DNA from: Candidatus Parcubacteria bacterium
GTDB lineage: Bacteria > Patescibacteriota > Minisyncoccia > Minisyncoccales > JAGLUP01
Length of the DNA: 64,000 nucleotides
Assembly (NCBI GenBank): GCA_023134715.1
Contig: JAGLUP010000004.1
Span: 1,301 to 65,300, forward strand
Direction: 5' to 3'
A program made the position numbers and the translations under genes. Shown here piece by piece: positions 1 through 64,000 of this stretch (positions are counted from its first letter, which is position 1; every line of letters starts with the position of its first letter). The notes beneath the pieces are model-generated. The model worked only from the letters and a program-made list of their open reading frames with translations. It did no database searches and was not told the DNA's origin.

Positions 1-3000
1 TTGAGATGACCAATGTCCAAGCTCTTTAAACAAGGCGCAGTCAATGTTTAAATCTCCGCCCGAACTAACATTTACATCGCTTTGATAGCTTGCGGAATTT
101 GTTTCTTCAATAACAGCGTTTCTGGTTAAGTTGATAATATAAGAGCCAGTGACATGAGTGTTGGAAAGATTCCCGGTTAAAGTAATTGTTGTTCCCGAAA
201 CACTTGAAATAGTCATTTTTTCTGATTCTCCGAAAGAGTTGCCGCCAACTCCGAGAATATCACCGGCAACCCAGCCGGTTGTATCTGAAGTTATTAAATC
301 AGCTTGACTTGAAGTAGCGTTTGAAGCAAGGGTTGTTTTATAATAACTAAGAACAGCCCCATACATATTTAAAGCCCCGCCGCTATTAACAGTTAAATCG
401 CAGGCGTCATCAGCGCTTGAATTAAATTTAAGAGCCGCTGTATAAGAAGACCCGATTCTGGCTCCGGAAGTTCCAATGCTCAAAGTCCCTGTAATAGAAG
501 TTGTACCGTTAGTAGTAAGAGAAGTATCAGTACTGTTAAGAAAAGTAAGCGTGCCGCCAGAGTTTATTGTCAAGCTTGAGGAGGTAGCGTTGCTAACATT
601 TACAGTTACAGTATGAGTGTCTAAAATTGTAACATCATCCGCTGAAGTTGGAACCACTCCGCCGCTCCAAGTTGAGGTTGCGTCCCAGTTCCCAGTTTGA
701 GCTGAAGATATTGCCGCGTCCACGGCAATCTGCCACGAACGAAGCTCCTTAAACACTAAACTGTCACTATGAAATTCAAGAGGTCCCAGCAAATATAAGT
801 AGGGGCTGATGTCTGGCGCGTCAAATTGATATTTTAATTCATACTCTTCCCCCGCTTCCCAATCAACCTGCCATATAATTTCTTTTGTATTTTCGTGTGG
901 TTTCGTGTTCAGTTTCGTGCCTGTTTCGTGTACTACCTCAAAGCTCGCAGGCGCACTTTCTATTACCTGCCCGACGAAATCTTCATTCGCCTTAATTTTT
1001 AATGTTACCTCATAAAACGCCGGGGGATAAATCCTTGTCGGCCCGATTCTCTCAACATCAAAAGCAACCGATTCACGAACCTCAAAAGAGTCAAAAATTT
1101 CACGAACGCCGTTTCGGGTAATCGCTGTTAAATAGAGCTCATATAATCCCAACTCATCCGGGATATCATAATATGCATAGTAATCAGGGGTATTGGTAAT
1201 AGTGCTTGGCCCGCATTCTGAACTTCTCTGAATTGTTTCGTCTTCAGTTGAAAATTCCTTCTCAACTCCTGCCGGACTTTTTACTATCAGAGTCAAATCA
1301 GCGTTGCAAATTGTTTTTCCAATATCATCTAGTACTCCCATTTGAATATAAGCAGAGCTGTCACTGCCTGATAGATATATCGACTTGTTTATATTTATAG
1401 CTAAAACCCCCCATGTAAAATCTTGTTCTGAAATCAATATCGCTTCATCAGTTTCAATCTCAATCTCCATCTTCCATTTGCCCGGATAAAAATCTCTTCC
1501 CGGTTTTGGAATTTTTATTTCAAACCCTTGTTTATTATCAATAAATTTAGTAATCACATGGGCTTCAATTAAAGATTCCTGGCCCATAGGGTTAAAAATT
1601 TTAATTCTGAAATTATTCGGTTCTACTTGAGCCGCAACTTGAGGAACAAAAACAATTTTCTTAATTGCTTTTTTCATCGCCCCTATTATTTCCCCGCCCG
1701 CCTGATTGTCCTCAGGACTTTCGGCGGGTTCCGTGGTTGTGGCTATCTCTTCTGTAGTAGTTGCCACTGCTTCCATGGTCTTAGCTTCCTCGCCCGCCTG
1801 ATTGTCCGCCCCGTAGGGAACCGCAGGTTCTCCTTCGGGGTCTGGACTTTCGGCGGGCTCAATAATAATTATTTCATTCTGCGCAGGAGTATCGGTTTCA
1901 AGAATGCTGTCGTCAGGCAAAGCTGGCTCCCCGCCCGCCTGATTGTCCGCAGGACTTTCGGCGGGCTCGCCATCTTCTCGATTAAAAATTGGTTCTAAAA
2001 CATTTTCAATAACTTCTTCAACTATCCCGTCAATAAATTCTTTTATCGGCTCAATTATTGAAGCTGTTCTTGTTTCTTGATTCTTATAAAACTCGCCTTC
2101 TATAATTTCCGCCTCGTTAACATTAACAAGTTCTTGAAGCTGCTTGACTGTAAATTCTGGTTCTTTAATTACAAAAACCGGCTCTTCATTAGAATGAAAA
2201 CTTTTCTCGCCAAGAGGAGAAATCAATAAATGACTATCTTTAATCCTTATTCTTGGCTTGTCTTTTGTGTCGATTTCATGTTTAGTTTCGTTTTCTTTCG
2301 TGTAGCTCGCCTCCACCCAGACACTGTCAAGATAAGCCGTAATATTTGTTTCGCCTCCCACTGTTCCATCAAACTTAATTTTTAAATTTTTAATGCCTTC
2401 TTCACTTTTTAAAAGAGGAGCTTCGTATTCAAAATAGCCATGATTTAAAGCATTAGACAAGGGAGAAGAAGAAATAATCCCGAGCTTATCCCATGATTCG
2501 CCATCTAAGGAATACCAGATAATAATCTTATCATCAATGTTAGATAAAACCTCCGGATGTTCGTCCTCTATATTTTCTTCAGCTTCAACTATTATTAAAT
2601 CTCCAATCCCCTTAACCGCTTCTTCAAATTTGCTTCCCCAAGTTTTAATTCGGCTTATTGATTTTTTGAAAGAATTCCAAAAGCCCACTGGCTCTTCTAA
2701 TAAAATGTCCTGTTCTTTTTCACCAAGAGCAAAAGAAAATTTAATTTTTGCTGATTGAAAAACTTTATTTTCCTGAGCTTGAACTAAACCTATGGAACCA
2801 AAAATATTTTTTAATTCCCTTTTCGCTTTCTCAAAAAATGAAATCGGCTCATCAGAAATTACTGGCTCAGAAATAATTTCATCAGCTGCTTCTATCTCTT
2901 CTGTCGTTGTTGCCTCTATTGTCTCCTCAATAATAATTATTTCATTCTGCGCAGGAGTATCGGTTTCAAGAATGCTGTCGTCAGGCAAAGCTGGCTCCCC

Positions 3001-4047
3001 GCCCGCCTGAATATCTGCCCCGCCTGCATCGCTATGCGAAGCATTGCGGGCAGGAAGATTTTCGGCGGGTTCCGTGGTTGTGGCTATCTCTTCTGTTGTT
3101 GTAGCTATCTCTTCTGTTTCACTGACCTCCTCTATCGCCACATCCTCTTCTACCTCAGTTAATTCTTCCACAAATTCATCAATGCCAGTATCTGTCTCAA
3201 CATCGTCATCACTCAACTCTTCACTGACAAACTCTCCGCATATTAATGTAAGCGCCCCTGTTTTATAAACAGCTGAATTTGCTTCAGAAAAATTATTAAT
3301 ATCTCCATTGGACAAAACATCAGGCGGCCCTTGCGCATTTTCTGAATTTTGCCAACCACCCGTAAATTGAGTCGGATAAAAATTAATAATCTCTGTCTCC
3401 CCTCCTGTAATGGCCGTGATAACAGAATTTTGTAAAAATTTTATAGGAGCAAAACCAGAAAGTAAAAACAATACTACAAAAGCCGCTAAAGCAAATCTCC
3501 AACCAAATTGAAAAGTTTTTATAGTTTTTATATGTTTAATCCACGGGATTAAACAATTTTTAATTTCTGAAATTTGCTTTTTTAATTTTTTAAACGCAAC
3601 TACTTTAAACGCAACCACAGGAATAGGAACTGACACACGTCGGGTCTGTGTTAATTTTAAGGTTTTTCTATTTTTATATTCCATCACTGCTCTTTTTGTA
3701 GTTTGTAAAGAAACTCCAGAATAAGCTTTTCTTCCTTTGAGCTTTCCCTCGCGAATCAAAAAACCAATATAGTCAGAACTATAACCAGAAATTTTTGCCG
3801 CTTGTTTTAAAGAAAGATATCTTCTCCTCAATAAAGAAGAAGAATCTCGGGTAGCGAGATTTTTTGTTTTTTTACAGCATTTTATTATCTCTTTTGGAGT
3901 AATTTTCCAAGAACTTTTAAGAGAAATTTTTCTCCCTTTTATTTTTTTCTCCCGAATTAAAAAACCAATATGGTCAGAGCTATAACCAGAAATTTTTGCC
4001 GCTTGTTTTAGAGAAATATATTTACTTTTTTCTTTGTTTTCTTTCAT
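1..4047 (-). CDS. Giant membrane-anchored surface protein, C-terminus off-window (>=1349 aa)
   Basis: The minus-strand frame appears open from ATG (4047-4045) to the window edge; I translated it only in part by eye. It is probably missing from the ORF track because no stop lies in the window. The N-terminus has two HTH-like repeats (YISLKQAAKISGYSSDHIGFLIREKKIKGRK / YLSLKQAAKISGYSSDYIGFLIREGKLKGRK), then one hydrophobic helix (FGWRFALAAFVVLFLLSGFAPI), then an acidic T/E/D-rich linker. The distal part (SSAQTGNWDATSTWSGGVVPTSADDVTILDTHTVTVNVSNATSSSLTINSGGTLTF) looks like parallel beta-helix adhesin repeats. Confidence 0.8.
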   Translation of the reverse strand, partial: MKENKEKSKYISLKQAAKISGYSSDHIGFLIREKKIKGRKISLKSSWKITPKEIIKCCKKTKNLATRDSSSLLRRRYLSLKQAAKISGYSSDYIGFLIREGKLKGRKAYSGVSLQTTKRAVMEYKNRKTLKLTQTRRVSVPIPVVAFKVVAFKKLKKQISEIKNCLIPWIKHIKTIKTFQFGWRFALAAFVVLFLLSGFAPIKFLQNSVITAITGGETEIINFYPTQFTGGWQNSENAQGPPDVLSNGDINNFSEANSAVYKTGALTLICGEFVSEELSDDDVETDTGIDEFVEELTEVEEDVAIEEVSETEEIATTTEEIATTTEPAENLPARNASHSDAGGADIQAGGEPALPDDSILETDTPAQNEIIIIEETIEATTTEEIEAADEIISEPVISDEPISFFEKAKRELKNIFGSIGLVQAQENKVFQSAKIKFSFALGEKEQDILLEEPVGFWNSFKKSISRIKTWGSKFEEAVKGIGDLIIVEAEENIEDEHPEVLSNIDDKIIIWYSLDGESWDKLGIISSSPLSNALNHGYFEYEAPLLKSEEGIKNLKIKFDGTVGGETNITAYLDSVWVEASYTKENETKHEIDTKDKPRIRIKDSHLLISPLGEKSFHSNEEPVFVIKEPEFTVKQLQELVNVNEAEIIEGEFYKNQETRTASIIEPIKEFIDGIVEEVIENVLEPIFNREDGEPAESPADNQAGGEPALPDDSILETDTPAQNEIIIIEPAESPDPEGEPAVPYGADNQAGEEAKTMEAVATTTEEIATTTEPAESPEDNQAGGEIIGAMKKAIKKIVFVPQVAAQVEPNNFRIKIFNPMGQESLIEAHVITKFIDNKQGFEIKIPKPGRDFYPGKWKMEIEIETDEAILISEQDFTWGVLAININKSIYLSGSDSSAYIQMGVLDDIGKTICNADLTLIVKSPAGVEKEFSTEDETIQRSSECGPSTITNTPDYYAYYDIPDELGLYELYLTAITRNGVREIFDSFEVRESVAFDVERIGPTRIYPPAFYEVTLKIKANEDFVGQVIESAPASFEVVHETGTKLNTKPHENTKEIIWQVDWEAGEEYELKYQFDAPDISPYLYLLGPLEFHSDSLVFKELRSWQIAVDAAISSAQTGNWDATSTWSGGVVPTSADDVTILDTHTVTVNVSNATSSSLTINSGGTLTFLNSTDTSLTTNGTTSITGTLSIGTSGARIGSSYTAALKFNSSADDACDLTVNSGGALNMYGAVLSYYKTTLASNATSSQADLITSDTTGWVAGDILGVGGNSFGESEKMTISSVSGTTITLTGNLSNTHVTGSYIINLTRNAVIEETNSASYQSDVNVSSGGDLNIDCALFKELGHWSSQ
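1697..1728 (+). repeat. GC-rich palindromic element, copy 1 (inside giant ORF)
   Basis: CCCGCCTGATTGTCCTCAGGACTTTCGGCGGG. It has a 6-bp outer stem, an internal loop, a 4-bp inner stem and a triloop. Confidence 0.85.
1793..1857 (+). repeat. GC-rich palindromic element, copy 2 (expanded, nested hairpin)
   Basis: It has the same CCCGCCTGATTGTCC...GGACTTTCGGCGGG termini, with an inserted CCCCGTAGGGAACCGCAGGTTCTCCTTCGGGG hairpin. Confidence 0.8.
1858..1942. repeat. 85-bp direct repeat inside the giant ORF (partner at 2926..3010)
   Basis: The string CTCAATAATAATTATTTCATTCTGCGCAGGAGTATCGGTTTCAAGAATGCTGTCGTCAGGCAAAGCTGGCTCCCCGCCCGCCTGA is identical at both sites. A second ~37-bp repeat lies at 1719-1755 / 3059-3095. 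Confidence 0.9.
1934..1965 (+). repeat. GC-rich palindromic element, copy 3
   Basis: CCCGCCTGATTGTCCGCAGGACTTTCGGCGGG. Confidence 0.85.
3002..3069 (+). repeat. GC-rich palindromic element, copy 4 (divergent, expanded)
   Basis: CCCGCCTGAATATC...GATTTTCGGCGGG with a nested GC hairpin (CCCCGCCTGCATCGCTATGCGAAGCATTGCGGGCAGG). Confidence 0.7.
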
Positions 4048-4157
4048 GCCACATATTTATCTTAAATCTCGAAGTTCGAGATTATCGAGTGCCGAGATTA
4101 TTCTATTTTACCTTGTTTTATAAATCAGTGTCAACTCAATAACTGTGGATAACCTTG

Positions 4158-4212
4158 CCCCGTGAAATCCCTGACATGTCGGGGAAAATCTTTACGATTT
4201 TATTTCACGGGG
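4158..4212. repeat. Three-hairpin GTGAAAT element, copy 1
   Basis: The outer stem is CCCCGTGAAAT/ATTTCACGGGG. It encloses two hairpins, CCCTGACATGTCGGGG and AAAATCTTTACGATTTT. Confidence 0.75.
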
Positions 4213-4320
4213 TCCATCTTAACACAACGATAAAAATGTTAAATAAATAAATATGGCCTAAAAATTACATTGATTGCAAAAAAATCTTCAAAAACGTATA
4301 ATGTATTGTAAAAATAAGCT

Positions 4321-4394
4321 ATATCGGATACATAAAATGCCTTAAATAATATCGGATAAATTAAAATTTAAATATAATACGATTTATCCGATAT
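4321..4394. promoter_or_regulatory. Three copies of the 10-mer ATATCGGATA (candidate operator sites)
   Basis: ATATCGGATA occurs at 4321-4330 and 4349-4358 (direct). The inverted TATCCGATAT occurs at 4385-4394. All lie upstream of the giant gene, whose product begins with HTH-like repeats. Confidence 0.35.
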
Positions 4395-4404
4395 AATAAA
4401 AACT

Positions 4405-4431
4405 AAAAAGAGCTGCTGAGCAGCTCTTTTT
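4405..4431. terminator. Bidirectional intrinsic terminator hairpin
   Basis: AAAAAGAGCTGC-TGA-GCAGCTCTTTTT lies just downstream of the DUF167 gene stop. Confidence 0.7.
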
Positions 4432-4473
4432 ATTATTGTAAAACTATGCGCCCATTCTGATAAGGGTGTATTT

Positions 4474-4686
4474 TTATTTTACTTCAAAAACTTTGTTTCT
4501 TTCTCTAAACCCTTTAATCAATCTAACGCTCTGATTGGGAAAATGTTCTGCTAAAACTTTAATCACCGCTCTGTTCGCTTCCCCTCTTATGGGCGCCTCT
4601 TTTACTTTTATCTCAAAACTGTCCTGAGATTTTTTAATTATCTCTTGCTTTATTGAATCAGGAAAAACTTTTACTTTTATTAACAT
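4474..4686 (-). CDS. DUF167 / YggU-family protein
   Basis: This 70-aa protein carries ...EAPIRGEANRAVIKVLAEHF...VRLIKGFRERNKVFEV, which fits the YggU pattern (G-x-AN ... G-x-x-x-R-x-K). Confidence 0.75.
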   Translation of the reverse strand: MLIKVKVFPDSIKQEIIKKSQDSFEIKVKEAPIRGEANRAVIKVLAEHFPNQSVRLIKGFRERNKVFEVK

Positions 4687-4774
4687 TAATTAATTTTAAC
4701 ATAAAAATAAAATCCCTCAAAATAATTTTATTTGCTTCGCCACTAATTATTTGATATGATGAAGTTGCAGTCCC

Positions 4775-4853
4775 GGAGCGGGGCGGTAAGTTAATTGGCA
4801 AACTCCAGGACCTGTCACTCTTGGAAATGCGGGTTCGAATCCCGTCCGCTCCA
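4775..4853 (+). tRNA. tRNA-Asp(GTC)-like gene, aberrant (possible pseudo-tRNA)
   Basis: The T arm GCGGG-TTCGAAT-CCCGT, acceptor 3' CCGCTCC, D arm AGTT-AATTGGCA-AACT and loop CTGTCAC (anticodon GTC) resemble bacterial tRNA-Asp. However, the 5' acceptor is duplicated (GGAGCGG then GGCGG). The anticodon stem pairs only if the loop is 8 nt (CAGGA-CCTGTCAC-TCTTG). Confidence 0.45.
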
Positions 4854-5092
4854 ATGGGGCTGTTTTTTTAGTTTTCCCCACATTAGGACTTGACAAAATA
4901 TCTGACTCTGTTACACTAAAAGTAAAAGAGTGACAGGTCAAGTTTGCCAAACGGCTTACTGTAACGAAAGGGTCCTCCTCATTTTGAGAGGTCTCTTTTA
5001 TTTTATTCAAATTTGTATTATAATAATCTTGTAATGCTGCCATATTATTGGTGGCTTTTTGATTCAACAAGATTGCTGAAACATTGACAATC

Positions 5093-5227
5093 TCAAATCC
5101 TAACCACTGCCCTATTTGCCTCCCCTCTTATGGGCGCCTCTTTTACTTTTATTTCAAAACTATCCTGAGATTTTTTAATTATCTCTTGCTTTATTGAATC
5201 AGGAAAAACTTTTACTTTTATTAACAT
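5093..5227 (-). pseudogene. Truncated 5' copy of the DUF167 gene
   Basis: MLIKVKVFPDSIKQEIIKKSQDSFEIKVKEAPIRGEANRAVVRI* is near-identical in DNA to 4556-4686. The similarity continues about 35 bp into the upstream region, so the repeat pair is roughly 4556-4721 vs 5097-5261. Confidence 0.75.
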
Positions 5228-5311
5228 TGATTAATTTTAGCATATAAACAAAATCCCTTAAAGAGTTAAGGGATTTTGTTTATTTCTTAATCTTTCTTTA
5301 TTCTAAAACTT

Positions 5312-6898
5312 CTAAAAAGAAATTTCAAGGGCAGTGGCTACACTAGCTAAAAATTGTTTGATTGTTTCAAAAAATGTTTGCGGTTCCTCAAAAAAAGGAG
5401 CTGCTTCTTCTGACTGTGGTTCTTGCATAGGCGCAAATTCTTTTTGAGGCATCATCATACCTTGTTCTGGAGGTGTCATTTCTATATATCCTTCTGGAGG
5501 TGTCATTTCTATATATCCTTCTGGAGGTGTCATTTCTATATATCCTTCTGGAGGCGTCATCATTTGTTTCATTTTCTCTGCGTCTTCCGAACTCATCATG
5601 CCTTCTTTGACAGAAAAATTAAAACATTCTTCCATATGTTCAGGATTATCGCAATACGCTTTGCATTCTTCCGGCGTCTGACAACCGCCCGGACCGCCTG
5701 GACCCTCTGGTCCAATTTTTTTAACCATTTCAACTTCTTCCGGCTTTACTAATCCCATTTTCTGACCAAATTCCATACATTCCTGCATATGTTCCGGGTC
5801 TTGACAATAAGCATCACATTCTTCCGGCGTCTGACAACCGCCCGGACCGCCCGGACCGCCAGGCCCAAATTGTTCTCCTATTTTTTTTGTCTCTTCTGCT
5901 TCTTCAGAACTCATAAACCCGGCTTTAACAGCAAATTCCATACATTCCTGCATATTATCAGGATTATTACAATATGCTTCGCATTCCTCTTTTCCCTGAC
6001 ATCCGCCAGGACCGCCAAAAATTCCTGCTTTCGCCATCTTCCTTACTTGTTCTGCTTCTTCAGAGCTCATAAACCCGGCCGCCTCGCCAAAATTAACACA
6101 CTCTTCCATATGCTCTGGCTGGGAACAATAGATGTCGCATTCTTGTTTGTTTCCACACATCGGCGGTTTAATGCCTTTTTCCAATGCCTGAAGCATCATT
6201 CTTGCCTCTTTTTCTTCCTCTGCCGGCATAAGTCCATACTTAAGACCAAACTCTATACACTCTTTCATATGGTCTGGGTTATTACAATAAGCATCGCATT
6301 CCTCTTTTCCCTGACATCCGCCTGGTCCTTTCCCTCCGGTCTTACGAATCATTCCTGCTTCTTCAGAGCTCATAAACCCGGCCGCCTCGCCAAAAGTAAT
6401 ACATTCTTCAAGATGTTCTATCTGAGAGCAATAAATATCACACTCTTGTTTTCCGCGGCAAGGAGGTGGTTTTACTCCTTTTTTAATCGCTATTAGAGCT
6501 TGTTCTGCTTGGGCAAGTTCTTCCGGGGGAATCAAGTTATGCTCTTTGCCAAAAATAATACACTCTTCCATATGCTCCGGCTCATCACAATATATCTCGC
6601 ACTCTTCCTGACCTTGACAGCCGCCTGGGCCAGCCATTGTCTCGAGCATCTCGAGCATTTTCCTGTCTTTTTCTATTTCTTCCTGAGAAAGTAAATTATG
6701 GGCTTCAGCAAAATCAAGACAGGCCTTAGTATTTTCTTCTAAATCGCAATATGCCTCACATTCCTCCATACTGACGCAATTTCCTAATTCAGGAATAGGA
6801 AAATTAACATCAGATAGCAAATCCTCCTCAGCAAACGCAAAACCGCAAAAACCTAAAAAAATAAAAGTAAAAATAAAAACAAAATAAACCTTTTTCAT
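5312..6898 (-). CDS. Secreted cysteine-rich repeat protein (8 x four-Cys module; C-terminal TPPEGYIEM x4)
   Basis: A signal peptide (MKKVYFVFIFTFIFLGFCGFAFA) is followed by eight repeats of about 45-55 aa, of the form (GPGG)C-x4-5-C-x3-C-x8-9-C, e.g. GPGGCQGKEECDAYCNNPDHMKECIEFG. A proline/glutamate-rich tail follows. Confidence 0.85.
   Translation of the reverse strand: MKKVYFVFIFTFIFLGFCGFAFAEEDLLSDVNFPIPELGNCVSMEECEAYCDLEENTKACLDFAEAHNLLSQEEIEKDRKMLEMLETMAGPGGCQGQEECEIYCDEPEHMEECIIFGKEHNLIPPEELAQAEQALIAIKKGVKPPPCRGKQECDIYCSQIEHLEECITFGEAAGFMSSEEAGMIRKTGGKGPGGCQGKEECDAYCNNPDHMKECIEFGLKYGLMPAEEEKEARMMLQALEKGIKPPMCGNKQECDIYCSQPEHMEECVNFGEAAGFMSSEEAEQVRKMAKAGIFGGPGGCQGKEECEAYCNNPDNMQECMEFAVKAGFMSSEEAEETKKIGEQFGPGGPGGPGGCQTPEECDAYCQDPEHMQECMEFGQKMGLVKPEEVEMVKKIGPEGPGGPGGCQTPEECKAYCDNPEHMEECFNFSVKEGMMSSEDAEKMKQMMTPPEGYIEMTPPEGYIEMTPPEGYIEMTPPEQGMMMPQKEFAPMQEPQSEEAAPFFEEPQTFFETIKQFLASVATALEISF
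5467..5560. repeat. 27-bp tandem repeat x3.5 (coding)
   Basis: CTGGAGGTGTCATTTCTATATATCCTT is repeated. It encodes the (M)TPPEGYIE repeats of the Cys-rich protein. Confidence 0.9.
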
Positions 6899-6907
6899 AT
6901 AGCTTTT

Positions 6908-7207
6908 TTATTTAAACGGATTCTTGTATCCTCCTTCAAACGGATTGGTCTTAACTCCTTCCAGCGGATTAGCAGAAGGAAGGTTCTCTACTGGATTGAC
7001 TTCAGCTCCAGCCGTGGTTTTGGAAATCATCTCTTGTTGTTCCGCCTCCACTGCTTTTTTGCCATCATCATATCCTTTGGTATAACCGCTATTATGACCA
7101 GTTTTATAGCCCTCCGTCTGACCGAAATAATAAGCGCCTGCTCCCGTAACTAAAGCAACTGTCATAGCAATGATAATTATTTTTAAATTTTCCATATCTT
7201 TTTTCAT
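6908..7207 (-). CDS. Small membrane-anchored hypothetical protein
   Basis: This 99-aa protein has an N-terminal hydrophobic helix (IIIIAMTVALVTGAGAYYF) and is tightly packed between two secreted-protein genes. Confidence 0.55.
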   Translation of the reverse strand: MKKDMENLKIIIIAMTVALVTGAGAYYFGQTEGYKTGHNSGYTKGYDDGKKAVEAEQQEMISKTTAGAEVNPVENLPSANPLEGVKTNPFEGGYKNPFK

Positions 7208-7261
7208 TATTCAATTATACAATAGAAATTAATTCTTTTCTACGCTCCTGGGTGTGCATAA

Positions 7262-9262
7262 CTATAAATCTAATTCCTGAACTTTTTCCCAATCAATTTC
7301 ATTCAGTACGGTGATTTTATTCTCGCCGATAATATATAAATAATCATTAATGTAAATCGCTCTTCTGGCAGAAATCTGGCTTATTGCTTTTTTCAACTGT
7401 AGTTTGTCATTTTCATAGGAAAAAATATAACCTCCTTTACTGCCGGGCAGGAAAAATATATTATGCTTTTTATCCAGTAAAAAAGCGTGATGGGTATTTA
7501 AAATATCAGACCAGTATTCATTTAAAAGATATTTATCGCGCTCAATAGGTTTTTCCGCAAACTCCACATCAAATAAAGAAATCTTTATTTTTGAGCCCTC
7601 CTTGCCTATGCCCAAAATTTTGTCTTTAGACAGAGGATGCAAATAAGCGGAATAGCCAGGAATTTTTAATTCCCCTTTTAGTTCTGGATTTTTTGGGTCA
7701 GACAAATCTAAAACATAGAAAGGGTCAATCTGCCTATATGTAACAACATATCCTTTGTCTTGAATAAATCTAACCGAGTAAATTCTTTCAGTTAAACCCA
7801 TATCTTTCACAGCTCCCTGAATTTTCAAATTTTTATCCAAAACATAAACATCATTAGCGCTCTCTCCCCTGCCCATGAACCAACTGTCTCCAATTGTAAT
7901 CGCAACTCTTAAATTGCCTTTGTATTCATCTAATGCAAACTGATTTAAAAGACGGCCAGGCACTTTTCCTGCGGCCTTAACCTTAAATCCTTCCAGTCCT
8001 ATTTTTATAATACCTGTTTTTTCCAACTCTCGCTTATGTTTTTTATAATAATCATTCATTCTGTTTTCCATTTCATTCTCTATTCTTAAACGCTCATCTC
8101 TGTCTAAAGAAGCCATATATTTTTCCAAAATTATTTGAAATTCAATAAGTTTTGCCTGCTGGCTAATATCATATTCCTCTAACTTATCAAGCTTGGCAAT
8201 AACATAACTCGGAAAAATATCTCGCGCTTCTTCTTTCAAAAAATCAGCAAAAAATTTAATCATACTTTCATAATAAGAATAAGTAGCGTATATTGAATTC
8301 TCTGACATATAAACAATTGAAGAGCCGGAAGACCCGACAAAAGAAATCTTTTTTTCTACTTTTCCGGATTTAGGGTTTAAAATTGTTGCGGTAAAAACAA
8401 CATCTATCGGTACTGGAGAAACTGGATGATAAATATCTACACATTTTATCTCAAGCTCTGCTCCGTTAACTGTCAAAGGTCTTATCGGACAAGGATGATA
8501 AATATTTATCCTGTCCTTGGTGACTAAATATATTTTATTTTTATAAAGCCGCGCGCTGACTAAATGACTATTATCCTCCAGCTCTATATCCCATTTCTTT
8601 TCAGGTGATTTTGAATCAGAAACATCATAACCATAAATATCCTGCCCAGAAAAAATAATCAAATTATTTCCATCTAAAAGTAAATTTCCTGTTTGAGCAA
8701 TGCTGGAATCTATATCTAAGTCAGACGGAGGAAACGCCTTTATTATTTTTGTTTCTCCCTTGACTGAAGGATGCGGCAGCGCTATCATTTCCCTCATTCC
8801 CCATCCATAATAACTTTTTGCTTGAGAAAAATAAATTTCTTTGCCGTCTGTTTTAACAATATCTGGCTCGTCAATTCCCGCAACCTGAACATTGGTATCG
8901 GAAACTCTTCCTATCACTGCCTCACCCGCTCCTTTCCTCAGCTCTCCGGTTTGCTCCAACATCGGAACCGACATATCACTGACAGAACGGACCGCTCCCA
9001 AGCTAAAACCATAACTTGAATCAAGCGCTCCTTCTACTAAATAATCTTTAAATTCCTGCTCTGAAGAAAATGTTTTAATGTCCTCTACCTTTTCAGAGGA
9101 AAGAGGAGCTTGAGATAATGGAATTTGAGGAAAATGAAGCGAAAGATTTTGAGCTAAATCTTCACAAACTAAAAAAATGCCGCAAACGGCAACGAAAAAA
9201 GCAGCTACAGCAACAGCTAATTTCCCGTCAACTTCTTTTTTTAAAAAATTTGTCATATTCAT
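7262..9262 (-). CDS. Secreted beta-propeller domain protein (COG4880-like)
   Basis: It has an N-terminal anchor (LAVAVAAFFVAVCGIFLV). The motif TNVQVAGIDEPDIVKTDGKEIYF and the later YLHPL...GIGKEG...SLFDV are as I remember them for the secreted beta-propeller family. Confidence 0.65.
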   Translation of the reverse strand: MNMTNFLKKEVDGKLAVAVAAFFVAVCGIFLVCEDLAQNLSLHFPQIPLSQAPLSSEKVEDIKTFSSEQEFKDYLVEGALDSSYGFSLGAVRSVSDMSVPMLEQTGELRKGAGEAVIGRVSDTNVQVAGIDEPDIVKTDGKEIYFSQAKSYYGWGMREMIALPHPSVKGETKIIKAFPPSDLDIDSSIAQTGNLLLDGNNLIIFSGQDIYGYDVSDSKSPEKKWDIELEDNSHLVSARLYKNKIYLVTKDRINIYHPCPIRPLTVNGAELEIKCVDIYHPVSPVPIDVVFTATILNPKSGKVEKKISFVGSSGSSIVYMSENSIYATYSYYESMIKFFADFLKEEARDIFPSYVIAKLDKLEEYDISQQAKLIEFQIILEKYMASLDRDERLRIENEMENRMNDYYKKHKRELEKTGIIKIGLEGFKVKAAGKVPGRLLNQFALDEYKGNLRVAITIGDSWFMGRGESANDVYVLDKNLKIQGAVKDMGLTERIYSVRFIQDKGYVVTYRQIDPFYVLDLSDPKNPELKGELKIPGYSAYLHPLSKDKILGIGKEGSKIKISLFDVEFAEKPIERDKYLLNEYWSDILNTHHAFLLDKKHNIFFLPGSKGGYIFSYENDKLQLKKAISQISARRAIYINDYLYIIGENKITVLNEIDWEKVQELDL

Positions 9263-9270
9263 ATATTATA

Positions 9271-9374
9271 GAAAACGCAGAAAACCAATTTTCTAAATCG
9301 TGGGGCCCCGCCTTGGCGGGGTAGGGCGCGGTTAGGGGGAAACGATTTAGGAAATTAGGTTTTCGGAGTTTTCG
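9271..9374. repeat. Structured intergenic repeat, family A, copy 1
   Basis: A ~30-bp inverted-repeat stem (GAAAACGCAGAAAACCAATTTTCTAAATCGT / ACGATTTAGGAAATTAGGTTTTCGGAGTTTTC) flanks GGGGC-[CCCGCCTTGGCGGG]-GTAGGGCGCGGTTAGGGGGA. Confidence 0.85.
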
Positions 9375-9440
9375 TAAGTTTAATTTGCTTTATTAAAGTA
9401 TACCAAACTTCAAAACGCAAAACAACAAGCTATTTAAAAT

Positions 9441-9479
9441 TATCCTATTTCATCCACGGCCGTGGATGAAATAGGATAA
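9441..9479 (-). terminator. Long perfect palindrome downstream of the prs-like gene
   Basis: TTATCCTATTTCATCCACGG/CCGTGGATGAAATAGGATAA, followed by a U-run on the minus strand (ATTTTAAA). Confidence 0.5.
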
Positions 9480-9508
9480 AATAAAAAAGCTTATCTTGAG
9501 ATAAGCCC

Positions 9509-10378
9509 TTATTTATAATCTCTTATTGCCCTTGCGACTAAGCCGGAAATATCTATGTTTGCCCTTGGGTTGTCTACCGTATTTGTCAAATAAAATCCGT
9601 CATATTTCTGAAAGACCTTTTCCGCCCCACTGGGAATAACACCATGTGTTGCCGCCGCCACAACTTTTTTCACGCCTGCCGACCTGCACTCATCGTAAAA
9701 ATCAACCAATGTATTCCCTGTGCCTATCATATCATCAACAACGCCCACTGTTTTATCTGAAACATTCTCTGTAATTTCTTTAATTTCTACATTATGTGAA
9801 TCTTTTCTTTTCTTCTCTGTGCCCTTTAGTCCTGTTCTTTTTTGCGATCCAATGTCAGGCGCTAAAAAAATAATCTCTGGATATTTTGCCAGCGCGCTAT
9901 TTTTCAATAAATCAACCGCAGAAACATTAACTATTGGGTAATTCTTAACCCATTCTCTATGAGAAAAATGCGCGTCAATAATATAAATTTTCTCAACATT
10001 ATAATAATTAACCAATTTCTCTATCAAATTTCGGGCAGTATTTGTTTCCCCTATTTTCCAAACATTATCTTGTCTTGCATAAGGAAAATAAGTAAAAAAT
10101 ACTTCTATCGGGCGAACTGAATCTCTTGAAATTATTTCTAAAAGTATTTCTAATTCTATCAGTCCTTTATCTGGGTTTGGCGCGCCAGAGTGCAAAACAA
10201 CTGTCCTTCCGTTTATTTCATTAATCTTTGAGAGTCTTGTGTAGACTTCGCCATCAGGAAAATACCTGCTTCCCTCTTTATTTTTGTCCGGAAATATAAT
10301 TTTTAAACCTCTTCCATCTTCCAACTTTTTGGCAATATGCTCTGCCGCCGTAGTCGGAATAATATTACATACATTCAT
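9509..10378 (-). CDS. prs: Ribose-phosphate pyrophosphokinase (short, archaeal-like)
   Basis: PRPP-binding loop VGVVDDMIGTGNTL, plus IIDAHF, at 289 aa. Confidence 0.75.
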   Translation of the reverse strand: MNVCNIIPTTAAEHIAKKLEDGRGLKIIFPDKNKEGSRYFPDGEVYTRLSKINEINGRTVVLHSGAPNPDKGLIELEILLEIISRDSVRPIEVFFTYFPYARQDNVWKIGETNTARNLIEKLVNYYNVEKIYIIDAHFSHREWVKNYPIVNVSAVDLLKNSALAKYPEIIFLAPDIGSQKRTGLKGTEKKRKDSHNVEIKEITENVSDKTVGVVDDMIGTGNTLVDFYDECRSAGVKKVVAAATHGVIPSGAEKVFQKYDGFYLTNTVDNPRANIDISGLVARAIRDYK

Positions 10379-10474
10379 TTTATTTACACCTCTTTTATTT
10401 ATTAAAAAATCAATGAACTATACCAATATACTACCAAATCAATTTTAAAAATCAAGCGCAGCTCCGCGCAACAC

Positions 10475-10499
10475 AAAAAAGCCCTGAAAGGGCTTTTTG
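10475..10499. terminator. Intrinsic terminator
   Basis: AAAAAAGCCC-TGAAA-GGGCTTTTT. Confidence 0.7.
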
Positions 10500-10526
10500 T
10501 TTGATTAACTCGAAAATCTTTTTTTC

Positions 10527-10823
10527 TTATCGATCATATCCTCCGCGAGGAGAAAATTCTTTAAAAGGTCTTTTCTGCATTGGCTTGGCTTTATCAACCA
10601 CAATAGCCCTTCCGTCTAACTCTTTTCCATTAAGCGTTTCTATCGCTTTTTGGACTTCGTCTTCTGAAGACATTTCCACAAAGCCAAATCCTTTTGATCT
10701 GCCAGACATCTTGTCTATAATAATGGTTGCAGAACTAACTGTCCCAGCTGCTGAAAAAAACTCTTTAAGAGAATCTTCAGTTGTGTCGTAAGAAAGACTT
10801 CCTACGTAAAGTTTATTTTCCAT
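10527..10823 (-). CDS. RRM-type RNA-binding protein
   Basis: RNP2 LYVGSL, RNP1 KGFGFVEM, and a C-terminal RGG-like tail. Confidence 0.9.
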   Translation of the reverse strand: MENKLYVGSLSYDTTEDSLKEFFSAAGTVSSATIIIDKMSGRSKGFGFVEMSSEDEVQKAIETLNGKELDGRAIVVDKAKPMQKRPFKEFSPRGGYDR

Positions 10824-10831
10824 TTTATTTA

Positions 10832-10891
10832 CCCTGTGAAATTGTTCCGATTTATCGGAACACCTCCGACTTGTCGGAGGATTTCACGGGG
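10832..10891. repeat. Three-hairpin GTGAAAT element, copy 2
   Basis: The outer stem is CCCTGTGAAAT/ATTTCACGGGG. It encloses TGTTCCGATTTATCGGAACA and CCTCCGACTTGTCGGAGG. The element ends 8 nt from the ATG of the RRM gene. Confidence 0.75.
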
Positions 10892-10992
10892 TGAACTTAA
10901 AATTTACTAACGACCTACTCCTAACTTTCTTATTACTAAAACTTAGCCTAAGACTTAGAAAGCACAACATTTCTTGAAAGAAACGTATTTTT

Positions 10993-11021
10993 AATATACA
11001 CCAAAAACCTCAATTTGTCAA
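10993..11021 (-). promoter_or_regulatory. Sigma-70-like promoter of the RRM gene (long 5' UTR)
   Basis: On the minus strand: TTGACA, a 17-nt spacer, then TATATT. This leaves a leader of about 160 nt. Confidence 0.5.
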
Positions 11022-11025
11022 ATCG

Positions 11026-12093
11026 TCAAGCGCCCGCCTTAATTTCAATAACATCGCCGTCTTGGACAATATAGCCCTTGCCAACAGTGTTAATCAGGCC
11101 TTTTTCCTTAGCTTTGACAAAGCCACAAACATTAATAAGTTCCTGTGAATTAATAACATCTGCCTTAATGAAACAATTTTCAAAATCGCTGTGAATCACG
11201 CCGCCCGCTTGAGGAGCTGTTGCTCCCCTCTTTAATGTCCAAGCGCGGGTCTCATCAGGCCCTGTAGTAAAAAATGTTATCAAATCAAGCAGTTCATAAG
11301 ATTCTTTTATTAAAACATCTAACCTTAAATCAATCGGCAAGCCGAGAGAAGCTCTTTCTTCCGGCTTAAATTCCATTGCCTCAAATTCAGCAAGCACATC
11401 AATAAAAACAAAACGCCAATTATTTTTTTCAAAAACCTGTAAAACATTTTCAGAAATATCTTTTTCCTCTCCGTTTAATAAATACAATCTTGGCTTTAGG
11501 GTTAAAAATTGATACTTATTTAAACATCTTTTTTCATCTTTATCCCAGTCCTGCTCGATTAAAAGACGCTCATCTCCTAAAAAACTCTCTGCTCTTTTTA
11601 GCGCTTCCAATTCTTTAATAATTTCCTTGTCTCCTGTTTTGGCGTCTTTTTCTAATGATTGAATTCTTTTTTCTACTGCGTCCAAATCCTTAACAATCAT
11701 TTCCATATCTAAAATTTCTTTATCTCTTAAAATATCAACACTTGATTGAGTATTAATAATTTTTTCATTCTCAAAACAACGCAAAACATAAATAATAGCG
11801 TTCACCTCTCTGATGTTTGCCAGAAATTTATTTCCCAAACCTTCACCCTTGCTCGCGCCCTTTACCAATCCGGCAATATCAACAAACTCCACTATCGTAT
11901 AAACTTTTTTAGCGGAATTAGTTAATTCAACAAGTTCATCCACTCTTTTATCGGGAACCGCGACAACCCCAACATTGGGGTCAATTGTGCAAAAAGGATA
12001 ATTAGAGCGTTCAACCTGTTTTTTAGTAATGGCTTCAAATAAAGTTGACTTTCCCACATTGGGCAAGCCAACAATTCCAATAGATAATGACAT
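11026..12093 (-). CDS. ychF: Redox-regulated ATPase YchF
   Basis: G1 motif GIVGLPNVGKST and a C-terminal RAWTLKRGATAPQAGGVIHSDFE... segment. Confidence 0.9.
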   Translation of the reverse strand: MSLSIGIVGLPNVGKSTLFEAITKKQVERSNYPFCTIDPNVGVVAVPDKRVDELVELTNSAKKVYTIVEFVDIAGLVKGASKGEGLGNKFLANIREVNAIIYVLRCFENEKIINTQSSVDILRDKEILDMEMIVKDLDAVEKRIQSLEKDAKTGDKEIIKELEALKRAESFLGDERLLIEQDWDKDEKRCLNKYQFLTLKPRLYLLNGEEKDISENVLQVFEKNNWRFVFIDVLAEFEAMEFKPEERASLGLPIDLRLDVLIKESYELLDLITFFTTGPDETRAWTLKRGATAPQAGGVIHSDFENCFIKADVINSQELINVCGFVKAKEKGLINTVGKGYIVQDGDVIEIKAGA

Positions 12094-12094
12094 A

Positions 12095-12373
12095 TTATTT
12101 TTTTATAATTTTTATTGCTTTGCCTTGTATTAATGCCTCTGTTATTTTCTTGCGGGCGGAGATTAAAGTTCGCTGAAGAGTGCTTTGAGAAATTTTCATT
12201 TTCTTGGCAGCTTTAATTTGTTTTAAAGCTTTTAAATCACACAATCTAATCGCTTCTAATTCATCTACACTCAAATTCACCTCTTCTAATATGGAAAGCG
12301 GCACAGCTCTCGGCTTAAAATAAGTAATATTTGGGTTAAACAAAACCCTTCTTGGTTTTATTGGCCTTGGCAT
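12095..12373 (-). CDS. DUF134 (UPF0251) putative DNA-binding protein
   Basis: The MPRPIKPRRV... start and a C-terminal HTH-like ISQSTLQRTLISARKKI. Confidence 0.7.
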   Translation of the reverse strand: MPRPIKPRRVLFNPNITYFKPRAVPLSILEEVNLSVDELEAIRLCDLKALKQIKAAKKMKISQSTLQRTLISARKKITEALIQGKAIKIIKK

Positions 12374-13212
12374 ATTTTTAATTCATCGTAAATATCTTTA
12401 ATCTCATTCTTTGCTTTTAGATTTGTTTCCATAATTGGCGTTAAATTGGAAATGGCTTGGAAGATTTTTTTATCATAAGATATTTTGCCTAAAAATTTAC
12501 CTCGGGCCCATTTTTCCATTCTATTGCTAAATTTTGGATTTATATCCCATTTATTGACCACTACGCCATAAGGAATTTTAAAATGATTAACCACTTCTAA
12601 AACCCTTTTTAAATCAGCAAACCCTGAAGGAGTCGGCTCTGTGATTAAAATAGTAAAATCAGCGTCTTTTAATGCCGCGGTTACCGGACATCCTGTGCCA
12701 GGAGCTGAATCAATAATCATAATAATTTTTCCTTTGTCCGCCATAGCTTTAGCGGCGGCGGATGCTTCGCTTTTTATCTCGTCCACAACCTTGCCTGAAC
12801 CTGTTTCTCCTGGAAAAAGCTGGCCAGAAACCAAAGGAAAATTATACCTTGTCCTTTTAATCCTGATTTCTCCATTCTGAACCGGCTTTAATTTAATAGC
12901 TCCTTTCGGACAAATAACCTCGCAAGCGCCGCAACCCTCGCATAAAAACGGATTTAACGCAGGTTTACCCTGAGGCGTCAACCGAAGGGCGCTAAAGCGA
13001 CAATTCTCAACGCATAATCCGCAGCCATCACATTTTTTATAATCAATCTCTGGTTTTGCGGAAGTAATAACCGGAATAATTTTATCCCAGCTTTTTATTC
13101 CTCCCAACCAAAGAGCTAAATTTGGAGCGTCAGCATCGCAATCCACTGCCACTACTTTTCTTTCTTTAGCAAAAAGCATTGCCAGCGCTGAAGTCAACAT
13201 TGACTTTCCCAC
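12358..13212 (-). CDS. MinD/ParA-superfamily P-loop ATPase with 2x[4Fe-4S] ferredoxin insert (COG1149-like)
   Basis: CDGCGLCVENC and CEGCGACEVIC motifs. The P-loop (ASGKGGVGKS) is encoded upstream of the track's GTG start. The frame is open up to 13266 but contains no ATG/GTG/TTG. Confidence 0.8.
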   Translation of the reverse strand: MGKSMLTSALAMLFAKERKVVAVDCDADAPNLALWLGGIKSWDKIIPVITSAKPEIDYKKCDGCGLCVENCRFSALRLTPQGKPALNPFLCEGCGACEVICPKGAIKLKPVQNGEIRIKRTRYNFPLVSGQLFPGETGSGKVVDEIKSEASAAAKAMADKGKIIMIIDSAPGTGCPVTAALKDADFTILITEPTPSGFADLKRVLEVVNHFKIPYGVVVNKWDINPKFSNRMEKWARGKFLGKISYDKKIFQAISNLTPIMETNLKAKNEIKDIYDELKICQGQ

Positions 13213-13270
13213 TCCCCCTTTTCCACTCGCAATTGTAATTTTTTTTATTTCTTTTTTGATGTATATTTAT

Positions 13271-13376
13271 AAAAACGAAGAAAACAAATTTTGAAATCGT
13301 GGGGCATCCCGATAGGTGAAAGCTATCGGGAGGTAGGGCGCGGTTAGGGGGAAACGATTTCAAAATTTAGTTTTCG
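13271..13376. repeat. Structured intergenic repeat, family A, copy 2
   Basis: It has the same arms and the same GTAGGGCGCGGTTAGGGGGAAACGATTT core as copy 1. The apical hairpin is replaced by CCCGATAGGTGAAAGCTATCGGG. Confidence 0.85.
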
Positions 13377-13382
13377 TAGTTT

Positions 13383-14225
13383 TTAAAATTTAAAATTAAG
13401 CAATTTACCTTTTGAATAAGCCCTTACTAATTCTTTAGAATAAGGAATTTCTTTTTTAATTTTTGTTTTAAATTTTTTAGCGATTTTTTCAACTTTTGTT
13501 TTATCTCCTAAGTCTGCCTGATTTAAAATTATTTTAATCGGTGTTTTAAGCTTTTGGCATAAATCCAAAATTAAACTTAAATCCATTGCTCCCATTGGCG
13601 TTGGTTCAGTAATAATATAAGCGAAATCAACATCTAAAAGAGCGTTAATTACAGGGCAATGAGTGCCAGCCGCCGTATCAAACAAAATATAATCTGCTTT
13701 TACTTTTTTAGCAAAATCTAAGGCAAATTTTTTTGTCTGAGCCACAACCGGCCCTGTTTCTTCAAGTCCTGCATTTGCTTGTCCTGTCGCCAACCAAAAA
13801 TTCTTCTCAATAGGATTAACAAAAATCTGGCCAATTTCTTGTTTTTGAGATTTAATAGCTTTATAAGGACAAACAATCCAGCACGCGCCGCAGCCAGAAC
13901 ATAAATCTTTAACAAATATCGGATATTTCCCTGCCTGTTGAAAAATAGCGTTATTTCGACAGGTTCTAGCGCACAGACCGCACTTTCTGCATTTTGATTT
14001 AATTAATTTTGGAAACTCCGCAAAAACCCTTTGCATCGGTTTTCTTAATTTCTGGCCAAGTAATAAATAGTCATTAGGGCATTCCACGTCACAGTCGCAA
14101 AGAATAACTTTCTTGCCTTTTTTTATTAATTTATTAGCAAATAAAACAGCGACCGTGGATTTTCCTACACCACCCTTGCCGCCGGAAATTGCTATCTGTT
14201 TAATTTTCTTTCGCATTATTCTCAA
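13383..14225 (-). CDS. MinD/ParA-superfamily P-loop ATPase with 2x[4Fe-4S] ferredoxin insert (paralogue)
   Basis: SGGKGGVGKST, CRKCGLCARTC and CSGCGACWIVC. Confidence 0.85.
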   Translation of the reverse strand: MRIMRKKIKQIAISGGKGGVGKSTVAVLFANKLIKKGKKVILCDCDVECPNDYLLLGQKLRKPMQRVFAEFPKLIKSKCRKCGLCARTCRNNAIFQQAGKYPIFVKDLCSGCGACWIVCPYKAIKSQKQEIGQIFVNPIEKNFWLATGQANAGLEETGPVVAQTKKFALDFAKKVKADYILFDTAAGTHCPVINALLDVDFAYIITEPTPMGAMDLSLILDLCQKLKTPIKIILNQADLGDKTKVEKIAKKFKTKIKKEIPYSKELVRAYSKGKLLNFKF

Positions 14226-15435
14226 TTAATTTTAATATACCATTAAGATTTTTATCTGGGACTATTCGAACTTTAATACCAAAATTTTCTAAACCCTGTT
14301 TAGCGTTAGGTCCTATCTCGCGTGTAATTACCTTATCGGCGCGAACCGTCTTGGCAAACCTTGCTCCGTGAGGCAAATCCTTGTTAAAGTAAGGATTTTT
14401 TAAGAACTTTTTTAATAAAATTTTGCTCTCTTTCTGGTCAATTATTAAATATTCGCTTGAACCAAATTGAGGAGCAATTTCCTGTTTTTCAATAGGAATA
14501 ATTGTTCTCTCCCCTATTTTTTCAGGACCGATTTTTTCAAAACCTTTTAAATCTCCTATCTTCTTTCCCAATTTAGGCGAAACTATTGTTTTAGCCATAT
14601 TATACGCTTCAATTGAAATAATTATTTGTTTCAGCTCTGGGATATTATTCAGCAATCTATCTTCCAATGTCTCTGTTATTTTCTGAACCTGCTCAACTTT
14701 TAATTTTGGAGGAAGCTTGATTTTAATCTCAGCAAAATTAAAAGAACCAATCATTCTGGTTTTTAATTCGGCAATTTCTATCTGATGAGAAACGCAAATT
14801 TTTCTAATCCTTTGCTCCACATCTTTATTGGCTACATCCAATAATGAATCAGTGATTTCTTTTCCTATTTGCCAGGATTCAAAAAGAATATAACCGCCGA
14901 TAAACAAAGCAATTACAGCATCAGCTAAATTAAAATAAGGCGCTAAAAAAAGCCCGATTAAAACACCTATTGAAGACAAAGCGTCAGCCCTTGAATGTTC
15001 AGCGTCAGCCACTAAAGCCAAGCTCTTAAATTTTCCGCCGTAATAAAATTTTAATCTGGCTAAAATTTCAGTGACCACAATAGAGATAACCACTACAGCG
15101 ATTGCTCCGATGCTGAGTTCAACTGTTCCTTCTCCAAAAATTCTCATAACCGCTTCATATAAAATCCAAATACCAGAAATTGCCAAAAGTATTGCGACCA
15201 AAAAACCAGCTAAACTTTCCGCTTTCCAATATCCATAAGGGTGCTTTTCGTCAATTGGTTTTTTAGCTGTTCTTAATCCTAAAAAAGTAACAAAGGAAGA
15301 AAATACATCCAAGCTTGAATGTATTCCATCGGCAATCAAAGCCACACTGCCGGTTAAAAAACCAAAAAACAGCTTGGCAATGCCCAAGCCAAGATTTACA
15401 AAAACGCTAATAATGGAAACAGATTGAGGAGTCAT
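14200..15435 (-). CDS. Cation diffusion facilitator transporter fused to a C-terminal NifX/NifB-like (FeMo-cofactor-binding-type) domain
   Basis: The CDF core carries LIADGIHSSLDV and HSRADALSS. The last ~110 aa (IIPIE...APQFGSSEYLIIDQ...ITREIGPNAKQGLENFGIKV) resemble the next gene's NifX-like fold. Confidence 0.7.
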   Translation of the reverse strand: MTPQSVSIISVFVNLGLGIAKLFFGFLTGSVALIADGIHSSLDVFSSFVTFLGLRTAKKPIDEKHPYGYWKAESLAGFLVAILLAISGIWILYEAVMRIFGEGTVELSIGAIAVVVISIVVTEILARLKFYYGGKFKSLALVADAEHSRADALSSIGVLIGLFLAPYFNLADAVIALFIGGYILFESWQIGKEITDSLLDVANKDVEQRIRKICVSHQIEIAELKTRMIGSFNFAEIKIKLPPKLKVEQVQKITETLEDRLLNNIPELKQIIISIEAYNMAKTIVSPKLGKKIGDLKGFEKIGPEKIGERTIIPIEKQEIAPQFGSSEYLIIDQKESKILLKKFLKNPYFNKDLPHGARFAKTVRADKVITREIGPNAKQGLENFGIKVRIVPDKNLNGILKLIENNAKEN

Positions 15436-15863
15436 ATTCTTCCTCTGCCAAAACCGCGGCCAGAACCAGGACCACGTCCAGGACCACGCCTGTAAGGCAG
15501 TGTCTCAGCTATTTCCTGAAGCTTTCCTTCTTGATATTCTTTTAAAACATCCTTTACCTTTGCTCCCGGCTTGCCAATAAAAACCTTTATTCCAGAAGCG
15601 CTTAAAACCATAATAGCGTTAGGCCCAATATTTCCGGTAATCACTGCCTTAACTTTTTCATCAGCCACAATCTGGGCAGCTGTTACGCCAGCTCCCCTCA
15701 TTGCTTCTACTCCATGATTCTTAATAGCTTTAATTAATTTTCCTTTGCTGTCAACAAATAAAAAATATACAGCCCTGCCAAAACGCGGGTCTAAAAACGC
15801 GTTTAAATCCCTGCCTTCAGCAGTAATACAAATTTTTGTCTTTTCAGATATTTTCTTCGTCAT
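15432..15863 (-). CDS. NifX/NifB-C-terminal-like (dinitrogenase FeMo-cofactor-binding family) protein with RG-rich tail
   Basis: ICITAEG...LDPRFGRAVYFLFVD...ITGNIGPNAIMVLSASGIKVF; tail RGPGRGPGSGRGFGRGRI. Confidence 0.75.
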   Translation of the reverse strand: MTKKISEKTKICITAEGRDLNAFLDPRFGRAVYFLFVDSKGKLIKAIKNHGVEAMRGAGVTAAQIVADEKVKAVITGNIGPNAIMVLSASGIKVFIGKPGAKVKDVLKEYQEGKLQEIAETLPYRRGPGRGPGSGRGFGRGRI

Positions 15864-15872
15864 AATAAAATT

Positions 15873-16088
15873 TTATCTCTCTCTGGTCATTGGCTGACCG
15901 CATTTTGAACACTTTCTTTCATAACAAGGAACTCCTCTTTGATGAGCAGCGCTTTCCCCGCAACTTGGACAAACACACTTGCCTGCCGGCCCTAATCCAA
16001 AACCACCGGGCTGGCGGCCGCGGCCGCCTCCACCAGGCGCTCTAAATCTTCCGCCGGGAGAAATTGAATTATCTCTTCTATTTTGCAT
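15873..16088 (-). CDS. Small Gly/Arg-rich, four-Cys protein (DUF5320-like)
   Basis: This 71-aa protein has an N-terminal [18 protein letters not shown] segment and two CxxC pairs (CPSC...CSKC). Confidence 0.5.
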
Positions 16089-16170
16089 ATTATTTACCCT
16101 GTTAAAGGTGAATTATTAATTAATAATACTTCGACTCTTGTTTTGAGTATATACCCATTATAATACCTTG

Positions 16171-16923
16171 TCAAGTTTTTATTCCGATTGGACAATGGTC
16201 TGAACCCATCACTTTATTGAGAATAAAAGCTTTTTTCAGCTTCATAGACATATTTTTTGAAACAAAAATATAATCCAATCGCCAACCCAAATTTCGCTCC
16301 CTGCAATTAGCAATATGCGGCCACCATGTATAATTTCCCGTTTTTTTATTAAATTTTCTAAAAGTATCGATAAACCCCATTTTAATTACTTTATCAATCT
16401 GCTTTCTTTCTTCTGAAGTAAACATTATATTCTTTTGATTTTGTTTCGGTCTCGCTAAATCAATTTCCTGATGGGCTACATTGAAATCTCCCACCAAAAC
16501 AATTTTTTGATTCTTAATTTTTTTCAAATAGTTTAAAAGATATTTATAAACTTCCAGCTTGTAACCTAAGTTTTCTTTTTGTCTTCCACCGTGCGGCAAA
16601 TAAATATTGATTAAAGTAAAATCAGGATATTTTAGTTTTAAAATCCTGCCCTCTTGGTCAAATCTTTTTAAACCTAATTTATTTTCTACTTTTAACGGCT
16701 TTTTCTTGGAATAAATCGCAACTCCAGAATAGCCCTTTTTAACGGCCTGATTAAAATAAAAATAATAACCCTTTGGCTGAAGCAAATCATCTGGCAGCTG
16801 CTCTTTTTGCGCTCTTATTTCCTGCAAGCAAACAATATCTGCTTTGGATTTTTTAAACCAATTCAAAAAATTCTTTTTACAAGCCGCTCTAATTCCGTTT
16901 ACATTCCAAGATATAATCTTCAT
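16171..16923 (-). CDS. xth: Exodeoxyribonuclease III
   Basis: MKIISWNVNGIRA..., CLQE, and SDHCP at the C-terminus. Confidence 0.9.
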   Translation of the reverse strand: MKIISWNVNGIRAACKKNFLNWFKKSKADIVCLQEIRAQKEQLPDDLLQPKGYYFYFNQAVKKGYSGVAIYSKKKPLKVENKLGLKRFDQEGRILKLKYPDFTLINIYLPHGGRQKENLGYKLEVYKYLLNYLKKIKNQKIVLVGDFNVAHQEIDLARPKQNQKNIMFTSEERKQIDKVIKMGFIDTFRKFNKKTGNYTWWPHIANCRERNLGWRLDYIFVSKNMSMKLKKAFILNKVMGSDHCPIGIKT

Positions 16924-16929
16924 TATCTT

Positions 16930-16938
16930 ATTCTACCA
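16930..16938 (-). promoter_or_regulatory. Extended -10 TGGTAGAAT, 6 nt from the xth ATG (leaderless type)
   Basis: Minus strand: TTTTTTGGTAGAAT-AAGATA-ATG. Confidence 0.5.
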
Positions 16939-16974
16939 AAAAACCGCCTGCTTAGCCAGTTTTACGTTTTACAC

Positions 16975-17003
16975 TTGACACGACCCATTCTTAGAACTAA
17001 AAT
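16975..17003 (+). promoter_or_regulatory. Sigma-70-like promoter of the glycosyltransferase operon
   Basis: TTGACA, a 17-nt spacer, then TAAAAT. Confidence 0.5.
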
Positions 17004-17064
17004 TAGAGTACAATCTAATAAAATTCCAAAAAATAAAATCCCGGGAAATCCGGGCTTTAAAAAT

Positions 17065-18345
17065 ATGAGTAACGGCAAAAATAATCACAAAAAAAGAATA
17101 GCAATGTTCAGTGTTCACTCTGACCCATCAGCTAAGTTGGGCGGGCACGAAACAGGAGGACAAAATGTTTATGTTTCTGAATTAAGCAAGGCATTAGGAC
17201 GAATCGGCTGGTCAGTTGATATTTTTACTAGATTGACCAGGAAAAGAACAAAATTAGTCAAAGCTTATGGAAAAAATGTAAATATTATATATATAAAGGC
17301 AGGCCCTCGCTATCTTATACCTAAAGACAAAGCACTGGAAAAATTACCAGAATTTGTTGGTAATTTTCTTGCTTATAAGGAAGAAAACAAAATTAATTAC
17401 AAAATAATTCATGGAAATTATTACTTGGGTGGATGGACAGCTGCTCAAATCAAAAGAATACTGCGTGTTCCAATGGTAGAAACCTTTCACTCATTGGGTC
17501 ATATTCGTCATCGCACTTTAGAAAAATTTGAAAAAGAAAATATTAACATTGAAAACTTTAAAGAACGACTAATAGCTGAAAAAGAAATAATGGAAGCAGC
17601 TGACACTATAATTGCAACGAATCCTCCAGAAAAAAAAGACCTTATGCATTATTATGATTTTGATTTGGAGAACAAAATAAAAATTATCCCCTGTGGAGTT
17701 AATTTAAAACGTTTCCAGAAAGTAAACCTTGAAAATGCCAGAGATTATATCAATCATTTTTCTAAAAAAGATAAAATAATCACATACATCGGGCGGATAG
17801 ATTGGCGCAAAGGAATTGAAACATTAATTAGGGCTTTCCCTTTAGTTTCAAAAAGATTACCTGAATTAAGTTTAAATATAATAATTGTAGGCGGAAAAAT
17901 CGGCAAAAAGGGCGACCCAGCTGACAAAAAAGAAATTGCCCGATTAAAAGATATAGTTAAGGAATTAAAGATTGAGAAAAAAATCTTATTTTTAGGTAGA
18001 AGAGATCAGAAAAAACTCCGTTACTATTATTCAGCTAGCGACATCTTTGTAATTCCCTCTTACTACGAACCATTTGGTATGACAGCATTAGAGGCAATGC
18101 GCTGTGGCGTGCCTATTATTGCCTCAAATGTAGGCGGACTTTCTTATATTATACAAAATAGAAAAACAGGAATTTTTTTCCCGCCAAAAAATCATAGAAT
18201 TCTTGCAAGAAAAATCATCGAACTTTTAAAAAACAAAAAGCTAAGAAATAAATTAACTAAAAACGCTGAAGTAATCGTAAAAGAAAACTATGGCTGGAAT
18301 AAAATTGCTTCAGATGTGTCAAAATTATACCAAGAATTATTATGA
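17065..18345 (+). CDS. GT4 glycosyltransferase (sucrose-phosphate-synthase / MshA-like)
   Basis: IAMFSVHSDPSAKLGGHETGGQNVYV and YYEPFGMTALEAMRCGVPIIA. I prefer the start at MSNGK because the track's longer ORF overlaps xth antisense. Confidence 0.8.
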   Translation: MSNGKNNHKKRIAMFSVHSDPSAKLGGHETGGQNVYVSELSKALGRIGWSVDIFTRLTRKRTKLVKAYGKNVNIIYIKAGPRYLIPKDKALEKLPEFVGNFLAYKEENKINYKIIHGNYYLGGWTAAQIKRILRVPMVETFHSLGHIRHRTLEKFEKENINIENFKERLIAEKEIMEAADTIIATNPPEKKDLMHYYDFDLENKIKIIPCGVNLKRFQKVNLENARDYINHFSKKDKIITYIGRIDWRKGIETLIRAFPLVSKRLPELSLNIIIVGGKIGKKGDPADKKEIARLKDIVKELKIEKKILFLGRRDQKKLRYYYSASDIFVIPSYYEPFGMTALEAMRCGVPIIASNVGGLSYIIQNRKTGIFFPPKNHRILARKIIELLKNKKLRNKLTKNAEVIVKENYGWNKIASDVSKLYQELL

Positions 18346-19457
18346 AAAAAAAGCTCAAAATTGCTTATTATTGCTCAAATAGAACTATCTTCCCTCCCCC
18401 AAACAATATTATCACAGCTAATGCCGATATAATGTATGAAATCGTAAAGGCAATGATTGAGAAAGGACATGATGTGACTATTTACGCGTCAAAAGGGTCG
18501 TCTATGAAAAAAGCAAAAATAGTTGACCTAAGATTGCCTCCCCATAAACTCGACCATGCTTATCTATCTGAAGAATGGGTAAAAGACCTGCATAATGCTT
18601 ATAGAATAACCTATATCAGTGAACTAATTAACAATTCTAATAAATACGATATCATTCATTTTCACGTTGGACGCCCAATTTTTGGAGAGCCCTTTGTTAA
18701 ATTTGCAAAATGCCCAATAATTTTTACAATCCATGAAAACTTTGTGCCATCTTTCGGCCCATTAATGAATTTCTTTAAAAAATCAAAGCTGATATCGATT
18801 TCAAACGCTCAGAGAAAAACCTTCGCATCTCTAAACTATATAGCCACTATTTATCATGGAGTTCATGTTGAAAACTATCCTTTTAATCTAAATCCAAAAA
18901 GAAATTGTATCTTCTTAAACAGAGTTTCAAAAGAAAAAGGCGTGGAGCTGGCAATCAAAGCTGCTCAAAAAAGTAAAATTAAGTTAGATATTTACGGTCC
19001 GGGCAACGAAAATTATTTAAAAAAATCTGTACTTCCTTATCTTAATAAAAATATATCTTACAAAGGAATGATAAAAAAATATTCTAAAAAGTGGTATAAA
19101 GCTTATTCAGAAGCTAAGGTTTTGCTTATACCTATTCAATGGGATGAACCGTTCGGTTTGGTTATGATAGAAGCTATGGCTTGCGGAACACCTGTTATTG
19201 CTTTTAATAGAGGCTCTGTGCCGGAAATAATGAAAAACAGAGAAACTGGATTTGTTGTTAAGCCATTTGACAAGAATGGAAAACCAAATATAAAAGGATT
19301 TGTGGAAGCAGTAAAGAAGCTCTACCAAATGCCAGAAGAAGAATATATAAAAATGCGACATAATTGCCGCAAACATATAGAAAAAAATTTTACTACCAAA
19401 AAAATGACAGATGAACATGAAAAATTATATTATAAGGTTTTAAAATTTCAAAAATAA
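18342..19457 (+). CDS. GT4 glycosyltransferase
   Basis: WDEPFGLVMIEAMACGTPVIAFNRGSVPEI, with a 4-nt overlap to the upstream GT gene. Confidence 0.8.
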   Translation: MKKKLKIAYYCSNRTIFPPPNNIITANADIMYEIVKAMIEKGHDVTIYASKGSSMKKAKIVDLRLPPHKLDHAYLSEEWVKDLHNAYRITYISELINNSNKYDIIHFHVGRPIFGEPFVKFAKCPIIFTIHENFVPSFGPLMNFFKKSKLISISNAQRKTFASLNYIATIYHGVHVENYPFNLNPKRNCIFLNRVSKEKGVELAIKAAQKSKIKLDIYGPGNENYLKKSVLPYLNKNISYKGMIKKYSKKWYKAYSEAKVLLIPIQWDEPFGLVMIEAMACGTPVIAFNRGSVPEIMKNRETGFVVKPFDKNGKPNIKGFVEAVKKLYQMPEEEYIKMRHNCRKHIEKNFTTKKMTDEHEKLYYKVLKFQK

Positions 19458-19541
19458 TTTGAATATTTGAATTATTTTTGTTTTAATATTATATTATAAA
19501 TATTAAGCCGCTATTCGCGGACTTTTAATTTAAGAAAAAAT

Positions 19542-19718
19542 ATGGAAATTCGTAATATCGCAATTATTGCCCATATTAATCATGGAAAGACAGCTCTTAC
19601 TGACGCAATTATGCGCCAGACAGGAACGTTTGGAAAAGGAATGAGCATGGACACAAATACTCTTGAAAAAGAAAGAGGAATTACTATTTATGCAAAAAAT
19701 TACAAAATAAAAAAATAA
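19542..19718 (+). pseudogene. 5' fragment of a typA/bipA-like GTPase gene (58 codons)
   Basis: [58 protein letters not shown] aligns with the N-terminus of the full typA at 30207-32000. The DNA is diverged, with many substitutions. Confidence 0.7.
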
Positions 19719-19741
19719 AATAAAAATACATAAGACAAATC

Positions 19742-19785
19742 TTGTATAACACATATACCACGATCGTTGTATGTGTGTTATACAA
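19742..19785. repeat. 44-bp palindrome centred on CGATCG, copy 1
   Basis: TTGTATAACACATATACCACGATCGTTGTATGTGTGTTATACAA. Confidence 0.85.
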
Positions 19786-19851
19786 ATAAAAAATAAGAAT
19801 TGGGCTAAATTTTGCAAATTTCTCTCAATTTTTTTACAAGCTATAGAATAT

Positions 19852-20871
19852 TTATCTTTTAATTTCTATTGTCTTATTTTTTATTTGGTTAAGCAGCTGT
19901 GGAGAGCTTCTTAAAGATAATTTTTCAAGAAATTGAGCAGCGTCTTTTTGTTCCATTAAAAATGGCTGGCTTAAATGACTTTTAATAGGAAAAATTTTAT
20001 AAACAAATTTTTCAGGATAAATTTCTAATCCTACTGCTAATCCTTGTTGTGTTTCTTCTGAAAAATACTGGTCAAAAATAAAATTCCCTAAAGAATAAAA
20101 AATAAGCTTTCTATTATATTCTTCTATTTCCTGAACAACATGAGGATGAGAGCCAATAATTAAATCCGCGCCCGCGTCAATTGATTGATGAGCTAATTTC
20201 TGTTGATGAATTGAGCTTTTCGGCTGATATTCTTCTCCCCAATGTAAAATAACAACCACAAAATTTTCAGAATTTGAATCTCTTGTCTTTTTTATAACTT
20301 CTGCGATTTCATCGTCAGAACAATTAAACGGAAAAGTTTTATTAAAAGCCAAGTAAATTATATTATCTTTTTTAAATAAAAAATCTTTATCGCATCCGAG
20401 TGGTTCGCCGACAAAATTAATATCTGCCTTTTTTAAAAAATCTTTTGTTTCCTCTAATCCAGCTTTTCCCATATTAGTGGTATGATTATTAGCTAAAGAA
20501 AATAAACCAAAATTAGAAGAAACAAGCCCCTGAATTACTTTTGGCGAAAAAGCAAACATCAAAGAACCATCTGGAAAACTCGTAGGATTCTCTACGATCG
20601 GACCCTCTAAATTACCAACCAGAAAATCAGCTTCTATTAGAAACGGGCTGATTTTTTCAAAAGGATAAAGAAAATCATTTTTTGTCATTAAATACTCCAC
20701 TCCCCTGTCCAGCATAATATCTCCCACAAATAAAATTGTTTCTGGCTCAAAAACTTTTTTCTCTTCCTCTTTGAAATGCGATTCTGTTTCTTTGATATTA
20801 GAAATTACTTGACTTGATCCAAAAATCAGAAAAAACAATAATAGTATGACTAATAAATTTTTATCTTTCAT
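19852..20871 (-). CDS. CapA-family (PGA_cap metallophosphatase-like) protein
   Basis: ILFVGDIMLDRGV, ANNH, HWGEEY and GSHPHV. Confidence 0.75.
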   Translation of the reverse strand: MKDKNLLVILLLFFLIFGSSQVISNIKETESHFKEEEKKVFEPETILFVGDIMLDRGVEYLMTKNDFLYPFEKISPFLIEADFLVGNLEGPIVENPTSFPDGSLMFAFSPKVIQGLVSSNFGLFSLANNHTTNMGKAGLEETKDFLKKADINFVGEPLGCDKDFLFKKDNIIYLAFNKTFPFNCSDDEIAEVIKKTRDSNSENFVVVILHWGEEYQPKSSIHQQKLAHQSIDAGADLIIGSHPHVVQEIEEYNRKLIFYSLGNFIFDQYFSEETQQGLAVGLEIYPEKFVYKIFPIKSHLSQPFLMEQKDAAQFLEKLSLRSSPQLLNQIKNKTIEIKR

Positions 20872-20875
20872 TATT

Positions 20876-21841
20876 TTAATATTTTTGTTTTATTATATCG
20901 CGCAATATCTTCTCAACTCGCTTCACACTCTTATCGTCAATTATAGAAATTGGAACCACTTCCCTGCCTGTTTTTTTTAACTTATTGAGTTTTTTCTTAA
21001 TTTCGTCTTTATCCAACAAATCGGCCTTGCTCAAAAAAATATATTCTGGCTTATCTAAAAGCTCCTTATTGTAAACACCTAACTCGTTTCTAATAATTTC
21101 ATAATCTTTTACTGGCTCAGGAGATTCCGCGGAAATAAAATGAAAAAGGATTTTTGTTCTTTCAACGTGGCGTAAAAATTTAATTCCAAGTCCCTTGCCA
21201 ACAGAAGCGCCTTCAATAATGCCGGGAATATCAGCCAAAATTAATTCATAATAAGCGCCTAAATTCGGGTCAAGTGTTGTAAAGGCATAATTAGCCACCT
21301 TGCTTTTCGCGTTAGTTAATTCGTTCAATAAGCTGGATTTGCCAACATTGGGCAAACCGATAAATCCAACATCAGCGATAAGTTTAAGCTCTAATCTCAA
21401 TTCGCATTCTTTACCAGGAAAGCCCTGCTCAAATTCCTTCGGGCTTGTATTAGTTGATGAGCGAAATTCAAAATTACCTCTACCGCCCCTCCCCCCTTTT
21501 GCTATTAACAAACGCTGGCCGATAGAAACAATTTCCAAATTTTGACCGGTTGATAAATTATGCGCCACAACGCCAACCGGCACTTTTAAAATAAGGTCTT
21601 TGCCGTCTGCGCCATGGTCAAGTTTAGTTCTTCCATTCTTGCCGTTTTCCGCTTTCAATTCTTTTTTATAGCGAAACAGCTTAAGCGCGCCAAGGTCTGG
21701 CACGCCCTCTATGTAAACACTGCCGCCGCTTCCGCCATTAGCGCCTGTTGGCCCAAGATTCATTTTTACCTTGCTGAATCCTACTGCGCCGCTTCCGCCA
21801 TCACCGGCCTTTACTTTAATTTTTACATCATCAATTAACAT
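20876..21841 (-). CDS. obg: GTPase Obg/CgtA
   Basis: MLIDDVKIKVKAGDGGSGAVGF..., GLPNVGKSSL and DIPGIIEGAS. Confidence 0.95.
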   Translation of the reverse strand: MLIDDVKIKVKAGDGGSGAVGFSKVKMNLGPTGANGGSGGSVYIEGVPDLGALKLFRYKKELKAENGKNGRTKLDHGADGKDLILKVPVGVVAHNLSTGQNLEIVSIGQRLLIAKGGRGGRGNFEFRSSTNTSPKEFEQGFPGKECELRLELKLIADVGFIGLPNVGKSSLLNELTNAKSKVANYAFTTLDPNLGAYYELILADIPGIIEGASVGKGLGIKFLRHVERTKILFHFISAESPEPVKDYEIIRNELGVYNKELLDKPEYIFLSKADLLDKDEIKKKLNKLKKTGREVVPISIIDDKSVKRVEKILRDIIKQKY

Positions 21842-21849
21842 ATTATTTT

Positions 21850-21858
21850 ATTCTACCA
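21850..21858 (-). promoter_or_regulatory. Extended -10 TGGTAGAAT, 8 nt from the obg ATG (leaderless type)
   Basis: Minus strand: hairpin, then TTTTTTGGTAGAAT-AAAATAAT-ATG. Confidence 0.5.
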
Positions 21859-21884
21859 AAAAATCGCCCTCTTGGCGATTTTTT
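21858..21884 (-). terminator. Intrinsic terminator of the csp gene
   Basis: AAAAAATCGCC-CTCTT-GGCGATTTTTT. Confidence 0.7.
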
Positions 21885-21907
21885 GTTTGATTCTTTCAAA
21901 TCAATTT

Positions 21908-22105
21908 TTAAACGCGAGATACACCTACCGCGTTTGGTCCTTTTTCGGAATCAGCTTTCTCAAAAGAAACTCTGTCTCCTTCTTTTAACTCTTCATAACT
22001 TACTCCTTTGAGTTCATTGCTGTGAAAAAATAAATCTTTATCTTCACCATCAACAGTAATGAATCCAAATCCTTTGTCTGTAAGAGTTTTAATTACTCCT
22101 TCCAT
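21908..22105 (-). CDS. cspA: Cold-shock protein (CSD)
   Basis: KGFGFITVDG...DLFFH. Confidence 0.9.
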   Translation of the reverse strand: MEGVIKTLTDKGFGFITVDGEDKDLFFHSNELKGVSYEELKEGDRVSFEKADSEKGPNAVGVSRV

Positions 22106-22223
22106 ATTTTTAGTTAAACTTAAATTAAACTAATTAATGTTTAAGGTTTTACCCTAAAGTATTGCGCTAATAAACTCGACTACTTTTTGATTAGACAACC
22201 ACTCTACATAAATAATACTAACA

Positions 22224-24587
22224 TTAAAAAAACAACTTGTCAACCCTTACAACTTTTCTGACAAACTCTCCATACTTCTCCATATCTATCTTGGTTTCAA
22301 GCTCAAATTCATCAAGCTGAGCCCCCAAAGAAATTCCAGATTCTGACTTATATTTTCTAACCTCGTCAATTGCCTGAATAGCTGAATCAAAATCAGATAC
22401 ATCAGACACATTCTTCAACTCTATTTGTTCAGGCCAAAGAGATAAATGAATACTCTTCGCCTCTTCCATTTCAGCAAAAAACTGCTGATATATTTCTTCT
22501 GTAACAAAAGGAAGAATCGGAGCAAACATCTTGAGAATAGAATAAAAAATAATTAACAATGTTTGTTGAGCCGCTTTTTTAGATTTCTGGTCATCGCTAA
22601 AAAATCTATACTTAATGAATTCAATATAATAATCAGTAAATTTTGACCAGAAAAATGAATCTATCTCATTTCTTGCCTTGGCAAACTCGTATTGCTCAAA
22701 GTCATTAGTGGCTTTTTCAATTGCCTCGTTTAATTCCCGCATTATCCATATATCTGCGAACTCAAAAGCAATATTTTCTTTGCTTAATTTAAAATCATCT
22801 ATATTCATTTCTAAAAACTTAGCAACATTCCACAGCTTAATAGTTGTTTTCTTTCCTTTTTTAAACTCCTCAATGTTAAGGCGAAGATTTTGTCCCAAAC
22901 CTGCTCCAGTCGCCCAATAGCGAATCGCGTCAGCTCCATACTTTTTTAAAAGAGTATCCGGAGAAACATAATTTCCTAATCGTTTGGATATTTTTTTCCC
23001 TTTTTCATCAAATCCATGCCCGGAAATCATAACGTCCTTAAACGGAATAGTGTTAAAATTATAATGGCTCTTAACAATAGAATAAAAATCCCATGTTCTG
23101 ATAATTTCAAAAGCATTAGCCCTCAACGTGGCTGGAAAAAGCTTGTCTTTTGCTTTTCCGCTTACTAATTCTCTTAAAAGAAAAGGAGTGCATGAAGAGG
23201 TCGCCCATGTGTCCATAACATCTTGCTCAGGAATAAATTTTGTTCCTTTGCATTTAGGACATTTTTTAACCGGCGGCTTGTCTTCAAAAGGATTAACAGG
23301 CAAATCCTCATCTCTGGCGAAAATAGGTTCTTCGCACTTTGAACAATACCAAATCGGGAAAGGAACCCCGTAATATCTCTGCCTGGAAATACACCAATCC
23401 CACTTAATTGATTTAACCCATAATTCATAATCCTTAAACCTATAACCAGGATACCAATTTAATTGCTTTCCCCTCTTCAGCCAAACATCTTCCATATCAG
23501 TAATTTTAATAAACCATTGCTTGCTAAGGATAAACTCTGTTGGAACGCCGCACCTTTCGTGAACATTAACTGTATGAGTTAGCTCTTCCTGCTTTATTAG
23601 ACACCCCTGGTTTTTTAAATCATCTATTATTCGCTCTCTTGCTTCTAATAATTTTAATCCTTGATATTTTCCTCCGAGTTTTCTAAGGGTTCCGTCTTCC
23701 TCAATTAAAGCCCTCGTGTCAAGATTATCAGTCCTCCATTTGTCTAAATCGTCCTGGTCTCCCCATGTGCATACCATCATTAAACCGGTTCCTAATTCCG
23801 CGTCCACTTCATCGCTGGCTTTAATGGGAACTTCATAATTAAAGAGCGGGACAACGGCTTTTTCGCCTATTAAATTCTTAAACCGAGCATCTTTTGGATT
23901 AACATATAAAGCAACACACGCTGGTATAAGTTCTGGCCGCGTAGTGGCGATTGTCAAATCTTTGCCTTTAGCAGTTTTAAAACTAATATAATTCATTTTA
24001 GAATCGCTTTCCTTGTCTTCTAAATCTGCCTGGGCAACTGCTGTTTGGCAAGAAGGACACCATAAAACAGGAGATTCTTTTCTGTATAAAACCTTTTTTT
24101 TCCACAAATCTATCAAAGACCTTTGAGAAACTTTTACAGCCACAGGACTGATTGTGCTGTATGTTTTAGACCAGTCAACTGAAATGCCAAGGTCATTCCA
24201 AAGTTTTCTGTATCTTTCAGCTCCTTTTTCTGTTTCTTTTAAGCAAATTTTTACAAACTCTGATTTTGTAATTTTTGATTCATCAATATTATATTTTTTT
24301 TCCACAAACCTTTCTGTCGGAAGCCCGTTATCGTCAAATCCCATAGGATAAAAAACATTATACCCTCTCATTCTTTTAAATCTAATAATAAATTCCGCCT
24401 GAGAATAAGACATAATATGCCCTGCGTGTAAATGGTCTGCGGAAACATAAGGAGGAGGCGTGTCAACTATATACAAAGGACGTTTTGCGTCATAATTAAA
24501 CTCATAGGTCTTTTCTTTTGCCCAAATTTTCCTCCACTTATTCTCAACTTCCTCCATATTATATGTTTTTGGCAATTCTTTTTTCAT
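22224..24587 (-). CDS. valS: Valine--tRNA ligase (short, archaeal-like form)
   Basis: A class I synthetase with PPPYVSADHLHAGH (HIGH region), KISKRLGN (KMSKS region), TTRPELIPACVALYVNPKD and WCPSCQTAV. Confidence 0.7.
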   Translation of the reverse strand: MKKELPKTYNMEEVENKWRKIWAKEKTYEFNYDAKRPLYIVDTPPPYVSADHLHAGHIMSYSQAEFIIRFKRMRGYNVFYPMGFDDNGLPTERFVEKKYNIDESKITKSEFVKICLKETEKGAERYRKLWNDLGISVDWSKTYSTISPVAVKVSQRSLIDLWKKKVLYRKESPVLWCPSCQTAVAQADLEDKESDSKMNYISFKTAKGKDLTIATTRPELIPACVALYVNPKDARFKNLIGEKAVVPLFNYEVPIKASDEVDAELGTGLMMVCTWGDQDDLDKWRTDNLDTRALIEEDGTLRKLGGKYQGLKLLEARERIIDDLKNQGCLIKQEELTHTVNVHERCGVPTEFILSKQWFIKITDMEDVWLKRGKQLNWYPGYRFKDYELWVKSIKWDWCISRQRYYGVPFPIWYCSKCEEPIFARDEDLPVNPFEDKPPVKKCPKCKGTKFIPEQDVMDTWATSSCTPFLLRELVSGKAKDKLFPATLRANAFEIIRTWDFYSIVKSHYNFNTIPFKDVMISGHGFDEKGKKISKRLGNYVSPDTLLKKYGADAIRYWATGAGLGQNLRLNIEEFKKGKKTTIKLWNVAKFLEMNIDDFKLSKENIAFEFADIWIMRELNEAIEKATNDFEQYEFAKARNEIDSFFWSKFTDYYIEFIKYRFFSDDQKSKKAAQQTLLIIFYSILKMFAPILPFVTEEIYQQFFAEMEEAKSIHLSLWPEQIELKNVSDVSDFDSAIQAIDEVRKYKSESGISLGAQLDEFELETKIDMEKYGEFVRKVVRVDKLFF

Positions 24588-24695
24588 AATAAAAACTTAA
24601 ACTTAATTCTAAATTACCACTTTTCCGCCCAAAAAACAATATTGAGGCGATACAAAAAACAGGGCTTTCGCCCTGCCCTAAATCTATTTCGCAAT

Positions 24696-24917
24696 CTAAA
24701 GTTCTTCTTTTTGAAACTTTTCTTCCTGCATTTCGTCTAATTTTCTGATAACTCTTATCAACTCGGCGACATGTTCCTTTTCGTCATCTCTAATATGCTC
24801 TAATACTTTCTTAATTTCTTCATCGTCAATTTCGTCTATATGCTCCTGATATTGATTGATAGCGTCTAACTCCCCTGCTAAGTCGTCTCTCAAGTTTATT
24901 AAAATTTTATTGTCCAT
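24696..24917 (-). CDS. Small ferritin-like / rubrerythrin-like helical protein
   Basis: This 73-aa protein carries ELDAINQYQEHI and DEKEHVAEL (paired E..H motifs). Confidence 0.4.
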   Translation of the reverse strand: MDNKILINLRDDLAGELDAINQYQEHIDEIDDEEIKKVLEHIRDDEKEHVAELIRVIRKLDEMQEEKFQKEEL

Positions 24918-24927
24918 ATTTTTTTAC

Positions 24928-24982
24928 CCGGTGAAATAAAAATCTGAAAGATTTTTCCCCGATGTGTCGGAAATTTCACTGG
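24928..24982. repeat. Three-hairpin GTGAAAT element, copy 3 (inner hairpins in the opposite order to copy 1)
   Basis: CCGGTGAAAT-AAAAATCTGAAAGATTTTT-CCCCGATGTGTCGGAA-ATTTCACTGG, 10 nt from the ATG at 24917. Confidence 0.7.
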
Positions 24983-25018
24983 TTAACGATTATTTTTTAT
25001 TTATTTGACCTTTATTTG

Positions 25019-25549
25019 CTACTCAAACATCTCTTTTTTGGTAAATCGCGAAAGCGCGTAAATAATTGTCCTTTCAAACGCGCTTTTCCTCGGAATTAAA
25101 TTATCTGTCATGAAGCCAACACAACCCTCGTGTTGTTTCGTATTTTTCAACCCCCTCATTTCGTCCATCACGTCGCCCAATTCTTTTTTTTGTTCTCTTA
25201 CTTTTTTAACAATTTTTTCAGGCATCAAAAGTCCACTACCCTGAGCATACCCCCAAATCCCCTGTCTATCAACTATCGCCACAAAACCGCTTAAAAAAGT
25301 GCCTATTTTTTCATTTTCAAACCCGCCCTCTAATCCAACGCCAAAATCGGCATCTATCTTCTGTCTCGCTCTATCCGCTCTATTTCTAGAGCCCTCAAGC
25401 ATTTCTTCAAAACTTATAGGCATATCAGAAACACCAGAAGAAACAGAAATGCCAATAATTTCCACACTAGAACCGAACACTCTTTCAAAAGCGCTTTTTG
25501 TTGCTTCAATTTTAATTGGATTTTTAGAACCTATCGCTATTTTTAACAT
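25019..25549 (-). CDS. Inosine/xanthosine triphosphatase (YjjX/DUF84 family)
   Basis: MLKIAIGSKNPIKIEATKSAFERVFG... Confidence 0.7.
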   Translation of the reverse strand: MLKIAIGSKNPIKIEATKSAFERVFGSSVEIIGISVSSGVSDMPISFEEMLEGSRNRADRARQKIDADFGVGLEGGFENEKIGTFLSGFVAIVDRQGIWGYAQGSGLLMPEKIVKKVREQKKELGDVMDEMRGLKNTKQHEGCVGFMTDNLIPRKSAFERTIIYALSRFTKKEMFE

Positions 25550-25607
25550 ATTACTTTTGCTATATTAAACTCCAATCCTATTCTTCGAATTAAAGTTCCT
25601 CTTTTTA

Positions 25608-26240
25608 TTATTTCCTTTCTGATATTACCTTCGCGAATGCTGAACTATTTTCGTAAAATTTAGTTTTTCCAGTCCATAATTTTCTAATCTTGAATTTTTC
25701 TTTTAATTTTTCTTTAAAATATTCTTCGCTAAAAAAATGTCTAACATGACCGTTTAAGACATACATATCTTTTTCAATAAGTTTCCCCTTTCCATAAAGA
25801 GGGTCATTAGTAGATTTACAGCAAGCACAAAAAATGCCCCCTCGCCTCAAAACTCTTCCAATTTCCTTAAAAATTCTTTTTGTGACTATATCATTAAAAT
25901 AATGAAGTGCCAGATGAGCATAAATTACATCAAAAGAAGCATCTTTAAAATTAAATTTCTTGCTTATATCTTGATTTAAAAAATTGATATTTTTAACGCC
26001 CAAGCTTTCAGTATTTTTCTCTGCTTTTTTTACAGCTTCTTTAGAAAAATCTATAACAGTAATCTTGTGTCCATTTTTGCTAAAAAAGATAGAATCTTTA
26101 CCTATTCCACAGCCAAGCTCTAAAACTCTTGATTTCTTTGGAAAATATCTTATACACTCTTTTGCGAATTCGCTGGTTTCTAAACGAAAAGGTCTTTCTC
26201 TAAAAATTTCATCCCACATTTTCTTTTGATTATAAGTCAT
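25608..26240 (-). CDS. Class I SAM-dependent methyltransferase
   Basis: VLELGCGIGKDS. The start is set at MTYNQKK, which lies 7 nt after a TGGTAGAAT box. Confidence 0.8.
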   Translation of the reverse strand: MTYNQKKMWDEIFRERPFRLETSEFAKECIRYFPKKSRVLELGCGIGKDSIFFSKNGHKITVIDFSKEAVKKAEKNTESLGVKNINFLNQDISKKFNFKDASFDVIYAHLALHYFNDIVTKRIFKEIGRVLRRGGIFCACCKSTNDPLYGKGKLIEKDMYVLNGHVRHFFSEEYFKEKLKEKFKIRKLWTGKTKFYENSSAFAKVISERK

Positions 26241-26311
26241 ATATTCTATTCTACCAAAAAACCATCTTCCTATCAAAAGCAAAACAGGGCTTTCGCCCCG
26301 TTTTTGATAAC

Positions 26312-26944
26312 TTATTTTTTCTTGTCTTTCTTCGCCTTTTTCTTTTTATCAACAGGTTTCTTGAGCTTCTTTGCTTTTACTTTCTTTTTAACTGGTTTTT
26401 TCTTCTTGACTATCACCTCTTTCCTTTGCTCTTTTGCCGGAGCAATCGAAGTTAAGACGCTTATAATCCTATCAAGCTTAATATTCAACATATCAAACTG
26501 TTTTTTATATTGATCAATAGCATTGTCACTATTTTTATTTACAGAACTACCGCCTCTGTCAAAACATTCATTACAATAAACTGGCTTGCTCCCAGTTGGC
26601 CTGAAAGGAAGTTCAAATCTTTTTCCACATTTATCGCATGTTGCGTCAAACATTTTTTTATCTTGAAATCTAGGTCTTTCATAGCTTCTTCTTTCGGGTC
26701 TGTTAGAGCTTGAGCTCTCCCTGCGGCTTGAAAAGCATTGACTGCAATAAACCGGCTTGTCGCTAGTTGGCTTGAAAGGTATCTCGCACTTCTTGCCGCA
26801 ATCACTGCAAATTGCCTCATGCATCTGCGGTCTTTCTCTGTCTCTATTACCAGATTGCCTTCCTCCTCCGCCCCCTCTCCTATAATCTCTTTTTCTTGAA
26901 TCGCCACCTCCCCCTTGACTAAATGTATTATTAAAATTTTTCAT
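26312..26944 (-). CDS. Tandem CxxC-x17-CxxC zinc-ribbon protein with RGG-rich N-terminus and Lys-rich C-terminus
   Basis: CSDCGKKCEIPFKPTSDKPVYCSQC and CDKCGKRFELPFRPTGSKPVYCNEC, with GGGGDSRKRDYRRGGGGGRQ at the N-terminus and a KKKK tail. Confidence 0.7.
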   Translation of the reverse strand: MKNFNNTFSQGGGGDSRKRDYRRGGGGGRQSGNRDRERPQMHEAICSDCGKKCEIPFKPTSDKPVYCSQCFSSRRESSSSNRPERRSYERPRFQDKKMFDATCDKCGKRFELPFRPTGSKPVYCNECFDRGGSSVNKNSDNAIDQYKKQFDMLNIKLDRIISVLTSIAPAKEQRKEVIVKKKKPVKKKVKAKKLKKPVDKKKKAKKDKKK

Positions 26945-27069
26945 AAGATTTTATTAATTATTTATTTAATACTTTTATTATATCAGAAAACAACTATTTT
27001 AGCAATCTTTGTAAAACAAAACAGGGCTTTCGCCCTGTTTCAAATAACTTGATTTATTTACTTTCTGAT

Positions 27070-27510
27070 TTACTTGCTGAAAGGCCTATAACCTTTGCCA
27101 TATTTACTGCCAAATTTTTTGAAAACACTTAAATCAATTTCATTTTCTTCTGCCCAAGCTTTCATCATCTCTTTCATCTCCTGCATCCTGGCTTTTTTCT
27201 CTTCAAAAGAAATATCTTCTCCTCTTAATGCTCCACACTCTTCCCTCAATTCCTGTTTTTTCGCCTTTAGGGCTTGTAATTGCTCTTCTGTGATACCTGC
27301 TTCTGCTAATCTTTCCTGCATCCTTTCTTCGCGATTCTTATCAAAAAATTCTTTTACTTCGCCAGTATCAAGATTAAATCGCTCAGCAAGTTTCTCAACA
27401 ATAGGCGGATATTTTTCTCCAACATCTTCGGCTTGAATACTAACAGTAGCTATGCCGCAGAGACCGAGAACAGCAACTGCCATTATTGTATAAGTTAAAA
27501 TTTTCTTCAT
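27070..27510 (-). CDS. Secreted helical hypothetical protein
   Basis: A signal peptide followed by a charged helical region; last gene of the ECF sigma unit. Confidence 0.5.
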   Translation of the reverse strand: MKKILTYTIMAVAVLGLCGIATVSIQAEDVGEKYPPIVEKLAERFNLDTGEVKEFFDKNREERMQERLAEAGITEEQLQALKAKKQELREECGALRGEDISFEEKKARMQEMKEMMKAWAEENEIDLSVFKKFGSKYGKGYRPFSK

Positions 27511-27590
27511 AATTTTATTACTCCTCTCTCTTATATCAATTCCCGACCTTTCTATCTATTATTACAACTAAACTTATTTTTTCTTTCATT

Positions 27591-28310
27591 CTATCTTCTA
27601 AAAAACCTGCCTTTATTAACTTTACGTATATCGATAGCCTGCACTGCGCCATCACTTCGTTTTCCTAAAACAACTACAACATCGCCTTTTTTAATATCTG
27701 CTTTTAATGGAAAATGAGTTTTAGAACTAATAATTATAGTAAGCTCTTCGCCACAGGGGGTCTCTATTTTAAAACCACTTTTAATTACTTCAAAAATAAC
27801 TCCATGATGCGCGTTGCCAATCCGCGGAGCTCCAAAATCACGATAAATTATTCCTATAGCTGGCAAGCGTCTTTCTTGAGCTTTCCTAAATAAATTTGGA
27901 TGAAATCCTGTTTTGTCTATTAAAAAACTTCCTGCGGCTACAATAATTATAATAACCAATAAAGAATAAATAATTGGCCGACGATAAACAAAAGTAAATC
28001 TTTTAGCAAATATCTCTAATGATATAATCAATGTTGCGGCTATTAAAATTAAAAGCCACGGCAGAGCGTTAAATAAAATCTTCATGCCAGAAAAGCCAAA
28101 TTTTGGCAAAAACAAAGCCCCGCTTGCCCGTAAAGAAAAAATAATAAAACTAATAAAATAGATAAGAAAAAAAGTTAAAACTAAAATCCCCAATATCAGC
28201 AAAACCGCCCTCAGAACAAAGTATGCCCTGGACTTCATTTTAACTTCTCCGCTTTTTATCTTATCAAGCACTTTTTCAGCAATAAAATTTTTTTCTTGTT
28301 GATTATTCAT
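27591..28310 (-). CDS. Multi-pass membrane protein, candidate anti-sigma factor
   Basis: It has a 4-nt overlap with the ECF sigma gene, about 4 TM helices and a C-terminal small beta domain. Confidence 0.45.
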   Translation of the reverse strand: MNNQQEKNFIAEKVLDKIKSGEVKMKSRAYFVLRAVLLILGILVLTFFLIYFISFIIFSLRASGALFLPKFGFSGMKILFNALPWLLILIAATLIISLEIFAKRFTFVYRRPIIYSLLVIIIIVAAGSFLIDKTGFHPNLFRKAQERRLPAIGIIYRDFGAPRIGNAHHGVIFEVIKSGFKIETPCGEELTIIISSKTHFPLKADIKKGDVVVVLGKRSDGAVQAIDIRKVNKGRFFRR

Positions 28311-28879
28311 AATCTATATCCTAATTTTTTAAAAATAAATTTCATTTTTTCCTTTGCTCTTTTTATTCTTATTCCAACAGTTGAAATTGGAATTCGCATT
28401 ACCTCGGCAATTTCCTTGTAGGATAAATCCTCTAAATAATAAAGAATAATCGGCTCGCGGTATTTTGGTTCCAATTGATCAAGACATTTATTAATCATCT
28501 TCTGCGTATCTTGACTGTCTATGTCCTGACTAAAAGAATCGTCTTTAATGCTATAAGGAAGAAAGGTGTCTAAGTCAAACAAAGGTAATGTATTTTTCTT
28601 TCTCTTTTTAAGCGCGTTAACAAGTTCATTGTGGGCAATCCGATAAAGCCAGGAAGAAAATTTTCGATTTATATCAAAACTCTGAATGTTTGTATAAGCT
28701 TTTATAAAAATTTCCTGAATAATATCGCTTATATCTTCATTATCAGAAAGAAATTTCCTTGCGTAACGAATCATTTTTTCTTTATAACGATGGATTAAAA
28801 CCCCAAAAAAATCAACATCACCTGCCTGAACTAAGGCGGCAATATCTTCATCTGATTGCTGAGATTTTTTTTGCTCCAT
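28307..28879 (-). CDS. ECF-type RNA polymerase sigma factor
   Basis: Region 2 is WLYRIAHNELVNALKKRKK and region 4 is LSYKEIAEVMRIPISTVGIRIKRAKEKM. Confidence 0.85.
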   Translation of the reverse strand: MEQKKSQQSDEDIAALVQAGDVDFFGVLIHRYKEKMIRYARKFLSDNEDISDIIQEIFIKAYTNIQSFDINRKFSSWLYRIAHNELVNALKKRKKNTLPLFDLDTFLPYSIKDDSFSQDIDSQDTQKMINKCLDQLEPKYREPIILYYLEDLSYKEIAEVMRIPISTVGIRIKRAKEKMKFIFKKLGYRL

Positions 28880-28984
28880 TTTTATTACTACAACTAAAGT
28901 ATACTTTTTATTTCATTAATGTATACTTCATACTATCAAAAAACCGCCCAAATGGCGATTTTTTATGTACAAACTCTTTATTTT

Positions 28985-30199
28985 CTAACTAACAAATGTT
29001 AAAGCTTTTCCTCGCTTAGTTCCACGGCCAGTTCTTCCGATTCTATGAATGTAATCATCGTATGTTTCTGGAATTTCATAATTAATAACATGCGTAACAT
29101 CATTAATATGCAACCCGCGCGCGGCAACATCAGTTGCCACCAAAGCCTGTACACGATTCTCTTTAAAATTTAGCAATGCTCTCTTCCGCTGTGACTGCGA
29201 TTTATTACTATGAATAGATTCTACTTTTATCCCGCGTTTTGTCAGCATGCGTGATAAATTTTCTACTCCACGCTTTGTTCGTCCGAATACTAAAACTTTT
29301 TTAAACTCGTTATTTTTCAATAAACCGTGCAACACATCTACCCTGTTTAAATTACGAACCCGTACAATATCTTGCTCAATATTTTCTGGAGTTTCCGCTG
29401 TTTTTACGGAAACTGTGCTTGGATTTTTTAAAAAATCATTAATAATCGCCTCTATATTTTTTGACATAGTCGCGGAAAAACAAAGTGTTTGCCGCTCTTC
29501 TGGAGTATGAGCCATTAAAATCCTAATGTCATTTACAAAACCCATATCAAGCATTCTATCCGCTTCATCAAGTACAACCGTACGCGCTTCGCTCAAATTA
29601 AGGGCGCCTCGCTTTACTAAATCAATAAGACGGCCCGGAGTTCCAATAATAAAATTGTTTTTACGTCTTAATTTTCTAATTTGTGGTCCCATATGTTCTC
29701 CCCCCACGCATGTTGTGAAATATACACACATTTGCTTAGTAATATTCTGAAGCTCTTGTTCTATTTGCGGCGCAAGCTCCCGGGTAGGAGTTATAATAAG
29801 AATTTGTTCATGCGTATTTTGTAATACTTTCTCAATAAGCGGGATGAGGAACGCTGCTGTTTTTCCTGTTCCTGTATTCGCAAGCCCAACCACATCTTTT
29901 CCTTGAAGAATAGAAGGAATAATTTTATCTTGAATAGGAGTCGGTTGCGCGTATCCCGACCGCCTAACAGAATGTAATAATACAGAGCTTAGTTCAAAAT
30001 CCGCGAATGAATGTTCTGGCGTAAACACCTCTTTTGGAACGCATGAAGCTACCGCTTTATTAATAAAAGAAGAAATATCTATCTTTTGACCTTTTGGCTT
30101 GCCGTTTTTTACTCCAAATCGTGAACGCCCACCACGAAATCCACCACTTTTCTTTGAGCGGCTGAATCTTCTTGCTTTGAATGTTCTTTGATTATACAT
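28985..30199 (-). CDS. DEAD-box RNA helicase with RGG-like N-terminus
   Basis: PTPIQ, ANTGTGKT, DEAD, SAT and HRIGRTGR. Confidence 0.95.
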   Translation of the reverse strand: MYNQRTFKARRFSRSKKSGGFRGGRSRFGVKNGKPKGQKIDISSFINKAVASCVPKEVFTPEHSFADFELSSVLLHSVRRSGYAQPTPIQDKIIPSILQGKDVVGLANTGTGKTAAFLIPLIEKVLQNTHEQILIITPTRELAPQIEQELQNITKQMCVYFTTCVGGEHMGPQIRKLRRKNNFIIGTPGRLIDLVKRGALNLSEARTVVLDEADRMLDMGFVNDIRILMAHTPEERQTLCFSATMSKNIEAIINDFLKNPSTVSVKTAETPENIEQDIVRVRNLNRVDVLHGLLKNNEFKKVLVFGRTKRGVENLSRMLTKRGIKVESIHSNKSQSQRKRALLNFKENRVQALVATDVAARGLHINDVTHVINYEIPETYDDYIHRIGRTGRGTKRGKALTFVS

Positions 30200-30206
30200 A
30201 TTATTT

Positions 30207-32000
30207 TTATTTACTTTCTCGTTTTGCCCTTACGCGTTCTATTTCTGTAAGATATTTCTTTCGCAACCTTACGCTTTCAGGCGTTATTTCCAGATATTCA
30301 TCTTTATCCATTATCTCTAAACCTGTCTCAATAGTTATAATTTGAGGACTCGTAAGATTAATCGCGTCGTCAGAACCAGAAGCCCGCATATTAGTAAGAT
30401 GCTTTCCTTTAATTGGATTTACCGTCATCTGTTCCCCTTTCGCTGTATTGCCGATTACCATACCCTCATAAACTTCAGTATTTTCTTTGATATATAATGT
30501 GCCTCTGGTCTGTAAATTGTCTAACGAATAAGCCAATGCCTTGCCTGTTGCTCCAGAAATCATAGACCCCTTTTTTCTTTGCGCAATTTCTCCCGCGTGT
30601 GGACGGTATCCAACAACCCGTTTTGCTAAAATTCCGTTTCCTTTTGTGTCTATAACAAATTGATTTCTATATCCAAGCAAACCACGGCTTGGACCTTCAA
30701 ACTGCATAAAACAACGGCCTTCTTTCACCTCCATATCTATCATTCGCGCTCCGCGAGAACTCAACTTTTCAATAACTGTTCCCTGAAACTCTTCCGGCAC
30801 ATCTGCTATAATTTCTTCAAAAGGTTCATGTTTCTTGCCGTCAATTTCTTTTATAATAACCTGCGGCCGAGAAACCTGAAGCTCATACCCTTGTCTACGC
30901 ATATTTTCAATAAGAATAGCTATATGCAATTCTCCTCTTCCATATACAACAAATTGTTCACTCGTTTCCGTGTCAAAATCTATTTTTAATCCCACATTTA
31001 CCTCAAGCTCTTTTTCTAATCGTTCTCTAATCTGCCTGCTTGTCACAAATTTTCCCTCGCGTCCGGCGAACGGAGAGTTGTTCACTAAAAATGTAAGTTC
31101 AATAGTCGGTTCATCTACTGAAATACTTTCGAGCAAGGCCTCATCTGCGGATTTTACCAATGTATCTCCAATATATATATCTGGAAGTCCGGCAATCATT
31201 GCAATATCGCCTGCCTCAACAATTTGCGCGTCTTTTCTAATAATTCCCTTAAATGTAAATAGTTTTGTTATCTTATGGCTTGTAGTTTGCCCAGAATGCT
31301 TTTTTACATATACAGTATCTCCGACATTAACACTGCCGCTATACACGCGAACAATCGCAAGCCGCCCCAAAAAATTATCATACGCTAAATTAAAGGGTTG
31401 AGCGCGAAACACATCGTCGCGAGCTTTTGAAGCTATCGGCGCATGCTCTAAAATTATATCTAATACTGGAGTAATATCTTTTGCTTCGTCAGCAAGATTG
31501 CGTTTTGCGAGCCCATCTCTCGCAATGGCGTATACCACTGGAAAATCAAGCTGCTCTTCTGTTGCCCCAAGCTCCGCGAATAATTCAAATACCTGGTTGT
31601 GCGTACGCTCTGAATTTGCCGCTGACTTATCAATTTTGTTAATCACTAATATGGGCCGCAATCCAAGCTCCAAAGATTTTTTTAATACAAAACGAGTTTG
31701 CGGCATTGGGCCTTCTTGCGCGTCCACCACCAACAACACTGAATCAATGGAACGCAGCACCCTCTCTACTTCAGAACCAAAATCCGCGTGCCCTGGCGTA
31801 TCTACAATGTTAATTTTAGTATCTTTATATAATACAGCGGCATTTTTTGAGTAAATCGTAATGCCGCGCTCTTTTTCAAGCGTGTTTGAATCCATACTTA
31901 CTCCTTTCTCCGCGGCTCCTGTTTGCCGCAAAATAGCGTCAGTAAGCGCGGTTTTCCCATGGTCCACATGGGCAATAATAGCTATATTTCTAATTTCCAT
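30207..32000 (-). CDS. typA: Translational GTPase TypA/BipA
   Basis: [20 protein letters not shown] and NKID, at 597 aa. Confidence 0.95.
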
Positions 32001-32088
32001 TTTAATAAATTTAATCTAATTAAAAAATCTCCCTACATATAAGGAGATCCTCATAACTGTGTCTCTCCTCCCTTCTCTTCTCTACTAA

Positions 32089-32117
32089 AGAATACCACAT
32101 TCCCCCTCTCCTGTCAA
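32089..32117 (-). promoter_or_regulatory. Sigma-70-like promoter of typA
   Basis: Minus strand: TTGACA, a 17-nt spacer, then TATTCT. Confidence 0.45.
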
Positions 32118-32149
32118 GTATTGGTATTTCCATCCAAATTAAAAACCTT

Positions 32150-32710
32150 TTATAATTCATCAACCCATACATAAGTACTGCCTGCTGGAACAAATCCGTA
32201 TTTTGTAATCTTACAACCTATCCTTTCGCTTTCTCTAATTAGAATATCATCAAACGATTCTACTTCTATTAACTCAATGTCTTTTGCGTTATTTGTTATA
32301 TATTTTAATTTATTGTCTTTGTCTCTGAAAACAGTTGCCGCATGCTGTCCTTTCATCTCGCCGCTTAACTTGAGACACATTATTTTTACATCATACCCAT
32401 GTTGTTCTAATACATATGAACCAAATGTGGCAAGATTTTTACAATCCCCTTCTTTTATATAAAAAAATTCCTCTGGCGGAAAAGAAATATGTCCTTCGCA
32501 ATCTCTCCATTTAAAATTTTTCTTAATATAATCCAATAACTTTTTTGGCGTGTCTAATTCGCTAACAACTTTTTCAAAATTCGGTTTCTGAATTTTAGAT
32601 TCTGCTTTTTCATCCAGTTCCGTTGACCACAGCGTTGCTGAAATCAAAACCGCCGCTAAAATCAAAACCGCAACACCAATAACACTAATTATTTTTACTC
32701 TATTCTTCAT
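32150..32710 (-). CDS. Membrane-anchored transglutaminase-like (Cys-His) protein
   Basis: An N-terminal TM helix, then EGDCKNLATFGSYVLEQHGY...GQHAATVF, which is compatible with a transglutaminase-type Cys/His core. Confidence 0.45.
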   Translation of the reverse strand: MKNRVKIISVIGVAVLILAAVLISATLWSTELDEKAESKIQKPNFEKVVSELDTPKKLLDYIKKNFKWRDCEGHISFPPEEFFYIKEGDCKNLATFGSYVLEQHGYDVKIMCLKLSGEMKGQHAATVFRDKDNKLKYITNNAKDIELIEVESFDDILIRESERIGCKITKYGFVPAGSTYVWVDEL

Positions 32711-32716
32711 TATTTT

Positions 32717-32725
32717 ATTCTACCA
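32717..32725 (-). promoter_or_regulatory. Extended -10 TGGTAGAAT, 6 nt from the ATG (leaderless type)
   Basis: Minus strand: TTTTTTGGTAGAAT-AAAATA-ATG. It is preceded by the terminator hairpin at 32750-32774. Confidence 0.5.
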
Positions 32726-32909
32726 AAAAATATCGCTCCTATCAAAAACAAAACAGAGCTTCCGCTCTGTTTTTAATCATTTGCCTCTCTGGCGATTTTC
32801 CTTAGCTCGGCTCCCCTTGCGGGACGCGTTCAGAACCGTTGTCCTAAAAAATAAAAACTACCAATTTTGGTAGTTAAAAACGGATCACCCTGAAATGAAA
32901 CATTTGATA

Positions 32910-33281
32910 TTATGCTGCCGCTTTTTTCAATAAAGAAGTTATATCAACTTTTTCTGGGCTAAACTCTGATTCTTTAGTAGAATAAGCCCTGTTTGCAGCT
33001 ACGATACGGAGCATTTCCGAAACATCATTCTCGGCATTTATAAAAGATATCTCTTTCCTATTTGAAACTTTACTTTCAAATCTCGCTTTCAATAGAAGTA
33101 AAGAATGAGCCGCTGAGCGAGAAACAAATTTAACATCGGTAAAATCTAAAATTACTGACATGGTATCAGTTTTTTTTATCATTTGCTCTAAAACATCAGC
33201 TACATCACGAGAACTTATGATTGTTGCCAATGATTTAGCTATGCTAATTTCAAATAAATTTTGACTTTTATTAATTTTCAT
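32910..33281 (-). CDS. STAS-like (DUF4325-type) protein
   Basis: This 123-aa protein carries SSRDVADVLEQMIKK...VILDFTDVKFVSRSAAHSLL, which fits the STAS-like pattern (lDF.gV..is.sfa.el). Confidence 0.55.
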   Translation of the reverse strand: MKINKSQNLFEISIAKSLATIISSRDVADVLEQMIKKTDTMSVILDFTDVKFVSRSAAHSLLLLKARFESKVSNRKEISFINAENDVSEMLRIVAANRAYSTKESEFSPEKVDITSLLKKAAA

Positions 33282-33336
33282 ATTAGTAGAATCGTTATCT
33301 ATATCAACTATACCATAAAATAGAATAATTAGTATA

Positions 33337-34191
33337 TCACTCTACATACTTAAGATAATCAATATCGCCAGTTGGTTTTGGTATTCTATAAGCAACGATA
33401 GCTCCCTGCCAATGAAAATCGTGCAAAAACACTAATTTCTCGCTCCGATTAGTGGCAACTAATGCACAAGAACCAGAAATTAAAATAAATCCACCTCCTT
33501 TTAGCGCTTTACATACAACATCCTTTGAAGTTCTCAAACCGTAGCCTCGTTCTTTATCTTTCTTTACCGAATTACCCATCATCGCTTCGGTAATGGCTTG
33601 TTCATCTGTTAAATTTAGCCCTTTCTCTTCTTTGTAAGCTGTAGCAAAACCTCTGCCACAGTCAATAATACAAATATCTAAATAGTCTTTTTGGGGATAA
33701 AACTGTGCAAAAATATAGCCTGAATCCCTCTTACTGTGTTCAAAAACATTGGTTATTAATTCTGACATAGGATACCAAAGAGCACTCCGAGCCCCAGATA
33801 CATTACCAAGAACTTTATAAACTTTTTCTTGAAATAGTGCTTCTAATTTTTCTCTCCCAACTTTCTCTTCTTTATTTAATACGCTTATTGGTATAAAAGT
33901 TCTATGCCTCTGTACCTGTTGCTGAAAAGAAGAGATAGAATTTATACCTTTCGGGAAGCTTACTTTTTCTAAATAAGACCTTATACTACAACTGTCTATT
34001 TTAAATCCGCTTTTCGTTTCGTTTATATAGGCACTTATGGGCAAGATTAAAAGTGGACAAACCCAATTTAATAACGATAAATCAAATTCTAATTTCTCGC
34101 CAAAAGTAACGCCCTTAAATATATTATAAAAAGACCCTAATTGAGCAACAAGAGAATCATTTTTTGGTTTTGGGACTATAATACTTTTCAT
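33337..34191 (-). CDS. GHKL (HATPase_c) ATP-binding protein, SpoIIAB/RsbW-like kinase fold
   Basis: N box ELITNVFEHS, G1 IIDCGRGF, G2 ERGYGL. I do not recognise the N-terminal ~130 aa. Confidence 0.7.
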   Translation of the reverse strand: MKSIIVPKPKNDSLVAQLGSFYNIFKGVTFGEKLEFDLSLLNWVCPLLILPISAYINETKSGFKIDSCSIRSYLEKVSFPKGINSISSFQQQVQRHRTFIPISVLNKEEKVGREKLEALFQEKVYKVLGNVSGARSALWYPMSELITNVFEHSKRDSGYIFAQFYPQKDYLDICIIDCGRGFATAYKEEKGLNLTDEQAITEAMMGNSVKKDKERGYGLRTSKDVVCKALKGGGFILISGSCALVATNRSEKLVFLHDFHWQGAIVAYRIPKPTGDIDYLKYVE

Positions 34192-34410
34192 AGTTCTTAT
34201 ATTAATTTTGAGTTCATTCTTTTTATTTTTCCTTTATTTTATTATACCAAATAAAGGAAATAAGAAAAACCCAAGAATTCTTTTTGGGCTAATTTGGCTC
34301 CGCATCGTGAACAACGTTAGAACCGCAATCCAAGAAGCAGATGGGCATATTTATATACCGGAATTAAAATAAAAGGTGACTAATTCCATTTTCTTCTAAT
34401 TTTAGAACGC

Positions 34411-35343
34411 TTATTTTTGGCTCGGCAAAAACTTTTTTGAGTCTTGAGTCTCGCTTTTTAAATATGCAACAATCTCACCAAAGAGCCCATTTAATGCATT
34501 ATTGAAAGACATAATTTCATTAAACAATGTGCCATAATATCCTTCACTAATTAATGGAAACATCCTGCCCTTTTTATGGCCTTCTGGAGTTCTAAATTTT
34601 TGAGTAAAAAGCTCGTAGTCTTCAACTATGTTCCGTAATTTTTTAACTATTTTTAGTTCAGTTTTTCCGCTATTTTTTAAAAAAACAGACCTTATCCTTT
34701 TAGCTTTTTTAAGTTTTTTGTAATACTCTAAACTGCTATCTATCCTCGCAACTAAAAAGATCAGTTCTTCTATCTTGGCTCCAGTAATAAAAATATTCGA
34801 TAAAATAATTGAGTACTGTTTCAAAGCATGCGCCTTGCCTTGTTCCATGGTGACTAAAATTTGTATGCCGGAAGCAATAAAAATATAAATATCTAACAAA
34901 TATTTTCTTATTTCATTATCCAATTGTTCATTCTCAATGAGATCTCTACACTGGTATGGCTCCAGCATGACAGGATTTCCATCAAAAACGACATCATCAT
35001 ATATCTCCGCCAATTTCTTCCTTGATTTTGGATAAAATCCAAAATTTCGAAGATCAAAGATTATATTATTTGGTTTGAGGGCGAGACAGCTGAGGGATTG
35101 CGTGGATCTATGTTGTTCTCGAATCGTCATAATGTCATTCTTAGCTGCTTCAGCCTTTTTATCATATCGAACACATAAAACTTCTTCCTTGGAATCAGGC
35201 AAAAGCCCTTCATCTATCTTGTCAAAAACAGCAAGTATGTGGCTAAACCCAGACCTAAGTTCATATCCTTTCATTCTGACAAGATAAGTACGGACTGTTG
35301 CAACAGTCCAATGTTTTTTATTAAAAAGTAGGATGGTTTTCAT
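34411..35343 (-). CDS. Hypothetical protein (310 aa), possible C-terminal HEPN-like R-x4-H
   Basis: A long clean ORF in a very AT-rich stretch. It is helical and carries a single RTPEGH motif near the C-terminus. No family recognised. Confidence 0.6.
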   Translation of the reverse strand: MKTILLFNKKHWTVATVRTYLVRMKGYELRSGFSHILAVFDKIDEGLLPDSKEEVLCVRYDKKAEAAKNDIMTIREQHRSTQSLSCLALKPNNIIFDLRNFGFYPKSRKKLAEIYDDVVFDGNPVMLEPYQCRDLIENEQLDNEIRKYLLDIYIFIASGIQILVTMEQGKAHALKQYSIILSNIFITGAKIEELIFLVARIDSSLEYYKKLKKAKRIRSVFLKNSGKTELKIVKKLRNIVEDYELFTQKFRTPEGHKKGRMFPLISEGYYGTLFNEIMSFNNALNGLFGEIVAYLKSETQDSKKFLPSQK

Positions 35344-35538
35344 AACTTTTGTTTAAAAACTTCAGTAAAAAGGTAAAAAGGGGGACGTTTCACTTTTAGT
35401 CAAGGTTTTAGGCGTTTTTAGTTTTTTGCTTCATTTCTCTACTTTTTCTTGAATTTCCAAAAGTTTTATAAATTGCTTACCAGGAATTGAATTGGTAATA
35501 ATTTTGGCATTTTCTGATAAATAATATTTACTGAACAT

Positions 35539-36042
35539 TTATTTATAAACAGCAATTATTTGTCTTACGATTAACTCATTCGGCTTTATATATTCCCCTA
35601 TGAAATCAAACCACACTTTCATAAAATCATCTCTTTCCAGCTTTCTAATTTTTCCTATTTCAGGATCTTGAAGATGGATAAATTTATCATCAAGCCCAGC
35701 GACAACCGAGTAGTGTCCGTCAGCGACATCAGAATCAGAATAATCTTTTCTGCCCCTGGTAAACCAACCTACAATAACAGGAACTTTCCTATCAAGCCAT
35801 TTTTCAATGTCTTTAAAGCTGCTATTATTTTTTATTTTTACCTTGAAACCTAAGCATTTTGCCGCCTTTTTAATCCCCTTATCATCTATTCCTAAATCTT
35901 TATTCCATCCAGTCATTTCGGCTAATTCTTTTTCTGTTTTGTCTATCCCGTAATATTTCAGAACTATTTTCAAAGACGCAGGTCCGCACATTCCCGAATT
36001 AAGAGTTTCTTGAAATGGCTTAATATTTAATATTATTTTCAT
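35539..36042 (-). CDS. Peptidase C39-like (papain-fold) domain protein
   Basis: QETLNSGMCGPASLKIVLKYYG...DGHYSVVAGLDD...LQDP. The start is set at MKIILNIK, which lies 6 nt after a TGGTATAAT box. Confidence 0.6.
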   Translation of the reverse strand: MKIILNIKPFQETLNSGMCGPASLKIVLKYYGIDKTEKELAEMTGWNKDLGIDDKGIKKAAKCLGFKVKIKNNSSFKDIEKWLDRKVPVIVGWFTRGRKDYSDSDVADGHYSVVAGLDDKFIHLQDPEIGKIRKLERDDFMKVWFDFIGEYIKPNELIVRQIIAVYK

Positions 36043-36048
36043 ATTTTT

Positions 36049-36057
36049 ATTATACCA
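36049..36057 (-). promoter_or_regulatory. Extended -10 TGGTATAAT, 6 nt from the ATG (leaderless type)
   Basis: Minus strand: hairpin AAAATCGCCTTTTTGGCGATTTT, then TTGGTATAAT-AAAAAT-ATG. Confidence 0.5.
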
Positions 36058-36209
36058 AAAAATCGCCAAAAAGGCGATTTTCCTACAAGCTCCGGATAAG
36101 AAACCGCATCAAACTTAATGCTAGAGGCTATAAAAAATTAATTAAAAAACAAAAAATAATCTAGTAAACTAAATTTCTAGAATTCAATAAAGATGCCCCT
36201 TATATTCTT

Positions 36210-36272
36210 TTACATATCGCTACCACAAGAATTTTCTATAAATTCTTCGAAAGTAACATTTTCTGTCTCCAT
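36210..36272 (-). CDS. Candidate 20-aa peptide METENVTFEEFIENSCGSDM
   Basis: It is not in the ORF track because it is too short. It starts 14 nt after the radical SAM stop, on the same strand and before the unit's terminator. An ORF this short could be chance. Confidence 0.25.
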   Translation of the reverse strand: METENVTFEEFIENSCGSDM

Positions 36273-36286
36273 GGTTTAAAGTTGTT

Positions 36287-37306
36287 TTATTTTTTATTCG
36301 ACTTTTTATTATTATAAAAACATAATGGGTCAGATGTCAAGGGGTCGCCAGTTTCTATATATGCTGCGGCACGACAACCCCCACAAGACAAAATTCTGTC
36401 ACATCTTCCACATTTTCCCTTTAATTCTCTATTTCTTAACTGTTTTAAAATTTTTGTATTATTCCAAATTTTTTTTAAAGAAATTTTCTTAATATTCCCC
36501 AATAATAATTTTAATTTTGTGCATATATAAACATTTCCATTAAAATCGACTGACAAAGAGTTAACTCCAGCCAAACAACCACTGTAAGTGTCTATTCTTT
36601 TATAAGATGAAGCTGGGAAAGGATCATTAAAAGAAATCTTTTGCTGTATTTTTAATTTATTAACATTGTTTACTAATTTTCTATAATTAAATTGTGATAA
36701 TATTAAGCTCTGGTCAGATTCCTTTCTTACCGGTATATAGCGCTTAATTGTCAGAAAAACTCCAATATCTTTTGCTATTTTTGCCACAGCAAAAAGTTCA
36801 TTTAAATTATGCGCATGCGCGGTAAATGCTATCGAAGTATTGAAATGTTTTTTAATCTTCTTGGTTGCTTCTAATGATTTATTAAAGGCGCCATTTGACC
36901 CTCTGATTTCATCGTGTTTTTTGGCGGATCCAGCATCTAAACTAATATTAACTTTATCGATTAAACCTTTAAATTTTTCGATAAAAACGCTGTCAATTAA
37001 TGTTCCATTTGTGGCAAGAAAAACTAATAATTTCTTTTTTTTAGCAAAATTTACTAGTTCTAAAAGATCTGTACGCACAAGAGGCTCTCCTCCCGTAAAT
37101 AAAATAGCTCTTAAGCCCAAAGGAATAGCATCTTCTATTATATCTTTTCCCTCTTGAGTAGACATTTCATCTAAAATGCTTTCTTCTGAAAAAACTTTAT
37201 TATAGCAATGTCTGCATTTCAAATTACACCTGCAAGTAATATTCCAAGTCAGATAATAGAGAGGGAAAATCATTCGTTTATTTTTTGATATATTTTTGAT
37301 TGCCAA
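36287..37306 (-). CDS. Radical SAM enzyme with C-terminal SPASM domain
   Basis: CNLKCRHCY (CxxxCxxC), GGEPL, and a C-terminal CGRCDRILSCGGCRAAAYIETGDPLTSDPLC. Confidence 0.85.
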   Translation of the reverse strand: MAIKNISKNKRMIFPLYYLTWNITCRCNLKCRHCYNKVFSEESILDEMSTQEGKDIIEDAIPLGLRAILFTGGEPLVRTDLLELVNFAKKKKLLVFLATNGTLIDSVFIEKFKGLIDKVNISLDAGSAKKHDEIRGSNGAFNKSLEATKKIKKHFNTSIAFTAHAHNLNELFAVAKIAKDIGVFLTIKRYIPVRKESDQSLILSQFNYRKLVNNVNKLKIQQKISFNDPFPASSYKRIDTYSGCLAGVNSLSVDFNGNVYICTKLKLLLGNIKKISLKKIWNNTKILKQLRNRELKGKCGRCDRILSCGGCRAAAYIETGDPLTSDPLCFYNNKKSNKK

Positions 37307-38582
37307 GATATGGCCTCAATACTTCGGGAATTAAAATAGAACCATCTTTTTGCTGATTGCATTCTAGAAGCGCTATTAAAATTCGAGGAGAGGCAATTAC
37401 TGTATTATTTAAAGTATGAACATAGCGCTTATTTTTTTCTTTCGTTCTGTATCTAATATTTAATCTTCTAGATTGCCATGTAGTAAGGTTTGAATCAGAA
37501 TGGGTTTCGCCAAAAGCATTTCTTGATGGCATCCAAGTCTCAATGTCATACATTTTATGTTTTCCAATACCCATATCGCCAGTACATATTTGTATAACTC
37601 TATGAGGCAATTTTAAATCTTTTAAAATTTCTTGAGATATTTGCTTCATCTCCTCTAGCCACTTATTCGATTCTTCTATATCATCCCTGCAAATAACAAC
37701 TTGCTCAACTTTCATAAATTCGTGAAGACGATATAACCCATGAGTATCTTTCCCATAACTTCCCGCTTCGGATCTGTAACATTGAGATATTCCGCAAATT
37801 TTAATTGGCAAATCTTTTTCATCTAATGTTTCATCGGCATAATAACTAATTAATGATGGCTCTGCCGTACCCGCTAAAAACATGGGTTCTTTAGTAGCTT
37901 TTTTATTTTCAAGTCTACCAAAATTCGCGATTTGATAAACCTCTTCACGCGCTGTCGGAAAATGACCACTGCCAATTAAAGAAAATTCGCGAATAATCGT
38001 AGGAGGAACAAATAACTTAAATCCTTTTTGTTCCATTTTCTTTATTGAAAGCCACATTAAAGAGAAATGGAGTAAAGCAGCTTCATTTTTTAAAAAATAT
38101 CCTCTAAATCCTGATATTTTTACTCCTGCCTTAGTATCAATTAAATCTAATTCTTTGCCTAATTCTATATGATTTTTAATTAAAAAATCAAATTTTGGCA
38201 CCTCTCCCCATCTTTCTATTTCTTTATTAAATTTTTCACTTGCCCCAACTGGAGAATCTTCCGAAGGAATATTTGGGACTAGAAGCATAATAATTTCAAA
38301 TTCTTTATCTATTTCTTTAAATTCTTTTTCAATCTTGTCTATCTTTTTATTTAATTTTTGCATTTCTAGAATAATATCTTTTTTTTCTTCAAAATTTTTT
38401 GATTTTTTGATTTTTTGATTTGCTTTATTCTTTTGCGCTCTCATATCTTCAACTGTCCGAAGTAATTCTCGCCTTAATTCATCTATCTCTAATAATCTGT
38501 CAATATCAACTCTAGCTTGTTTTTTTTGACAAGCATCTTTTATAATATCAGGGTTGGTGCGAATGAAATTAATATCTATCAT
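37278..38582 (-). CDS. serS: Serine--tRNA ligase
   Basis: MIDINFIRTNPD..., class II motifs (YRSEAGSYGKDTHGLYRLHEF), and TVIASPRILIALLE. Confidence 0.95.
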   Translation of the reverse strand: MIDINFIRTNPDIIKDACQKKQARVDIDRLLEIDELRRELLRTVEDMRAQKNKANQKIKKSKNFEEKKDIILEMQKLNKKIDKIEKEFKEIDKEFEIIMLLVPNIPSEDSPVGASEKFNKEIERWGEVPKFDFLIKNHIELGKELDLIDTKAGVKISGFRGYFLKNEAALLHFSLMWLSIKKMEQKGFKLFVPPTIIREFSLIGSGHFPTAREEVYQIANFGRLENKKATKEPMFLAGTAEPSLISYYADETLDEKDLPIKICGISQCYRSEAGSYGKDTHGLYRLHEFMKVEQVVICRDDIEESNKWLEEMKQISQEILKDLKLPHRVIQICTGDMGIGKHKMYDIETWMPSRNAFGETHSDSNLTTWQSRRLNIRYRTKEKNKRYVHTLNNTVIASPRILIALLECNQQKDGSILIPEVLRPYLGNQKYIKK

Positions 38583-38637
38583 ACTTCTTTAATTAATTCA
38601 AAACTCTTAGAGCAATTAATTTATCTCTTTATTATAG

Positions 38638-38709
38638 CTCCGCGGGTAGGATTCGAACCTACAACCTAATGCTTAACAGGCATTCGCGCTACCATTGCGC
38701 CACCGCGGA
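38638..38709 (-). tRNA. tRNA-Asn (GTT)
   Basis: Cloverleaf: acceptor TCCGCGG/CCGCGGA, anticodon arm AATGC-CTGTTAA-GCATT, T arm GTAGG-TTCGAAT-CCTAC. Confidence 0.9.
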
Positions 38710-38757
38710 ATGTGAAATCTATATATTAGTATAAACGAAAAATAAAATTTTTCAAGG

Positions 38758-39996
38758 TTAGTAGCCGCGAAGTTTTTTTAGTTTTTCGTGTTCTCTGATT
38801 TTTTGAAGGGACTTGGCTTCAATTTGCCGAATTCTTTCTCTGGTAACGCTAAATACCACTCCCACTTCTTCCAAAGTATGAGTAATATCATCCTTTAAGC
38901 CAAACCTCATTGACAAAATCTTTTGCTCACGCGGACTTAAATCAGATAAAATCTCATTCAATCGCTCTCTTAAAAGCTTTCGCGCCGCGCCCAAATAAGG
39001 CGGAGCTGTTTTTTCATCTTTAATAAACTCTGCCAAAACATTATCTTCTTCTTTTTCTCCAACCGGTGTTTCTAAAGAAATTACTTCTTGAGAAATTTTC
39101 ATTATGTGGCGAACTTTGGGAATACTAAGTTCCATCTCAGCCGCGACTTCTTCTGGCAAGGGTTCCCTGCCCAAGCTCTGCAAAAGCTGCTGCCTAACTC
39201 TGGTATATTTAGAAATTGTTTCCACCATGTGAACTGGAATCCGCACAGTTCGAGCGTGGTCGGCTAAAGCTCTGGTAATTGCCTGCCTTATCCACCAAGT
39301 AGCGTAAGTAGAAAACTTATATCCCCTTCTCCAGTCAAATTTTTCTACTGCCCGAAAAAGCCCTAAATTTCCTTCTTGGATTAAATCAAGCATGGTTAAA
39401 TTTGGCGACCGTCCGACATATTTCTTAGCGATAGAGACAACTAATTTCAAATTCCGCCAAATCATTTTTCTTCTTGCTTCATCGTCTCCCTTTTCAATTC
39501 TTTTAGCTAATTCTTTTTCCTCTTTAGCAGTCAAAGATTGCGATCTGCCAATTTCTTTTAAATAAATTTGAATTGGATCTATTTTTGCCCGGCCTATTGT
39601 TTTAACCGGCTTTTCTGAATCTTTTTTTATTTCTAAAAATTCTTTTCTGTCTTTTATTTCAATTCTTTCCTGCTCTAATTTATAATAAAGATCTTCTAAA
39701 TTTTCAATATTTTGTTCTATATTCGGAAAAAAGTTTAAAATTTCGGCAAGAATAACAAAACCCCGCTGCCTTCCCCTTTTAATTAAAGAAGCGACTTTTC
39801 CTGCGTCTAATTCCCGACGGCCTATTCGCTTTTTAGGTTCTGCTTTTTTAAAAACCTTCTTTTTTATTCTTTTCTTTATTGTTTTTTTCTCTACTTTTTT
39901 CTTGGTCGGTTTTAAAATCTTTTTCTTTTTTTGAAGTTTTCTTGCCCGCCTGATTGTCCGAAGGACTTTCGGCGGGTTGATTTTTTTCTTAATCAT
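38758..39996 (-). CDS. rpoD: Primary sigma factor RpoD with Lys-rich N-terminal extension
   Basis: [13 protein letters not shown], region 4 [24 protein letters not shown]. Confidence 0.9.
39945..39976 (+). repeat. GC-rich palindromic element, copy 5 (inside rpoD, different frame)
   Basis: CCCGCCTGATTGTCCGAAGGACTTTCGGCGGG, read here as [11 protein letters not shown]. Confidence 0.85.
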
Positions 39997-41741
39997 ATTA
40001 ATTCTTGTGTTAATTTATTAAACTCTTGAGTCAGGGTCTCAACCTGCTCTTTATTATTTTCTTGCTCAGCTTTTTTTATAGCCAAAGAAATTTGATCTAA
40101 TCTTTTCTTTACTTCTAAATTTTGAATTTCTCTCAAGCAAATTTGTATTTCTTTTTTTGGTTCTTCTTCCTGCTCCAACTCTGCCATTAAACAAAGCTCG
40201 TTTAAAAAATCAGTCAAATGAGAAGGAAATTTTTCAAGCAGGGCTTTATCCTGAAAATTAAAATTTGGAATCTGTTTCAGAATAGATAATATCTCTTTTG
40301 TTTGTGAAGAAAAAAAAGATAAAAACTTTTCCTCAATAAGAGATAAATCCTGCGGTCTTTTTAAAATTAAAGAAATAATTTTTTCTTCCAAAATCTCTTT
40401 CCTGGTTTTACTTGGTTTGCCCTGAACCTCCCGATTTATCGGGATGGTTTGCGGCTTGTCCTCTTGAATTTTCTTCATTTCAATATCTATATCTTCTTCT
40501 TTTACTCCTAATTTTCCGGCTAATTCTTGAATCCAATGGGATTGCTCAATCCGATTAGGAATTCTTTTGATAATCGGCAAAAGAATATTGGAAATTCCTT
40601 TTTTTCCTTCCGGCGTCTGGCAGTCAAATTTAGAAAAAGTGGTTTTAAAATAAAAATCTAAAATAGACAAAGCTTTTTTAATAAGTCCCTCCCATTCTTT
40701 AGGATTTTGAGAAACAACATCTGCTGGATCTTTTCCTTCAGGCATTATCGCTACCTTTATATTAAACCCCTGCGCTTGAGCTAAGTCAATACCTCTCTTT
40801 GTCGCCGAATCGCCGGCAGTATCCATATCAAAAGCAGTAATTAAATTATTAGAATATCTTTTCAAAAGACCTAATTGATATAAAGTAAGGGCTGTGCCTG
40901 ATGTGGCAGCTACATTTTTAAGCCCTGCCTGACAGGATAAAATAACATCTGTCTGGCCCTCAACTAAAATACAAGCGTCTTTTTTCCTTATTTCCATTTT
41001 TGCTTTGTCTAATCCGTATAAAATTCGGCTCTTATCATAAAGCAATGTGCTGGGAGTATTCACATATTTTCCTTGCCCATCTCCCTCCTTGCCAAATGTC
41101 CTGCCGGTAAATCCAACCACCTGACCGCTTAAATCAAAAATAGGAAACATTATTCTTGCCCTAAACCTATCATACCATTTTACAGCGTCTTTTTTTATCG
41201 CTAATCCAGATTTTTCAATCTCTTGTCTTTTATATCCTTTGCCTACTAAAAAATCAGAAAGGCCCTGCCATGTTTCTGGCGCGTAGCCAATCCGCCAGGT
41301 CTCAATGCTTTTTTCGCTTATTCCTCTATTTAAAAGATATTCTTTCGCTTTTTTTCCAACCTGCCCCGCTTCCAATTGTTTCTCAAAAAAACTACAGCTC
41401 ATATCGCAAATTTCATAAAGCCGCTGACGCTCTGTTACTAATTTTGGGTCTATTTTCTTCAGCTGAATCCCGGCTTTTTGAGCTAAAATGCGCAAAGCAT
41501 CGCCAAACTCTACTCCCTCAATTTTCATTACAAATTTAAAAATGTCGCCTCCTTCGGAACATGACCCAAAACAATGCCAAAGCTGGCGGGACGGAGAAAC
41601 AAAAAAAGAAGGATTTTTTTCTGAATGAAAAGGACAAGGCGCCCGAAAATTAATCCCGGCTTTTTCCAATTTAATATAGCCGCCAATTACCTCAACTATA
41701 TCCAGCTTATTTTTAATTTCTTCAATCGGCGAATTAATCAT
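39993..41741 (-). CDS. dnaG: DNA primase
   Basis: Zinc finger [11 protein letters not shown] and TOPRIM EGQTDV...DMDTAGD. Confidence 0.9.
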
Positions 41742-42301
41742 TATTTTTGATTTCTGGAAAAATTAGAAATAATTTTTATCTGGCCGTTGGGGACATAATG
41801 TTCTACTCCTTCTAAATCTTTAATAGTTGTCTTTCTTAAGTTTAAATTTTTTACCTCTCCATTAATCCCTGCTATTTTCACTTTTTCCCCTACTCTATAC
41901 TGATCCTCAATTATAATAAAAAGCCCGGACAGATAATCCTGAATAAGACCTTTTGCTCCCATGCCAAAGGCAAGGCCCATTACTCCAATACCTGCGAGAA
42001 GCGGCGCAATATTAATCCCAAGCTCAGGCAAAATCATCAAACCCGCAGCCAACCAAATCACAACTTTTAGAGCAGAACTAAAAACATTTTCTAAGGTCTT
42101 TTGTCTTTCTTCTTGAATCTTATTTTCGTTTTTCCCCGCCCTTATTAAATAACTTTTTTTAATAAAACCCTTAATTACTTTTAAAATAAAAATTCTTCCA
42201 TAGCGAATAGCTAAGTTTGCGGCAAATAAAATTAAGACAATCTTAATGCCTGAAGAAAAAAACCAGAGAATCAAATTTTGAAAAAAATTTTCTAAAATCA
42301 T
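41741..42301 (-). CDS. Small MscS-family mechanosensitive channel protein
   Basis: LIQDYLSGLFIIIEDQYRVGEKVKI...G.V..L.LR.T. Confidence 0.75.
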   Translation of the reverse strand: MILENFFQNLILWFFSSGIKIVLILFAANLAIRYGRIFILKVIKGFIKKSYLIRAGKNENKIQEERQKTLENVFSSALKVVIWLAAGLMILPELGINIAPLLAGIGVMGLAFGMGAKGLIQDYLSGLFIIIEDQYRVGEKVKIAGINGEVKNLNLRKTTIKDLEGVEHYVPNGQIKIISNFSRNQK

Positions 42302-42339
42302 ATATTTAAAGTTAAAACTAATAATTAAATTTAATTTAT

Positions 42340-42837
42340 TTAATTTTTTGAGTATTCTATTTGGTCGGGACTGGCTCCTTTCAAAATTTGGTCCACCATT
42401 TCAACTTCTTCCAATAATCCTTCTACCAAATCATAATTTTTCGCCTCTTCATAACTCACCCACTTATAATCAATATTCTCTTCATTTAATTTTACTTCTC
42501 CGGATTTATAATCACAATAATAACTTAAAATTATACACGGAATTCCGCTTGGCAGAATAAAAACCATATCTACAAGATATTTTAGTTTTCCAACTTCCAA
42601 ATTTACCTCTTCTCTTATCTCCCTTCTCAAAGATTTTTCTATGACAAAATACCAAATATCAGAAGTGGTTTTAGGTAAATTAATATAATCATCTACTTCC
42701 AGTCCTCCGCCCGGCACTGCCCATTTTCCAGGAAAAGCTTTTTTATCCAAAGCCCGACGGGCAATTAAATACTTGCCATCTTTATGAATAATAGCCGTAG
42801 AAGTAATCCGATGCAATTCTCTATTTTGAATTTCCAT
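42340..42837 (-). CDS. NUDIX hydrolase
   Basis: The Nudix box is ...GGGLE...SLRREIREEVNLEV. Confidence 0.7.
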   Translation of the reverse strand: MEIQNRELHRITSTAIIHKDGKYLIARRALDKKAFPGKWAVPGGGLEVDDYINLPKTTSDIWYFVIEKSLRREIREEVNLEVGKLKYLVDMVFILPSGIPCIILSYYCDYKSGEVKLNEENIDYKWVSYEEAKNYDLVEGLLEEVEMVDQILKGASPDQIEYSKN

Positions 42838-42879
42838 AAACAAAATTTTAAACTTTCTAAATTTACCCTGCCATACTAT

Positions 42880-43550
42880 TTACAGCTCGCCTTTGATTTC
42901 TTTTTCTAATCTATCTAAAAAACTTTTGTAAAATTTCATTCTTTCTTTGCAAATCTTCTTTGCTTGTTTTGTGTGCAATTTATCTATCAAAAATTTCAAT
43001 TTAGTTTCAAATTCTACTTGTGGACTATGTTTAGTTGTATCCTGTATTCGGCCATTAATTTTCCCGCCAAGATTATCTTTAATATATTCATCAATATCAA
43101 CATCAGTATATATTTTAGCGTTGTTTTTACTAATCCACAGAAACGCGCGAGCAACTCCAATCGCGCCCAAAGTGTCTAACTTGTCCGCGTCAAATAAAAT
43201 TTGGCCTCTATAGTTTTTGCTTTATTCCCTGTTCTATATCTATGAGAAATAATACAATCTTGAATATGTTTTATTTTATCATCTGAAAAACCTAATTTCT
43301 GTAAAATTGGAACCGCCATTTCTGAACCAACTATTGCATGATCTGTATTTCCAGTGGGATCATTGTCTTCTTTAACTCTCGCAATATCGTGCAATAAGGC
43401 AGACGCTTGAAGAACGTCTAAATCAACATTTTCATTTTCAGCAAGACGCAGGCATAGATTATAGACTCTCATAATATGATCCATGCTGTGAGCAGAACAA
43501 GAAAGCTCTTTCTCAACCACCTCTTTTATTTTTTGAAATTTTTCATCCAT
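42880..43550 (-). pseudogene. HD-domain phosphohydrolase interrupted by a -1 frameshift
   Basis: ORF 43176-43550 (SALLHDIAR, HD motif) ends as ...IEAKFYLTRTS*. Shifting one base at GCCAAATTTTATTTGAC (~43185) restores (A)K-ILFDADKLDTLGAIGVARAF, which joins ORF 42880-43170. Confidence 0.7.
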
Positions 43551-43650
43551 TTTTTATTTATTTATCTTTAATATCAAAATTTAAGCTCGCAAATCACCTG
43601 TTTTTCTGACGAAACGACAAAGCTGTACATTTTTTAAGGACTATCAAAAA

Positions 43651-44001
43651 TTACCTCCCGCATTCACTTTCACATCGATGAATTTCGACAACATCGTTTT
43701 TGTAATCTTCTAAACATTTTTCAACACAAAATTTACATTCTTCAAATTCTACCTTCTTAACTAATTGACACCTTCCCTCAATAATCTCACAACTAACATA
43801 TTGGCGACAGCGGTCGCCAAGCATGTACATCATTGTACATTGTTTCGGAACATTGGGTCCGCAGGTAATATCAAGGCCATGACAATTTTCTATCCCGCAT
43901 TTATGCAGAGATGAACTACGAAATGAAAATATAATAACAGCCAGGACAATTAATAATACAGTAGCTGAAATTCCATAAAATAACTTTTTGCTTTTTGTCA
44001 T
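43651..44001 (-). CDS. Membrane-anchored cysteine-rich small protein
   Basis: An N-terminal TM helix and 12 Cys in about 85 aa. Confidence 0.5.
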   Translation of the reverse strand: MTKSKKLFYGISATVLLIVLAVIIFSFRSSSLHKCGIENCHGLDITCGPNVPKQCTMMYMLGDRCRQYVSCEIIEGRCQLVKKVEFEECKFCVEKCLEDYKNDVVEIHRCESECGR

Positions 44002-44216
44002 AAATTTTATTTATACTATTTTAATAATTTTTTATCTTGTGGTTTTTCTAAATAATTTCTCTTTGATGAAACTGACTTGCCGCTCTTTTTTTCTAAATCT
44101 CTTCTAATTTCAGTTGTCGGCAAAATGTCGATAATTCAATTTTCAAATATAACTTTTGTAATTTGTGTGAGTAATTTGTAATTTGGGATAAATTTTTACT
44201 AACGCAAAAATTTATG

Positions 44217-44301
44217 CGGAGAGGGAGGGATTCGAACCCTCGATACCTTGCGGTATACCGCCTTTCCAAGACGGGGCACTCGGCCACTATGCGACCTCTC
44301 C
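44217..44301 (-). tRNA. tRNA-Ser (GGA)
   Basis: A type II tRNA: acceptor GGAGAGG/CCTCTCC, anticodon arm CCGTC-TTGGAAA-GGCGG, a long variable arm, and T arm GAGGG-TTCGAAT-CCCTC. Confidence 0.9.
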
Positions 44302-44318
44302 AAAATATTGTTCACAAT

Positions 44319-45398
44319 CTATTCAATAAATTCTTCCACGATTTGTTTTGCCTCGCTGTCTGTTTTCTGAACTAAAGGGTGCTTCATAAAATAAGAACTT
44401 ACATCAAGATAACCGCCAATTCCTCTGTCCAGAGCCAACTTAGCGCAACGGATAGCGTCAACCACTATTCCCCCGCTGTTTGCCTTGTCGTCTACGTCCA
44501 AACGCAATTCCATAGAATAAGGAATATCAGCAAACATTTTCCCCTCTATTCGAATAAATGCTAATTTGGTGTTTCCTAAAAAAGGAATAAAATCACTGGG
44601 CCCGATATAAACATTTTCTGCTGAAATTTCTTTTTCCACCTGACTGGTCACGGACTCTGTCTTGCTGATTTTTTTACTTTTTAATCGTTCCTGCTCTTTC
44701 ATATTTAAAAAATCCGTATTTCCGCCGACATTTAATTGATATGTCTTATCAATAGTCGCTCCCCTGTCATTGCAAAGCCGAGCTAAAACCCGATGAACAA
44801 TTGTCGCGCCAACCTGGCCTTTAATGTCATCGCCGATGATTGGAACGCCCTGCTTTTTAAAAAGCTCTGCTAATTTTTCCTCAGAAGCGATAAATTCAGG
44901 AATGCAGTTTATAAAAGCGCATTTTGTTTTCAGCGCCATTGCAGCCCAAAACAGAGTCGCTTTCTGGCTTCCCACTGGCAAATAATTAACTAAAATTTCT
45001 GTTCCAGTGCTTTTAATCTCTTCTTCAATCTGATTTTTTAATATATCTGAATTAGTGGGATTTGGCAAGGGTTTTATTTTATTTTCCACATAAATACCGA
45101 TTCCATCTAAAACAGGCGCCTCTTTCACCATAACTTCGCTTTTTGGCAAATCTACCCATTTTACTAAATTAGGAGTAGAGCAAACTGCTTGGTCTAAAGA
45201 TTTTCCAATTTTATTTTCCCCTACATCAAAAGCAGATGTAAATTCAATATCATCAAACTTATAAGAGCCAACGGTCTTATGCATTAAACCTATTGGCTCT
45301 TTGTCCCTGTTCTGCTTATAATATTCTATCCCCTGAATTAAACCGGCAAAGCAATTACCGACCCCGATTATTCCTACTTTTATTTTATTTTCATCCAT
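44319..45398 (-). CDS. myo-Inositol-1-phosphate synthase (short prokaryotic/archaeal type)
   Basis: KVGIIGVGNCFAGLIQGIEYYK, followed by a conserved NAD-binding and catalytic core layout. Confidence 0.8.
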   Translation of the reverse strand: MDENKIKVGIIGVGNCFAGLIQGIEYYKQNRDKEPIGLMHKTVGSYKFDDIEFTSAFDVGENKIGKSLDQAVCSTPNLVKWVDLPKSEVMVKEAPVLDGIGIYVENKIKPLPNPTNSDILKNQIEEEIKSTGTEILVNYLPVGSQKATLFWAAMALKTKCAFINCIPEFIASEEKLAELFKKQGVPIIGDDIKGQVGATIVHRVLARLCNDRGATIDKTYQLNVGGNTDFLNMKEQERLKSKKISKTESVTSQVEKEISAENVYIGPSDFIPFLGNTKLAFIRIEGKMFADIPYSMELRLDVDDKANSGGIVVDAIRCAKLALDRGIGGYLDVSSYFMKHPLVQKTDSEAKQIVEEFIE

Positions 45399-45402
45399 AA
45401 TT

Positions 45403-46299
45403 TTATACCTTTATTCCGCGGAGAGCTTTTGTTCTCTCCTCTACTGGCGGATGGGTCTGAAAAAGTTTAGTAAACCAACTTTTAGATTGATCGCCTCTAA
45501 AAGGCGAAGAAATATAAAGATGCGCCGTTGAATTATTAGCTCTTTTTAAAGGAGCTGAATCAGCTGAAATTTTTTCTAAAGCACGAGCTAATCCTTCTGG
45601 ATATCTTGTAAGCAAAGCGCCTGTGGCGTCAGCTAAAAATTCTCTTTTTCTGGAAACAGCAAGCTTAATCGTTGTTGCCGCCAAAGGAGCTAAAATTGCG
45701 GCTAAAATTCCCAAAATAATCAAAAGTGTCCCTCCTGATTCTCTGCGCCGCCTCCCCCCGCCCCAAAAAGTCATTCTTAAAAACATATCTGAAAGTATTG
45801 CCACAGTCCCGACTAAAACCACGACAACTGTTCCTAAAAGCATATCTTTATTCTTAATATGAGCAAGTTCGTGAGCAATCACGCCTTCTAATTCTGCTCT
45901 GTCTAATTTTTCCAATAATCCCTTAGTTACCGCTATTACCGCATGCTTTTCATCTCTACCAGTGGCAAAAGCGTTTGGCTGAAGTTCGTTTAAAATATAA
46001 ATTCTTGGCAAGGGCAAACCAGCGGTAATGCAAAGATTTTCAACCAAGCGATAAAGCTCTGGATTATCTCTTTTTTCAATTAATTTAGCATGAACCATTG
46101 CCAGCACAATTTTGTCTGAATACCAATAACTGGTAAAACTCATTAAAACGCTAAAAACCACTGCTATTATCAAAATAATCTGATTATCAAGCGTATAGCT
46201 GAAAAACCAGCCAAGAGCAATGACAAAAATAAGAAAACCTGTTATCAATAACCAAGTTTTCCGAGTATTTGATTCGGCGTGACTATATAATGTAGACAT
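45403..46299 (-). CDS. htpX: Zinc metalloprotease HtpX (M48)
   Basis: HELAHIKNKD and TM helices. The start is set at MSTLYSH because the upstream 10 codons belong to a repeat element. Confidence 0.9.
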   Translation of the reverse strand: MSTLYSHAESNTRKTWLLITGFLIFVIALGWFFSYTLDNQIILIIAVVFSVLMSFTSYWYSDKIVLAMVHAKLIEKRDNPELYRLVENLCITAGLPLPRIYILNELQPNAFATGRDEKHAVIAVTKGLLEKLDRAELEGVIAHELAHIKNKDMLLGTVVVVLVGTVAILSDMFLRMTFWGGGRRRRESGGTLLIILGILAAILAPLAATTIKLAVSRKREFLADATGALLTRYPEGLARALEKISADSAPLKRANNSTAHLYISSPFRGDQSKSWFTKLFQTHPPVEERTKALRGIKV

Positions 46300-46303
46300 A
46301 AAA

Positions 46304-46440
46304 GAAAACGCAGAAAACAAATTTTTCAAGGCGAAAATTCTGTATTTTCTGAGACGCGTAGGGCTCCCTCCCGATAGGTGGAAGCTATCGGGATGGGATA
46401 AAGCGCGAAGAAAAGACAGAATTTGAGCAAGAAAAATTTT
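46304..46440. repeat. Structured intergenic repeat, family B copy 1 (preceded by a family-A-like arm)
   Basis: GAAAACGCAGAAAACAAATTTTT (the family A arm), then GCGAAAATTCTGTATTTTCTGAGACGCG-TAGGGCTCCCT-[CCCGATAGGTGGAAGCTATCGGG]-ATGGGATAAA-GCGCGAAGAAAAGACAGAATTTGAGC. Confidence 0.85.
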
Positions 46441-46993
46441 AAAACTGAACTTTTGGTGTTTCTCGCTCTTCTGCTTCTGTTAGTTCAAATAATTCCATCT
46501 TTTTAAAACCAAACATATTGGCAATAATACTTGATGGAAAACTCTCAACCTTAATGCTTAAATCCCGAACATTAGTGTTGTAAAATCTTCTTGCCGCTTG
46601 AATTTTATCTTCAGTATCCCGCAATTCTCTCTGAAGCTCTAAAAAATTCTGAGACGCTTTTAAGTCAGGATAACTTTCAGATACGGCAAAAAGAGATTTC
46701 AAAGCGCCGGTAAGCATATTTTCCGCTTGTCCATGCTCTTGAACTGATTGCGCTCCCATTGCTTTAGTCCTGGCTTCGGTCACTTTTTGAAAAACTTCTT
46801 TTTCATGACCAGCATATCCTTTCACTGTTTCCATCAAATTGGGAATTAAATTATATCTTCTCTTTAGCTGGACATCAATATCAGCCCATGCCTCTTGCGC
46901 CCGATTGCGAAGTTTTACCAAGCTGTTATAAACAGCAATTATTCCTAAAGCCAAAACCGCAACCACGATTAAACCTAAATATAATGAATCCAT
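46439..46993 (-). CDS. lemA: LemA family protein
   Basis: An N-terminal TM helix and the motifs RYNLIPNLMETVKGYAGHEKE...RRFYN. Confidence 0.85.
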   Translation of the reverse strand: MDSLYLGLIVVAVLALGIIAVYNSLVKLRNRAQEAWADIDVQLKRRYNLIPNLMETVKGYAGHEKEVFQKVTEARTKAMGAQSVQEHGQAENMLTGALKSLFAVSESYPDLKASQNFLELQRELRDTEDKIQAARRFYNTNVRDLSIKVESFPSSIIANMFGFKKMELFELTEAEERETPKVQF

Positions 46994-47017
46994 AATATTT
47001 TTTTAAAAATTAAAAAA

Positions 47018-47395
47018 TTAAACCTTCGACCTTTTTTCTCTTTTTTCCAATTTTTTGATTTCCTGCTTCAGCTCTATCATTTTTAATTCTCTGCCTATTG
47101 TTAAACGATGAAATTTTTCTAACTCATCTAATCGCTCCCGCAGTTCTTTTGTTCTTTCTCCAACTCTTTGCTCTAATGTTTTATTTAATTCTTCTAATTC
47201 TTTTGTTCTGGCTTTTACTTTTATTTCTAAAACATTTCTTGCTTCTTCTGTTTCTCTAAGAGATTTTTCTAATCTCCTCCTGGTTTCTACTGTTTCTTTG
47301 GTTTTCTTAATTATAAATCGGGATAAACGAAAAACCTCTTGTTTTTCTAATTTAAGCTCATTTTTTAAATCTTTTGTTGTTTTTTTCTTTGCCAT
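47018..47395 (-). CDS. Charged coiled-coil protein
   Basis: This 125-aa protein has K/E/R heptad-like repeats and lies directly downstream of the FIST gene. Confidence 0.5.
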   Translation of the reverse strand: MAKKKTTKDLKNELKLEKQEVFRLSRFIIKKTKETVETRRRLEKSLRETEEARNVLEIKVKARTKELEELNKTLEQRVGERTKELRERLDELEKFHRLTIGRELKMIELKQEIKKLEKREKRSKV

Positions 47396-47403
47396 TTTTA
47401 AAT

Positions 47404-48612
47404 TTATTCACTCATCAGGCCTACTACTATTGTTTCGTTATGCAGCATCCACTCTTCTTCTTCTTTTCTTGAGCATATTTCTCCGGCATTCCAAGAGCCG
47501 AATAAAGGAATATCTTTCCCAATCTTTTCTATCACTGCCTTGCTCTCTCTTCCCTGGTCTGGCATTAAAAGGCCCTTTCTAATAGTACAGCTAAATAAAA
47601 ATGCTAATTCTGGAGATTTTCCATCTAACTGAGTCATAGCATCTTCGGTCACTTCTTTTGCTGTTTCAACCATCTTGTCTGTCTGAACTTGAAGTATTCT
47701 AATTGTGGCGCCTTCTGAAATAGGGGTAAAAAGAATTAATTCTCCTGCTGGAGTAGCTCCGACAATAGCTTTAACTATAACTTTTTGTGAATTTTCTGAA
47801 ACAATTCCGAAAGGATAAAAAGTCCCCTCCTTTGTAAAAAATTCTGGATTTAATATCTCTTCTTTAGTTTTCTCTAAATATTTTTCAAAAACCTCAATTG
47901 CCGGTTTTCCATCTATCTCCTGAATAAGTCCTGGTTTTGTTTTTGTGACTTTCATTTCTAATCCAATCGGTTCCCAGCCATGCCCGCTTACCGCGCTAAA
48001 CGAAAAATCTCCCCAAAAGCCTACGGCCACAATACTATGTTGTTTAACTTCTTTATTGTAAAATTCAAAACCAGGTAAAACTTTTCCTGATTTAAAAAAT
48101 TCTTCACTTATACCGCCTCCTCCTATTATTGAACTGTTCTTTAGTTTCTTTTTTAGTCCTTCCAAAAACATATTTATATCAAACATTTGATTCTCTTTTT
48201 CTGCTGGAGACAAGAATAACATTACTAATTTCGGCTCTTCTTCGCATTTTTCTAATAATTCTTCTCCTAATTTAATTCCTTTTTCAACTAAATTTTCATT
48301 AGAAAGGCCTTCAACGCAAGCTGTGGCAAACTTTGCCTTCTCAAACTTTAAAGCCATTATGGCAACTCCTTGGTCTTCCAACCCCTTTTCAGTAATAACT
48401 CCTCCCAAGGGAGATCCTCCAGCTAATGGAACATCAGGAAAAACAGAATCTATGCCAGCCAATATCTTTGGTTGCTCATAACTTGAAGAAGCCCTAACTA
48501 AAATCAATTGGGGCTCTACGCCAGCCATTTCTTCTTTGGCTTGTTGAGCGGCATCTTTGCCTGCTTCAAAAGCGTCTTGATTATTGCTTATGCCTGTTTT
48601 TGCTGTAATCAT
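47404..48612 (-). CDS. FIST (N+C) sensor-domain protein without output domain
   Basis: The length and N-terminus (GISNNQDAFEAGKDAAQQA..., later GGVITEKG, SFSAVSGHGWEPIG) fit the FIST_N/FIST_C layout as I recall it. Confidence 0.65.
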   Translation of the reverse strand: MITAKTGISNNQDAFEAGKDAAQQAKEEMAGVEPQLILVRASSSYEQPKILAGIDSVFPDVPLAGGSPLGGVITEKGLEDQGVAIMALKFEKAKFATACVEGLSNENLVEKGIKLGEELLEKCEEEPKLVMLFLSPAEKENQMFDINMFLEGLKKKLKNSSIIGGGGISEEFFKSGKVLPGFEFYNKEVKQHSIVAVGFWGDFSFSAVSGHGWEPIGLEMKVTKTKPGLIQEIDGKPAIEVFEKYLEKTKEEILNPEFFTKEGTFYPFGIVSENSQKVIVKAIVGATPAGELILFTPISEGATIRILQVQTDKMVETAKEVTEDAMTQLDGKSPELAFLFSCTIRKGLLMPDQGRESKAVIEKIGKDIPLFGSWNAGEICSRKEEEEWMLHNETIVVGLMSE

Positions 48613-48817
48613 AAACCTTAAATAACCATAACTATGACCATAACCATGACATTATTATATCGTCATCGTCATCGTCATCGTCGTTGTTATTATTTTATTA
48701 TAATTAAAAATTTTCTTAAAAACAATGATGTTGACAAAAATCAAAAAATTTGCCATATTAAACTTAAAGCATTGTTTTTTTAACAAATCAAAATAATGAG
48801 ATAATGAGGTGATATAA

Positions 48818-49090
48818 ATGAACTTACTTATATTTAAACAGGAAGGCATGAAAGATGTTGAAAGCGTGAAAATAACCGGAGATAGGTTTAGGAAAACAGC
48901 CATAATTACGCTAAAAGATGGCAACATAATGAAATTTGAAACATCAGAAAAAATAATATTAAAAGATAAAGAGGGTAATTATGTGGCAGAAATAAACAAA
49001 GGAGATTTTAGCTTCATAAATATTAAGATGGTATCTGTGACAATATATTCAAAGGATGATAGGACAGAAATGAGCATTTTTTCAAGCTAA
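48818..49090 (+). CDS. Hypothetical protein (90 aa)
   Basis: It is one of the few genes here with a clear SD (GAGGTGA, 6 nt before the ATG). It also has a TTGACA-17-CATATT promoter. Confidence 0.5.
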   Translation: MNLLIFKQEGMKDVESVKITGDRFRKTAIITLKDGNIMKFETSEKIILKDKEGNYVAEINKGDFSFINIKMVSVTIYSKDDRTEMSIFSS

Positions 49091-49149
49091 TACTAATTAT
49101 GCCAAGATATTTTTTCTTGGCGTATTTTTTTTACTAAAAAAACAAAAAT

Positions 49150-49659
49150 TTATAATCCTTGTTTAGTGCCTTTGATTTTTTTGATAAGTTCTTCGCGCAA
49201 CTCTTCGGCTCTCTTCATCTCAATGCCAGGCAAATTTCCTTCTGCTGAACTGCCCCATTTTCCCTGCATTCCGCCAAAGCCCGCTGTCTGAATTCTAAGA
49301 TCGCTTAATCCTAAAAGCCGAGCCATTATTCCTCTATGAATATCAATATTTTGAATTCTTTCATAAGGAATAGAAACATATCTCTTATAAATTACGCCAT
49401 GTTCCATTTTAAATGTGTCTTCTGTCGCTTCATACTTCCAAAAATTATAAGTCCATTTAGCCCAAATATAACATAAGGCAAAATATACGGCTAAAAAAAG
49501 CAAAGGGACCAAAGATATCAAAAAAATACTGTCTCCGGCAATCAACGGTAAAATAATTAAAGGAACCAAATAAATGCCAAAGAAAAATAATAAAAATAAT
49601 CCCACGAAAATAAACTTAAAAAAGAATAACCAAATTGCTTTAGGATGTAATTTCTCCAT
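49150..49659 (-). CDS. Membrane protein with bacterial PH domain (bPH_2, YdbS/YdbT-like)
   Basis: Two N-terminal TM helices, then YERIQNIDIHRGIMARLLGLSDLRIQTAG. Confidence 0.75.
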   Translation of the reverse strand: MEKLHPKAIWLFFFKFIFVGLFLLFFFGIYLVPLIILPLIAGDSIFLISLVPLLFLAVYFALCYIWAKWTYNFWKYEATEDTFKMEHGVIYKRYVSIPYERIQNIDIHRGIMARLLGLSDLRIQTAGFGGMQGKWGSSAEGNLPGIEMKRAEELREELIKKIKGTKQGL

Positions 49660-49841
49660 ATAATGCGATATTAATATACAAATTCATCCGAATCATACGA
49701 ACAAATTTTATTCGTAAATTTGAATATATTCATAAATTAATATCATTTAATCTATTTTTTGTTCCATGTTCTATGTTTTATGTTCTATGACTTTATTATA
49801 ACCAAAAACCCCTTAAAAAGCAAAGAGATTTTGGGAAATTT

Positions 49842-50366
49842 TCATAATACTTTTGATAAAGTCGTGTCTAAATTTGGCGCAACATTGTATTCATTAAGCT
49901 GTTCGGGCCTAATCCATTTGTATTCTGTATGTTCCCAATCTAATTTTATAGTAGGTTTATTTTTTAATTCAACTAATGCAGGAAAAATTATCCAGGTTTT
50001 CTGAATATCTTTATCGTAAAACTCATAAGGACTGCCTAATTTTGTTTTTAGAATATTATCAGCGCTAATACCAAGTTCCTCATTTAATTCTTCATACGCT
50101 TTTACATCAATTGGTTTTACTTCATCTAAATATCCAGCGACCGCATTCCATAGCCCCTGATAAGCGCGGACTTTATCGCTTCGCTTTAAAATCAATATTT
50201 TTTCTTGATATTTTACAAAACAAGTTAAGACCGGAGCTTTATCAGAATTAGAATAATCAATCCTGCCGTCAGAAAATTTGGGTAATTTCTCAGAAAATTC
50301 TTGTATCACATTTTCAAATTTGATATTATCTTCAGTCATAAAAATTATAAATTTATTTGAATTCAT
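49842..50366 (-). CDS. NUDIX-family hydrolase (degenerate box)
   Basis: WNAVAGYLDE...AYEELNEELGI. Confidence 0.6.
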   Translation of the reverse strand: MNSNKFIIFMTEDNIKFENVIQEFSEKLPKFSDGRIDYSNSDKAPVLTCFVKYQEKILILKRSDKVRAYQGLWNAVAGYLDEVKPIDVKAYEELNEELGISADNILKTKLGSPYEFYDKDIQKTWIIFPALVELKNKPTIKLDWEHTEYKWIRPEQLNEYNVAPNLDTTLSKVL

Positions 50367-50398
50367 ATAGCTTAGGATACAAGGACTACTCGGAATTA

Positions 50399-50920
50399 CT
50401 AAGAAATATACCTAAAAATATCACTCAATTTTTTAATAGTTCTCTTTGCCTGTGTCTTCATCGGCTCATATTCTGATTCAAGTAGTAAGGCATCAATACC
50501 CATTTCTTTTGATGGCTTGTAATCCCACTTATAGCTGTCGCCCACTATCAACGCTTTTGACTTTGGTATTTTTCTTTCCTTTAAAATTCTTAACATAAAT
50601 TCTCCTTTCGACTCATGATACTCTCTTGTTGCATGTACTTCATCAAATAATTCTGCTAATTTAAAATGTTTTATCTTCTCTTTGAGAAGAACATCTGCTT
50701 CTTTTGGTGGATGAGGATGCGTAGAAAGAACAACTGTAATTATCCCTTCTCTTTTTAATCTCTTTATTGTTGAGAGCGCTGACGGAGTCATGACAAGATG
50801 ATTCGCATGATTTTTAAACCTTTTATCTCTGTAAAGCCAAACAGGATGTTTTGCATGCTTTGTTTTCTTGGGATGCCAAAGAGTTCCATCACCATCAAAA
50901 AATATTATCTTCTTTTTCAT
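50399..50920 (-). CDS. HAD-superfamily hydrolase
   Basis: IIFFDGDGTLW (DxDxT) and a C-terminal GDSYKWD. Confidence 0.75.
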   Translation of the reverse strand: MKKKIIFFDGDGTLWHPKKTKHAKHPVWLYRDKRFKNHANHLVMTPSALSTIKRLKREGIITVVLSTHPHPPKEADVLLKEKIKHFKLAELFDEVHATREYHESKGEFMLRILKERKIPKSKALIVGDSYKWDYKPSKEMGIDALLLESEYEPMKTQAKRTIKKLSDIFRYIS

Positions 50921-51039
50921 CGTCTGTTTATAAAAATAAAATTTATTCTAAATAACTAATTATTATACAATCTTTTTACTCTATCATAACCAAAAACCCT
51001 CTCTAAAACAAGAGAGGGTTTTTACGAAAATTGGTTTTG

Positions 51040-51657
51040 CTAATTAAATTTTTGTTTTATTGTTTCCTGAAAATATTTTTTAACTTCTTGCCAGTCAATT
51101 TCTTGAAGCATTATCGGCATTGGCTCGCTATCTGCTTCAACAAAATAAACCAAGCTTTTCAAAATATGAAGTTGATTATATTCTATCTTCTGATATTTTT
51201 TATTAAAAAATCGCATTAATTCAACCAAAGAACAATCTTTTAAAATAAAATATAAATCAATAAAATCCTTTTTAGCGCCTCTTGATGAAACTGCGTCTAA
51301 TTTCATACAAGCGATATCTCGCGGGTCAGCCAATTTAATCCCGCGCCATTTTACAAAAGGAAAAAGCAATTTATATGGATAACCCAAAAAACTTAACTTA
51401 ACATTATTTATTGTTAAATTAAGAGTGTTTTTTTCTTCGGAATCAATAATAATTTTGCCTAATTGCGCAAGGTCTTTTTTTAGTTTAGCTGTATCAAAAT
51501 CTTTTTGATTAAACCAATCCAAATCAATTGATTTTCTGTGCCCGTATTGAAGAGCTAAAGCCGTGCCGCCAGCTAAATAAAAATCTTTAATAATCTTGCT
51601 TTCAGTTAGTTTTGATAAAAGATTTTCAGTTTTTTGATTTATGACTTTTTTATGCAT
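51040..51657 (-). CDS. Nucleotidyltransferase AbiEii/AbiGii-family toxin (DUF1814-like)
   Basis: FYLAGGTALALQYGHRKSIDLDWF...DIACMKLDAVSSRGAKKDFIDLYFI. Confidence 0.75.
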   Translation of the reverse strand: MHKKVINQKTENLLSKLTESKIIKDFYLAGGTALALQYGHRKSIDLDWFNQKDFDTAKLKKDLAQLGKIIIDSEEKNTLNLTINNVKLSFLGYPYKLLFPFVKWRGIKLADPRDIACMKLDAVSSRGAKKDFIDLYFILKDCSLVELMRFFNKKYQKIEYNQLHILKSLVYFVEADSEPMPIMLQEIDWQEVKKYFQETIKQKFN

Positions 51658-51889
51658 GAACTGGCAGGTTAAAAATAATGCTCCAAAAGTTTAAACTTTT
51701 TTTATTAGGATAACTAATTTTTTTAGCTACGCTTTTTAGTTTTTTAATTCCGTACTTCTTTTTAATAATTTGATAATCTTTTATATCCCCAAAAGAAAGA
51801 ACCCGTCCAATAATAAAACGACTATGCTTTTCATAATTAAGCTTTTTAAATTCTACATCCCAAAATAACTTTTTACTCACCTGAATCAT
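51650..51889 (-). CDS. Small partner protein of the AbiEii-like toxin (putative antitoxin)
   Basis: This 79-aa protein overlaps the toxin gene by 8 nt and begins FWDVEFKKLNYEKHSRFIIGRVLSFGD. Confidence 0.5.
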   Translation of the reverse strand: MIQVSKKLFWDVEFKKLNYEKHSRFIIGRVLSFGDIKDYQIIKKKYGIKKLKSVAKKISYPNKKSLNFWSIIFNLPVHA

Positions 51890-52037
51890 ATATTATACGG
51901 TCTTATTATCTTTATTTATTGTCTTTATTATAACCAAAAACCCTCTCTGAAACAAGAGAGGGTTTTGGAAAATTTCATAACTGTATTTTGAGATTCTTCG
52001 CCTGCTGGCTCAGAATGACAAATGGGGAGGAACTAAG

Positions 52038-53994
<1,957 letters not shown>

Positions 53995-54080
53995 AAAACA
54001 TTGAACATAAAACATAGAACATAAAACATAAATTTGTTATGTGTTATGTATTATGTGTTATGTGATTAATATATACTCTA

Positions 54081-54108
54081 TTCTAACCATTAAAAAAAAT
54101 TTGTCAAA
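54081..54108 (-). promoter_or_regulatory. Sigma-70-like promoter of groES-groEL
   Basis: Minus strand: TTGACA, a 16-nt spacer, then TAGAAT (with an upstream TGG). Confidence 0.5.
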
Positions 54109-54116
54109 TTTTTAAC

Positions 54117-55388
54117 TTAGTTGTTGCTATAAGCCATATGTTTCTGCATTTTTTTAAGGAAAATCAAACTTGCCATTATTATAAATATCATAGAAATCAC
54201 AGCTACTTTATAACGCAAAGGTCCAAACTGCCTAAGGCCCACAACAAACAAACTCCATACAAGAGGTCCCAATATAGCGGCGAAACGTTCTGCGCATCCA
54301 TAAAAGCCAAAATATTCGCCTCTTTCTGTCACGGGAATAATAGCAGTGTATAAAGCTCTTGTAATTGTCCATGTCCCGCCGAAAAGAATACCCATAAGAG
54401 CGACTGCAATTATAAGACTCAACCCACCACTATTAATCTGTATAAAAAACATTAAAGCCATAACCCATCCTATAATTACAGCGTTTAATAGTTTTGCATA
54501 ACCAAATTTATCTCCAAGTTTCCCGATTACTATCGCACCAACAGCGCCCATTGTAAGAAGTAAAGCGCCAAGAAAAACTTTTTCCTGATCTGGAATTTTT
54601 AAAACTATTTCAAGGTATAAAGGAAAATTATCCTGGATTGTGAGAACTGCGTCAATAAAAAGCCAATAAGCGATTAAAAAGTAGAATATTTCCGGCCTAG
54701 TTCTTAATCCTTTAAAATCTTTCAGCACTTTACTGTATGCCTGTTTCATACTTATCTTTTTCGGCTTTGGTATAACGGTTTGCGGTTCTTTTAAAAATAT
54801 AAAAACTATACTTATGAGTACTGCGAAAATCAATGCGCTCGGTATAAATGCCTGCAATCTGCCTCCTGGCTGAAAAAATGGAATTTGTCCGCTAACAAAG
54901 GGTAGAATCAATAGTAGTCCGACAATAGCGCCAATCCATCCTGCAGCCAATCCTATTCCAGAAACTGTTCCATATTTTTCACGCTTCGCAAGATTTCCCA
55001 ACATGGAATGATAAAAAATCAAACTTAACTGGTAAAAATAAATTACAAAAATAAAAGAAAGAATGCCGATTATAATTGGAGAAATCCCTGTAAAAACCTG
55101 TCCAGAAAACCCAATCAAAAATGTAAAAAAGAATATTGGTATAGCTGTCAATTTCATAAACAACACTCTTTTATTGGTTATATCTGAAATCACACCCAAC
55201 GCCGGCAGGGTTAATAACAGGAGAACTGTAGCGGCTACATCTGTAAAATTAAACCAAAACTCACTAACTCCCTGCTCAATAACAAGCCATTGCGAAAAAT
55301 ATAATCCTAAATTAATGATTACTATTGAATTAGCAAAATCGAAAAGAGCCCACCAGAGTATTTGACGAGATTGTTTTGGGTTATCCAT
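54117..55388 (-). CDS. MFS transporter (UMF1/Atg22-like)
   Basis: About 12 TM helices over 423 aa. Confidence 0.7.
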   Translation of the reverse strand: MDNPKQSRQILWWALFDFANSIVIINLGLYFSQWLVIEQGVSEFWFNFTDVAATVLLLLTLPALGVISDITNKRVLFMKLTAIPIFFFTFLIGFSGQVFTGISPIIIGILSFIFVIYFYQLSLIFYHSMLGNLAKREKYGTVSGIGLAAGWIGAIVGLLLILPFVSGQIPFFQPGGRLQAFIPSALIFAVLISIVFIFLKEPQTVIPKPKKISMKQAYSKVLKDFKGLRTRPEIFYFLIAYWLFIDAVLTIQDNFPLYLEIVLKIPDQEKVFLGALLLTMGAVGAIVIGKLGDKFGYAKLLNAVIIGWVMALMFFIQINSGGLSLIIAVALMGILFGGTWTITRALYTAIIPVTERGEYFGFYGCAERFAAILGPLVWSLFVVGLRQFGPLRYKVAVISMIFIIMASLIFLKKMQKHMAYSNN

Positions 55389-55437
55389 ATATAATTATTA
55401 TAGCAAATCATAAATTTTTGTATAACTTTGCATAACA

Positions 55438-55481
55438 TTGTATAACACATATAGCACGATCGTTGTATATGTGTTATACAA
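55438..55481. repeat. 44-bp palindrome centred on CGATCG, copy 2
   Basis: TTGTATAACACATATAGCACGATCGTTGTATATGTGTTATACAA. Confidence 0.85.
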
Positions 55482-55549
55482 AAACAAACAAAAAATAAAT
55501 TGGTTGACGTTGGGATTGACTTATTTTTATTGTTTGTTATTATGGAATA

Positions 55550-55909
55550 ATGTTCAAAGGACTTGTTCTCCATATTGCCGCTGGAATTTTAGGCCTTTGG
55601 CTCGCAGTTAAATTTGTTGCCGAAGTAGAATTTATCGGCGAAATTCAAAGCTTACTTTTGGCCGGAATAATACTGGGTCTGGCTAACTTATTCCTAAAAC
55701 CGATTTTAAAACTTATTACTTGGCCTTTAAGAATAATAACCTTAGGACTTTTTACTATAATCATTAATTTGGCTCTGGTTTGGGGAGTAGATATTTTATT
55801 TCCAGAACTAATAATCAGAGGAATACTGCCATTATTTTATACAACTATTATTGTCTTGACGCTAAATTTTTTACTTCCAAAACTTTTCCCTGAAAAAACA
55901 ATCGCTTAA
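55550..55909 (+). CDS. DUF360 / phage-holin-family-IV-like membrane protein
   Basis: Four TM helices, with LKPILKLITWPLRIITLGLFTIIINLALVW. Confidence 0.65.
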   Translation: MFKGLVLHIAAGILGLWLAVKFVAEVEFIGEIQSLLLAGIILGLANLFLKPILKLITWPLRIITLGLFTIIINLALVWGVDILFPELIIRGILPLFYTTIIVLTLNFLLPKLFPEKTIA

Positions 55910-55913
55910 AACT

Positions 55914-56138
55914 ATGCAAGAATATTTACCTATCGCGCAAATCATTGTCTCAATCCTCTTAATTATCTCTATTCTGATTCAGCAGAGAGGGACAGCTATG
56001 GGAGGCGCTTTTGGCGGCGGCGGAGAAAGCAGCGGCTTTTATTCCACCCGTCGCGGCCTTCAACAAAAAATTCTCTGGGCAACAGTAATTTTAGGTATTC
56101 TTTTTATTTCTCTTGCCTTTATTGACCTTGTCTTATAA
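55914..56138 (+). CDS. secG: Preprotein translocase subunit SecG
   Basis: This 74-aa protein has two TM helices separated by a Gly-rich loop (QQRGTAMGGAFGGGG). Confidence 0.8.
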   Translation: MQEYLPIAQIIVSILLIISILIQQRGTAMGGAFGGGGESSGFYSTRRGLQQKILWATVILGILFISLAFIDLVL

Positions 56139-58128
56139 AAATATCAAAAAAAAATACAGAAAATTTCCTGCTTTTTCTCAATGGAAGCAAGTTTTTAAAG
56201 TTCTTAATAAAAATGAAAAAATAATTCTTTGCTCTTTTTTTATTTTAACTTTTACTTCTTCAATTTTTCTTATTTTCAATTTTTATATCCAAAACACTCA
56301 AACCCAGCCAGCTGACGGCGGAATCTACAGAGAAGGAGTAGTCGGCAGACCCAGATTTATCAACCCTGTTTACAGCGCGGCAAATGATGTTGATAGAGAC
56401 CTTACCGAACTAATTTTTTCAGGTTTAATGAAATATGACCGAGAAGGAAAAATAGTGCCCGACTTAGTTAGAGATTATAAAATTGACGAGCAAGGAACTA
56501 TTTACGAATTTTATTTAAAAGACAATATTCTTTGGCACGATGGAAAAAAGCTCACAGCTGAAGATGTAGTTTTTACTATAAAAACAATCCAAAATCCTGA
56601 TTACAAAAGTCCGCTTTGGATTAATTGGCTGGGAATAAAAGTGGAAAAAACCTCTGAATTAGTTGTCCGCTTTACACTCAAAAAGCCATATCCTGGTTTC
56701 TTAGAGACAGCTACGGTAAAAATTATGCCAAAACACATTTGGGAAAACATCTCTCCCCAAAATTTTCCGTTAACAGATTATAATTTTCAACCAATCGGAA
56801 CAGGCCCATATAAATTAAAAAACATAGAACGAGATAAATTGGGCGTTAGTTTTTTAATTTTAGAAAAAAACCCAGATTATTTTAATAAAAAACCATTTAT
56901 TTCAGAAATCTCTTTCCGCTTTTTTGAAGAAGAAAAGGACTTAACGCAAGCGGCAGCCAGAAAAGAAATTGACGGATTTTCAATTCTTAATTTTAAAAAT
57001 TATAATACAGCAACTAATCAAGATTTTGCTGACTATCATTTCTCTTTGCCAAGATATTTTGCCGTGTTCTTTAATCAATCTCAATGTAAAATCTTATCTG
57101 AAAAAGAAGTAAGAGAAGGGCTTGCTTACGGAACAAATAAGCAAGAAATCATAAACAAAGCTCTCTCTGACCATGGAAAAATTGTAAACTCCCCAATCCT
57201 ACCCAATATCTATGGCTTTTCTCCTCCCCAAGATTCTAAACAATTTAATATTGAAAAAGCTAAACAAATTTTAGAAGATGCAGGATTTAAAGAGAGAGAG
57301 GATGGTATAAGAGAAAAAACTACAGAGAAAAAGCCCTCTTTTGAATTTAAAAGCCGTCTCCAAACAGGATCTCGAGGAGATGAAGCAAGAGAACTTCAGA
57401 AATGTTTATCTCAAGACGCTGAGGTTTATCCCGAAGGAGAAATTTCCGGCTACTTTGGCAGTAAAACAAAACAAGCTGTAATTAAATTCCAGGAAAAATA
57501 TTCTGAAGAGATACTTGAGCCATTTGGCCTAAAAAATGGAACAGGAATAGTTGGTAAAAGCACCAGGGCAAAATTAAATGAACTCTGCGCGGCTCCAAAA
57601 GTTGAAATTCTACCTCTCCAATTTACTCTTACCACAGTCAACCAGCCCCAACTTTTAGAAGTAGCTGAAGTTCTAAAACAACAATGGAAAAAAATAGGCG
57701 TAGAAATTCAAATTGAATCATGGGAACCGTCCGAGCTAAGCCAAGATATTTTAAAACCGAGAAATTATCAGGCATTGCTGTTTGGAGAAGTTTTGGGAAG
57801 CATAATTGACCCTTTTCCTTTTTGGCACTCTTCTCAAAAACAAGCCCCTGGCCTTAATTTAACAATGTATGAAAATGAAAAAGTTGACAAACTTCTTGAA
57901 GAAGCGCGCCAATCCACAGATGAAAAAATAAGAAAAGAAAAATATGAAGAATTTCAAGCTCTAATAATTGAAGAAATTCCTGCTATATTTCTCTATACTC
58001 CTGATTTCCTTTATTTTGTTAATGAAAAAATAAAGGGCGTAGAACAAAGTATAATTGTTGACCCTTCAAAACGATTCTCGGGAATTGAAAATTGGTACAT
58101 TAAAACTCACAGAGTATGGAAAAAATAA
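56113..58128 (+). CDS. Family-5 (peptide/nickel type) ABC substrate-binding protein with inserted peptidoglycan-binding domain
   Basis: An N-terminal anchor and SBP_bac_5-like blocks (GIYREGVVG...INP; LLEKNPDYF). The insert at about 57367-57590 is GSRGDEARELQKCL...GYFGSKTKQAVIKFQEKY...GIVGKSTRAKL, which follows the PG_binding_1 pattern. Confidence 0.75.
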   Translation: MPLLTLSYKNIKKKYRKFPAFSQWKQVFKVLNKNEKIILCSFFILTFTSSIFLIFNFYIQNTQTQPADGGIYREGVVGRPRFINPVYSAANDVDRDLTELIFSGLMKYDREGKIVPDLVRDYKIDEQGTIYEFYLKDNILWHDGKKLTAEDVVFTIKTIQNPDYKSPLWINWLGIKVEKTSELVVRFTLKKPYPGFLETATVKIMPKHIWENISPQNFPLTDYNFQPIGTGPYKLKNIERDKLGVSFLILEKNPDYFNKKPFISEISFRFFEEEKDLTQAAARKEIDGFSILNFKNYNTATNQDFADYHFSLPRYFAVFFNQSQCKILSEKEVREGLAYGTNKQEIINKALSDHGKIVNSPILPNIYGFSPPQDSKQFNIEKAKQILEDAGFKEREDGIREKTTEKKPSFEFKSRLQTGSRGDEARELQKCLSQDAEVYPEGEISGYFGSKTKQAVIKFQEKYSEEILEPFGLKNGTGIVGKSTRAKLNELCAAPKVEILPLQFTLTTVNQPQLLEVAEVLKQQWKKIGVEIQIESWEPSELSQDILKPRNYQALLFGEVLGSIIDPFPFWHSSQKQAPGLNLTMYENEKVDKLLEEARQSTDEKIRKEKYEEFQALIIEEIPAIFLYTPDFLYFVNEKIKGVEQSIIVDPSKRFSGIENWYIKTHRVWKK

Positions 58129-58670
58129 GATATTTATATGATATGAAATTAGTTCTCTATGACCAAGATTGGGCAAAAACAGCTCCAAATCTTGAATTAT
58201 ATTATATGCATAGAGGAGTAAGAACCAAAGATAATTTAAGATATGATATTACAATTATTCCGGCAATGATGCTGGGAACAGAATTTATAAAAACAAAAGG
58301 TCATCGCCATCAAAAATATCAAGAACTTTACACTATTCTTGAGGGCAAGGCAATTTTCTTGCTTCAAAAAATAAATAATAATAAAATAGAAGATGTTTAT
58401 ATGGTAAAAGCAAGAAAAAATGAAATTGTAATTATCCCCTCTCTTTACGACCACATCACAATTAATCCTCTGAAAAAGGAATTAAAATTAGCAAACTGGA
58501 TTTCCTCAAAATGCAAAAGCGATTATAAATTTATTGAAAAGAAAAAAGGCGCCTGCTATTTCTATACTAAAAAGGGCTGGATAAAAAATAAAAACTATAA
58601 AAACATCCCCAAACTTCGTTCTGAAAAACCGCTAAAATCAATTCCTAAAAACTTAGATTTCTTAAACTAA
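58116..58670 (+). CDS. Cupin-type glucose-6-phosphate isomerase (archaeal type)
   Basis: TKGHRHQKYQELYTILEG and IIPSLYDHITINP match the cupin PGI metal-site pattern (T-x-GH-x-H...E-x-Y; PP..aHR..N). Confidence 0.55.
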   Translation: MEKIRYLYDMKLVLYDQDWAKTAPNLELYYMHRGVRTKDNLRYDITIIPAMMLGTEFIKTKGHRHQKYQELYTILEGKAIFLLQKINNNKIEDVYMVKARKNEIVIIPSLYDHITINPLKKELKLANWISSKCKSDYKFIEKKKGACYFYTKKGWIKNKNYKNIPKLRSEKPLKSIPKNLDFLN

Positions 58671-58681
58671 ATAAAACTTAG

Positions 58682-58768
58682 GCGGGTGTGGCGGAATTGG
58701 CAGACGCGTACGGTTCAGAGCCGTATAGCCGCAAGGCTGTGGAGGTTCAAGTCCTCCTACCCGCACCA
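58682..58768 (+). tRNA. tRNA-Leu (CAG), CCA encoded
   Basis: A type II tRNA: anticodon arm TACGG-TTCAGAG-CCGTA, a long variable arm, T arm GGAGG-TTCAAGT-CCTCC, 3' ACCA. Confidence 0.85.
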
Positions 58769-58777
58769 ACAAAAATT

Positions 58778-60478
58778 ATGTATAAATCAACAAAACACCA
58801 ACAATTTAAAAAACCAGATAACCTGCGAATTATTCCTCTCGGCGGGCTTGGCGAGGTTGGACGAAATATGACGCTTTTTGAATACAAAGGCAAGATTTTA
58901 ATTATTGACGTAGGCCTGCGAATGCCGGAAGAAGATATGCCGGGAATAGATTTTATTATTCCAGATATCAGCTATCTTAAGAAAAAACAAAAAAATATCC
59001 TAGGTATTGTCTTTACTCACGGCCATTATGACCACATCGGCGCTCTCCCCTATCTTGTTGAGAAATTAGGCAATCCCTTAATGTTTGCCTCCAAATTAAC
59101 TAAGGGAATTATCCTAAAAAGACAGGAAGAATTTCCTTTTAAGTCAAAGTTGGAAATTGTAGAAGTGGAAGATAAGTCCCGAATTAAATTAGGACCCTTT
59201 AAAATTGAATTCTTTCATCAAAACCACAACATTCCGGGCAATTTGGGTCTTTTTATTCAAACGCCAGCTGGAAATATTGTTCATACCTCTGATTTTAAAT
59301 TTGACAAAACTCCGATAAATGAAGCTCCTGTTGATTTTAATTATTTAGAACAAATAGGCAGGCAAAAAATTCTTCTCTTAATGTCTGATTCAACAGGGGC
59401 AGAAGAAAACGGGCGATCTCTTTCAGAAAGTGATATTTCTAAAAATTTAGAAGAAATTTTCAAAAACGCGCAAGGCAGAATTATTTCCGCCACTTTTTCT
59501 TCTTTAATTAATCGGATTCAGCAAATTATTTCTCTCTCGGAAAAATATAAAAGAAAAGTCGCAATAGAAGGATATTCAATGAAAAACAATATAGAACTCG
59601 CGAGGAATTTAGGATATCTTAAGATCAAAAAAGAAATTATTATTTCTACTAAAGAAATTAAAAATTATCCTGATTCCAAGGTAACTGTTCTCTGCACCGG
59701 CGCTCAAGGAGAAGGCCGCGCGGCTCTAATGAAAATCGCCAATAGAGAACACCGCATTCTGCGCCTGAAAAAAAATGACACAATTATTTTTTCATCCTCT
59801 GTTATCCCGGGAAATGAACGAACTGTCCAAATTTTAAAAGACGAACTCTACAGGCAAAAAGCAAAAGTTTTTCATTATAAAATGATGGATATTCACGCGG
59901 GCGGCCACGCCAAGCAAGAAGAACTGAAAAAAATGATACAGCTGATAAAGCCAAAATTCTTCCTCCCTATCCATGGCCAGTATTCTATGTTAGTAAGCCA
60001 TGCTGAACTTGCTCAAAGCGTTGGCATTCCTCAAAAAAACATAATAGTTATTGAAAACGGCCAAGCAATTGATTTGAATGTTCAAGGATTTTCTTTGGAT
60101 AAAAGAAAAATTCCTTCAAGCTATGTAATGGTTGATGGATTAGGAGTCGGAGACATAGGCGAAGTAGTATTGCGCGATCGCCAAGCGTTGGCTGAAGATG
60201 GAATGTTTGTTATAATTGTAGTTATTGACAGGCAAAAAGGCAAAGTCAAAGGAAGTCCTGATATAATCTCCAGAGGATTTGTTTATCTTAGAGAATCAAA
60301 AGGACTGCTTCAGGAAACCCGGAAAAAAGTAATTGAAATAGTTGACAAAGCAGCTGGAACAGGAGGCGCGGTAAACTGGGTTTATGTAAAAGATGAAATC
60401 AGAAACAAAATCGGCCAATTTTTCTTTTCTAAAACCAAACGCCGACCAATGATCTTGCCTGTAGTAATTGAGGTCTAA
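58778..60478 (+). CDS. rnj: Ribonuclease J (beta-CASP metallo-beta-lactamase)
   Basis: LRIIPLGGLGEVGRNM and HGHYDHIG. The start is set after the tRNA. Confidence 0.9.
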   Translation: MYKSTKHQQFKKPDNLRIIPLGGLGEVGRNMTLFEYKGKILIIDVGLRMPEEDMPGIDFIIPDISYLKKKQKNILGIVFTHGHYDHIGALPYLVEKLGNPLMFASKLTKGIILKRQEEFPFKSKLEIVEVEDKSRIKLGPFKIEFFHQNHNIPGNLGLFIQTPAGNIVHTSDFKFDKTPINEAPVDFNYLEQIGRQKILLLMSDSTGAEENGRSLSESDISKNLEEIFKNAQGRIISATFSSLINRIQQIISLSEKYKRKVAIEGYSMKNNIELARNLGYLKIKKEIIISTKEIKNYPDSKVTVLCTGAQGEGRAALMKIANREHRILRLKKNDTIIFSSSVIPGNERTVQILKDELYRQKAKVFHYKMMDIHAGGHAKQEELKKMIQLIKPKFFLPIHGQYSMLVSHAELAQSVGIPQKNIIVIENGQAIDLNVQGFSLDKRKIPSSYVMVDGLGVGDIGEVVLRDRQALAEDGMFVIIVVIDRQKGKVKGSPDIISRGFVYLRESKGLLQETRKKVIEIVDKAAGTGGAVNWVYVKDEIRNKIGQFFFSKTKRRPMILPVVIEV

Positions 60479-60489
60479 AATTTTTGAAT

Positions 60490-60578
60490 GCGAAAATTCT
60501 GGATTTTCTGAGACGCGTAGGGCTCCCTCCCGCCTTGGCGGGAAGGGATAAAGCGCGAAGAAAAGACAGAATTCGAGC
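60490..60578. repeat. Structured intergenic repeat, family B copy 2
   Basis: It has the same backbone as 46331-46428. The apical hairpin is replaced by CCCGCCTTGGCGGG. Confidence 0.85.
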
Positions 60579-60597
60579 AATGAAAAAAAAATAAACA

Positions 60598-61572
60598 ATG
60601 CGAGTTTTAAGCGGCATTCAGCCGACTGGACAATTACATATTGGAAACTATTTAGGAGCAATAAAACAATGGATTGAACTTCAACAAGAAAATGAATGTA
60701 TTTTTTTTATTACTGATTTGCACGCCATAACTCTTCCACGCGACCCTAAAACTTTTCAAAAAGAAATTTTAAATACAGCGGTAGAATATCTTGCCACAGG
60801 GCTTGATCCAGAAAAATCCATTATTTTTGTTCAATCTCAAGTTAAAGAGCACACTGAACTTTGCTGGCTTTTAAATACCATCACGCCTGCAGCGGAACTA
60901 TTTCGTATGACCCAATACAAAGATAAAAGCCAGCAATTTAAAAAAAATATTAATGCCGGACTATTAGATTATCCTGTCCTTCAGGCCGCTGATATTCTTC
61001 TTTATCAAACTGATATAGTGCCTGTTGGAAAAGATCAGCTCCAACATTTAGAATTAAGCAGAATTATTGCTCGAAAATTTAACAATCGCTTTGGTGAAAC
61101 CTTTAAAATTCCAAAAGCATATGTATCTAAAACAGGAGCCAAAATTATGTCTTTAGAAAATCCAAAAAAGAAAATGTCAAAATCAATCCCATCCTCCTGC
61201 CTTTTCCTATTTGACGAACCAAAAGAAATTAAGAAAAAAATTATGTCAGCCACCACTGACTCTCAAAAAATTATAAAATACGACCCAAAAAAAAAGCCGG
61301 GGATATCTAATCTCCTAACCATCTATTCGCTTTTCAGCAACAAATCAATAAAAGATTTAGAAAAAAAATTTAAAGGAAAAAATTACGCTGAATTTAAAAA
61401 ATCCTTAGCCCAGCTTCTAATTTTAAAATTAGAACCTTTCAGAAGAAAGAAAAAAGAACTTCTCTCAAGAGAAGTTTATGTCCAGGAAATCCTTAATAAG
61501 GGAGAAAAAAGAGCTCGCTCTATTGCCCAATCCACAATCACAGATGTCCGCCAAAAAATGGGCCTTGCTTAA
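60598..61572 (+). CDS. trpS: Tryptophan--tRNA ligase
   Basis: SGIQPTGQLHIGNYLGA and KMSKS. Confidence 0.95.
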   Translation: MRVLSGIQPTGQLHIGNYLGAIKQWIELQQENECIFFITDLHAITLPRDPKTFQKEILNTAVEYLATGLDPEKSIIFVQSQVKEHTELCWLLNTITPAAELFRMTQYKDKSQQFKKNINAGLLDYPVLQAADILLYQTDIVPVGKDQLQHLELSRIIARKFNNRFGETFKIPKAYVSKTGAKIMSLENPKKKMSKSIPSSCLFLFDEPKEIKKKIMSATTDSQKIIKYDPKKKPGISNLLTIYSLFSNKSIKDLEKKFKGKNYAEFKKSLAQLLILKLEPFRRKKKELLSREVYVQEILNKGEKRARSIAQSTITDVRQKMGLA

Positions 61573-61658
61573 AAATGGTTTGTCATATTTTATTGACTTT
61601 TGAAATTATTTTATTAGAATAAAATTAATAAATAATAAATAGTATCTTGAAAATAAAA

Positions 61659-61967
61659 ATGGCTGAATTGACATATGTTATTAAAGGACACGAGGGAAAG
61701 GAGGCAATAGATATTAACAAATTGCATGAATATCAAATTTTCGAAAAACAAAGCGGGAAGAAATTGAATGAAAAAGAAGTTACAGAGCTAATTGAGCGAC
61801 TAAGGAAACAGCTGAAAGAACCAGTGCCATGCTTAGTAAAGACAGATGGTTCATATCTTCCCTTAAATAAGATAAAAGTCGGAGATGAAGTGCTTGCTTG
61901 GGTATACCCGAAAAGTGGAGGAAGGCATACCGGAATACCGACAGATGCAATGATTATGGAAAAATAA
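61659..61967 (+). CDS. Hypothetical protein
   Basis: A 102-aa ORF followed by the terminator hairpin GCCGAAATCACTCGGCTCTTTTTT. Confidence 0.5.
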   Translation: MAELTYVIKGHEGKEAIDINKLHEYQIFEKQSGKKLNEKEVTELIERLRKQLKEPVPCLVKTDGSYLPLNKIKVGDEVLAWVYPKSGGRHTGIPTDAMIMEK

Positions 61968-62073
61968 ATAAGCCGAAATCACTCGGCTCTTTTTTATAAA
62001 AAAAGTATTTTTTATTCTTTATAGCCAATATTACAAAATCAACAACAAATCAAAACAAATCAACAACTTATAA

Positions 62074-62099
62074 CTCAAATACTTTACCTGCGGCCGCAG
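62074..62099. repeat. Half copy of the NotI-centred palindrome
   Basis: CTCAAATACTTTACCTGCGGCCGCAG. Confidence 0.85.
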
Positions 62100-62115
62100 A
62101 TCGTTTATAAAAAAT

Positions 62116-62865
62116 TTATTTGTAAAGATATTTTTTAAAAAATAAATAAGCCTCTTCTCCCTGCCAATCTTCTGGCAAAAGCTCTACGGGAAGCTGAGGG
62201 TCTCTGCTTAAAATAGACATATATTCAAAAATCATTTTCTCTGGTTTTTTCTTTTGAGCTTTTTTAATAAGCTCTTGATAATGATTGTTGATTTCTTTTA
62301 AATTCCAAATTTTATTAGCTAAAATCCTTGATTCTTCTCTGCCTACTTTATCGGAAACAGCTAAAATTACATAAATGGAAAGATTATATTCTTCAACAAT
62401 CTCTTCTGCTTCTTCTAAAAAATTAAAAGGGGATATCCACAAGCTGGCATGTAATTTGCCAAATCCTAATCGTTTCAAATTCTCTCTTAAAATCTCGCGA
62501 AACCTCTTCTTTTCTTCCGGAATGTCATAACTTACTAAATACCAATTTCCATCCCATTTTCTTTTTTCAAAATATTCTGGCAAAAAACCTTGTAATCTTT
62601 TCCTCCCCTCTTTCGTTAAAGTTAAATCATTTTTAATCCATCCCTTATGTTCAGCGTTATACATCGCGCGTTTTATAGTCAAATAATTAAACTTTTTTAA
62701 ATTTTTACTAGCTGAAAATGGCGCTCTTCCCAATCTTGCGGGAGAACCACTTGCGAAACCAACCTCGGACAGATAAAAAGCATTCCATAACACTAAATCC
62801 ACCAAAGAAGAAAAAACGCCCTCAGAAACCTTTAACACTATTTTAGAAATTTCTTTTCGTTTCAT
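62116..62865 (-). CDS. PaaX-like regulator (winged helix + Cas2/VapD-like C-terminal domain)
   Basis: WDGNWYLVSYDIPEEKKRFREILRENLKRLGFGKLHASLWISP is the PaaX C-domain signature as I recall it. Confidence 0.6.
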   Translation of the reverse strand: MKRKEISKIVLKVSEGVFSSLVDLVLWNAFYLSEVGFASGSPARLGRAPFSASKNLKKFNYLTIKRAMYNAEHKGWIKNDLTLTKEGRKRLQGFLPEYFEKRKWDGNWYLVSYDIPEEKKRFREILRENLKRLGFGKLHASLWISPFNFLEEAEEIVEEYNLSIYVILAVSDKVGREESRILANKIWNLKEINNHYQELIKKAQKKKPEKMIFEYMSILSRDPQLPVELLPEDWQGEEAYLFFKKYLYK

Positions 62866-62934
62866 CTTGTTTATCTTTATTTGCTCTATAGTCTATTACT
62901 TATTCTTTATTATTATAAACTATTACTCCTAAAC

Positions 62935-62974
62935 CTCAAATACTTTACCTGCGGCCGCAGGTAAAGTATTTGAG
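62935..62974. repeat. 40-bp perfect palindrome centred on GCGGCCGC
   Basis: CTCAAATACTTTACCTGCGG/CCGCAGGTAAAGTATTTGAG. Confidence 0.9.
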
Positions 62975-62979
62975 TATGT

Positions 62980-64000
62980 TTATGTTATAGACACTATTTT
63001 GGTTATTTCTTTTTGTTTTTTTTCTAATAATACTTTTGTTTTTGCTTCTATAACTAATTTTAAAATCGGCTCGGTATTGGAAGCGCGGATATTAAACCAC
63101 CAATCTTTAAAATCAATTCTCAAACCGTCTAAGCGGAAAATTTTCCCGTTTTTATATTTTTTTTCTAAAATTTTAAAAATCTTTTTTGAATCCTTGACTC
63201 TGAGAAAACGTATCTTTTTGGATTTATGATATATTTCATACGGCTTGACTATTTCTGAAAGCTTATTTTTTTTCTCTGACATTTCTTCTAATATTTTAAA
63301 TAAAACAAAAAATGGCGACTCGCAAAAATAATGCGTTTTTAAATAATAATGCCCAGAATACTCGCCTGCAAAAAAGATATTCTCTTTTCGCATTTTTTCT
63401 TTAATTAGAGAATGCCCCACCCTTCCCTTTATTGCAATGCCTTTATTTTTTTCTATTGTTTCTTTGACTATATTGCTAGAGCAAATATCATATAAAATTT
63501 TCTTTCCTGAATTTTTTCTTAAAATTATTTCGGAAATAACAGCTGTAATAACGTCAGACGGAATTGCCGCTCCCCTTTCGTCAGTAAAAATAATCCTATC
63601 TCCATCTCCGTCAAAAGCAATTTTCAAATCAGCTTTTGAGCAGTTAGAATAATAAATTTTACAGGGAAGTTTTGCTAAAATATTGCGAACCGCTTCTGAT
63701 GGCAAATTTTTAGGCAGAGCAACTACAATTTTAAAAGGTTTAATTTTCTGAAAATCAAAATCTGAAACAACAAATTTTACATAATCGCTAATAATTCTTT
63801 TTTTAATTATCTTCCCTCTCTTTTTGCTCCCCGTCACTTTTTTAGCAATGAATTTCTCCATCAACTTTTTAATCTCTTCTAATCCAGTTTCCCCGCTTAC
63901 TGAAATCGTTTTTTCTCTAACCACCTTAAAACCATTATATTCAACAGGATTGTGGCTGGCAGTAATTTCCACTCCTCCATCAAGCTCATAATAACCAACA
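62980..64000 (-). CDS. Phosphomannomutase/phosphoglucomutase, N-terminus off-window
   Basis: The active-site ITASHNP, FDGDGDR and GEYSGH are present. The frame stays open past 63972 to the window edge. Confidence 0.85.
   Translation of the reverse strand, partial: VGYYELDGGVEITASHNPVEYNGFKVVREKTISVSGETGLEEIKKLMEKFIAKKVTGSKKRGKIIKKRIISDYVKFVVSDFDFQKIKPFKIVVALPKNLPSEAVRNILAKLPCKIYYSNCSKADLKIAFDGDGDRIIFTDERGAAIPSDVITAVISEIILRKNSGKKILYDICSSNIVKETIEKNKGIAIKGRVGHSLIKEKMRKENIFFAGEYSGHYYLKTHYFCESPFFVLFKILEEMSEKKNKLSEIVKPYEIYHKSKKIRFLRVKDSKKIFKILEKKYKNGKIFRLDGLRIDFKDWWFNIRASNTEPILKLVIEAKTKVLLEKKQKEITKIVSIT

Follow-up and report, generated by a model that had tools for sequence, protein, structure and literature searches.

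H1 hairpins in the window and their host genes

The window, i.e. the whole stretch of 64,000 nt analysed here, contains copies of a 32-nt GC-rich imperfect palindrome, H1, which forms a hairpin within an AT-rich genome. A pattern spanning both H1 arms gave five matches, all on the + strand, against an expectation of 0.00 from 100 dinucleotide-preserving shuffles of the window. Three copies are short (32 nt) and two are long forms. Four lie in the gene for a giant surface protein, which starts with an ATG at 4047 on the minus strand and extends beyond the window edge; the fifth lies in the gene for the primary sigma factor RpoD (Table 1). A covariance model without filters recovered the same five copies with 43-60 bits; beyond these it found nothing in the window at E < 0.3.

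Table 1. Features of the window discussed in the text.
Feature	Position	Strand	Remarks
Host gene 1, giant membrane-anchored surface protein	1..4047	-	1349 aa in window, 1697 aa in full
H1 short	1697..1728	-	giant ORF, in frame, codes PAESPEDNQAG; 59 bits
Flank module	1716..1773	-	repeated at 3057-3114, 86% over 58 nt; codes ATTTEEIATTTE
H1 long, 65 nt	1793..1857	-	intact termini; codes PAESPDPEGEPAVPYGADNQAG; 45.8 bits; -40.2 kcal/mol, z -5.85
Flank module	1858..1950	-	repeated at 2926-3018, 97% over 93 nt; codes EPALPDDSILETDTPAQNEIIIIE
H1 short	1934..1965	-	giant ORF, codes PAESPADNQAG; 58.8 bits
H1 variant long, 68 nt	3002..3069	-	codes PAENLPARNASHSDAGGADIQAG; 43.2 bits; -39.3 kcal/mol
Y palindrome (second family)	4158..4212		intergenic, upstream of giant gene
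Host gene 2, primary sigma factor RpoD, 412 aa	38758..39996	-	homologues carry Sigma70 r1_1 to r4 domains
H1 short	39945..39976	-	rpoD codons 7-17; 59.7 bits

In the sense of the mRNA the copy at 1697-1728 reads CCCGCC-GAAA-GUCC-UGA-GGAC-AAUCA-GGCGGG. The three 32-mers are identical outside the 3-nt apical loop, which is TCA, GCA or GAA on the + strand. The two long forms retain the termini and enclose further hairpins in their loop. The apical loop of the first holds a nested second hairpin, CCCCGAAGGAGAACC-UGC-GGUUCCCUACGGGG; in the second the nested hairpin is CUGCCCGCAAUGC...GCAGGCGGGGCAG, and this nested part is found again in three other loci (L003, L006 and L021). The arms of the latter copy deviate (TGAAT-ATCT / AGAT-TTTC), and its inner stem is compensated (AUCU/AGAU). 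Short and nested hairpins are thus present at all coordinates as the initial annotation had described them, including the restriction of differences among the 32-mers to the loop. The copies are also GC spikes in an AT-rich gene, as had been claimed: the GC content is 0.61-0.71 in the elements and 0.30-0.43 in 2-kb windows. Folding with RNA parameters yields minimum free energies of -17 kcal/mol (short forms) and -39 to -40 kcal/mol (long forms), with z between -3.6 and -5.9; with DNA parameters the values are -9.9 and about -22 kcal/mol, respectively.

The four copies in the giant gene occupy acidic T/E-rich linkers between domains. Translation confirmed that all four are read in one codon phase, as PAESPxDNQAG, with the peptides written down for them earlier. 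One flank module (1858-1950) terminates within the arm of H1, which shows joint duplication or recombination of element and flank; another (1716-1773) begins within the other arm. Since the flanks are shared in this mosaic fashion, the four copies are, judged from their sequence, not four independent events; segmental duplication gave part of their multiplicity. The H1 peptide and the intact element are both absent from all 27 homologues of the giant protein. An orthologue with ~50% identity (P0122, locus L081) carries, at the same linker position, a composite related to the copy at 1793-1857; this forms a hairpin with compensatory stem changes, the outer stem being GACGCC/GGCGTC instead of CCCGCC/GGCGGG. 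In this linker, the only one alignable between the giant protein and the orthologues P0121 and P0122, the surrounding peptide is not conserved. The window's giant protein resembles that of L021 in the stretches encoded by the element and nowhere else.

The dnaG stop and the rpoD start overlap in an ATGA; the rpoD copy lies 20 nt downstream of this, in the lysine-rich N-terminal tail of the protein. It is translated in a different phase from the giant-gene copies, so that a basic peptide results and not PAESPxDNQAG. Neither the H1 peptide nor an intact element was found among the 120 closest RpoD homologues (0/120), and H1 is absent from the aligned rpoD DNA of two relatives. One of these (L075) has no palindrome at the site; the other (L077, 83% nucleotide identity) has a different one. 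The site is filled by a different palindrome in the closest relative, and a relative's RpoD tail has a Y element, with an outer stem and two internal hairpins, at the position of the window's H1. In neither protein family did an orthologue carry the peptide without the palindrome; the insert of P0122 has a hairpin as well.

Occurrence, reading phases and base pairing

About 54 non-redundant H1 copies were found in public collections. Of the bona fide loci, about 20 come from 185,579 species genomes and about 44 from metagenomes. The occurrence is sporadic (about 17 of the species genomes), and each genome has few copies, very few for a REP- or MITE-like element, a point that speaks against mobility. 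To be counted in these scans, a sequence had to match exactly at 20 positions and at five two-fold degenerate ones; copies that have diverged are therefore under-represented, and sequence conservation seems higher than it is. The carriers (Saccharibacteria, Staskawicz-, Giovannoni-, Specht- and Falkowbacteria) span Candidatus Saccharimonadota and several phyla of the Parcubacteria group (CPR/Patescibacteria). No match to H1 was found in phage and plasmid collections, no Rfam family matches it, and our literature search found nothing published on it.

The hosts belong to more than 25 unrelated protein families, of which NusA, NusB, bL12, bS16, bL19, bL22, a TrwB-like coupling protein, YebC, GT4, FtsK, GyrA, PolA, TrmB and GSDH were confirmed with Pfam. 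One doublet of H1 with a second hairpin, H2, is inside a 23S rRNA gene, and further copies are in non-coding DNA. In 385 kb of flanking DNA the covariance model found additional copies solely within the same host genes. In identifiable genes H1 is always in the sense orientation; all three sense phases are used, the third, RRKSGGYSGGRG, by a GT4 glycosyltransferase, and about 40 of the approximately 43 coding copies share one phase. The uniform orientation and the one dominant phase need either strong selection or a targeted process. H1 is thus not confined to one protein family or one frame, an outcome that would have made it an ordinary peptide repeat.

Among 40 distinct copies 96.5% of the cells are paired, and controls with slid positions drop to 31-48%. 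Changes on both sides occur at three stem pairs (CG>UA three times, GC>AU three times and CG>UA six times), and none of 500 shuffles reached the observed covariation score. This covariation indicates that base pairing is conserved and not the peptide. The proposal of the initial annotation that H1 behaves as a nucleic-acid repeat is therefore upheld by the covarying stems, the unrelated hosts and the several phases.

H1 occurs as singlets, as H1-H2 doublets, as hairpins nested in one another's apical loops and as decayed remnants (decayed and nested copies in L021, L055 and L027). Nested modules are common to distant genomes, and there are subfamilies, with AAUCA in singlets and AUUCA in doublets. 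CPR/Patescibacteria genomes contain a set of related hairpin modules, of which H1 is one. Intact copies exist at apparently orthologous positions in the N-tail of bL12 (4 species) and in YebC (5-6 relatives), with diverged flanks. Together with the compensated stem of P0122, they suggest constraint or homogenisation, not neutral decay. No consistent target-site duplication was found at the H1 copies; flank similarity is slightly above that of permuted controls (4.89 vs 4.41 +/- 0.15), the flanks being low-complexity DNA, and the few direct repeats vary in length (12 nt in L012, 9 nt in L055). Owing to the hypervariable tails and linkers of the hosts, the exact boundaries of an empty site could not be defined anywhere.

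Comparison with known small repeats

On our best reading, the elements nearest to H1 in behaviour would be fungal mitochondrial GC clusters, Rickettsia palindromic elements (RPEs) and REPs. The initial annotation had named RPEs as the closest analogy. For behaviour this is fair; in size and composition, however, H1 is nearer to REPs and especially to the GC clusters.

The GC clusters in the mitochondria of Saccharomyces and other yeasts are short GC-rich palindromes, mostly intergenic, in a strongly AT-rich genome; they include optional in-frame insertions in var1, a ribosomal protein gene, are substituted mainly in loops, merge and shuffle into composites and are recombination hotspots, and GC palindromes flank tRNA genes in Neurospora mitochondria (PMC8811140). 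Compared with this description, H1 shares with them the short GC-rich palindrome in an AT-rich genome, insertion in frame, ribosomal-protein hosts, differences in the loop only, nested and doublet forms, mosaic flanks and copies adjacent to tRNAs. H1 differs in that it resides in a bacterial chromosome and not in an organelle, has far fewer copies per genome and is without the AG/TAG terminal repeats that are regarded as target duplications in yeast (PMC8811140). Furthermore, candidate phyla have the same 32-mer in common; GC clusters, by contrast, are said to vary strongly from one yeast mitochondrial genome to another (PMC8811140).

RPEs are palindromes of about 150 bp, with ten families and 44 copies in one Rickettsia genome, which lie in frame in many unrelated genes, whose products thereby gain a conserved peptide (PMC10969869). 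H1 is like them in these last respects; it is placed in tails, linkers and loops, uniformly in sense orientation. The hosts of RPEs are often essential, and the inserts leave the protein compatible with its function. Unlike RPEs, H1 is only 32 nt long (65-68 nt when nested), is present in a handful of copies per genome in several candidate phyla, and is read in three phases and also in rRNA.

REPs are described (PMC3733652, PMC2817692, PMC3116915) as imperfect palindromes of 20-40 nt with an asymmetric internal loop, found as doublets of two related hairpins of opposite polarity, extragenic, usually in >100 copies per genome, mostly with a GTAG or CGTC tag at one end, and mobilised, also as REPINs, by RAYT (Y1, IS200-like) transposases. 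H1 has a similarly small imperfect palindrome, asymmetric internal loop and opposite-polarity H1-H2 doublet; it differs in starting with CCCGCC and in being mostly intragenic and low-copy. No RAYT was noticed in an unsystematic inspection of the window and the H1 loci. Cyanobacterial SDRs, reportedly described by Elhai and colleagues, are said to be elements of a few tens of nucleotides nested inside one another; H1 would share this size and mutual nesting with them and differ in taxon and sequence.

Origin of the H1 copies

Taken together, the sequence data make it moderately probable that H1 is a miniature palindromic mobile element, i.e. non-autonomous DNA that spreads horizontally in CPR/Patescibacteria. 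Insertion would take place at the DNA level through an enzyme acting in trans, and only harmless insertions would survive, where the encoded peptide or the hairpin is tolerated. In proteins these would be copies in frame, in disordered tails, linkers or surface loops of suiting charge; acidic linkers have the acidic PAESPxDNQAG reading, and the lysine-rich tail of RpoD has the basic one. One or a few insertions in the giant gene may have been multiplied by segmental duplication or recombination of a unit [ATTTEEIATTTE-H1-EPALPDD...IIIIE], with other hairpins additionally inserted into the H1 loop. Against mobility stand the very low copy number, the lack of a consistent target duplication and of an empty site with definable boundaries, the uniform orientation with its dominant phase, and the intact copies at apparently orthologous positions.

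The most speculative step concerns the enzyme, for which a small Slx1/YhbQ-like GIY-YIG nuclease is a candidate. All six independent GIY-YIG ORFs (L003, L018, L025, L039, L075, L082) are bordered by GC palindromes; two of the loci were obtained via RpoD, so that palindromes played no part in their selection. The ORF in L039 is bracketed by termini identical to those of miniature Y elements. A sequence-motif scan, which is known to miss some, gave no GIY-YIG ORF in the window, and no autonomous partner with H1 termini was found. From this adjacency it is tentatively suggested, with more doubt than confidence, that such a nuclease mobilises the elements or makes the breaks.

It is rather unlikely that the hairpin is instead a selected structural module with a cellular function, possibly as a stabiliser of mRNA or a barrier to RNases close to gene ends, as a site where ribosomes pause between domains, or as a recombination hotspot through which surface proteins diversify, and that a hypothetical conserved binding protein keeps its sequence constant. 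Such a module would explain the covarying stems, the P0122 hairpin with its replaced but still pairing outer stem, the intact bL12 and YebC copies, the concentration of copies near gene termini and in inter-domain linkers, and the many hosts from the transcription and translation machinery; recombination at the elements would also fit the flank mosaic of the giant gene. However, templated (quasi-palindrome) mutation is another source of compensatory changes in DNA palindromes, and the exact-match search makes orthologous sites look more conserved than they are. The sporadic occurrence, including its lack in the RpoD and giant-protein homologues, the decayed copies, the different palindrome in RpoD of the closest relative, the inconsistent position (N-tail, C-tail, internal loop, rRNA, intergenic) and the failure to match Rfam also argue against it.

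Still less probable is that H1 is filler DNA from double-strand-break repair, or that it was copied, through gene conversion or homing, from a donor locus, for example the edge of a GIY-YIG or tRNA cassette, so that copies mark old breaks and not transposition. The lack of a consistent target duplication, the few direct repeats of variable length and the low copy number fit this explanation. In addition, tRNA 5' fragments that adjoin GIY-YIG ORFs (L018, L032, L075, L082) have palindromes precisely in the D-loop, and the var1 GC clusters of yeast are reported to spread by unidirectional gene conversion (PMC8811140). Yet random capture would not place the same 32-mer in unrelated genes of several phyla, the subfamilies and the nesting in apical loops are left unexplained, and the window is without a donor locus.

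That PAESPxDNQAG is an ordinary peptide repeat or short linear motif under protein-level selection, with an incidental hairpin, is very improbable. The dominant phase and the hydrophilic, disorder-promoting peptide in tails and linkers agree with it; the use of all three phases, which gives other peptides in RpoD and the glycosyltransferase, and the rRNA and non-coding copies effectively refute it. Furthermore, nucleotide identity across phyla includes the third positions of codons, changes in the stem replace amino acids (P>L, N>I) but preserve pairing, and the peptide around H1 is not conserved in the alignable linker. An artefact of assembly or sequencing, or contamination with a synthetic sequence, conceivable for a short, GC-rich, hairpin-forming sequence present in many independent metagenome projects, can practically be dismissed, since H1 is in frame within long ORFs, shows natural variation, compensatory changes and nested and decayed forms, has no match in the phage and plasmid collections, and is recovered at identical loci from independent assemblies (e.g. 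L016/L051, L021/L042, L012/L043).

Copies of the hairpin in the window and in its host genes

A search of the window for both arms of H1, a short GC-rich imperfect hairpin, returned exactly five matches, all on one strand, while the number expected from 100 shuffles was 0.00. A covariance model run unfiltered over the window recovered the same five sites at 43-60 bits and nothing else with E < 0.3; it is very unlikely that the element is an artefact. The 32-nt hairpin contains a 4/5-nt internal loop, and its termini read (A/G)CCCGCC ... GGCGGG(C/T) in the alignment of H1 copies (A1). The GC content of the copies is 0.61-0.71, compared with 0.30-0.43 across 2-kb stretches of the window. As RNA the short copies fold with -17 kcal/mol and the long ones with -39 to -40 kcal/mol (z = -3.6 to -5.9); the corresponding DNA energies are -9.9 and about -22 kcal/mol. 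These data bear out what the initial annotation had described, namely the sequence and coordinates of the four giant-gene sites, three 32-nt copies (the rpoD copy included) that differ only in the loop, long copies with the same termini, and sharp GC spikes; its hairpins proved stable on folding, and the copy at 3002-3069 was found to have variant inner arms.

Palindromic elements and neighboring features (window coordinates)
Feature	Position	Length or sequence	Remarks
H1, short	1697-1728	+ strand CCCGCC-TGATT-GTCC-NNN-GGAC-TTTC-GGCGGG	loop TCA; giant gene
H1, long	1793-1857	65 nt	termini as in short H1; giant gene
H1, short	1934-1965	+ strand, consensus as at 1697-1728	loop GCA; giant gene
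H1, long	3002-3069	68 nt	termini as in short H1; arms TGAAT-ATCT / AGAT-TTTC; giant gene
H1, short	39945-39976	+ strand, consensus as at 1697-1728	loop GAA; rpoD
Giant gene	ATG at 4047		minus strand; extends past the window end
Flank repeat	1858-1950 / 2926-3018	93 nt, 97%	end falls inside one H1 arm
Flank repeat	1716-1773 / 3057-3114	58 nt, 86%	start falls inside the other H1 arm
Direct repeat	3698-3825 / 3899-4026	128 nt, 79%	giant gene
Y element	4158-4212	55 nt; CCCCGTGAAAT[CCCTGACATGTCGGGG][AAAATCTTTACGATTTT]ATTTCACGGGG	intergenic, just upstream of giant gene; outer stem and two internal hairpins
Direct repeat	4551-4721 / 5092-5262	171 nt, 90%	copies surround tRNA gene
tRNA gene	4780-4853		ARAGORN 'tRNA-???', 2-base anticodon; Rfam tRNA score 48 bits
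GC-rich palindrome	9300-9330 (near 9307)	core (C)CCCGCC-AA/TT-GGCGGG(G)	intergenic; in longer AT-rich stem
Y remnant	near 10863-10891
GC-rich palindrome	60515-60560 (near 60529)	core (C)CCCGCC-AA/TT-GGCGGG(G)	intergenic; in longer AT-rich stem

The giant gene codes for a complete protein of 1697 aa, a surface protein that is anchored in the membrane and contains two acidic T/E-rich linkers. Its four copies are all read in a single phase (4/4), as PAESPEDNQAG, PAESPDPEGEPAVPYGADNQAG, PAESPADNQAG and PAENLPARNASHSDAGGADIQAG, and translation confirms the common codon phase and the peptides annotated for them. The fifth copy forms codons 7-17 of rpoD (primary sigma factor), a gene with an ATG that overlaps the stop codon of dnaG. 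Here H1 is read one base out of register with the giant-gene copies, and the result is another peptide, located in a lysine-rich tail. The fact that identical H1 DNA gives two different peptides argues against a peptide repeat, and it is very unlikely that H1 is a peptide motif.

The two flank repeats indicate that the copy at 3002-3069 combines the left flank of the 1934 copy with the right flank of the 1697 copy. The copies in the giant gene do not go back to four separate events; the unit ATTTEEIATTTE-H1-EPALPDDSILETDTPAQNEIIIIE underwent duplication or recombination from one linker to the other.

The same gene also contains a duplicated N-terminal module, YISLKQAAKISGYSSD.IGFLIRE.K.KGRK, encoded by the 128-nt direct repeat; in homologues of the giant protein PF12728 is found at this module. 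The loop CUGUCAC suggests that the nearby tRNA gene codes for tRNA-Asp(GUC).

Occurrence among homologues and in other genomes

In the 120 closest RpoD homologues (66-93% identity) H1 was absent in every phase. The RpoD gene of locus L075, with 81% protein identity, continues at the DNA level from MIKKK directly to LQK and is free of a palindrome. The closest relative, L077 (identity 93% for the protein and 83% for 2.1 kb of DNA), has at the same place of the N-terminal tail a 62-nt in-frame palindrome of the Y type, a second palindrome family, which is read as VHPVKSPTSRGISPKAKLFNRV. The H1 peptide was likewise found in none of 27 homologues of the giant protein, and orthologues at ~50% identity have plain T/E-rich linkers. 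In one orthologue, P0122, the place of copy 1793-1857 is taken by a related composite hairpin, GACGCC-GAAGG-[CCCCGAAGGAG...CUCCUUACGGGG]-CA-GGCGUC, in which the nested hairpin is the same as in the window and the outer stem is altered with compensation. Hence the comparison of orthologues for presence and absence, which the initial annotation had proposed, revealed no case of the same peptide on non-palindromic DNA. A giant protein from L021 is similar to that of the window only in the element-encoded stretches, so that the two are ruled out as orthologues.

A pattern with permitted loops of 1-61 nt was run against 185,579 species, each represented by a single genome. This resulted in 23 loci, with 1-3 matches per species genome; the same pattern found 51 loci in metagenome contigs. 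Ten matches were excluded as chance (L005, L008, L023, L033, L040, L048, L054, L056, L060 and L063), on the basis of high-GC or non-CPR contigs, a missing outer stem or long unstructured gaps, and a covariance score of ≤ 28 bits where scored. About 54 non-redundant copies were left. Several of these are identical to the rpoD copy of the window at every base including the loop; since the collection scans demanded an exact match at 20 positions plus 5 two-fold degenerate positions, the apparent invariance of the H1 sequence is partly a product of the search. The named source genomes are in the majority Saccharibacteria, together with Staskawiczbacteria, Giovannonibacteria, Spechtbacteria and Falkowbacteria; in the NCBI taxonomy they belong to Candidatus Saccharimonadota and to separate phyla of the Parcubacteria group. 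When the covariance model was applied to 385 kb of DNA flanking the copies, extra copies appeared only inside the same host genes, which indicates a low copy number per genome.

The hosts of in-frame H1 copies belong to more than 25 unrelated families, and Pfam confirms 14 of these. H1 occupies C-terminal tails in NusA, NusB, bS16, bL19, bL22 and a TrwB/VirD4-like ATPase, the N-terminal tail of GyrA, an N-terminal extension of bL12 (4 species) and linkers of FtsK and PolA. Internal copies occur in YebC, within the N-terminal domain of NusA and in a GT4 glycosyltransferase, where H1 is read in the third phase as RRKSGGYSGGRG; a TrmB-like regulator and a GSDH-like protein complete the Pfam-confirmed hosts. 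Further hosts are several large surface proteins and the linker of an SSB, which was recognized by eye from its DIPF tip at the C terminus. The element is sense-oriented in every identifiable gene, and roughly 40 of the 43 coding cases use the PAESPxDNQAG phase. Non-coding copies were found in L003, L010, L011, L018, L025 and L032. One doublet, in which H1 is joined to the partner hairpin H2, lies in sense orientation within a 23S rRNA gene, inside the first ~500 nt of the rRNA; on our reading of the alignment it appears to sit at a junction between helices. Our scan of species genomes and metagenomes, similar in kind to the one suggested with the initial annotation, places H1 in unrelated hosts, in all three sense phases, in rRNA and in non-coding DNA, and not in one protein family in one frame.

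The rRNA gene in question, from a Saccharibacteria source (L009, ~3135-3230), contains the doublet as a ~75-90 nt insertion near model positions 400-440; it is 3381 nt long against a model of 2925 positions, and other insertions are present as well. The H1-H2 doublet of L029 (oriented sub-region, ~1046-1502) is located in what seems to be the disordered linker of SSB (tip ...NPNDIPF). The OB-fold part and the tail of this protein are in different frames, which could stem from a true frameshift or from misassembly at the hairpin.

Viral contigs yielded no credible copy; of two pattern matches, the one inspected (L079) has no outer stem and is judged to be due to chance. Phage and plasmid collections gave no real match, the best being 27 nt in an Agrobacterium plasmid with E = 0.6. 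A search with concatenated variants of the PAESPxDNQAG-type motif in a collection of 5.8 billion proteins was uninformative (1374 word-sharing candidates, none with E ≤ 10), and linker B of the giant protein (101 aa) matched only the window's own protein among 1.84 billion representatives.

Conserved structure and the nature of the element

In 40 distinct H1 copies 96.5% of the cells are standard pairs. Changes on both sides of a pair occurred three times at the outermost position (CG>UA), three times at an inner GC pair (GC>AU) and six times at an inner CG pair (CG>UA), the covarying positions being those kept degenerate in the scan pattern. None of 500 shuffles reached the covariation score of H1, and with slid partners pairing is 31-48%. 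While the stem is kept by the covarying changes, the peptide is not (P>L, N>I). Judged from these aligned sequences, the conserved feature of H1 is its structure.

The length of the H1 core in genes is 28, 31, 34, 61 or 64 nt, which is always 1 modulo 3; the single exception is a 29-nt H1 in L007, where a downstream H2 restores the frame. Palindromic growth occurs at the apex, as GUCU-CGC-UUC-GCG-AGAC (sense strand) in L003 and L004 and as GUCC-GUC-CCU-GAC-GGAC in L018. Sixteen copies are doublets composed of H1, one base and then H2, a hairpin of the pattern CCGCC-(A/U)NAAU-[variable stem-loop]-UUU(G)-GGCGG with the polarity of an inverted H1. The interior of copy 3002-3069 (CUGCCCGCAAUGC...GCAGGCGGGGCAG) recurs in the H2 of L003, in L006 and in L021, in the last case as a decayed long form between two H1 copies. 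An inverted H1-like hairpin sits in the H1 loop of L027, and L055 contains a decayed doublet. Miniature copies of Y are present in L069. The two intergenic GC-rich palindromes of the window have the outer stem of H1 in common and nothing else; they may represent a third palindrome family. The subfamilies of H1, AAUCA singlets and AUUCA doublets, are unlinked to the taxonomy of the hosts.

We consider it probable that H1 is a mobile or selfish palindromic element, which is tolerated in frame. The same DNA in unrelated hosts and different phases, the sporadic occurrence across phyla with absence from close homologues, the taxonomy-independent subfamilies, and the nested, doublet and decayed copies all argue for a small non-autonomous element that is mobile or horizontally transferred. 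The initial annotation had already interpreted H1 as a nucleic-acid repeat and not as a selected peptide repeat, and the phases, the rRNA and non-coding copies, the covariation and the gaps in homologues support this interpretation. That H1 is a structural module under selection has to be weighed with the covarying stem on one side and the closest RpoD homologues on the other; we regard this as unlikely. Even less likely is that copies were captured in break repair or gene conversion and have no mobility of their own, an explanation to be judged by the missing consistent target duplication as well as by the spread over candidate phyla.

No consistent short repeat, as expected from a target-site duplication, was seen at the H1 boundaries. 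There is only a marginal excess of flank similarity, the longest common substring averaging 4.89 nt versus 4.41 ± 0.15 nt in permuted controls, in flanks of low-complexity DNA. The retention of a mobile H1 would be filtered by selection: the acidic reading, rich in Pro, Gly, Asn and Gln, would be kept in acidic disordered tails and linkers, and the basic reading in the lysine-rich tail of RpoD. Among the antisense phases one has a TGA and two yield hydrophobic or cysteine-containing peptides, so that sense orientation would be favored; the way in which H1 inserts may also contribute to so complete a bias. Insertions are seen repeatedly in the apical loops of other copies and in tRNA D-loops, which suggests a preference of H1 for loops of structured single strands.

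Relation to known elements and to GIY-YIG nucleases

The GC clusters of fungal mitochondria are short, GC-rich and palindromic, reside in AT-rich genomes and are found as optional in-frame inserts in var1, a ribosomal-protein gene; they show loop-biased substitutions, merging and shuffling, act as recombination hotspots and have terminal AG/TAG repeats taken as a target-site duplication, and GC palindromes flank tRNA genes (PMC8811140). H1 is also a GC-rich palindrome in an AT-rich genome, with in-frame copies in protein genes and copies near tRNA and rRNA genes. However, GC clusters are mitochondrial, whereas the window has bacterial dnaG-rpoD and tRNA genes and relatives among Patescibacteria. 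In behavior the GC clusters are closest to H1, yet H1 is not a member. Rickettsia palindromic elements are ~100-150 bp long (PMC10969869), compared with 32 nt, or 65 and 68 nt in the nested forms, for H1. Their conserved peptide has ~30-50 aa, that of H1 11 codons; they occur in dozens per genome and are confined to Rickettsia, whereas H1 has 5 copies in 2 genes over 64 kb and CPR hosts. The analogy with these elements, drawn in the initial annotation, thus holds for in-frame insertion into many unrelated ORFs and fails for size, copy number and host range.

H1 falls within the 20-40 nt size of the imperfect palindromes known as REP/REPIN and shares their doublet form. REP/REPIN elements differ in being extragenic, RAYT-linked and present in >100 copies per genome, while H1 is mostly intragenic and low-copy. 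The REP tag is defined in PMC3733652 as a GTAG or CGTC tetranucleotide at one end; neither is found in alignment A1. Like a MITE, H1 has terminal inverted repeats, the 6-7 bp arms CCCGCC/GGCGGG, and the whole of H1 is one palindrome. Because H1 fails at least one defining feature each of GC clusters, Rickettsia palindromic elements and REP/REPIN, it is a member of none; we assign it, outside these three, to the general kind of small palindromic mobile DNA. Full-text searches for the H1 DNA string, the peptide, and palindromes or repeats in CPR, Patescibacteria or Parcubacteria found nothing, in agreement with the initial annotation, which was aware of no equivalent described for CPR-like genomes.

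Other identities were rejected. A CRISPR array does not fit, as the start-to-start spacings are irregular (96, 141 and 1068 nt) and fall within an ORF, and a further copy is located in rpoD at a distance of 36 kb. An intrinsic terminator is excluded, as a U-run is missing and the window copies are followed on the mRNA strand by CGGGGA, CGAGGA or CAAGAA inside ORFs. The internal-loop sequences do not match the GA/AG consensus of kink-turns, and the copies differ only in loops and not adenine-specifically, as opposed to a template/variable pair of a diversity-generating retroelement. An Rfam scan of the window at gathering thresholds found 4 tRNAs only, and a permissive scan of 1680-1980 gave chance-level matches (E ≥ 4). 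The sequence GAAAGUCC resembles what we take to be a conserved region of RNase P, over 8 nt only.

Six independent small ORFs (~85-92 aa; L003, L018, L025, L039, L075 and L082) have GC palindromes at their border. Five contain the GIY-YIG domain PF01541 according to a Pfam scan or precomputed annotation, and the ORF of L025 was assigned from the sequence motif only. H1-H2 doublets adjoin the ORF in L018 and L025; in L003 the ORF, together with a tRNA gene, has a diverged H1 on one side and an H2-H1 doublet on the other; in L039 the inverted termini ACCCTGTTAAATAA / TTATTTAACAGGGT, shared by miniature Y elements, bracket the ORF. L075 and L082 were retrieved through RpoD and hence not chosen for palindromes; in both, a tRNA-Asn 5' fragment with a perfect GC palindrome in its D-loop precedes the ORF. 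GIY-YIG ORFs adjoin three of the non-coding copies (L003, L018, L025), and among the inspected ORFs near such copies no Y1 transposase was apparent. We found no autonomous element with H1 termini and no viral relatives of the GIY-YIG protein query. A sequence-motif scan of window ORFs of ≥ 60 aa found no GIY-YIG protein, but this type of scan missed the Pfam-confirmed ORF of L075. By their adjacency, the GIY-YIG ORFs and palindromes resemble an autonomous/miniature pair, which we take as a lead.

A wider proposal, which we put forward only tentatively, is that CPR bacteria harbor an undescribed class of ~30-nt GC-rich hairpin elements with several families (H1, H2, the nested modules and Y). 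These would be moved by small Slx1/YhbQ-like GIY-YIG nucleases, also between candidate phyla, would prefer structured loops (tRNA D-loops, rRNA, apical loops of other copies), and by in-frame insertion would create linker peptides in essential proteins (RpoD, NusA, GyrA, PolA, ribosomal proteins) as well as rRNA expansion segments. The repeated pairing of a GC palindrome with a tiny GIY-YIG gene beside tRNA genes offers a testable candidate mechanism of mobilization; we know of no described bacterial precedent. Should H1 be confirmed as such an element, the Candidate Phyla Radiation would have its first described family of intragenic palindromic elements, and H1 would rank among the smallest known elements common to phylum-level lineages. 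This would mean that minimal genomes tolerate selfish or recombinogenic DNA in core genes, namely those of the sigma factor, NusA, NusB, gyrase, DNA polymerase I, ribosomal proteins and 23S rRNA. New linkers and tails, and the mosaic rearrangement of giant surface proteins, would have a concrete source, and DNA exchange among co-living CPR lineages would have a marker. In practical terms, assemblies can break at such hairpins, and gene callers and the annotation of repeats can be misled by them in metagenome-assembled genomes of CPR bacteria.

A layout that recurs in CPR relatives (L075, 13330-13720; L082, 1540-1806; L018, L025, L003) is one in which the GIY-YIG ORF lies directly 5' of a tRNA gene and overlaps it, and a partial 5' copy of the tRNA with a GC palindrome in the D-loop precedes the ORF. 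The tRNA-adjacent ORFs may code for free-standing homing endonucleases with tRNA genes as their targets. A group I intron, considered for this layout on account of PMC13011429, was not supported, as the ORF is followed by an intact tRNA and none of the intron models gave a match. L032 has the palindrome-bearing tRNA fragment without a GIY-YIG ORF. In L010 (~2968-4509) the element is located downstream of a 16S rRNA 3' end, near a weak match to group II intron D1-D4, and a neighboring ORF looks by eye like a LAGLIDADG endonuclease.

Follow-up and report, generated by a model that had tools for sequence, protein, structure and literature searches.

Modular palindromic repeats, possibly MITE/REP-like, at gene junctions of a Candidatus Parcubacteria genome

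The repeat elements and their surroundings

The window, i.e., the whole 64-kb stretch of Candidatus Parcubacteria DNA that was analysed, has 34.9% GC and carries housekeeping genes. Its left edge holds a giant surface-type protein with internal repeats (1600-3100); a Cys-rich protein of tandem repeats with a period of ~150-160 nt is encoded at 5312-6898 (- strand; 27-nt tandem repeats at 5438-5560), and assemblies differ by ~100 bp in this repeat region. A perfect palindrome with an 18-bp stem, TTATCCTATTTCATCCACGGCCGTGGATGAAATAGGATAA (9440-9479), follows the terminator of a PRTase gene, and its centre, CATCCACGGCCGTG, is conserved in the relative L006. Two copies (88% identical) of a near-perfect ~44-bp palindrome, TTGTATAACACATATACCACGATCGTTGTATGTGTGTTATACAA, are found at 19742-19800 and at 55438-55496, the latter in a divergent intergenic region where gene orientation switches. 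A gene for an AbiEii-type nucleotidyltransferase toxin (51040-51657) lies among the housekeeping genes. Further to the right are a C-terminal DHQS gene fragment (61647-61967) and a PaaX-like gene (62116-62865), the latter flanked by 31-nt repeats with hairpins (62069-62099 and 62930-62960); the relative L138 lacks the block 61647-62960 between trpS and its phosphoglucomutase gene. A module in which a GC hairpin is combined with a T-run and, 6-8 nt before ATG, an extended -10 (TGGTAGAAT) recurs in - strand intergenic regions (16922-16963, 21842-21883, 28922-28963, 36041-36082 and others). This distance of 6-8 nt is the usual one for -10 boxes of this genome, and it implies that most of the mRNAs are leaderless. 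GC skew was tried as a guide to the replication strand; it is negative throughout, about zero at + strand genes and without an origin switch at 55 kb, and as it is confounded with gene strand no replication strand is derived from it.

Two copies of one element lie on the + strand, here taken as the G-rich strand of the element: A1 at 9271-9373 and A2 at 13271-13384 (covariance-model E = 4.9e-23 and 4.6e-31). Each consists, as originally predicted, of a ~30-bp stem that carries a G-tract core, the same in both copies, and a GC hairpin that can be swapped; the end of A2 had been placed at 13376 and is moved to 13384, where its right arm (GTTTTCGTAGTTTTT) ends. In A1 the left arm (GAAAACGCAGAAAACCAATTTTCTAAATCGT, 9271-9301) pairs with the right arm (9342-9373) and contains an internal G.A/C-G/A.G triplet, a single T.G wobble and a bulged A. 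Between the arms lie a 5' G-tract, GGGGC (9302-9306), hairpin variant 1, CCCGC-CTTG-GCGGG (CCCGCCTTGGCGGG, 9307-9320), and the conserved core GTAGGGCGCGGTTAGGGGGAA (9321-9341). A2 has its core at 13333-13353 and a hairpin that differs as claimed, variant 2, CCCGATAG-GTGAAAG-CTATCGGG (CCCGATAGGTGAAAGCTATCGGG, 13308-13330). The core belongs to a 28-nt string, GTAGGGCGCGGTTAGGGGGAAACGATTT, whose only two occurrences are 9321-9348 and 13333-13360, both on the + strand (0 expected, 100 shuffles). The pairing of the inverted arms holds on folding: relative to shuffled sequence, the + strand of A1 and A2 has a minimum free energy (MFE) of -48.2 and -40.4 kcal/mol (z = -6.2 and -6.4) and the - strand one of -38.3 and -32.8 kcal/mol (z = -6.9 and -7.3). 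Predicted hairpin energies range from -22 to -56 kcal/mol by copy and strand.

The type A stem is A/T-rich, ~30 bp long and built of arms of the form GAAAAC-NNN-GAAAAC, so that the half-site GAAAAC occurs four times per element. Its tip, in the order GGGGC-(hairpin)-GTAGGGCGCGGTTAGGGGG, combines a conserved purine-rich core, GGGG...UAGGG-CGY-GG-UUA-GGGGG-AA, with an exchangeable GC hairpin. The arms of 30-32 nt are almost fully paired, i.e., they are terminal inverted repeats as in a MITE, and the elements are non-coding, 103-136 bp long and present in several copies, as MITEs are.

An absence of further copies elsewhere had been named at the outset as an outcome that would speak against the element, and a covariance model together with contig extension brought more copies to light. 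The model, built from three A copies and run on the window with filters off, found only A1 and A2 plus, weakly, a second type of element, B1 (E = 0.016), and left another such element, B2, unmatched; A1 and A2 are also the sole matches in the 64-kb window to the pattern AAAACNNNGAAAAC-N60-90-GTTTTCNNNGTTTT. A third A copy of the same genome, A4 (L141 4040-4159), lies ~4.7 kb right of the window end between rpoC and ftsK, with a third, longer hairpin variant (33 nt) and a single core change, CGC to CGT. Leftward extension of the contig gave giant genes only and no new copy. B1 and B2 were both detected by repeat scan and direct reading. B1 (46303-46438, + strand) fills the lemA-htpX spacer, and B2 (60478-60590, + strand) separates the stop codon of the RNase J gene from the trpS ATG. 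Type B has another stem and another core, CGCG-UAGGGC-UCCC-(hairpin)-GGGA-UAAAG-CGCG, and holds several modules in common with type A: hairpin variant 1 is the same 14-mer in A1 and B2 (60529-60542), the variant 2 stem is the same in A2 and B1 (46370-46392), and the motif GTAGGGC/UAGGGC occurs in both types. An A-type outer arm, GAAAACGCAGAAAAC (46304-46318), precedes B1; it is unpaired, as if B had displaced most of a resident A element. The B inner stem resembles the A arm in flipped orientation, a likeness limited to an 8-9-mer match. In all, five elements (three A and two B) were seen in ~83 kb of this genome, all with one chromosomal orientation, and one further element, A3, was seen in the relative L131. 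By hairpin type A1 matches B2 and A2 matches B1 in a nested order, which suggested the paired ends of islands; this idea was dropped because A4 has a third hairpin variant and the B1 site of L131 is occupied by an A-type element.

A metagenome scan with the arm pattern gave 120 loci, mostly GAAAAC tandem-repeat noise, with two convincing relatives, L113 and L035; as the loci were picked by arm pattern, their covariance-model scores are inflated by the arms. L113 (E = 5e-13; 65 bits on the G-rich strand and 41 on the other) has the core GGGGC-UUA-GGCGCGG-(hairpin)-AAGA-GGGG, i.e., the motif order of type A with the hairpin in the other linker, the hairpin-free linker being UUA in both. The GGGG of the 5' G-tract is invariant in A1-A4 and L113. 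L035 is a mix of A-like GGGCGCG and B-like GGGAUAAG. Both lie directly after a stop codon, L035 between convergent genes, with an A-run before the stem and a T-run after it, and by eye fit the layout of an intrinsic terminator. UUCG tetraloops were considered in both and set aside, as the register was ambiguous on re-reading. Scans for the exact core gave two chance matches in GTDB genomes and none in JGI metagenomes or viral contigs, and BLAST against phages and plasmids gave no matches. Full-text searches of the literature gave no paper on interspersed repeats in CPR/Patescibacteria.

The genes next to the copies of this genome are unrelated and of mixed orientation (genes for a beta-propeller protein, a CbiA ATPase, HtpX, TrpS and FtsK); an unclassified 145-aa ORF is found downstream of L113 and a gene for a 437-aa membrane protein beside L035. 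A constant sense-strand position upstream of related genes, as expected of a riboswitch or cis-leader, was not seen among these copies. A -10-like box in front of a - strand gene start had been reported to adjoin both A copies. Such boxes are indeed present at A1 and A2, and one also follows A3; the association is not constant, as A4, B1 and B2, three of the five copies, have no box. At A1 the box TATAAT (9265-9270, - strand) stands 2 nt ahead of an in-frame ATG and 8 nt ahead of the beta-propeller ATG at 9262, the one that aligns with the start of the orthologue; it could plausibly drive a beta-propeller mRNA that has no leader, or almost none. A1 itself lies between this ATG and an extended -10, TGGTATACT (9397-9405, - strand), which is conserved with L006 (TGGTATTAT) and would read through A1 on the C-rich strand. 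At A2 the box ATAAAT (13265-13270, - strand) is at the place of the relative's native ATGAAT start region. A2 itself has a CbiA/Fer4 ATPase gene on either side, and the one next to the box (12358-13248, - strand) has ATA where the orthologue has ATG, and no canonical start before the P-loop. Given the leaderless habit of this genome, a box beside an element may be a secondary adaptation or reflect an insertion preference.

Orthologous sites, conservation and covariation

Close relatives were fetched via the flanking proteins, and five flanking genes were compared codon by codon; they have 87-94% amino-acid identity with those of the relatives, and their fourfold-degenerate sites are 61-83% identical. 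All five element sites are polymorphic for insertion, four being empty in close relatives and one being occupied by the other element type. At the A2 site of L006 two CbiA/Fer4 ATPase genes overlap by 11 nt without an element, and when the A2 flanks are compared with this site the overlap region appears diverged on both sides. At the A1 site L006 keeps both the promoter (TGGTATTAT) and the beginning of the beta-propeller gene, and its leader carries no element. Only 4 nt separate the RNase J stop from the trpS ATG at the B2 site of L138 and L139. The A4 site of L138 reads AAAAAATGAAAAAG, i.e., an ATGA stop/start overlap of rpoC and ftsK; here the gene caller picked a later start, and both the overlap and the homology of L138 to the FtsK N-terminus of this genome are readings by eye. 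The B1 site of L131 holds the A-type element A3, with a variant 2 hairpin stem, whereas the site is a 15-nt spacer in L133 (the closest HtpX, 93%), a 6-nt spacer in L137 and an unrelated 131-nt spacer in L136. Another GC-rich, hairpin-rich spacer of ~150 nt lies upstream of htpX in another relative (L134 560-740 and L135 40-220), where it adjoins a gene for a 23S rRNA intervening-sequence protein.

Over the span in which these species diverged, gene junctions have acquired, lost or exchanged elements. Some of these junctions lie just past a stop codon, others separate genes that in relatives overlap or almost touch, and others fall in a 5' leader. Presence and absence at orthologous sites could in principle also arise by repeated loss. 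This is unlikely because genes overlap at two of the empty sites, which argues for the gain of the element as the derived state. No position is conserved among close relatives, a behaviour like that of mobile DNA and not of gene-specific regulators. By eye, comparison of the flanks with the empty sites gave no clean direct repeat, i.e., no target-site duplication, at any copy.

The core of A3, TAGGGCGCGGTTAGGGGGAAACG, is identical at 23/23 positions between the two species, and by our own calculation a 23-nt identical run has a chance of ~2e-4 at a neutral-site identity of ~0.7. Copies within this genome are no closer to each other than copies between genomes (identity 0.75 for A1-A2 and 0.87 for A2-A3), so that the family is old and its sites young. 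A test for covariation, which had been proposed as a check on the element, was run as a shuffle test on five sequences and found compensatory changes in the stem. In the alignment of A1-A4 and L113, 97.8% of the cells are paired and four pairs are changed on both sides; the covariation score was matched by 1/500 shuffles, and the signal was gone when the 3' partners were slid. Judged from these comparisons, conservation of the core is far stronger than neutral change would leave, and base pairing maintains the stem. For selection on pairing as such the five related sequences give moderate evidence, and arm-to-arm correction in a DNA hairpin could produce the same changes.

The two strands of the element give different signals. 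The genes that flank A1, A2, A3, A4, L113 and B1 have the C-rich strand as their sense strand, B2 being opposite. The G-rich strand has the lower MFE in every copy. Of the one-sided changes in the stem, all four, which look independent, give G.U when read on the G-rich strand; by eye, no such wobble arises at helical positions on the other strand, a count that is suggestive but not significant as a guide to the folded strand. The G-rich strand also has conserved purine.purine (G.A/A.G) oppositions in internal loops, and CUUG loops in two of the hairpin variants.

Mobile repeats or host structures

Taken together these observations favour the view that the elements form a new family of MITE/REP-like, modular, non-coding, interspersed palindromic repeats in a CPR genome that are gained at intercistronic junctions, and we put the probability of this at roughly 55%. 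Of the roles originally suggested, a REP/MITE-like element fits best with copies that are multiple, non-coding and bordered by inverted arms, that have unrelated neighbour genes, and whose sites are empty or different in close relatives in all five cases. It is conceivable that a trans-acting enzyme, encoded outside the 64-kb window, spreads the copies by recognising the folded hairpin and the core, and that the modules are shuffled by recombination between copies. Where an operon mRNA is read through, the hairpin may act as an incidental terminator, attenuator or transcript-end stabiliser. Incidental action as a terminator or stabiliser would explain the -10 box for a leaderless downstream gene after some of the copies.

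Several points speak against a MITE/REP-like family. First, a target-site duplication was not definable for any of the copies. Second, ~60 ORFs of the window were compared with Pfam without a match to a transposase, a RAYT (Y1_Tnp, PF01797) or an integrase, and no autonomous partner is known. Third, an invariant core with covarying ends is the reverse of the classical MITE and more like a structured RNA. Fourth, the copies seen are five in one genome and one in a relative. Some other repeat systems were considered and rejected: the R'/R'' consensus of integron attC sites is absent and the neighbours are housekeeping genes, the KOPS motif (GGGNAGGG) matches A1 and A4 only, and there are no tandem arrays of the CRISPR, retron or TIGR-like kind.

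The third point leads to a clearly less probable alternative, namely that the element is a structured RNA used by the host, the copies persisting by usefulness and not by movement. Such an RNA could be a C-rich-strand co-transcript at cistron ends, acting as a terminator, attenuator, 3'-end stabiliser or C-rich-loop regulator, or a separate RNA of the G-rich strand. The covarying stem and the core that is invariant across species agree with this, and to that extent the structured ncRNA of the original prediction stays a candidate. For a C-rich co-transcript speak the sense of the genes at A1, A2, A3, A4, L113 and B1, the position of L113 and L035 past a stop codon and before T-runs, like long intrinsic terminators, and the -10-like box for the next gene after A1, A2 and A3. 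For a G-rich RNA speak the G.U changes, the purine.purine oppositions, the CUUG loops and the lower MFE. The strand evidence is thus in conflict, gene sense pointing to the C-rich and fold quality to the G-rich strand. As to the latter, no consistent promoter was found when the flanks of the A copies, including A3 and A4, were read (A1 has a weak candidate and A2 none). As to the former, A1 and A2 were not called in a terminator scan, and B1 and B2, which have opposite orientations relative to their own genes, leave no room for a new promoter, so that expression of htpX and trpS requires read-through. A common gene context and conserved positions are also missing, as is an Rfam family: at the gathering score Rfam 15 gave four tRNAs only in the window, and at E up to 10 nothing that overlapped A1 or A2, the matches to B1, B2 and A4 being weak chance matches far below the gathering score. 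By eye, the hammerhead (the CUGAGA of type B lacks G8), twister, K-turn and loop E folds were rejected, as was a T-box or leader for trpS; Rfam likewise gave none of these.

It is doubtful that the functional unit is instead a DNA or RNA G-quadruplex at the tip of the stem, serving as a strand-specific roadblock, switch or recognition structure. The proposed quadruplex would be two-tier, with four or five tracts and loops able to hold the hairpin. The four G-tracts noted on the + strand are present in both cores, which rank first (A1) and fourth by G4Hunter in a window of 35% GC (2.04 and 1.80) and are the sole + strand G-rich entries among the 15 top sites. The tracts are invariant in A1-A4, and three or four core differences fall between them (C/CAU/U, G/AGG/A and CGC to CGU), although with so few independent substitutions the contrast of tract and linker is not significant. 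The move of the L113 hairpin to the other inter-tract linker would also suit a quadruplex that tolerates varied loops. On the other side, ViennaRNA run with its G-quadruplex model preferred the quadruplex in no copy, one tract is only GG and so allows two tiers at most, type B lacks such tracts and yet occupies the same kinds of site, and a weaker candidate relative of the family, L126, is not G-tract rich. A bolder form of the idea, which we consider improbable, is that the invariant core folds into a two-tier G-quadruplex, with one G-tract to spare, on top of the 30-bp stem and accepts the hairpin at alternative loops, and that this module would be either the recognition structure of an undescribed CPR system for the mobilisation of single-stranded DNA or a strand-specific roadblock to transcription or replication that is spread by such a system. 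If so, the mobilisation system would set its elements precisely at operon stop/start junctions.

Finally, it is very improbable that the element is a promoter-proximal module, i.e., an operator or UP-like element for the downstream - strand gene, for while A1 and A2 border on -10-like boxes that precede gene starts by 2-8 nt and each element has its four GAAAAC half-sites, the box is missing at A4, B1 and B2, that of A2 sits at the native ATGAAT start region of the relative, the downstream genes are unrelated, and the same genes are expressed without the element in relatives.

Implications and comparison with known repeats

CPR genomes are small and tightly packed. The copies described here turn over between species whose flanking proteins are 87-94% identical, with the 23-nt core unchanged, and the family has split overlapping or abutting operon genes, leaving one downstream gene without a canonical start codon. 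It may therefore mark how genomes of an uncultured lineage have changed recently and serve as a natural test of the tolerance to a 100-nt hairpin between coupled genes, and the core together with the stem offers a defined sequence with which to seek a mobilising enzyme.

MITEs, e.g., the Correia/NEMIS elements of Neisseria, are non-coding, ~100-150 bp long, multi-copy, intergenic and polymorphic between strains, with long inverted arms. They often insert beside genes and are able to add promoter or terminator signals. The present elements are like them in size, in their inverted arms, in being intergenic and multi-copy, and in their presence or absence among close relatives. The termini of a MITE are its conserved, transposase-bound part, whereas here the centre is most conserved and the arms covary, no target-site duplication is defined and no cognate transposase is known.

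With long intrinsic or bidirectional terminators the family, through L113 and L035, has in common the position past stop codons, with an A-run before the stem and a T-run after it. It differs in that A1 and A2 were not called as terminators, that B1 and B2 need read-through, and that the conserved apical domain of 40-60 nt is not a terminator feature. The ERIC, BOX and RUP repeats too are modular, form stable predicted RNA hairpins, are co-transcribed with flanking genes and spread in an uncertain manner, but there is no evident sequence relationship and the phylum (CPR) is a different one. We know of no counterpart to a G-tract core with a relocatable hairpin.

REP/BIME sequences and REPINs are extragenic imperfect palindromes mobilised by RAYT (Y1/HUH) transposases. 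The elements described here are, at 103-136 nt, three to four times longer than a REP, which is an imperfect palindrome of 20-40 nt with a conserved GTAG at its 5' side, and have a long A/T stem; in type A the GTAG follows the hairpin on its 3' side, and A3 has ATAG instead. Unlike a REPIN they are no inverted doublet of two REPs, as the core is single and asymmetric and the conserved part is the tip and not the stem, and the window holds no RAYT gene. On the other hand, they are palindromes between operon genes with mosaic architectures made from common modules, as in REP/BIME, and the GTAG-GGC-hairpin of type B, a GTAG-like motif beside an imperfect GC palindrome, resembles that of REP. Their uniform chromosomal orientation is likewise that of the REP/RAYT system, as expected of single-strand mechanisms.

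Follow-up and report, generated by a model that had tools for sequence, protein, structure and literature searches.

Judging from its sequences, the six-gene cluster of Candidatus Parcubacteria bacterium represents the ORP (orange protein) operon in Patescibacteria (Parcubacteria). This identity is secure, because the domain calls, a carrier closest to MTH1175 and the D. gigas ORP, and the pairing of genes in 20 of 20 loci all point to it. The new element is a CDF::NifX-like transporter. We infer, with moderate confidence, that the operon uses ATP and redox power to handle an anionic metal-sulfide species, probably Fe-S, and ties this to Fe/Zn export at the membrane. The original prediction of an uncharacterised metal-cofactor system is thus partly supported: the recurrence of the genes, the NifX-like assignments and the tie to a transporter stand, but the gene set is not one without an assigned function, as it is the known core of the ORP operon (PMC6345978, PMC8359166, PMC4641369).

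The window is the whole stretch of 64 kb that was analysed. All six consecutive minus-strand ORFs predicted at 12095–16088 are real, and the features are as follows.

16146–16174, minus strand: promoter-like site TTGACA-17-TATACT, agreeing at 11 of 12 consensus positions (a consensus match only)
15873–16088, minus strand: small protein of 71 aa with a Gly/Arg-rich N-terminal half and a C-terminal Cys/His module
15432–15863, minus strand: NifX-like carrier, 143 aa, PF02579 Nitro_FeMo-Co at 76.7 bits
14593–15435, minus strand: CDF part of the fusion (aa 1–281), six-TM cation-efflux domain and ZT_dimer cytoplasmic domain
14200–14592, minus strand: linker and NifX-like domain at the CDF C-terminus (aa 282–411), the fold starting at about aa 309
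13383–14225, minus strand: ATPase-1, MinD/Mrp-class deviant-Walker-A ATPase with a 2x[4Fe-4S] ferredoxin insert, Orp3/Orp4-like
13270–13385, no strand assigned: hairpin insertion of 116 nt between the ATPase genes, with inverted arms of about 30 nt and a GC-rich inner hairpin
12358–13266, minus strand: ATPase-2, paralogue of ATPase-1 with the same 2x[4Fe-4S] insert
12095–12373, minus strand: DUF134 (UPF0251) small HTH protein, PF02001 at 84.9 bits (cut-off 27)

The genes overlap by 4, 17–26 and 16 nt and are separated by a single gap of 9 nt, which fits an operon arrangement, and the cluster is probably one minus-strand transcription unit. The promoter-like site just upstream of the first gene is the top minus-strand match within 11900–16400. 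The host is a CPR bacterium. As predicted, no nitrogenase gene is seen among the cluster and the neighbours scanned against Pfam.

The cluster matches the core of the Desulfovibrio ORP operon, the ATPases corresponding to Orp3/Orp4, the carrier to Orp8 and the small Cys-rich protein probably to Orp5. In Desulfovibrio, Orp3, Orp4 and Orp8 co-purify and receive Fe-S clusters from Orp9 (MrpORP), a homologue of Orp5 binds a [2Fe-2S] cluster, and the orp genes are expressed only at very low redox potential and have been proposed to act in cell division (PMC6345978, PMC8359166, PMC4641369). In D. alaskensis, Dde_3197–3199 co-vary with the iron markers feoA and flavodoxin, and Dde_3197 and Dde_3198 respond to copper surfaces (PMC10533852). 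Unlike Desulfovibrio, where Orp9 loads Orp3/4, the Parcubacteria window lacks the Mrp-type Orp9 over its 64 kb.

The neighbourhood comparison covered 20 loci (denoted L) of full-length ATPase relatives from diverse anaerobic archaea and bacteria, namely Methanobacterium, Micrarchaeota, Bathyarchaeum, Methanomethylicota, Nitrososphaerota, Dehalococcoidia, Bacteroidales, Desulfobacteraceae, Coriobacteriia, Spirochaetes, Synergistota, Planctomycetota and Clostridia. Two ATPase paralogues with an adjoining NifX-like gene are present in all 20, Mrp-type Fe-S carriers in 16 and DUF134 in nine; the predicted co-conservation of DUF134, NifX-like and MinD-ferredoxin genes is borne out to that extent. 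The Desulfobacteraceae locus L012 has an Mrp::NifX fusion, the architecture of MrpORP, and NifX::Gly-rich::coiled-coil fusions occur in L009 and L012. Together with CDF::NifX, these fusions suggest that the NifX domain is a recurrent docking or cargo module.

The best PDB sequence matches of the carrier are MTH1175 (E 5.7e-19) and the D. gigas orange protein (2wfb, E 2.4e-17). It is a soluble NifX-like protein of the ORP/MTH1175/IssA type, grouping with MTH1175 and ORP and not with NifX or NafY. Its tail of 24 aa is cationic (8 Gly, 6 Arg, pI 12), and similar tails are found in the orthologues and in L006, L008, L009, L012 and L023. In the D. gigas ORP as isolated, a [S2MoS2CuS2MoS2] cluster, which may or may not be the physiological one, is bound non-covalently (PMC6345978). 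For IssA, binding of thioferrate by its cationic tail has been proposed (PMC5524996); that tail has about 70 aa, whereas that of the carrier is shorter and has few aromatic residues.

The transporter, the part specific to this lineage, is a clear CDF of FieF/MamB-like kind (TIGR01297 at 221 bits, cut-off 82; Cation_efflux 163.8 bits and ZT_dimer 39.6 bits in Pfam over the whole fusion, 14200–15435). Of the equivalog models, MamB, MamM, MntE and FieF score highest, but none of them reaches its own cut-off. In the predicted site A, H39 is nearly invariant (D in some orthologues), and D43, H147 and D151 are invariant; the site is HD-HD in the window and DD-HD or ND-HD in relatives, a pattern that does not separate Fe2+ from Zn2+, Co2+ or Cd2+. 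In the cytoplasmic domain C214 is invariant and H217 nearly so. CDFs are exporters from the cytoplasm, which suits detoxification or buffering more than the provision of clusters.

The C-terminal domain of the fusion scores 24.4 bits with Nitro_FeMo-Co, slightly below the cut-off of 26.3, but the second NifX-like domain claimed for the CDF is upheld by other evidence. Its profile matches MTH1175, PH0822, TM1290 and TM1816 (E 3e-6 to 6e-5), and with its AF2 model (pLDDT 83.7) the top 13 Foldseek matches in the PDB are all of the NifX/NafY/ORP fold (TM 0.5–0.74), among them PH0822, TM1816, Ta1041, ORP, NifX and NafY. Thus the NifX-like assignments of both carrier and fused domain pass profile and fold tests. 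The fused domain contains no Cys, has a pI of 9.8 and carries many conserved basic residues in its region (K306, R310, K362 and R365 invariant, R359 nearly invariant).

Full-length CDF::NifX proteins form at least 120 clusters at 62–100% identity, mostly from Patescibacteria, and clustering at 50% identity leaves at least 27 representatives with the fusion. The order small Cys protein, NifX, CDF::NifX, ATPase-1 does not vary in any of the CPR contigs that reach far enough, and a CDF::NifX of independent occurrence, only 30% identical, adjoins the ATPase pair in the Methanobacterium locus L006 and the CPR locus L023. Hence the predicted physical tie between cluster and transporter is conserved, not accidental.

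The small protein is Gly/Arg-rich, as predicted (pI 12), but is not a four-Cys protein: its module, CxCPxC-x5-H-x5-C-x4-CxxC, has six invariant Cys and one invariant His (C38, C40, C43, H49, C55, C60, C63) in members from CPR, Dehalococcoidia and Desulfobacteraceae. The predicted likeness to DUF5320 fails for the window copy, which has no Pfam match, DUF5320 included, and holds for the family, whose profile brings up at least 3510 relatives, many of them carrying PF17253 or named DUF5320 at NCBI. The small protein falls in the Cys-type branch of the DUF5320-related proteins and is, by position and family rather than by direct alignment with DVU2105 or Dde_3197, probably Orp5-like. In L012 a small Cys protein lies immediately upstream of the ATPase pair, which is the orp5-orp4-orp3 order. 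The module is fused to DUF134 in L006 and L024. The DUF134 assignment itself is confirmed by the PF02001 score; residues 33–81 of this protein give weak sigma-70 region-4/ECF matches, its gene is the final one of the cluster in CPR relatives, and it is a probable regulator of the cluster.

The two ATPases are paralogues of 36% identity, each with a CbiA/ParA/MinD P-loop, a deviant Walker A and two Fer4 motifs in Pfam and NCBIfam, in agreement with the original prediction. Among 47 family members, GKGGxGK, D43/D45, the eight ferredoxin Cys and the Walker B D182 are invariant, and C189, seven residues past the Walker B Asp, is present in 45. The folds nearest to the ATPase-1 model (AF2, pLDDT 84.5) are FleN, FlhG, MinD, ATPase-type HypB and ApbC. 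ATPase-1 probably begins at the ATG at 14216; the NCBI product has 277 aa.

ATPase-2 is atypical. Its reading frame follows the TAA at 13267–13269 without further stops and contains no ATG, GTG or TTG upstream of the Walker A; ATA or ATT stands at the position of the ATG of relatives, which begin MKKIVIASGKGG or MNTKKIRKLVISSGKGG. The sequence is identical in an independent Logan assembly, where the gene caller yields a 280-aa product without the P-loop. The adjacent insertion, a perfect hairpin, folds at −35.8 and −43.2 kcal/mol (z = −7.9 and −7.6), has no Rfam match and is present in one copy in the window, and two Logan contigs end inside it. In the closest relative (L005) it is absent and the two ATPase genes overlap. 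Because of the non-canonical start and the upstream insertion, ATPase-2 may be weakly expressed or impaired in this genome, and hence the full system may be non-functional here.

In the mechanism that we propose, ATPase-1 and ATPase-2, whose deviant Walker A drives ATP-dependent dimerisation, would form a heterodimer like Orp3/Orp4. ATP binding and hydrolysis, with electrons entering via the ferredoxin modules, would load, remodel or release an anionic inorganic metal-sulfide species, most likely Fe-S or thioferrate-like, which the NifX-like domains would hold non-covalently and the Arg/Gly tails would stabilise. At the membrane, the CDF with its own NifX-like domain would dock the ATPase/carrier machinery, coupling the cluster pool to export of a divalent metal, Fe2+ or possibly Zn2+; this coupling would supply Fe-S units and keep iron and sulfide buffered where conditions are strongly reducing and sulfidic. 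DUF134 and the Cys6His protein, as a metal- or cluster-sensing partner, may regulate the operon. An anionic cargo is suggested by the Cys-free, basic CDF domain with its conserved K/R and by the tails, as well as by the non-covalent ORP cluster and the proposal for IssA; the link to iron by the best CDF models and the co-variation of Dde_3197–3199 with feoA; and a metallochaperone-like ATPase switch by HypB and ApbC among the nearest folds and the extra Cys.

Against the metal-sulfide handler stands the ORP literature, in which a link to cell division is favoured. In such a division or positioning system the MinD-like ATPases would bind the membrane and act as spatial regulators, which is what has been proposed for the Desulfovibrio ORP complex; the Fe-S modules would be no more than redox sensors adjusting division to anaerobiosis, and transporter and carriers would be accessories. 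The orp genes are putatively involved in division, MrpORP is polar and Orp3/4 have C-terminal amphipathic helices (PMC6345978, PMC3897727, PMC4641369); ATPase-1 ends in a short amphipathic KGKLLNFKF reminiscent of a MinD membrane-targeting sequence, and the deviant Walker A of both ATPases and the top fold matches FleN, FlhG and MinD agree with such a role. However, the MinD equivalog models score 44–49 bits against cut-offs above 200, the cluster has no MinC or MinE partner, the partners are NifX-like cofactor carriers in every locus and Mrp-type Fe-S carriers in most (16/20), the ATPase core has a conserved Cys besides the eight of the ferredoxin insert, and the CDF::NifX and Mrp::NifX fusions point to metal handling. 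We consider this division system unlikely. Ordinary efflux of Zn, Co, Cd or Fe for detoxification, with the NifX-like domain as an added cytoplasmic metal-sensing regulator and the adjoining ORP-like genes functionally independent, is quite unlikely. The canonical CDF core with its typical HD-HD/DD-HD site A would suit it, as would the established role of CDF cytoplasmic domains as allosteric metal sensors in YiiP and MamM. Against it, the CDF gene overlaps both the NifX-like gene (4 nt) and ATPase-1 (17–26 nt), the gene order is identical in all CPR contigs of sufficient reach, the fusion adjoins the ATPase pair even in a methanogen, and the fused domain is of the same fold family as the adjoining carrier.

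A thiometallate system for molybdenum/tungsten and copper, in which the carrier would hold a Mo(W)-Cu-S cluster for Mo/W or Cu homeostasis or for supply of a pterin cofactor, is improbable, despite the homology to the D. gigas bearer of such a cluster (PMC6345978) and the copper-surface response of Dde_3197 and Dde_3198 (PMC10533852). The same D. alaskensis transcriptome shows co-variation with iron markers, and no molybdate, tungstate or molybdopterin gene is seen among the cluster and the neighbours scanned. CDFs are not known to transport Mo, W or Cu(I), and CPR genomes are metabolically minimal. Finally, a remnant of nitrogenase-type cofactor maturation (NifX/NifB-C/NifH-like) that serves some nitrogenase-like enzyme encoded elsewhere would explain the Nitro_FeMo-Co and faint Fer4_NifH matches and the presence of NifX and NafY among the fold matches. 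It is highly improbable: the ATPase is MinD/Mrp-like and not NifH-like by sequence and fold, the carrier falls outside the NifX/NafY group, the examined parts of the window contain no nif gene, and the same cluster is found in many non-diazotrophic anaerobes.

Trafficking of a metal or FeS-type cofactor, as originally proposed, agrees with the ORP literature and is a reasonable hypothesis. An ORP cluster joined to a metal-export pump with its own cofactor-binding domain is a new clue to ORP function.

The cluster at 12095-16088 is very probably of the ORP (orange protein) type, with a CDF transporter carrying a NifX-like domain added to it. It is formed by six minus-strand open reading frames, all of which are found at the coordinates given in the original prediction. 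These, together with two further features of the region, are as follows.

Features of the cluster region (window coordinates, strand, description)
12095-12373, minus: DUF134 protein, PF02001 at 84.9 bits against a gathering threshold of 27 (Pfam)
12358-13266, minus: ATPase-2, CbiA/ParA/MinD P-loop with two Fer4 motifs (Pfam, NCBIfam)
13270-13385: insertion of 116 nt between the ATPase genes, a near-perfect long hairpin
13383-14225, minus: ATPase-1, CbiA/ParA/MinD P-loop with two Fer4 motifs (Pfam, NCBIfam)
14200-15435, minus: CDF::NifX fusion, Cation_efflux (PF01545) 163.8, ZT_dimer (PF16916) 39.6, TIGR01297 221.3 and sub-threshold Nitro_FeMo-Co 24.4 bits
15432-15863, minus: free NifX-like protein (the carrier), Nitro_FeMo-Co (PF02579) 76.7 bits
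15873-16088, minus: small Cys6His protein, no significant Pfam or NCBIfam match
16174-16146, minus: candidate sigma-70-like promoter, a match by sequence only (11 of 12 consensus positions)

All genes of the cluster are co-directional, and their junctions are overlaps of 4, 17-26 and 16 nt and one 9-nt gap, the exception being the gap between ATPase-1 and ATPase-2. Neither of the flanking genes, which encode an ExoIII-family nuclease (upstream) and YchF (downstream), is kept beside the cluster in relatives, and there is no enhancer-binding-protein gene in or adjoining the cluster. A few kb downstream, also on the minus strand, a gene at 7262-9262 encodes a 666-aa Beta_propel (PF09826) protein, and a 528-aa ORF at 5312-6898 has no Pfam match at E ≤ 1e-5; both show no relation to the cluster as far as seen. 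Further along, at 4780-4853 on the plus strand, Rfam detects a tRNA gene (48 bits) for which ARAGORN names no anticodon; in its fold an anticodon loop of 8 nt, CCUGUCAC, tops an extended stem, and the gene may encode a tRNA-Asp(GUC) whose loop contains one additional base.

ATPase-1 and ATPase-2 are adjacent paralogs, 36% identical, each with a P-loop and eight ferredoxin cysteines. An alignment of 47 sequences, drawn from the window and 23 loci, shows the deviant Walker A motif GKGGxGK, D43/D45, the eight ferredoxin cysteines, Walker B D182 and an EPT motif to be invariant or nearly so. Cys189, in a GTxCP motif seven residues past D182, is present in 45 sequences and Cys44 in 34. No solved structure was found for the MinD-Fer4 ATPase family. 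The AF2 model (pLDDT 84.5, with the ferredoxin insert partly at low confidence) is closest in fold to FleN, FlhG and MinD, with further matches to ATPase-type HypB, ApbC, ParA/Soj and BchL. The MinD models TIGR01968 and TIGR01969 score 42-49 bits against cut-offs of 202-213, and neither MinC nor MinE is encoded in the cluster. The fold matches and the MinD scores far under the cut-offs thus assign both proteins to dimerising ATPases of the MinD/Mrp class with redox modules, and to neither MinD nor NifH proper. With SIMIBI NTPases (ATPase-type HypB, ApbC/Mrp/NBP35, CooC) and NifH-like reductases they share a dimerising P-loop fold with deviant Walker A, the conserved cysteine after Walker B and the association with metal-cluster carriers. 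Unlike these families, the ATPases considered here contain an internal 2x[4Fe-4S] ferredoxin insertion and have none of the CxxC (Mrp), CxC (CooC) or Cys97/Cys132 (NifH) signatures.

The start of ATPase-2 is unusual. Its frame is open back to a TAA at 13267-13269, and the segment 13213-13269 has no ATG, GTG or TTG ahead of Walker A, with ATA/ATT at the position where relatives carry ATG. The sequence of this region is identical in an independent Logan assembly, for which the gene caller gives a 280-aa product with the P-loop missing; a GTG-start version has no gene call on record. Either the gene uses a non-canonical start or its start has recently been lost. The adjacent 116-nt hairpin has inverted arms of about 30 nt around an inner hairpin rich in GC, CCCGATAG-N7-CTATCGGG, with folding energies of -35.8 and -43.2 kcal/mol and a z-score of about -7.8. 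It is missing in the closest relative, L005, where the two ATPase genes overlap. Rfam yields sub-threshold noise alone and no family, no further copies occur within the window, and two independent Logan contigs end inside the hairpin. The hairpin may represent a MITE-like element or a small RNA, or act as a terminator or attenuator. In relatives from the candidate phyla radiation (CPR), what lies between the two ATPase genes varies in general: the spacer is empty in L005, filled by the hairpin in the window, and in many other loci occupied by a 171-aa CMD/AhpD-like (PF02627) gene (L001 8067-8582; L002 8215-9989, where LigD_N and HD genes are also present; L090, L093, L095, L097 and L105). A redox accessory role of the peroxiredoxin-like kind is possible for this gene.

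The solved structures most similar to the carrier are MTH1175 (E 5.7e-19) and the orange protein of Desulfovibrio gigas, 2wfb (E 2.4e-17; 66.5 bits over residues 8-116). The tail of the carrier, residues 120-143, contains 8 Gly and 6 Arg in 24 residues and has a pI of 12, the pI of the whole protein being 10.1. By domain and high-pI tail the carrier resembles IssA and IssX. IssA of Pyrococcus furiosus falls in the same NifX-like clade; thioferrate is proposed to be held by its cationic Gly-rich tail, and an uncharacterised clade with Gly-rich tails has been named IssX (Vaccaro et al. 2017, PMC5524996). In the text searched, that paper does not describe IssA as sharing an operon with a transporter or with MinD-Fer4 ATPases. 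IssA and the carrier both combine an N-terminal IPR003731/NifX-like domain with a cationic, Gly-rich disordered tail, neither has a set of Cys ligands, and MTH1175, the basis of IssA modelling, is also the nearest solved relative of the carrier. The carrier tail is shorter, 24 residues against about 70, is rich in Arg and Gly, and contains few aromatic residues.

The third gene encodes a transporter of the CDF superfamily (TIGR01297, 221.3 bits against a cut-off of 82.35). With FieF/YiiP, MamB/MamM and MntE it shares the six-TM Cation_efflux core, the cytoplasmic ZT_dimer domain and the H/D-x3-D site-A motifs, here ADGIHSSLD in TM2 and ADAEHSRAD in TM5. Site A in the window protein is H39, D43, H147 and D151, position 39 being D in orthologs and N in Methanobacterium. 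The best equivalog models, MamB, MamM, MntE and FieF, score 141-153 bits, well below their cut-offs of 350-500. The residues and models fit a place in the Fe/Zn/Mn branch and do not single out one metal. Iron is suggested circumstantially by D. alaskensis, in which Dde_3197-3199 vary together with feoA and flavodoxin (PMC10533852).

Unlike the characterised transporters, this one continues past a conserved linker of about 25 residues (GFExIGPxKxGxR) into an additional C-terminal domain of about 100 residues. The C-terminus of CDF proteins is cytoplasmic and transport is outward by the established topology, so the fused domain should be cytoplasmic as well. In the window protein Pfam PF02579 falls slightly short (24.4 against 26.3 bits, residues 318-402), and orthologs carry precomputed PF02579 matches. 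A profile of 21 orthologous C-termini matches MTH1175, PH0822, TM1290 and TM1816 at E from 3e-6 to 6e-5. The AlphaFold model of the domain has a pLDDT of 83.7, and its top 13 Foldseek hits in the PDB are all of the NifX/NafY/ORP fold (TM 0.5-0.74). Profile and fold together identify the domain as PF02579-like, and the NifX-like assignments originally made for the carrier and for the transporter C-terminus are both borne out. The domain has no cysteines and a pI of 9.8; K306, R310, K362 and R365 are invariant and R359 is nearly so. It also has neither the CxHFGHCE nor the CDH Cys/His motifs described for MrpORP.

The transporter is 100% identical to an NCBI protein from a Candidatus Parcubacteria bacterium, and its close homologs come from Parcubacteria, Nealsonbacteria and the Patescibacteria group; the window is therefore from a CPR genome, in agreement with the minimal-genome host supposed in the original prediction. 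At least 120 clusters at 62-100% identity make up the CDF::NifX family. A library of 1.84 billion representatives contains at least 27 clusters, at 50% identity, in which the CDF core is combined with this specific C-terminal domain. The fusions in Methanobacterium (L006) and in the CPR locus L023 are about 30-34% identical to the window protein, in alignments that span both parts. As judged from these alignments, the three fusions are compatible with either a single or an independent origin.

The Cys6His protein, of 71 residues, has six invariant cysteines and one histidine (CxCPxC-x5-H-x5-C-x4-CxxC), not four cysteines as initially described, and its N-terminal half is Gly/Arg-rich with a pI of 12. 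PF17253 (DUF5320) does not match the window copy even at E up to 10; the L002 ortholog scores 17.9 bits in the N-terminal half only. The family has at least 3510 relatives, many of which match PF17253 or carry the NCBI name DUF5320, through the Gly-rich N-terminus. The earlier label "DUF5320-like" is therefore fair for the family and has no Pfam match behind it for the window copy. In relatives, genuine DUF5320 genes, whose products end in a coiled coil, are located immediately upstream; the window has none. In Desulfobacteraceae L012 the Cys6His gene is directly upstream of the ATPase pair, a position like that of orp5 in the order orp5-orp4-orp3. Two proteins fuse DUF134, a zinc ribbon, a Gly-rich segment and Cys6His (Methanobacterium L006 5504-6136, Bacteroidales L024 4892-5476). 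These fusions suggest that DUF134 and the small Cys protein may act jointly as a metal- or cluster-sensing regulator.

Conservation of the neighbourhood was assessed in two surveys. In the cross-phylum one, the ATPase alignment was run against one genome per GTDB species, and 20 relatives of full length were obtained, spread over five lineages of archaea and many of bacteria. The loci were picked by ATPase similarity alone, not by their neighbours, which were annotated with HMMs built from CPR proteins. Because several contigs are short, the following counts are lower bounds. Two ATPase paralogs occur in all 20 loci and are adjacent in 18; a NifX-like gene is near the match in all 20. Sixteen loci encode a third ATPase, a weaker match of the Mrp-like kind that often has a NifX-like domain fused to it. 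DUF134 is found in nine, DUF5320 in six, the Cys6His protein in five, and CDF::NifX in two, those of Methanobacterium L006 and CPR L023. The predicted co-conservation thus holds throughout for the NifX-like gene beside the ATPase pair, and in 9 of the 20 loci for DUF134. The CPR survey, a metagenome scan with the CDF protein, produced 28 loci, several on near-duplicate contigs. Wherever the contigs reach, the order is DUF5320, Cys6His, NifX-like, CDF::NifX, (extra NifX-like), ATPase-1, variable spacer, ATPase-2, DUF134, the extra short NifX-like ORF being present in five loci (L086, L087, L090, L092, L107). Within the CPR, ATPase-1 is at least 70% and the CDF protein at least 62% identical over at least 120 sequence clusters each.

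Other fusions involve the NifX-like domain as well. In Dehalococcoidia L009 (6932-7495) and Desulfobacteraceae L012 (1155-2159) it is followed by a Gly/Met/Arg-rich segment and a coiled coil, that is, by a DUF5320-like part, and in L012 by a second NifX-like domain after the coiled coil. By their domain composition these are IssA-like architectures within ORP-type clusters. L012 also encodes an Mrp::NifX fusion. The parts list, the homologies, the conserved synteny and the fusions are established.

The core of the system, originally described as uncharacterised, is identified by the literature and the domain matches as the known ORP complex. This complex has reportedly been known since the 2011 work of Fievet et al. 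as an anaerobe-specific set of redox-regulated Fe-S ATPases with a NifX-like protein. In D. vulgaris Hildenborough the set consists of Orp3, Orp4, Orp5, Orp7, Orp8 and Orp9, with the regulator OrpR (PAS-AAA+-HTH). Orp3 and Orp4 resemble each other and carry two [4Fe-4S] ferredoxin motifs each, Orp8 is the orange protein with a single "Di-Nase" (NifX-like) domain, and Orp9, or MrpORP, is an Mrp/NBP35 ATPase with a fused Di-Nase domain; Orp3, Orp4 and Orp8 co-purify, MrpORP passes Fe-S clusters to them, and the genes form two divergent sigma-54 operons switched on via OrpR only at very low redox potential (PMC6345978, PMC3897727, PMC8359166, PMC4641369).

The window cluster resembles this set in having two adjacent paralogous MinD-like ATPases with 2x[4Fe-4S], corresponding to Orp3/Orp4, and a single-domain NifX-like protein homologous to Orp8 and the D. 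gigas orange protein. The small Cys-rich protein encoded ahead of the ATPases may be the counterpart of Orp5 (Dde_3197 type), a small Cys-rich Fe-S protein. Both systems are restricted to anaerobes, and both reuse the NifX-like domain as a fusion partner. On the other hand, the window cluster has neither an Mrp::Di-Nase protein nor a sigma-54 enhancer-binding regulator. The Orp9 model NF041136 gives partial matches only (57 bits against a cut-off of 450), and the HMM that finds Mrp-like genes in 16 of the 20 other loci finds no third MinD/Mrp-like ORF in the whole window. Instead, the operon encodes a DUF134 HTH protein and the CDF::NifX transporter; its carrier ends in a cationic Gly/Arg tail, all genes run in one direction as a single operon where Desulfovibrio has two divergent ones, and the host is a CPR bacterium. 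While MrpORP joins the NifX-like domain to a soluble Fe-S scaffold, here its partner is a membrane CDF transporter. The core system is already known. Within the literature searched, no description was found of its CPR form, which has CDF::NifX in the operon, lacks MrpORP, and combines a DUF134 regulator with components bearing Arg/Gly tails; nor was one found of a CDF::NifX/PF02579 fusion or of ORP in Patescibacteria.

The complex of the ATPase pair with the carrier, its Fe-S loading and redox-restricted expression would be carried over from the Desulfovibrio homologs, for which they are described in the literature. The mechanism we propose is more specific. The ATPase heterodimer would draw on ATP and electrons for loading, remodelling or releasing an anionic metal-sulfide species, most likely Fe-S or thioferrate-like, which basic NifX-like domains without cysteines and the Arg/Gly tails would bind non-covalently. 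The NifX-like domain of the transporter would bring this cargo chemistry to the membrane, coupled to the export of Fe2+ (or Zn2+), and DUF134 would control transcription with the Cys6His protein as its sensor. We hold this scheme of ATPase loading, anionic cargo, CDF coupling and DUF134 control tentatively, at somewhat under even odds; the ORP-type identity and the mechanism, assessed in combination, we consider reasonably probable.

Several other functions were considered. A role in cell division has been proposed for the ORP genes (PMC6345978, PMC3897727, PMC8359166, PMC4641369), and for such a role, or one in positioning, speak the MinD-like fold and an amphipathic C-terminus; the universal NifX-like or Mrp-type partners, the fusions and the low scores of the MinD models argue against it. 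The same partners and fusions count against a nitrogenase-related remnant, which we reject, as the ATPases are MinD/Mrp-like and do not classify as NifH, and the carrier groups with MTH1175 and ORP. Two further alternatives bear on the transporter and its cargo. That the CDF protein is an independent efflux pump is opposed by the overlapping genes and by the recurrence of the arrangement across domains. The handling of Mo/W-Cu thiometallates is disfavoured by the nature of CDF substrates. The ORP-type cluster with an added CDF::NifX remains the preferred reading.

The in-operon CDF::NifX is one of several fusions, along with Mrp::NifX, NifX with a Gly-rich coiled coil, and DUF134::Cys6His. They predict that the NifX-like domain is a common handle for the ATPase pair, that the cargo is an anionic metal-sulfide species, that the system is tied to the flux of a divalent metal, probably iron, across the membrane, and that DUF134 acts with a Cys-rich sensor. 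The proteins are small, and their expression and testing should be feasible. A bolder possibility, which we regard as unlikely, is an ancient iron-sulfide machine driven by ATP and ferredoxin, for which the NifX-like domain would serve universally in docking and in carrying cargo. In the CPR this machine would be wired to a membrane CDF pump as a ferritin-independent Fe/S buffer-and-export (or supply) system, possibly a main route of Fe-S homeostasis in these minimal anaerobes, and DUF134 and Cys6His, fused in Methanobacterium and Bacteroidales, would be a split Fe-S- or metal-sensing transcription factor. If true, such a docking machine with its CDF pump would give a function to the long-unsolved ORP complex. 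The finding is unsurprising in kind and offers testable handles on anaerobic metal-cluster biology. The ORP core is retained and strongly conserved in genome-reduced CPR bacteria, and hence the system is likely to be important to them rather than accessory.
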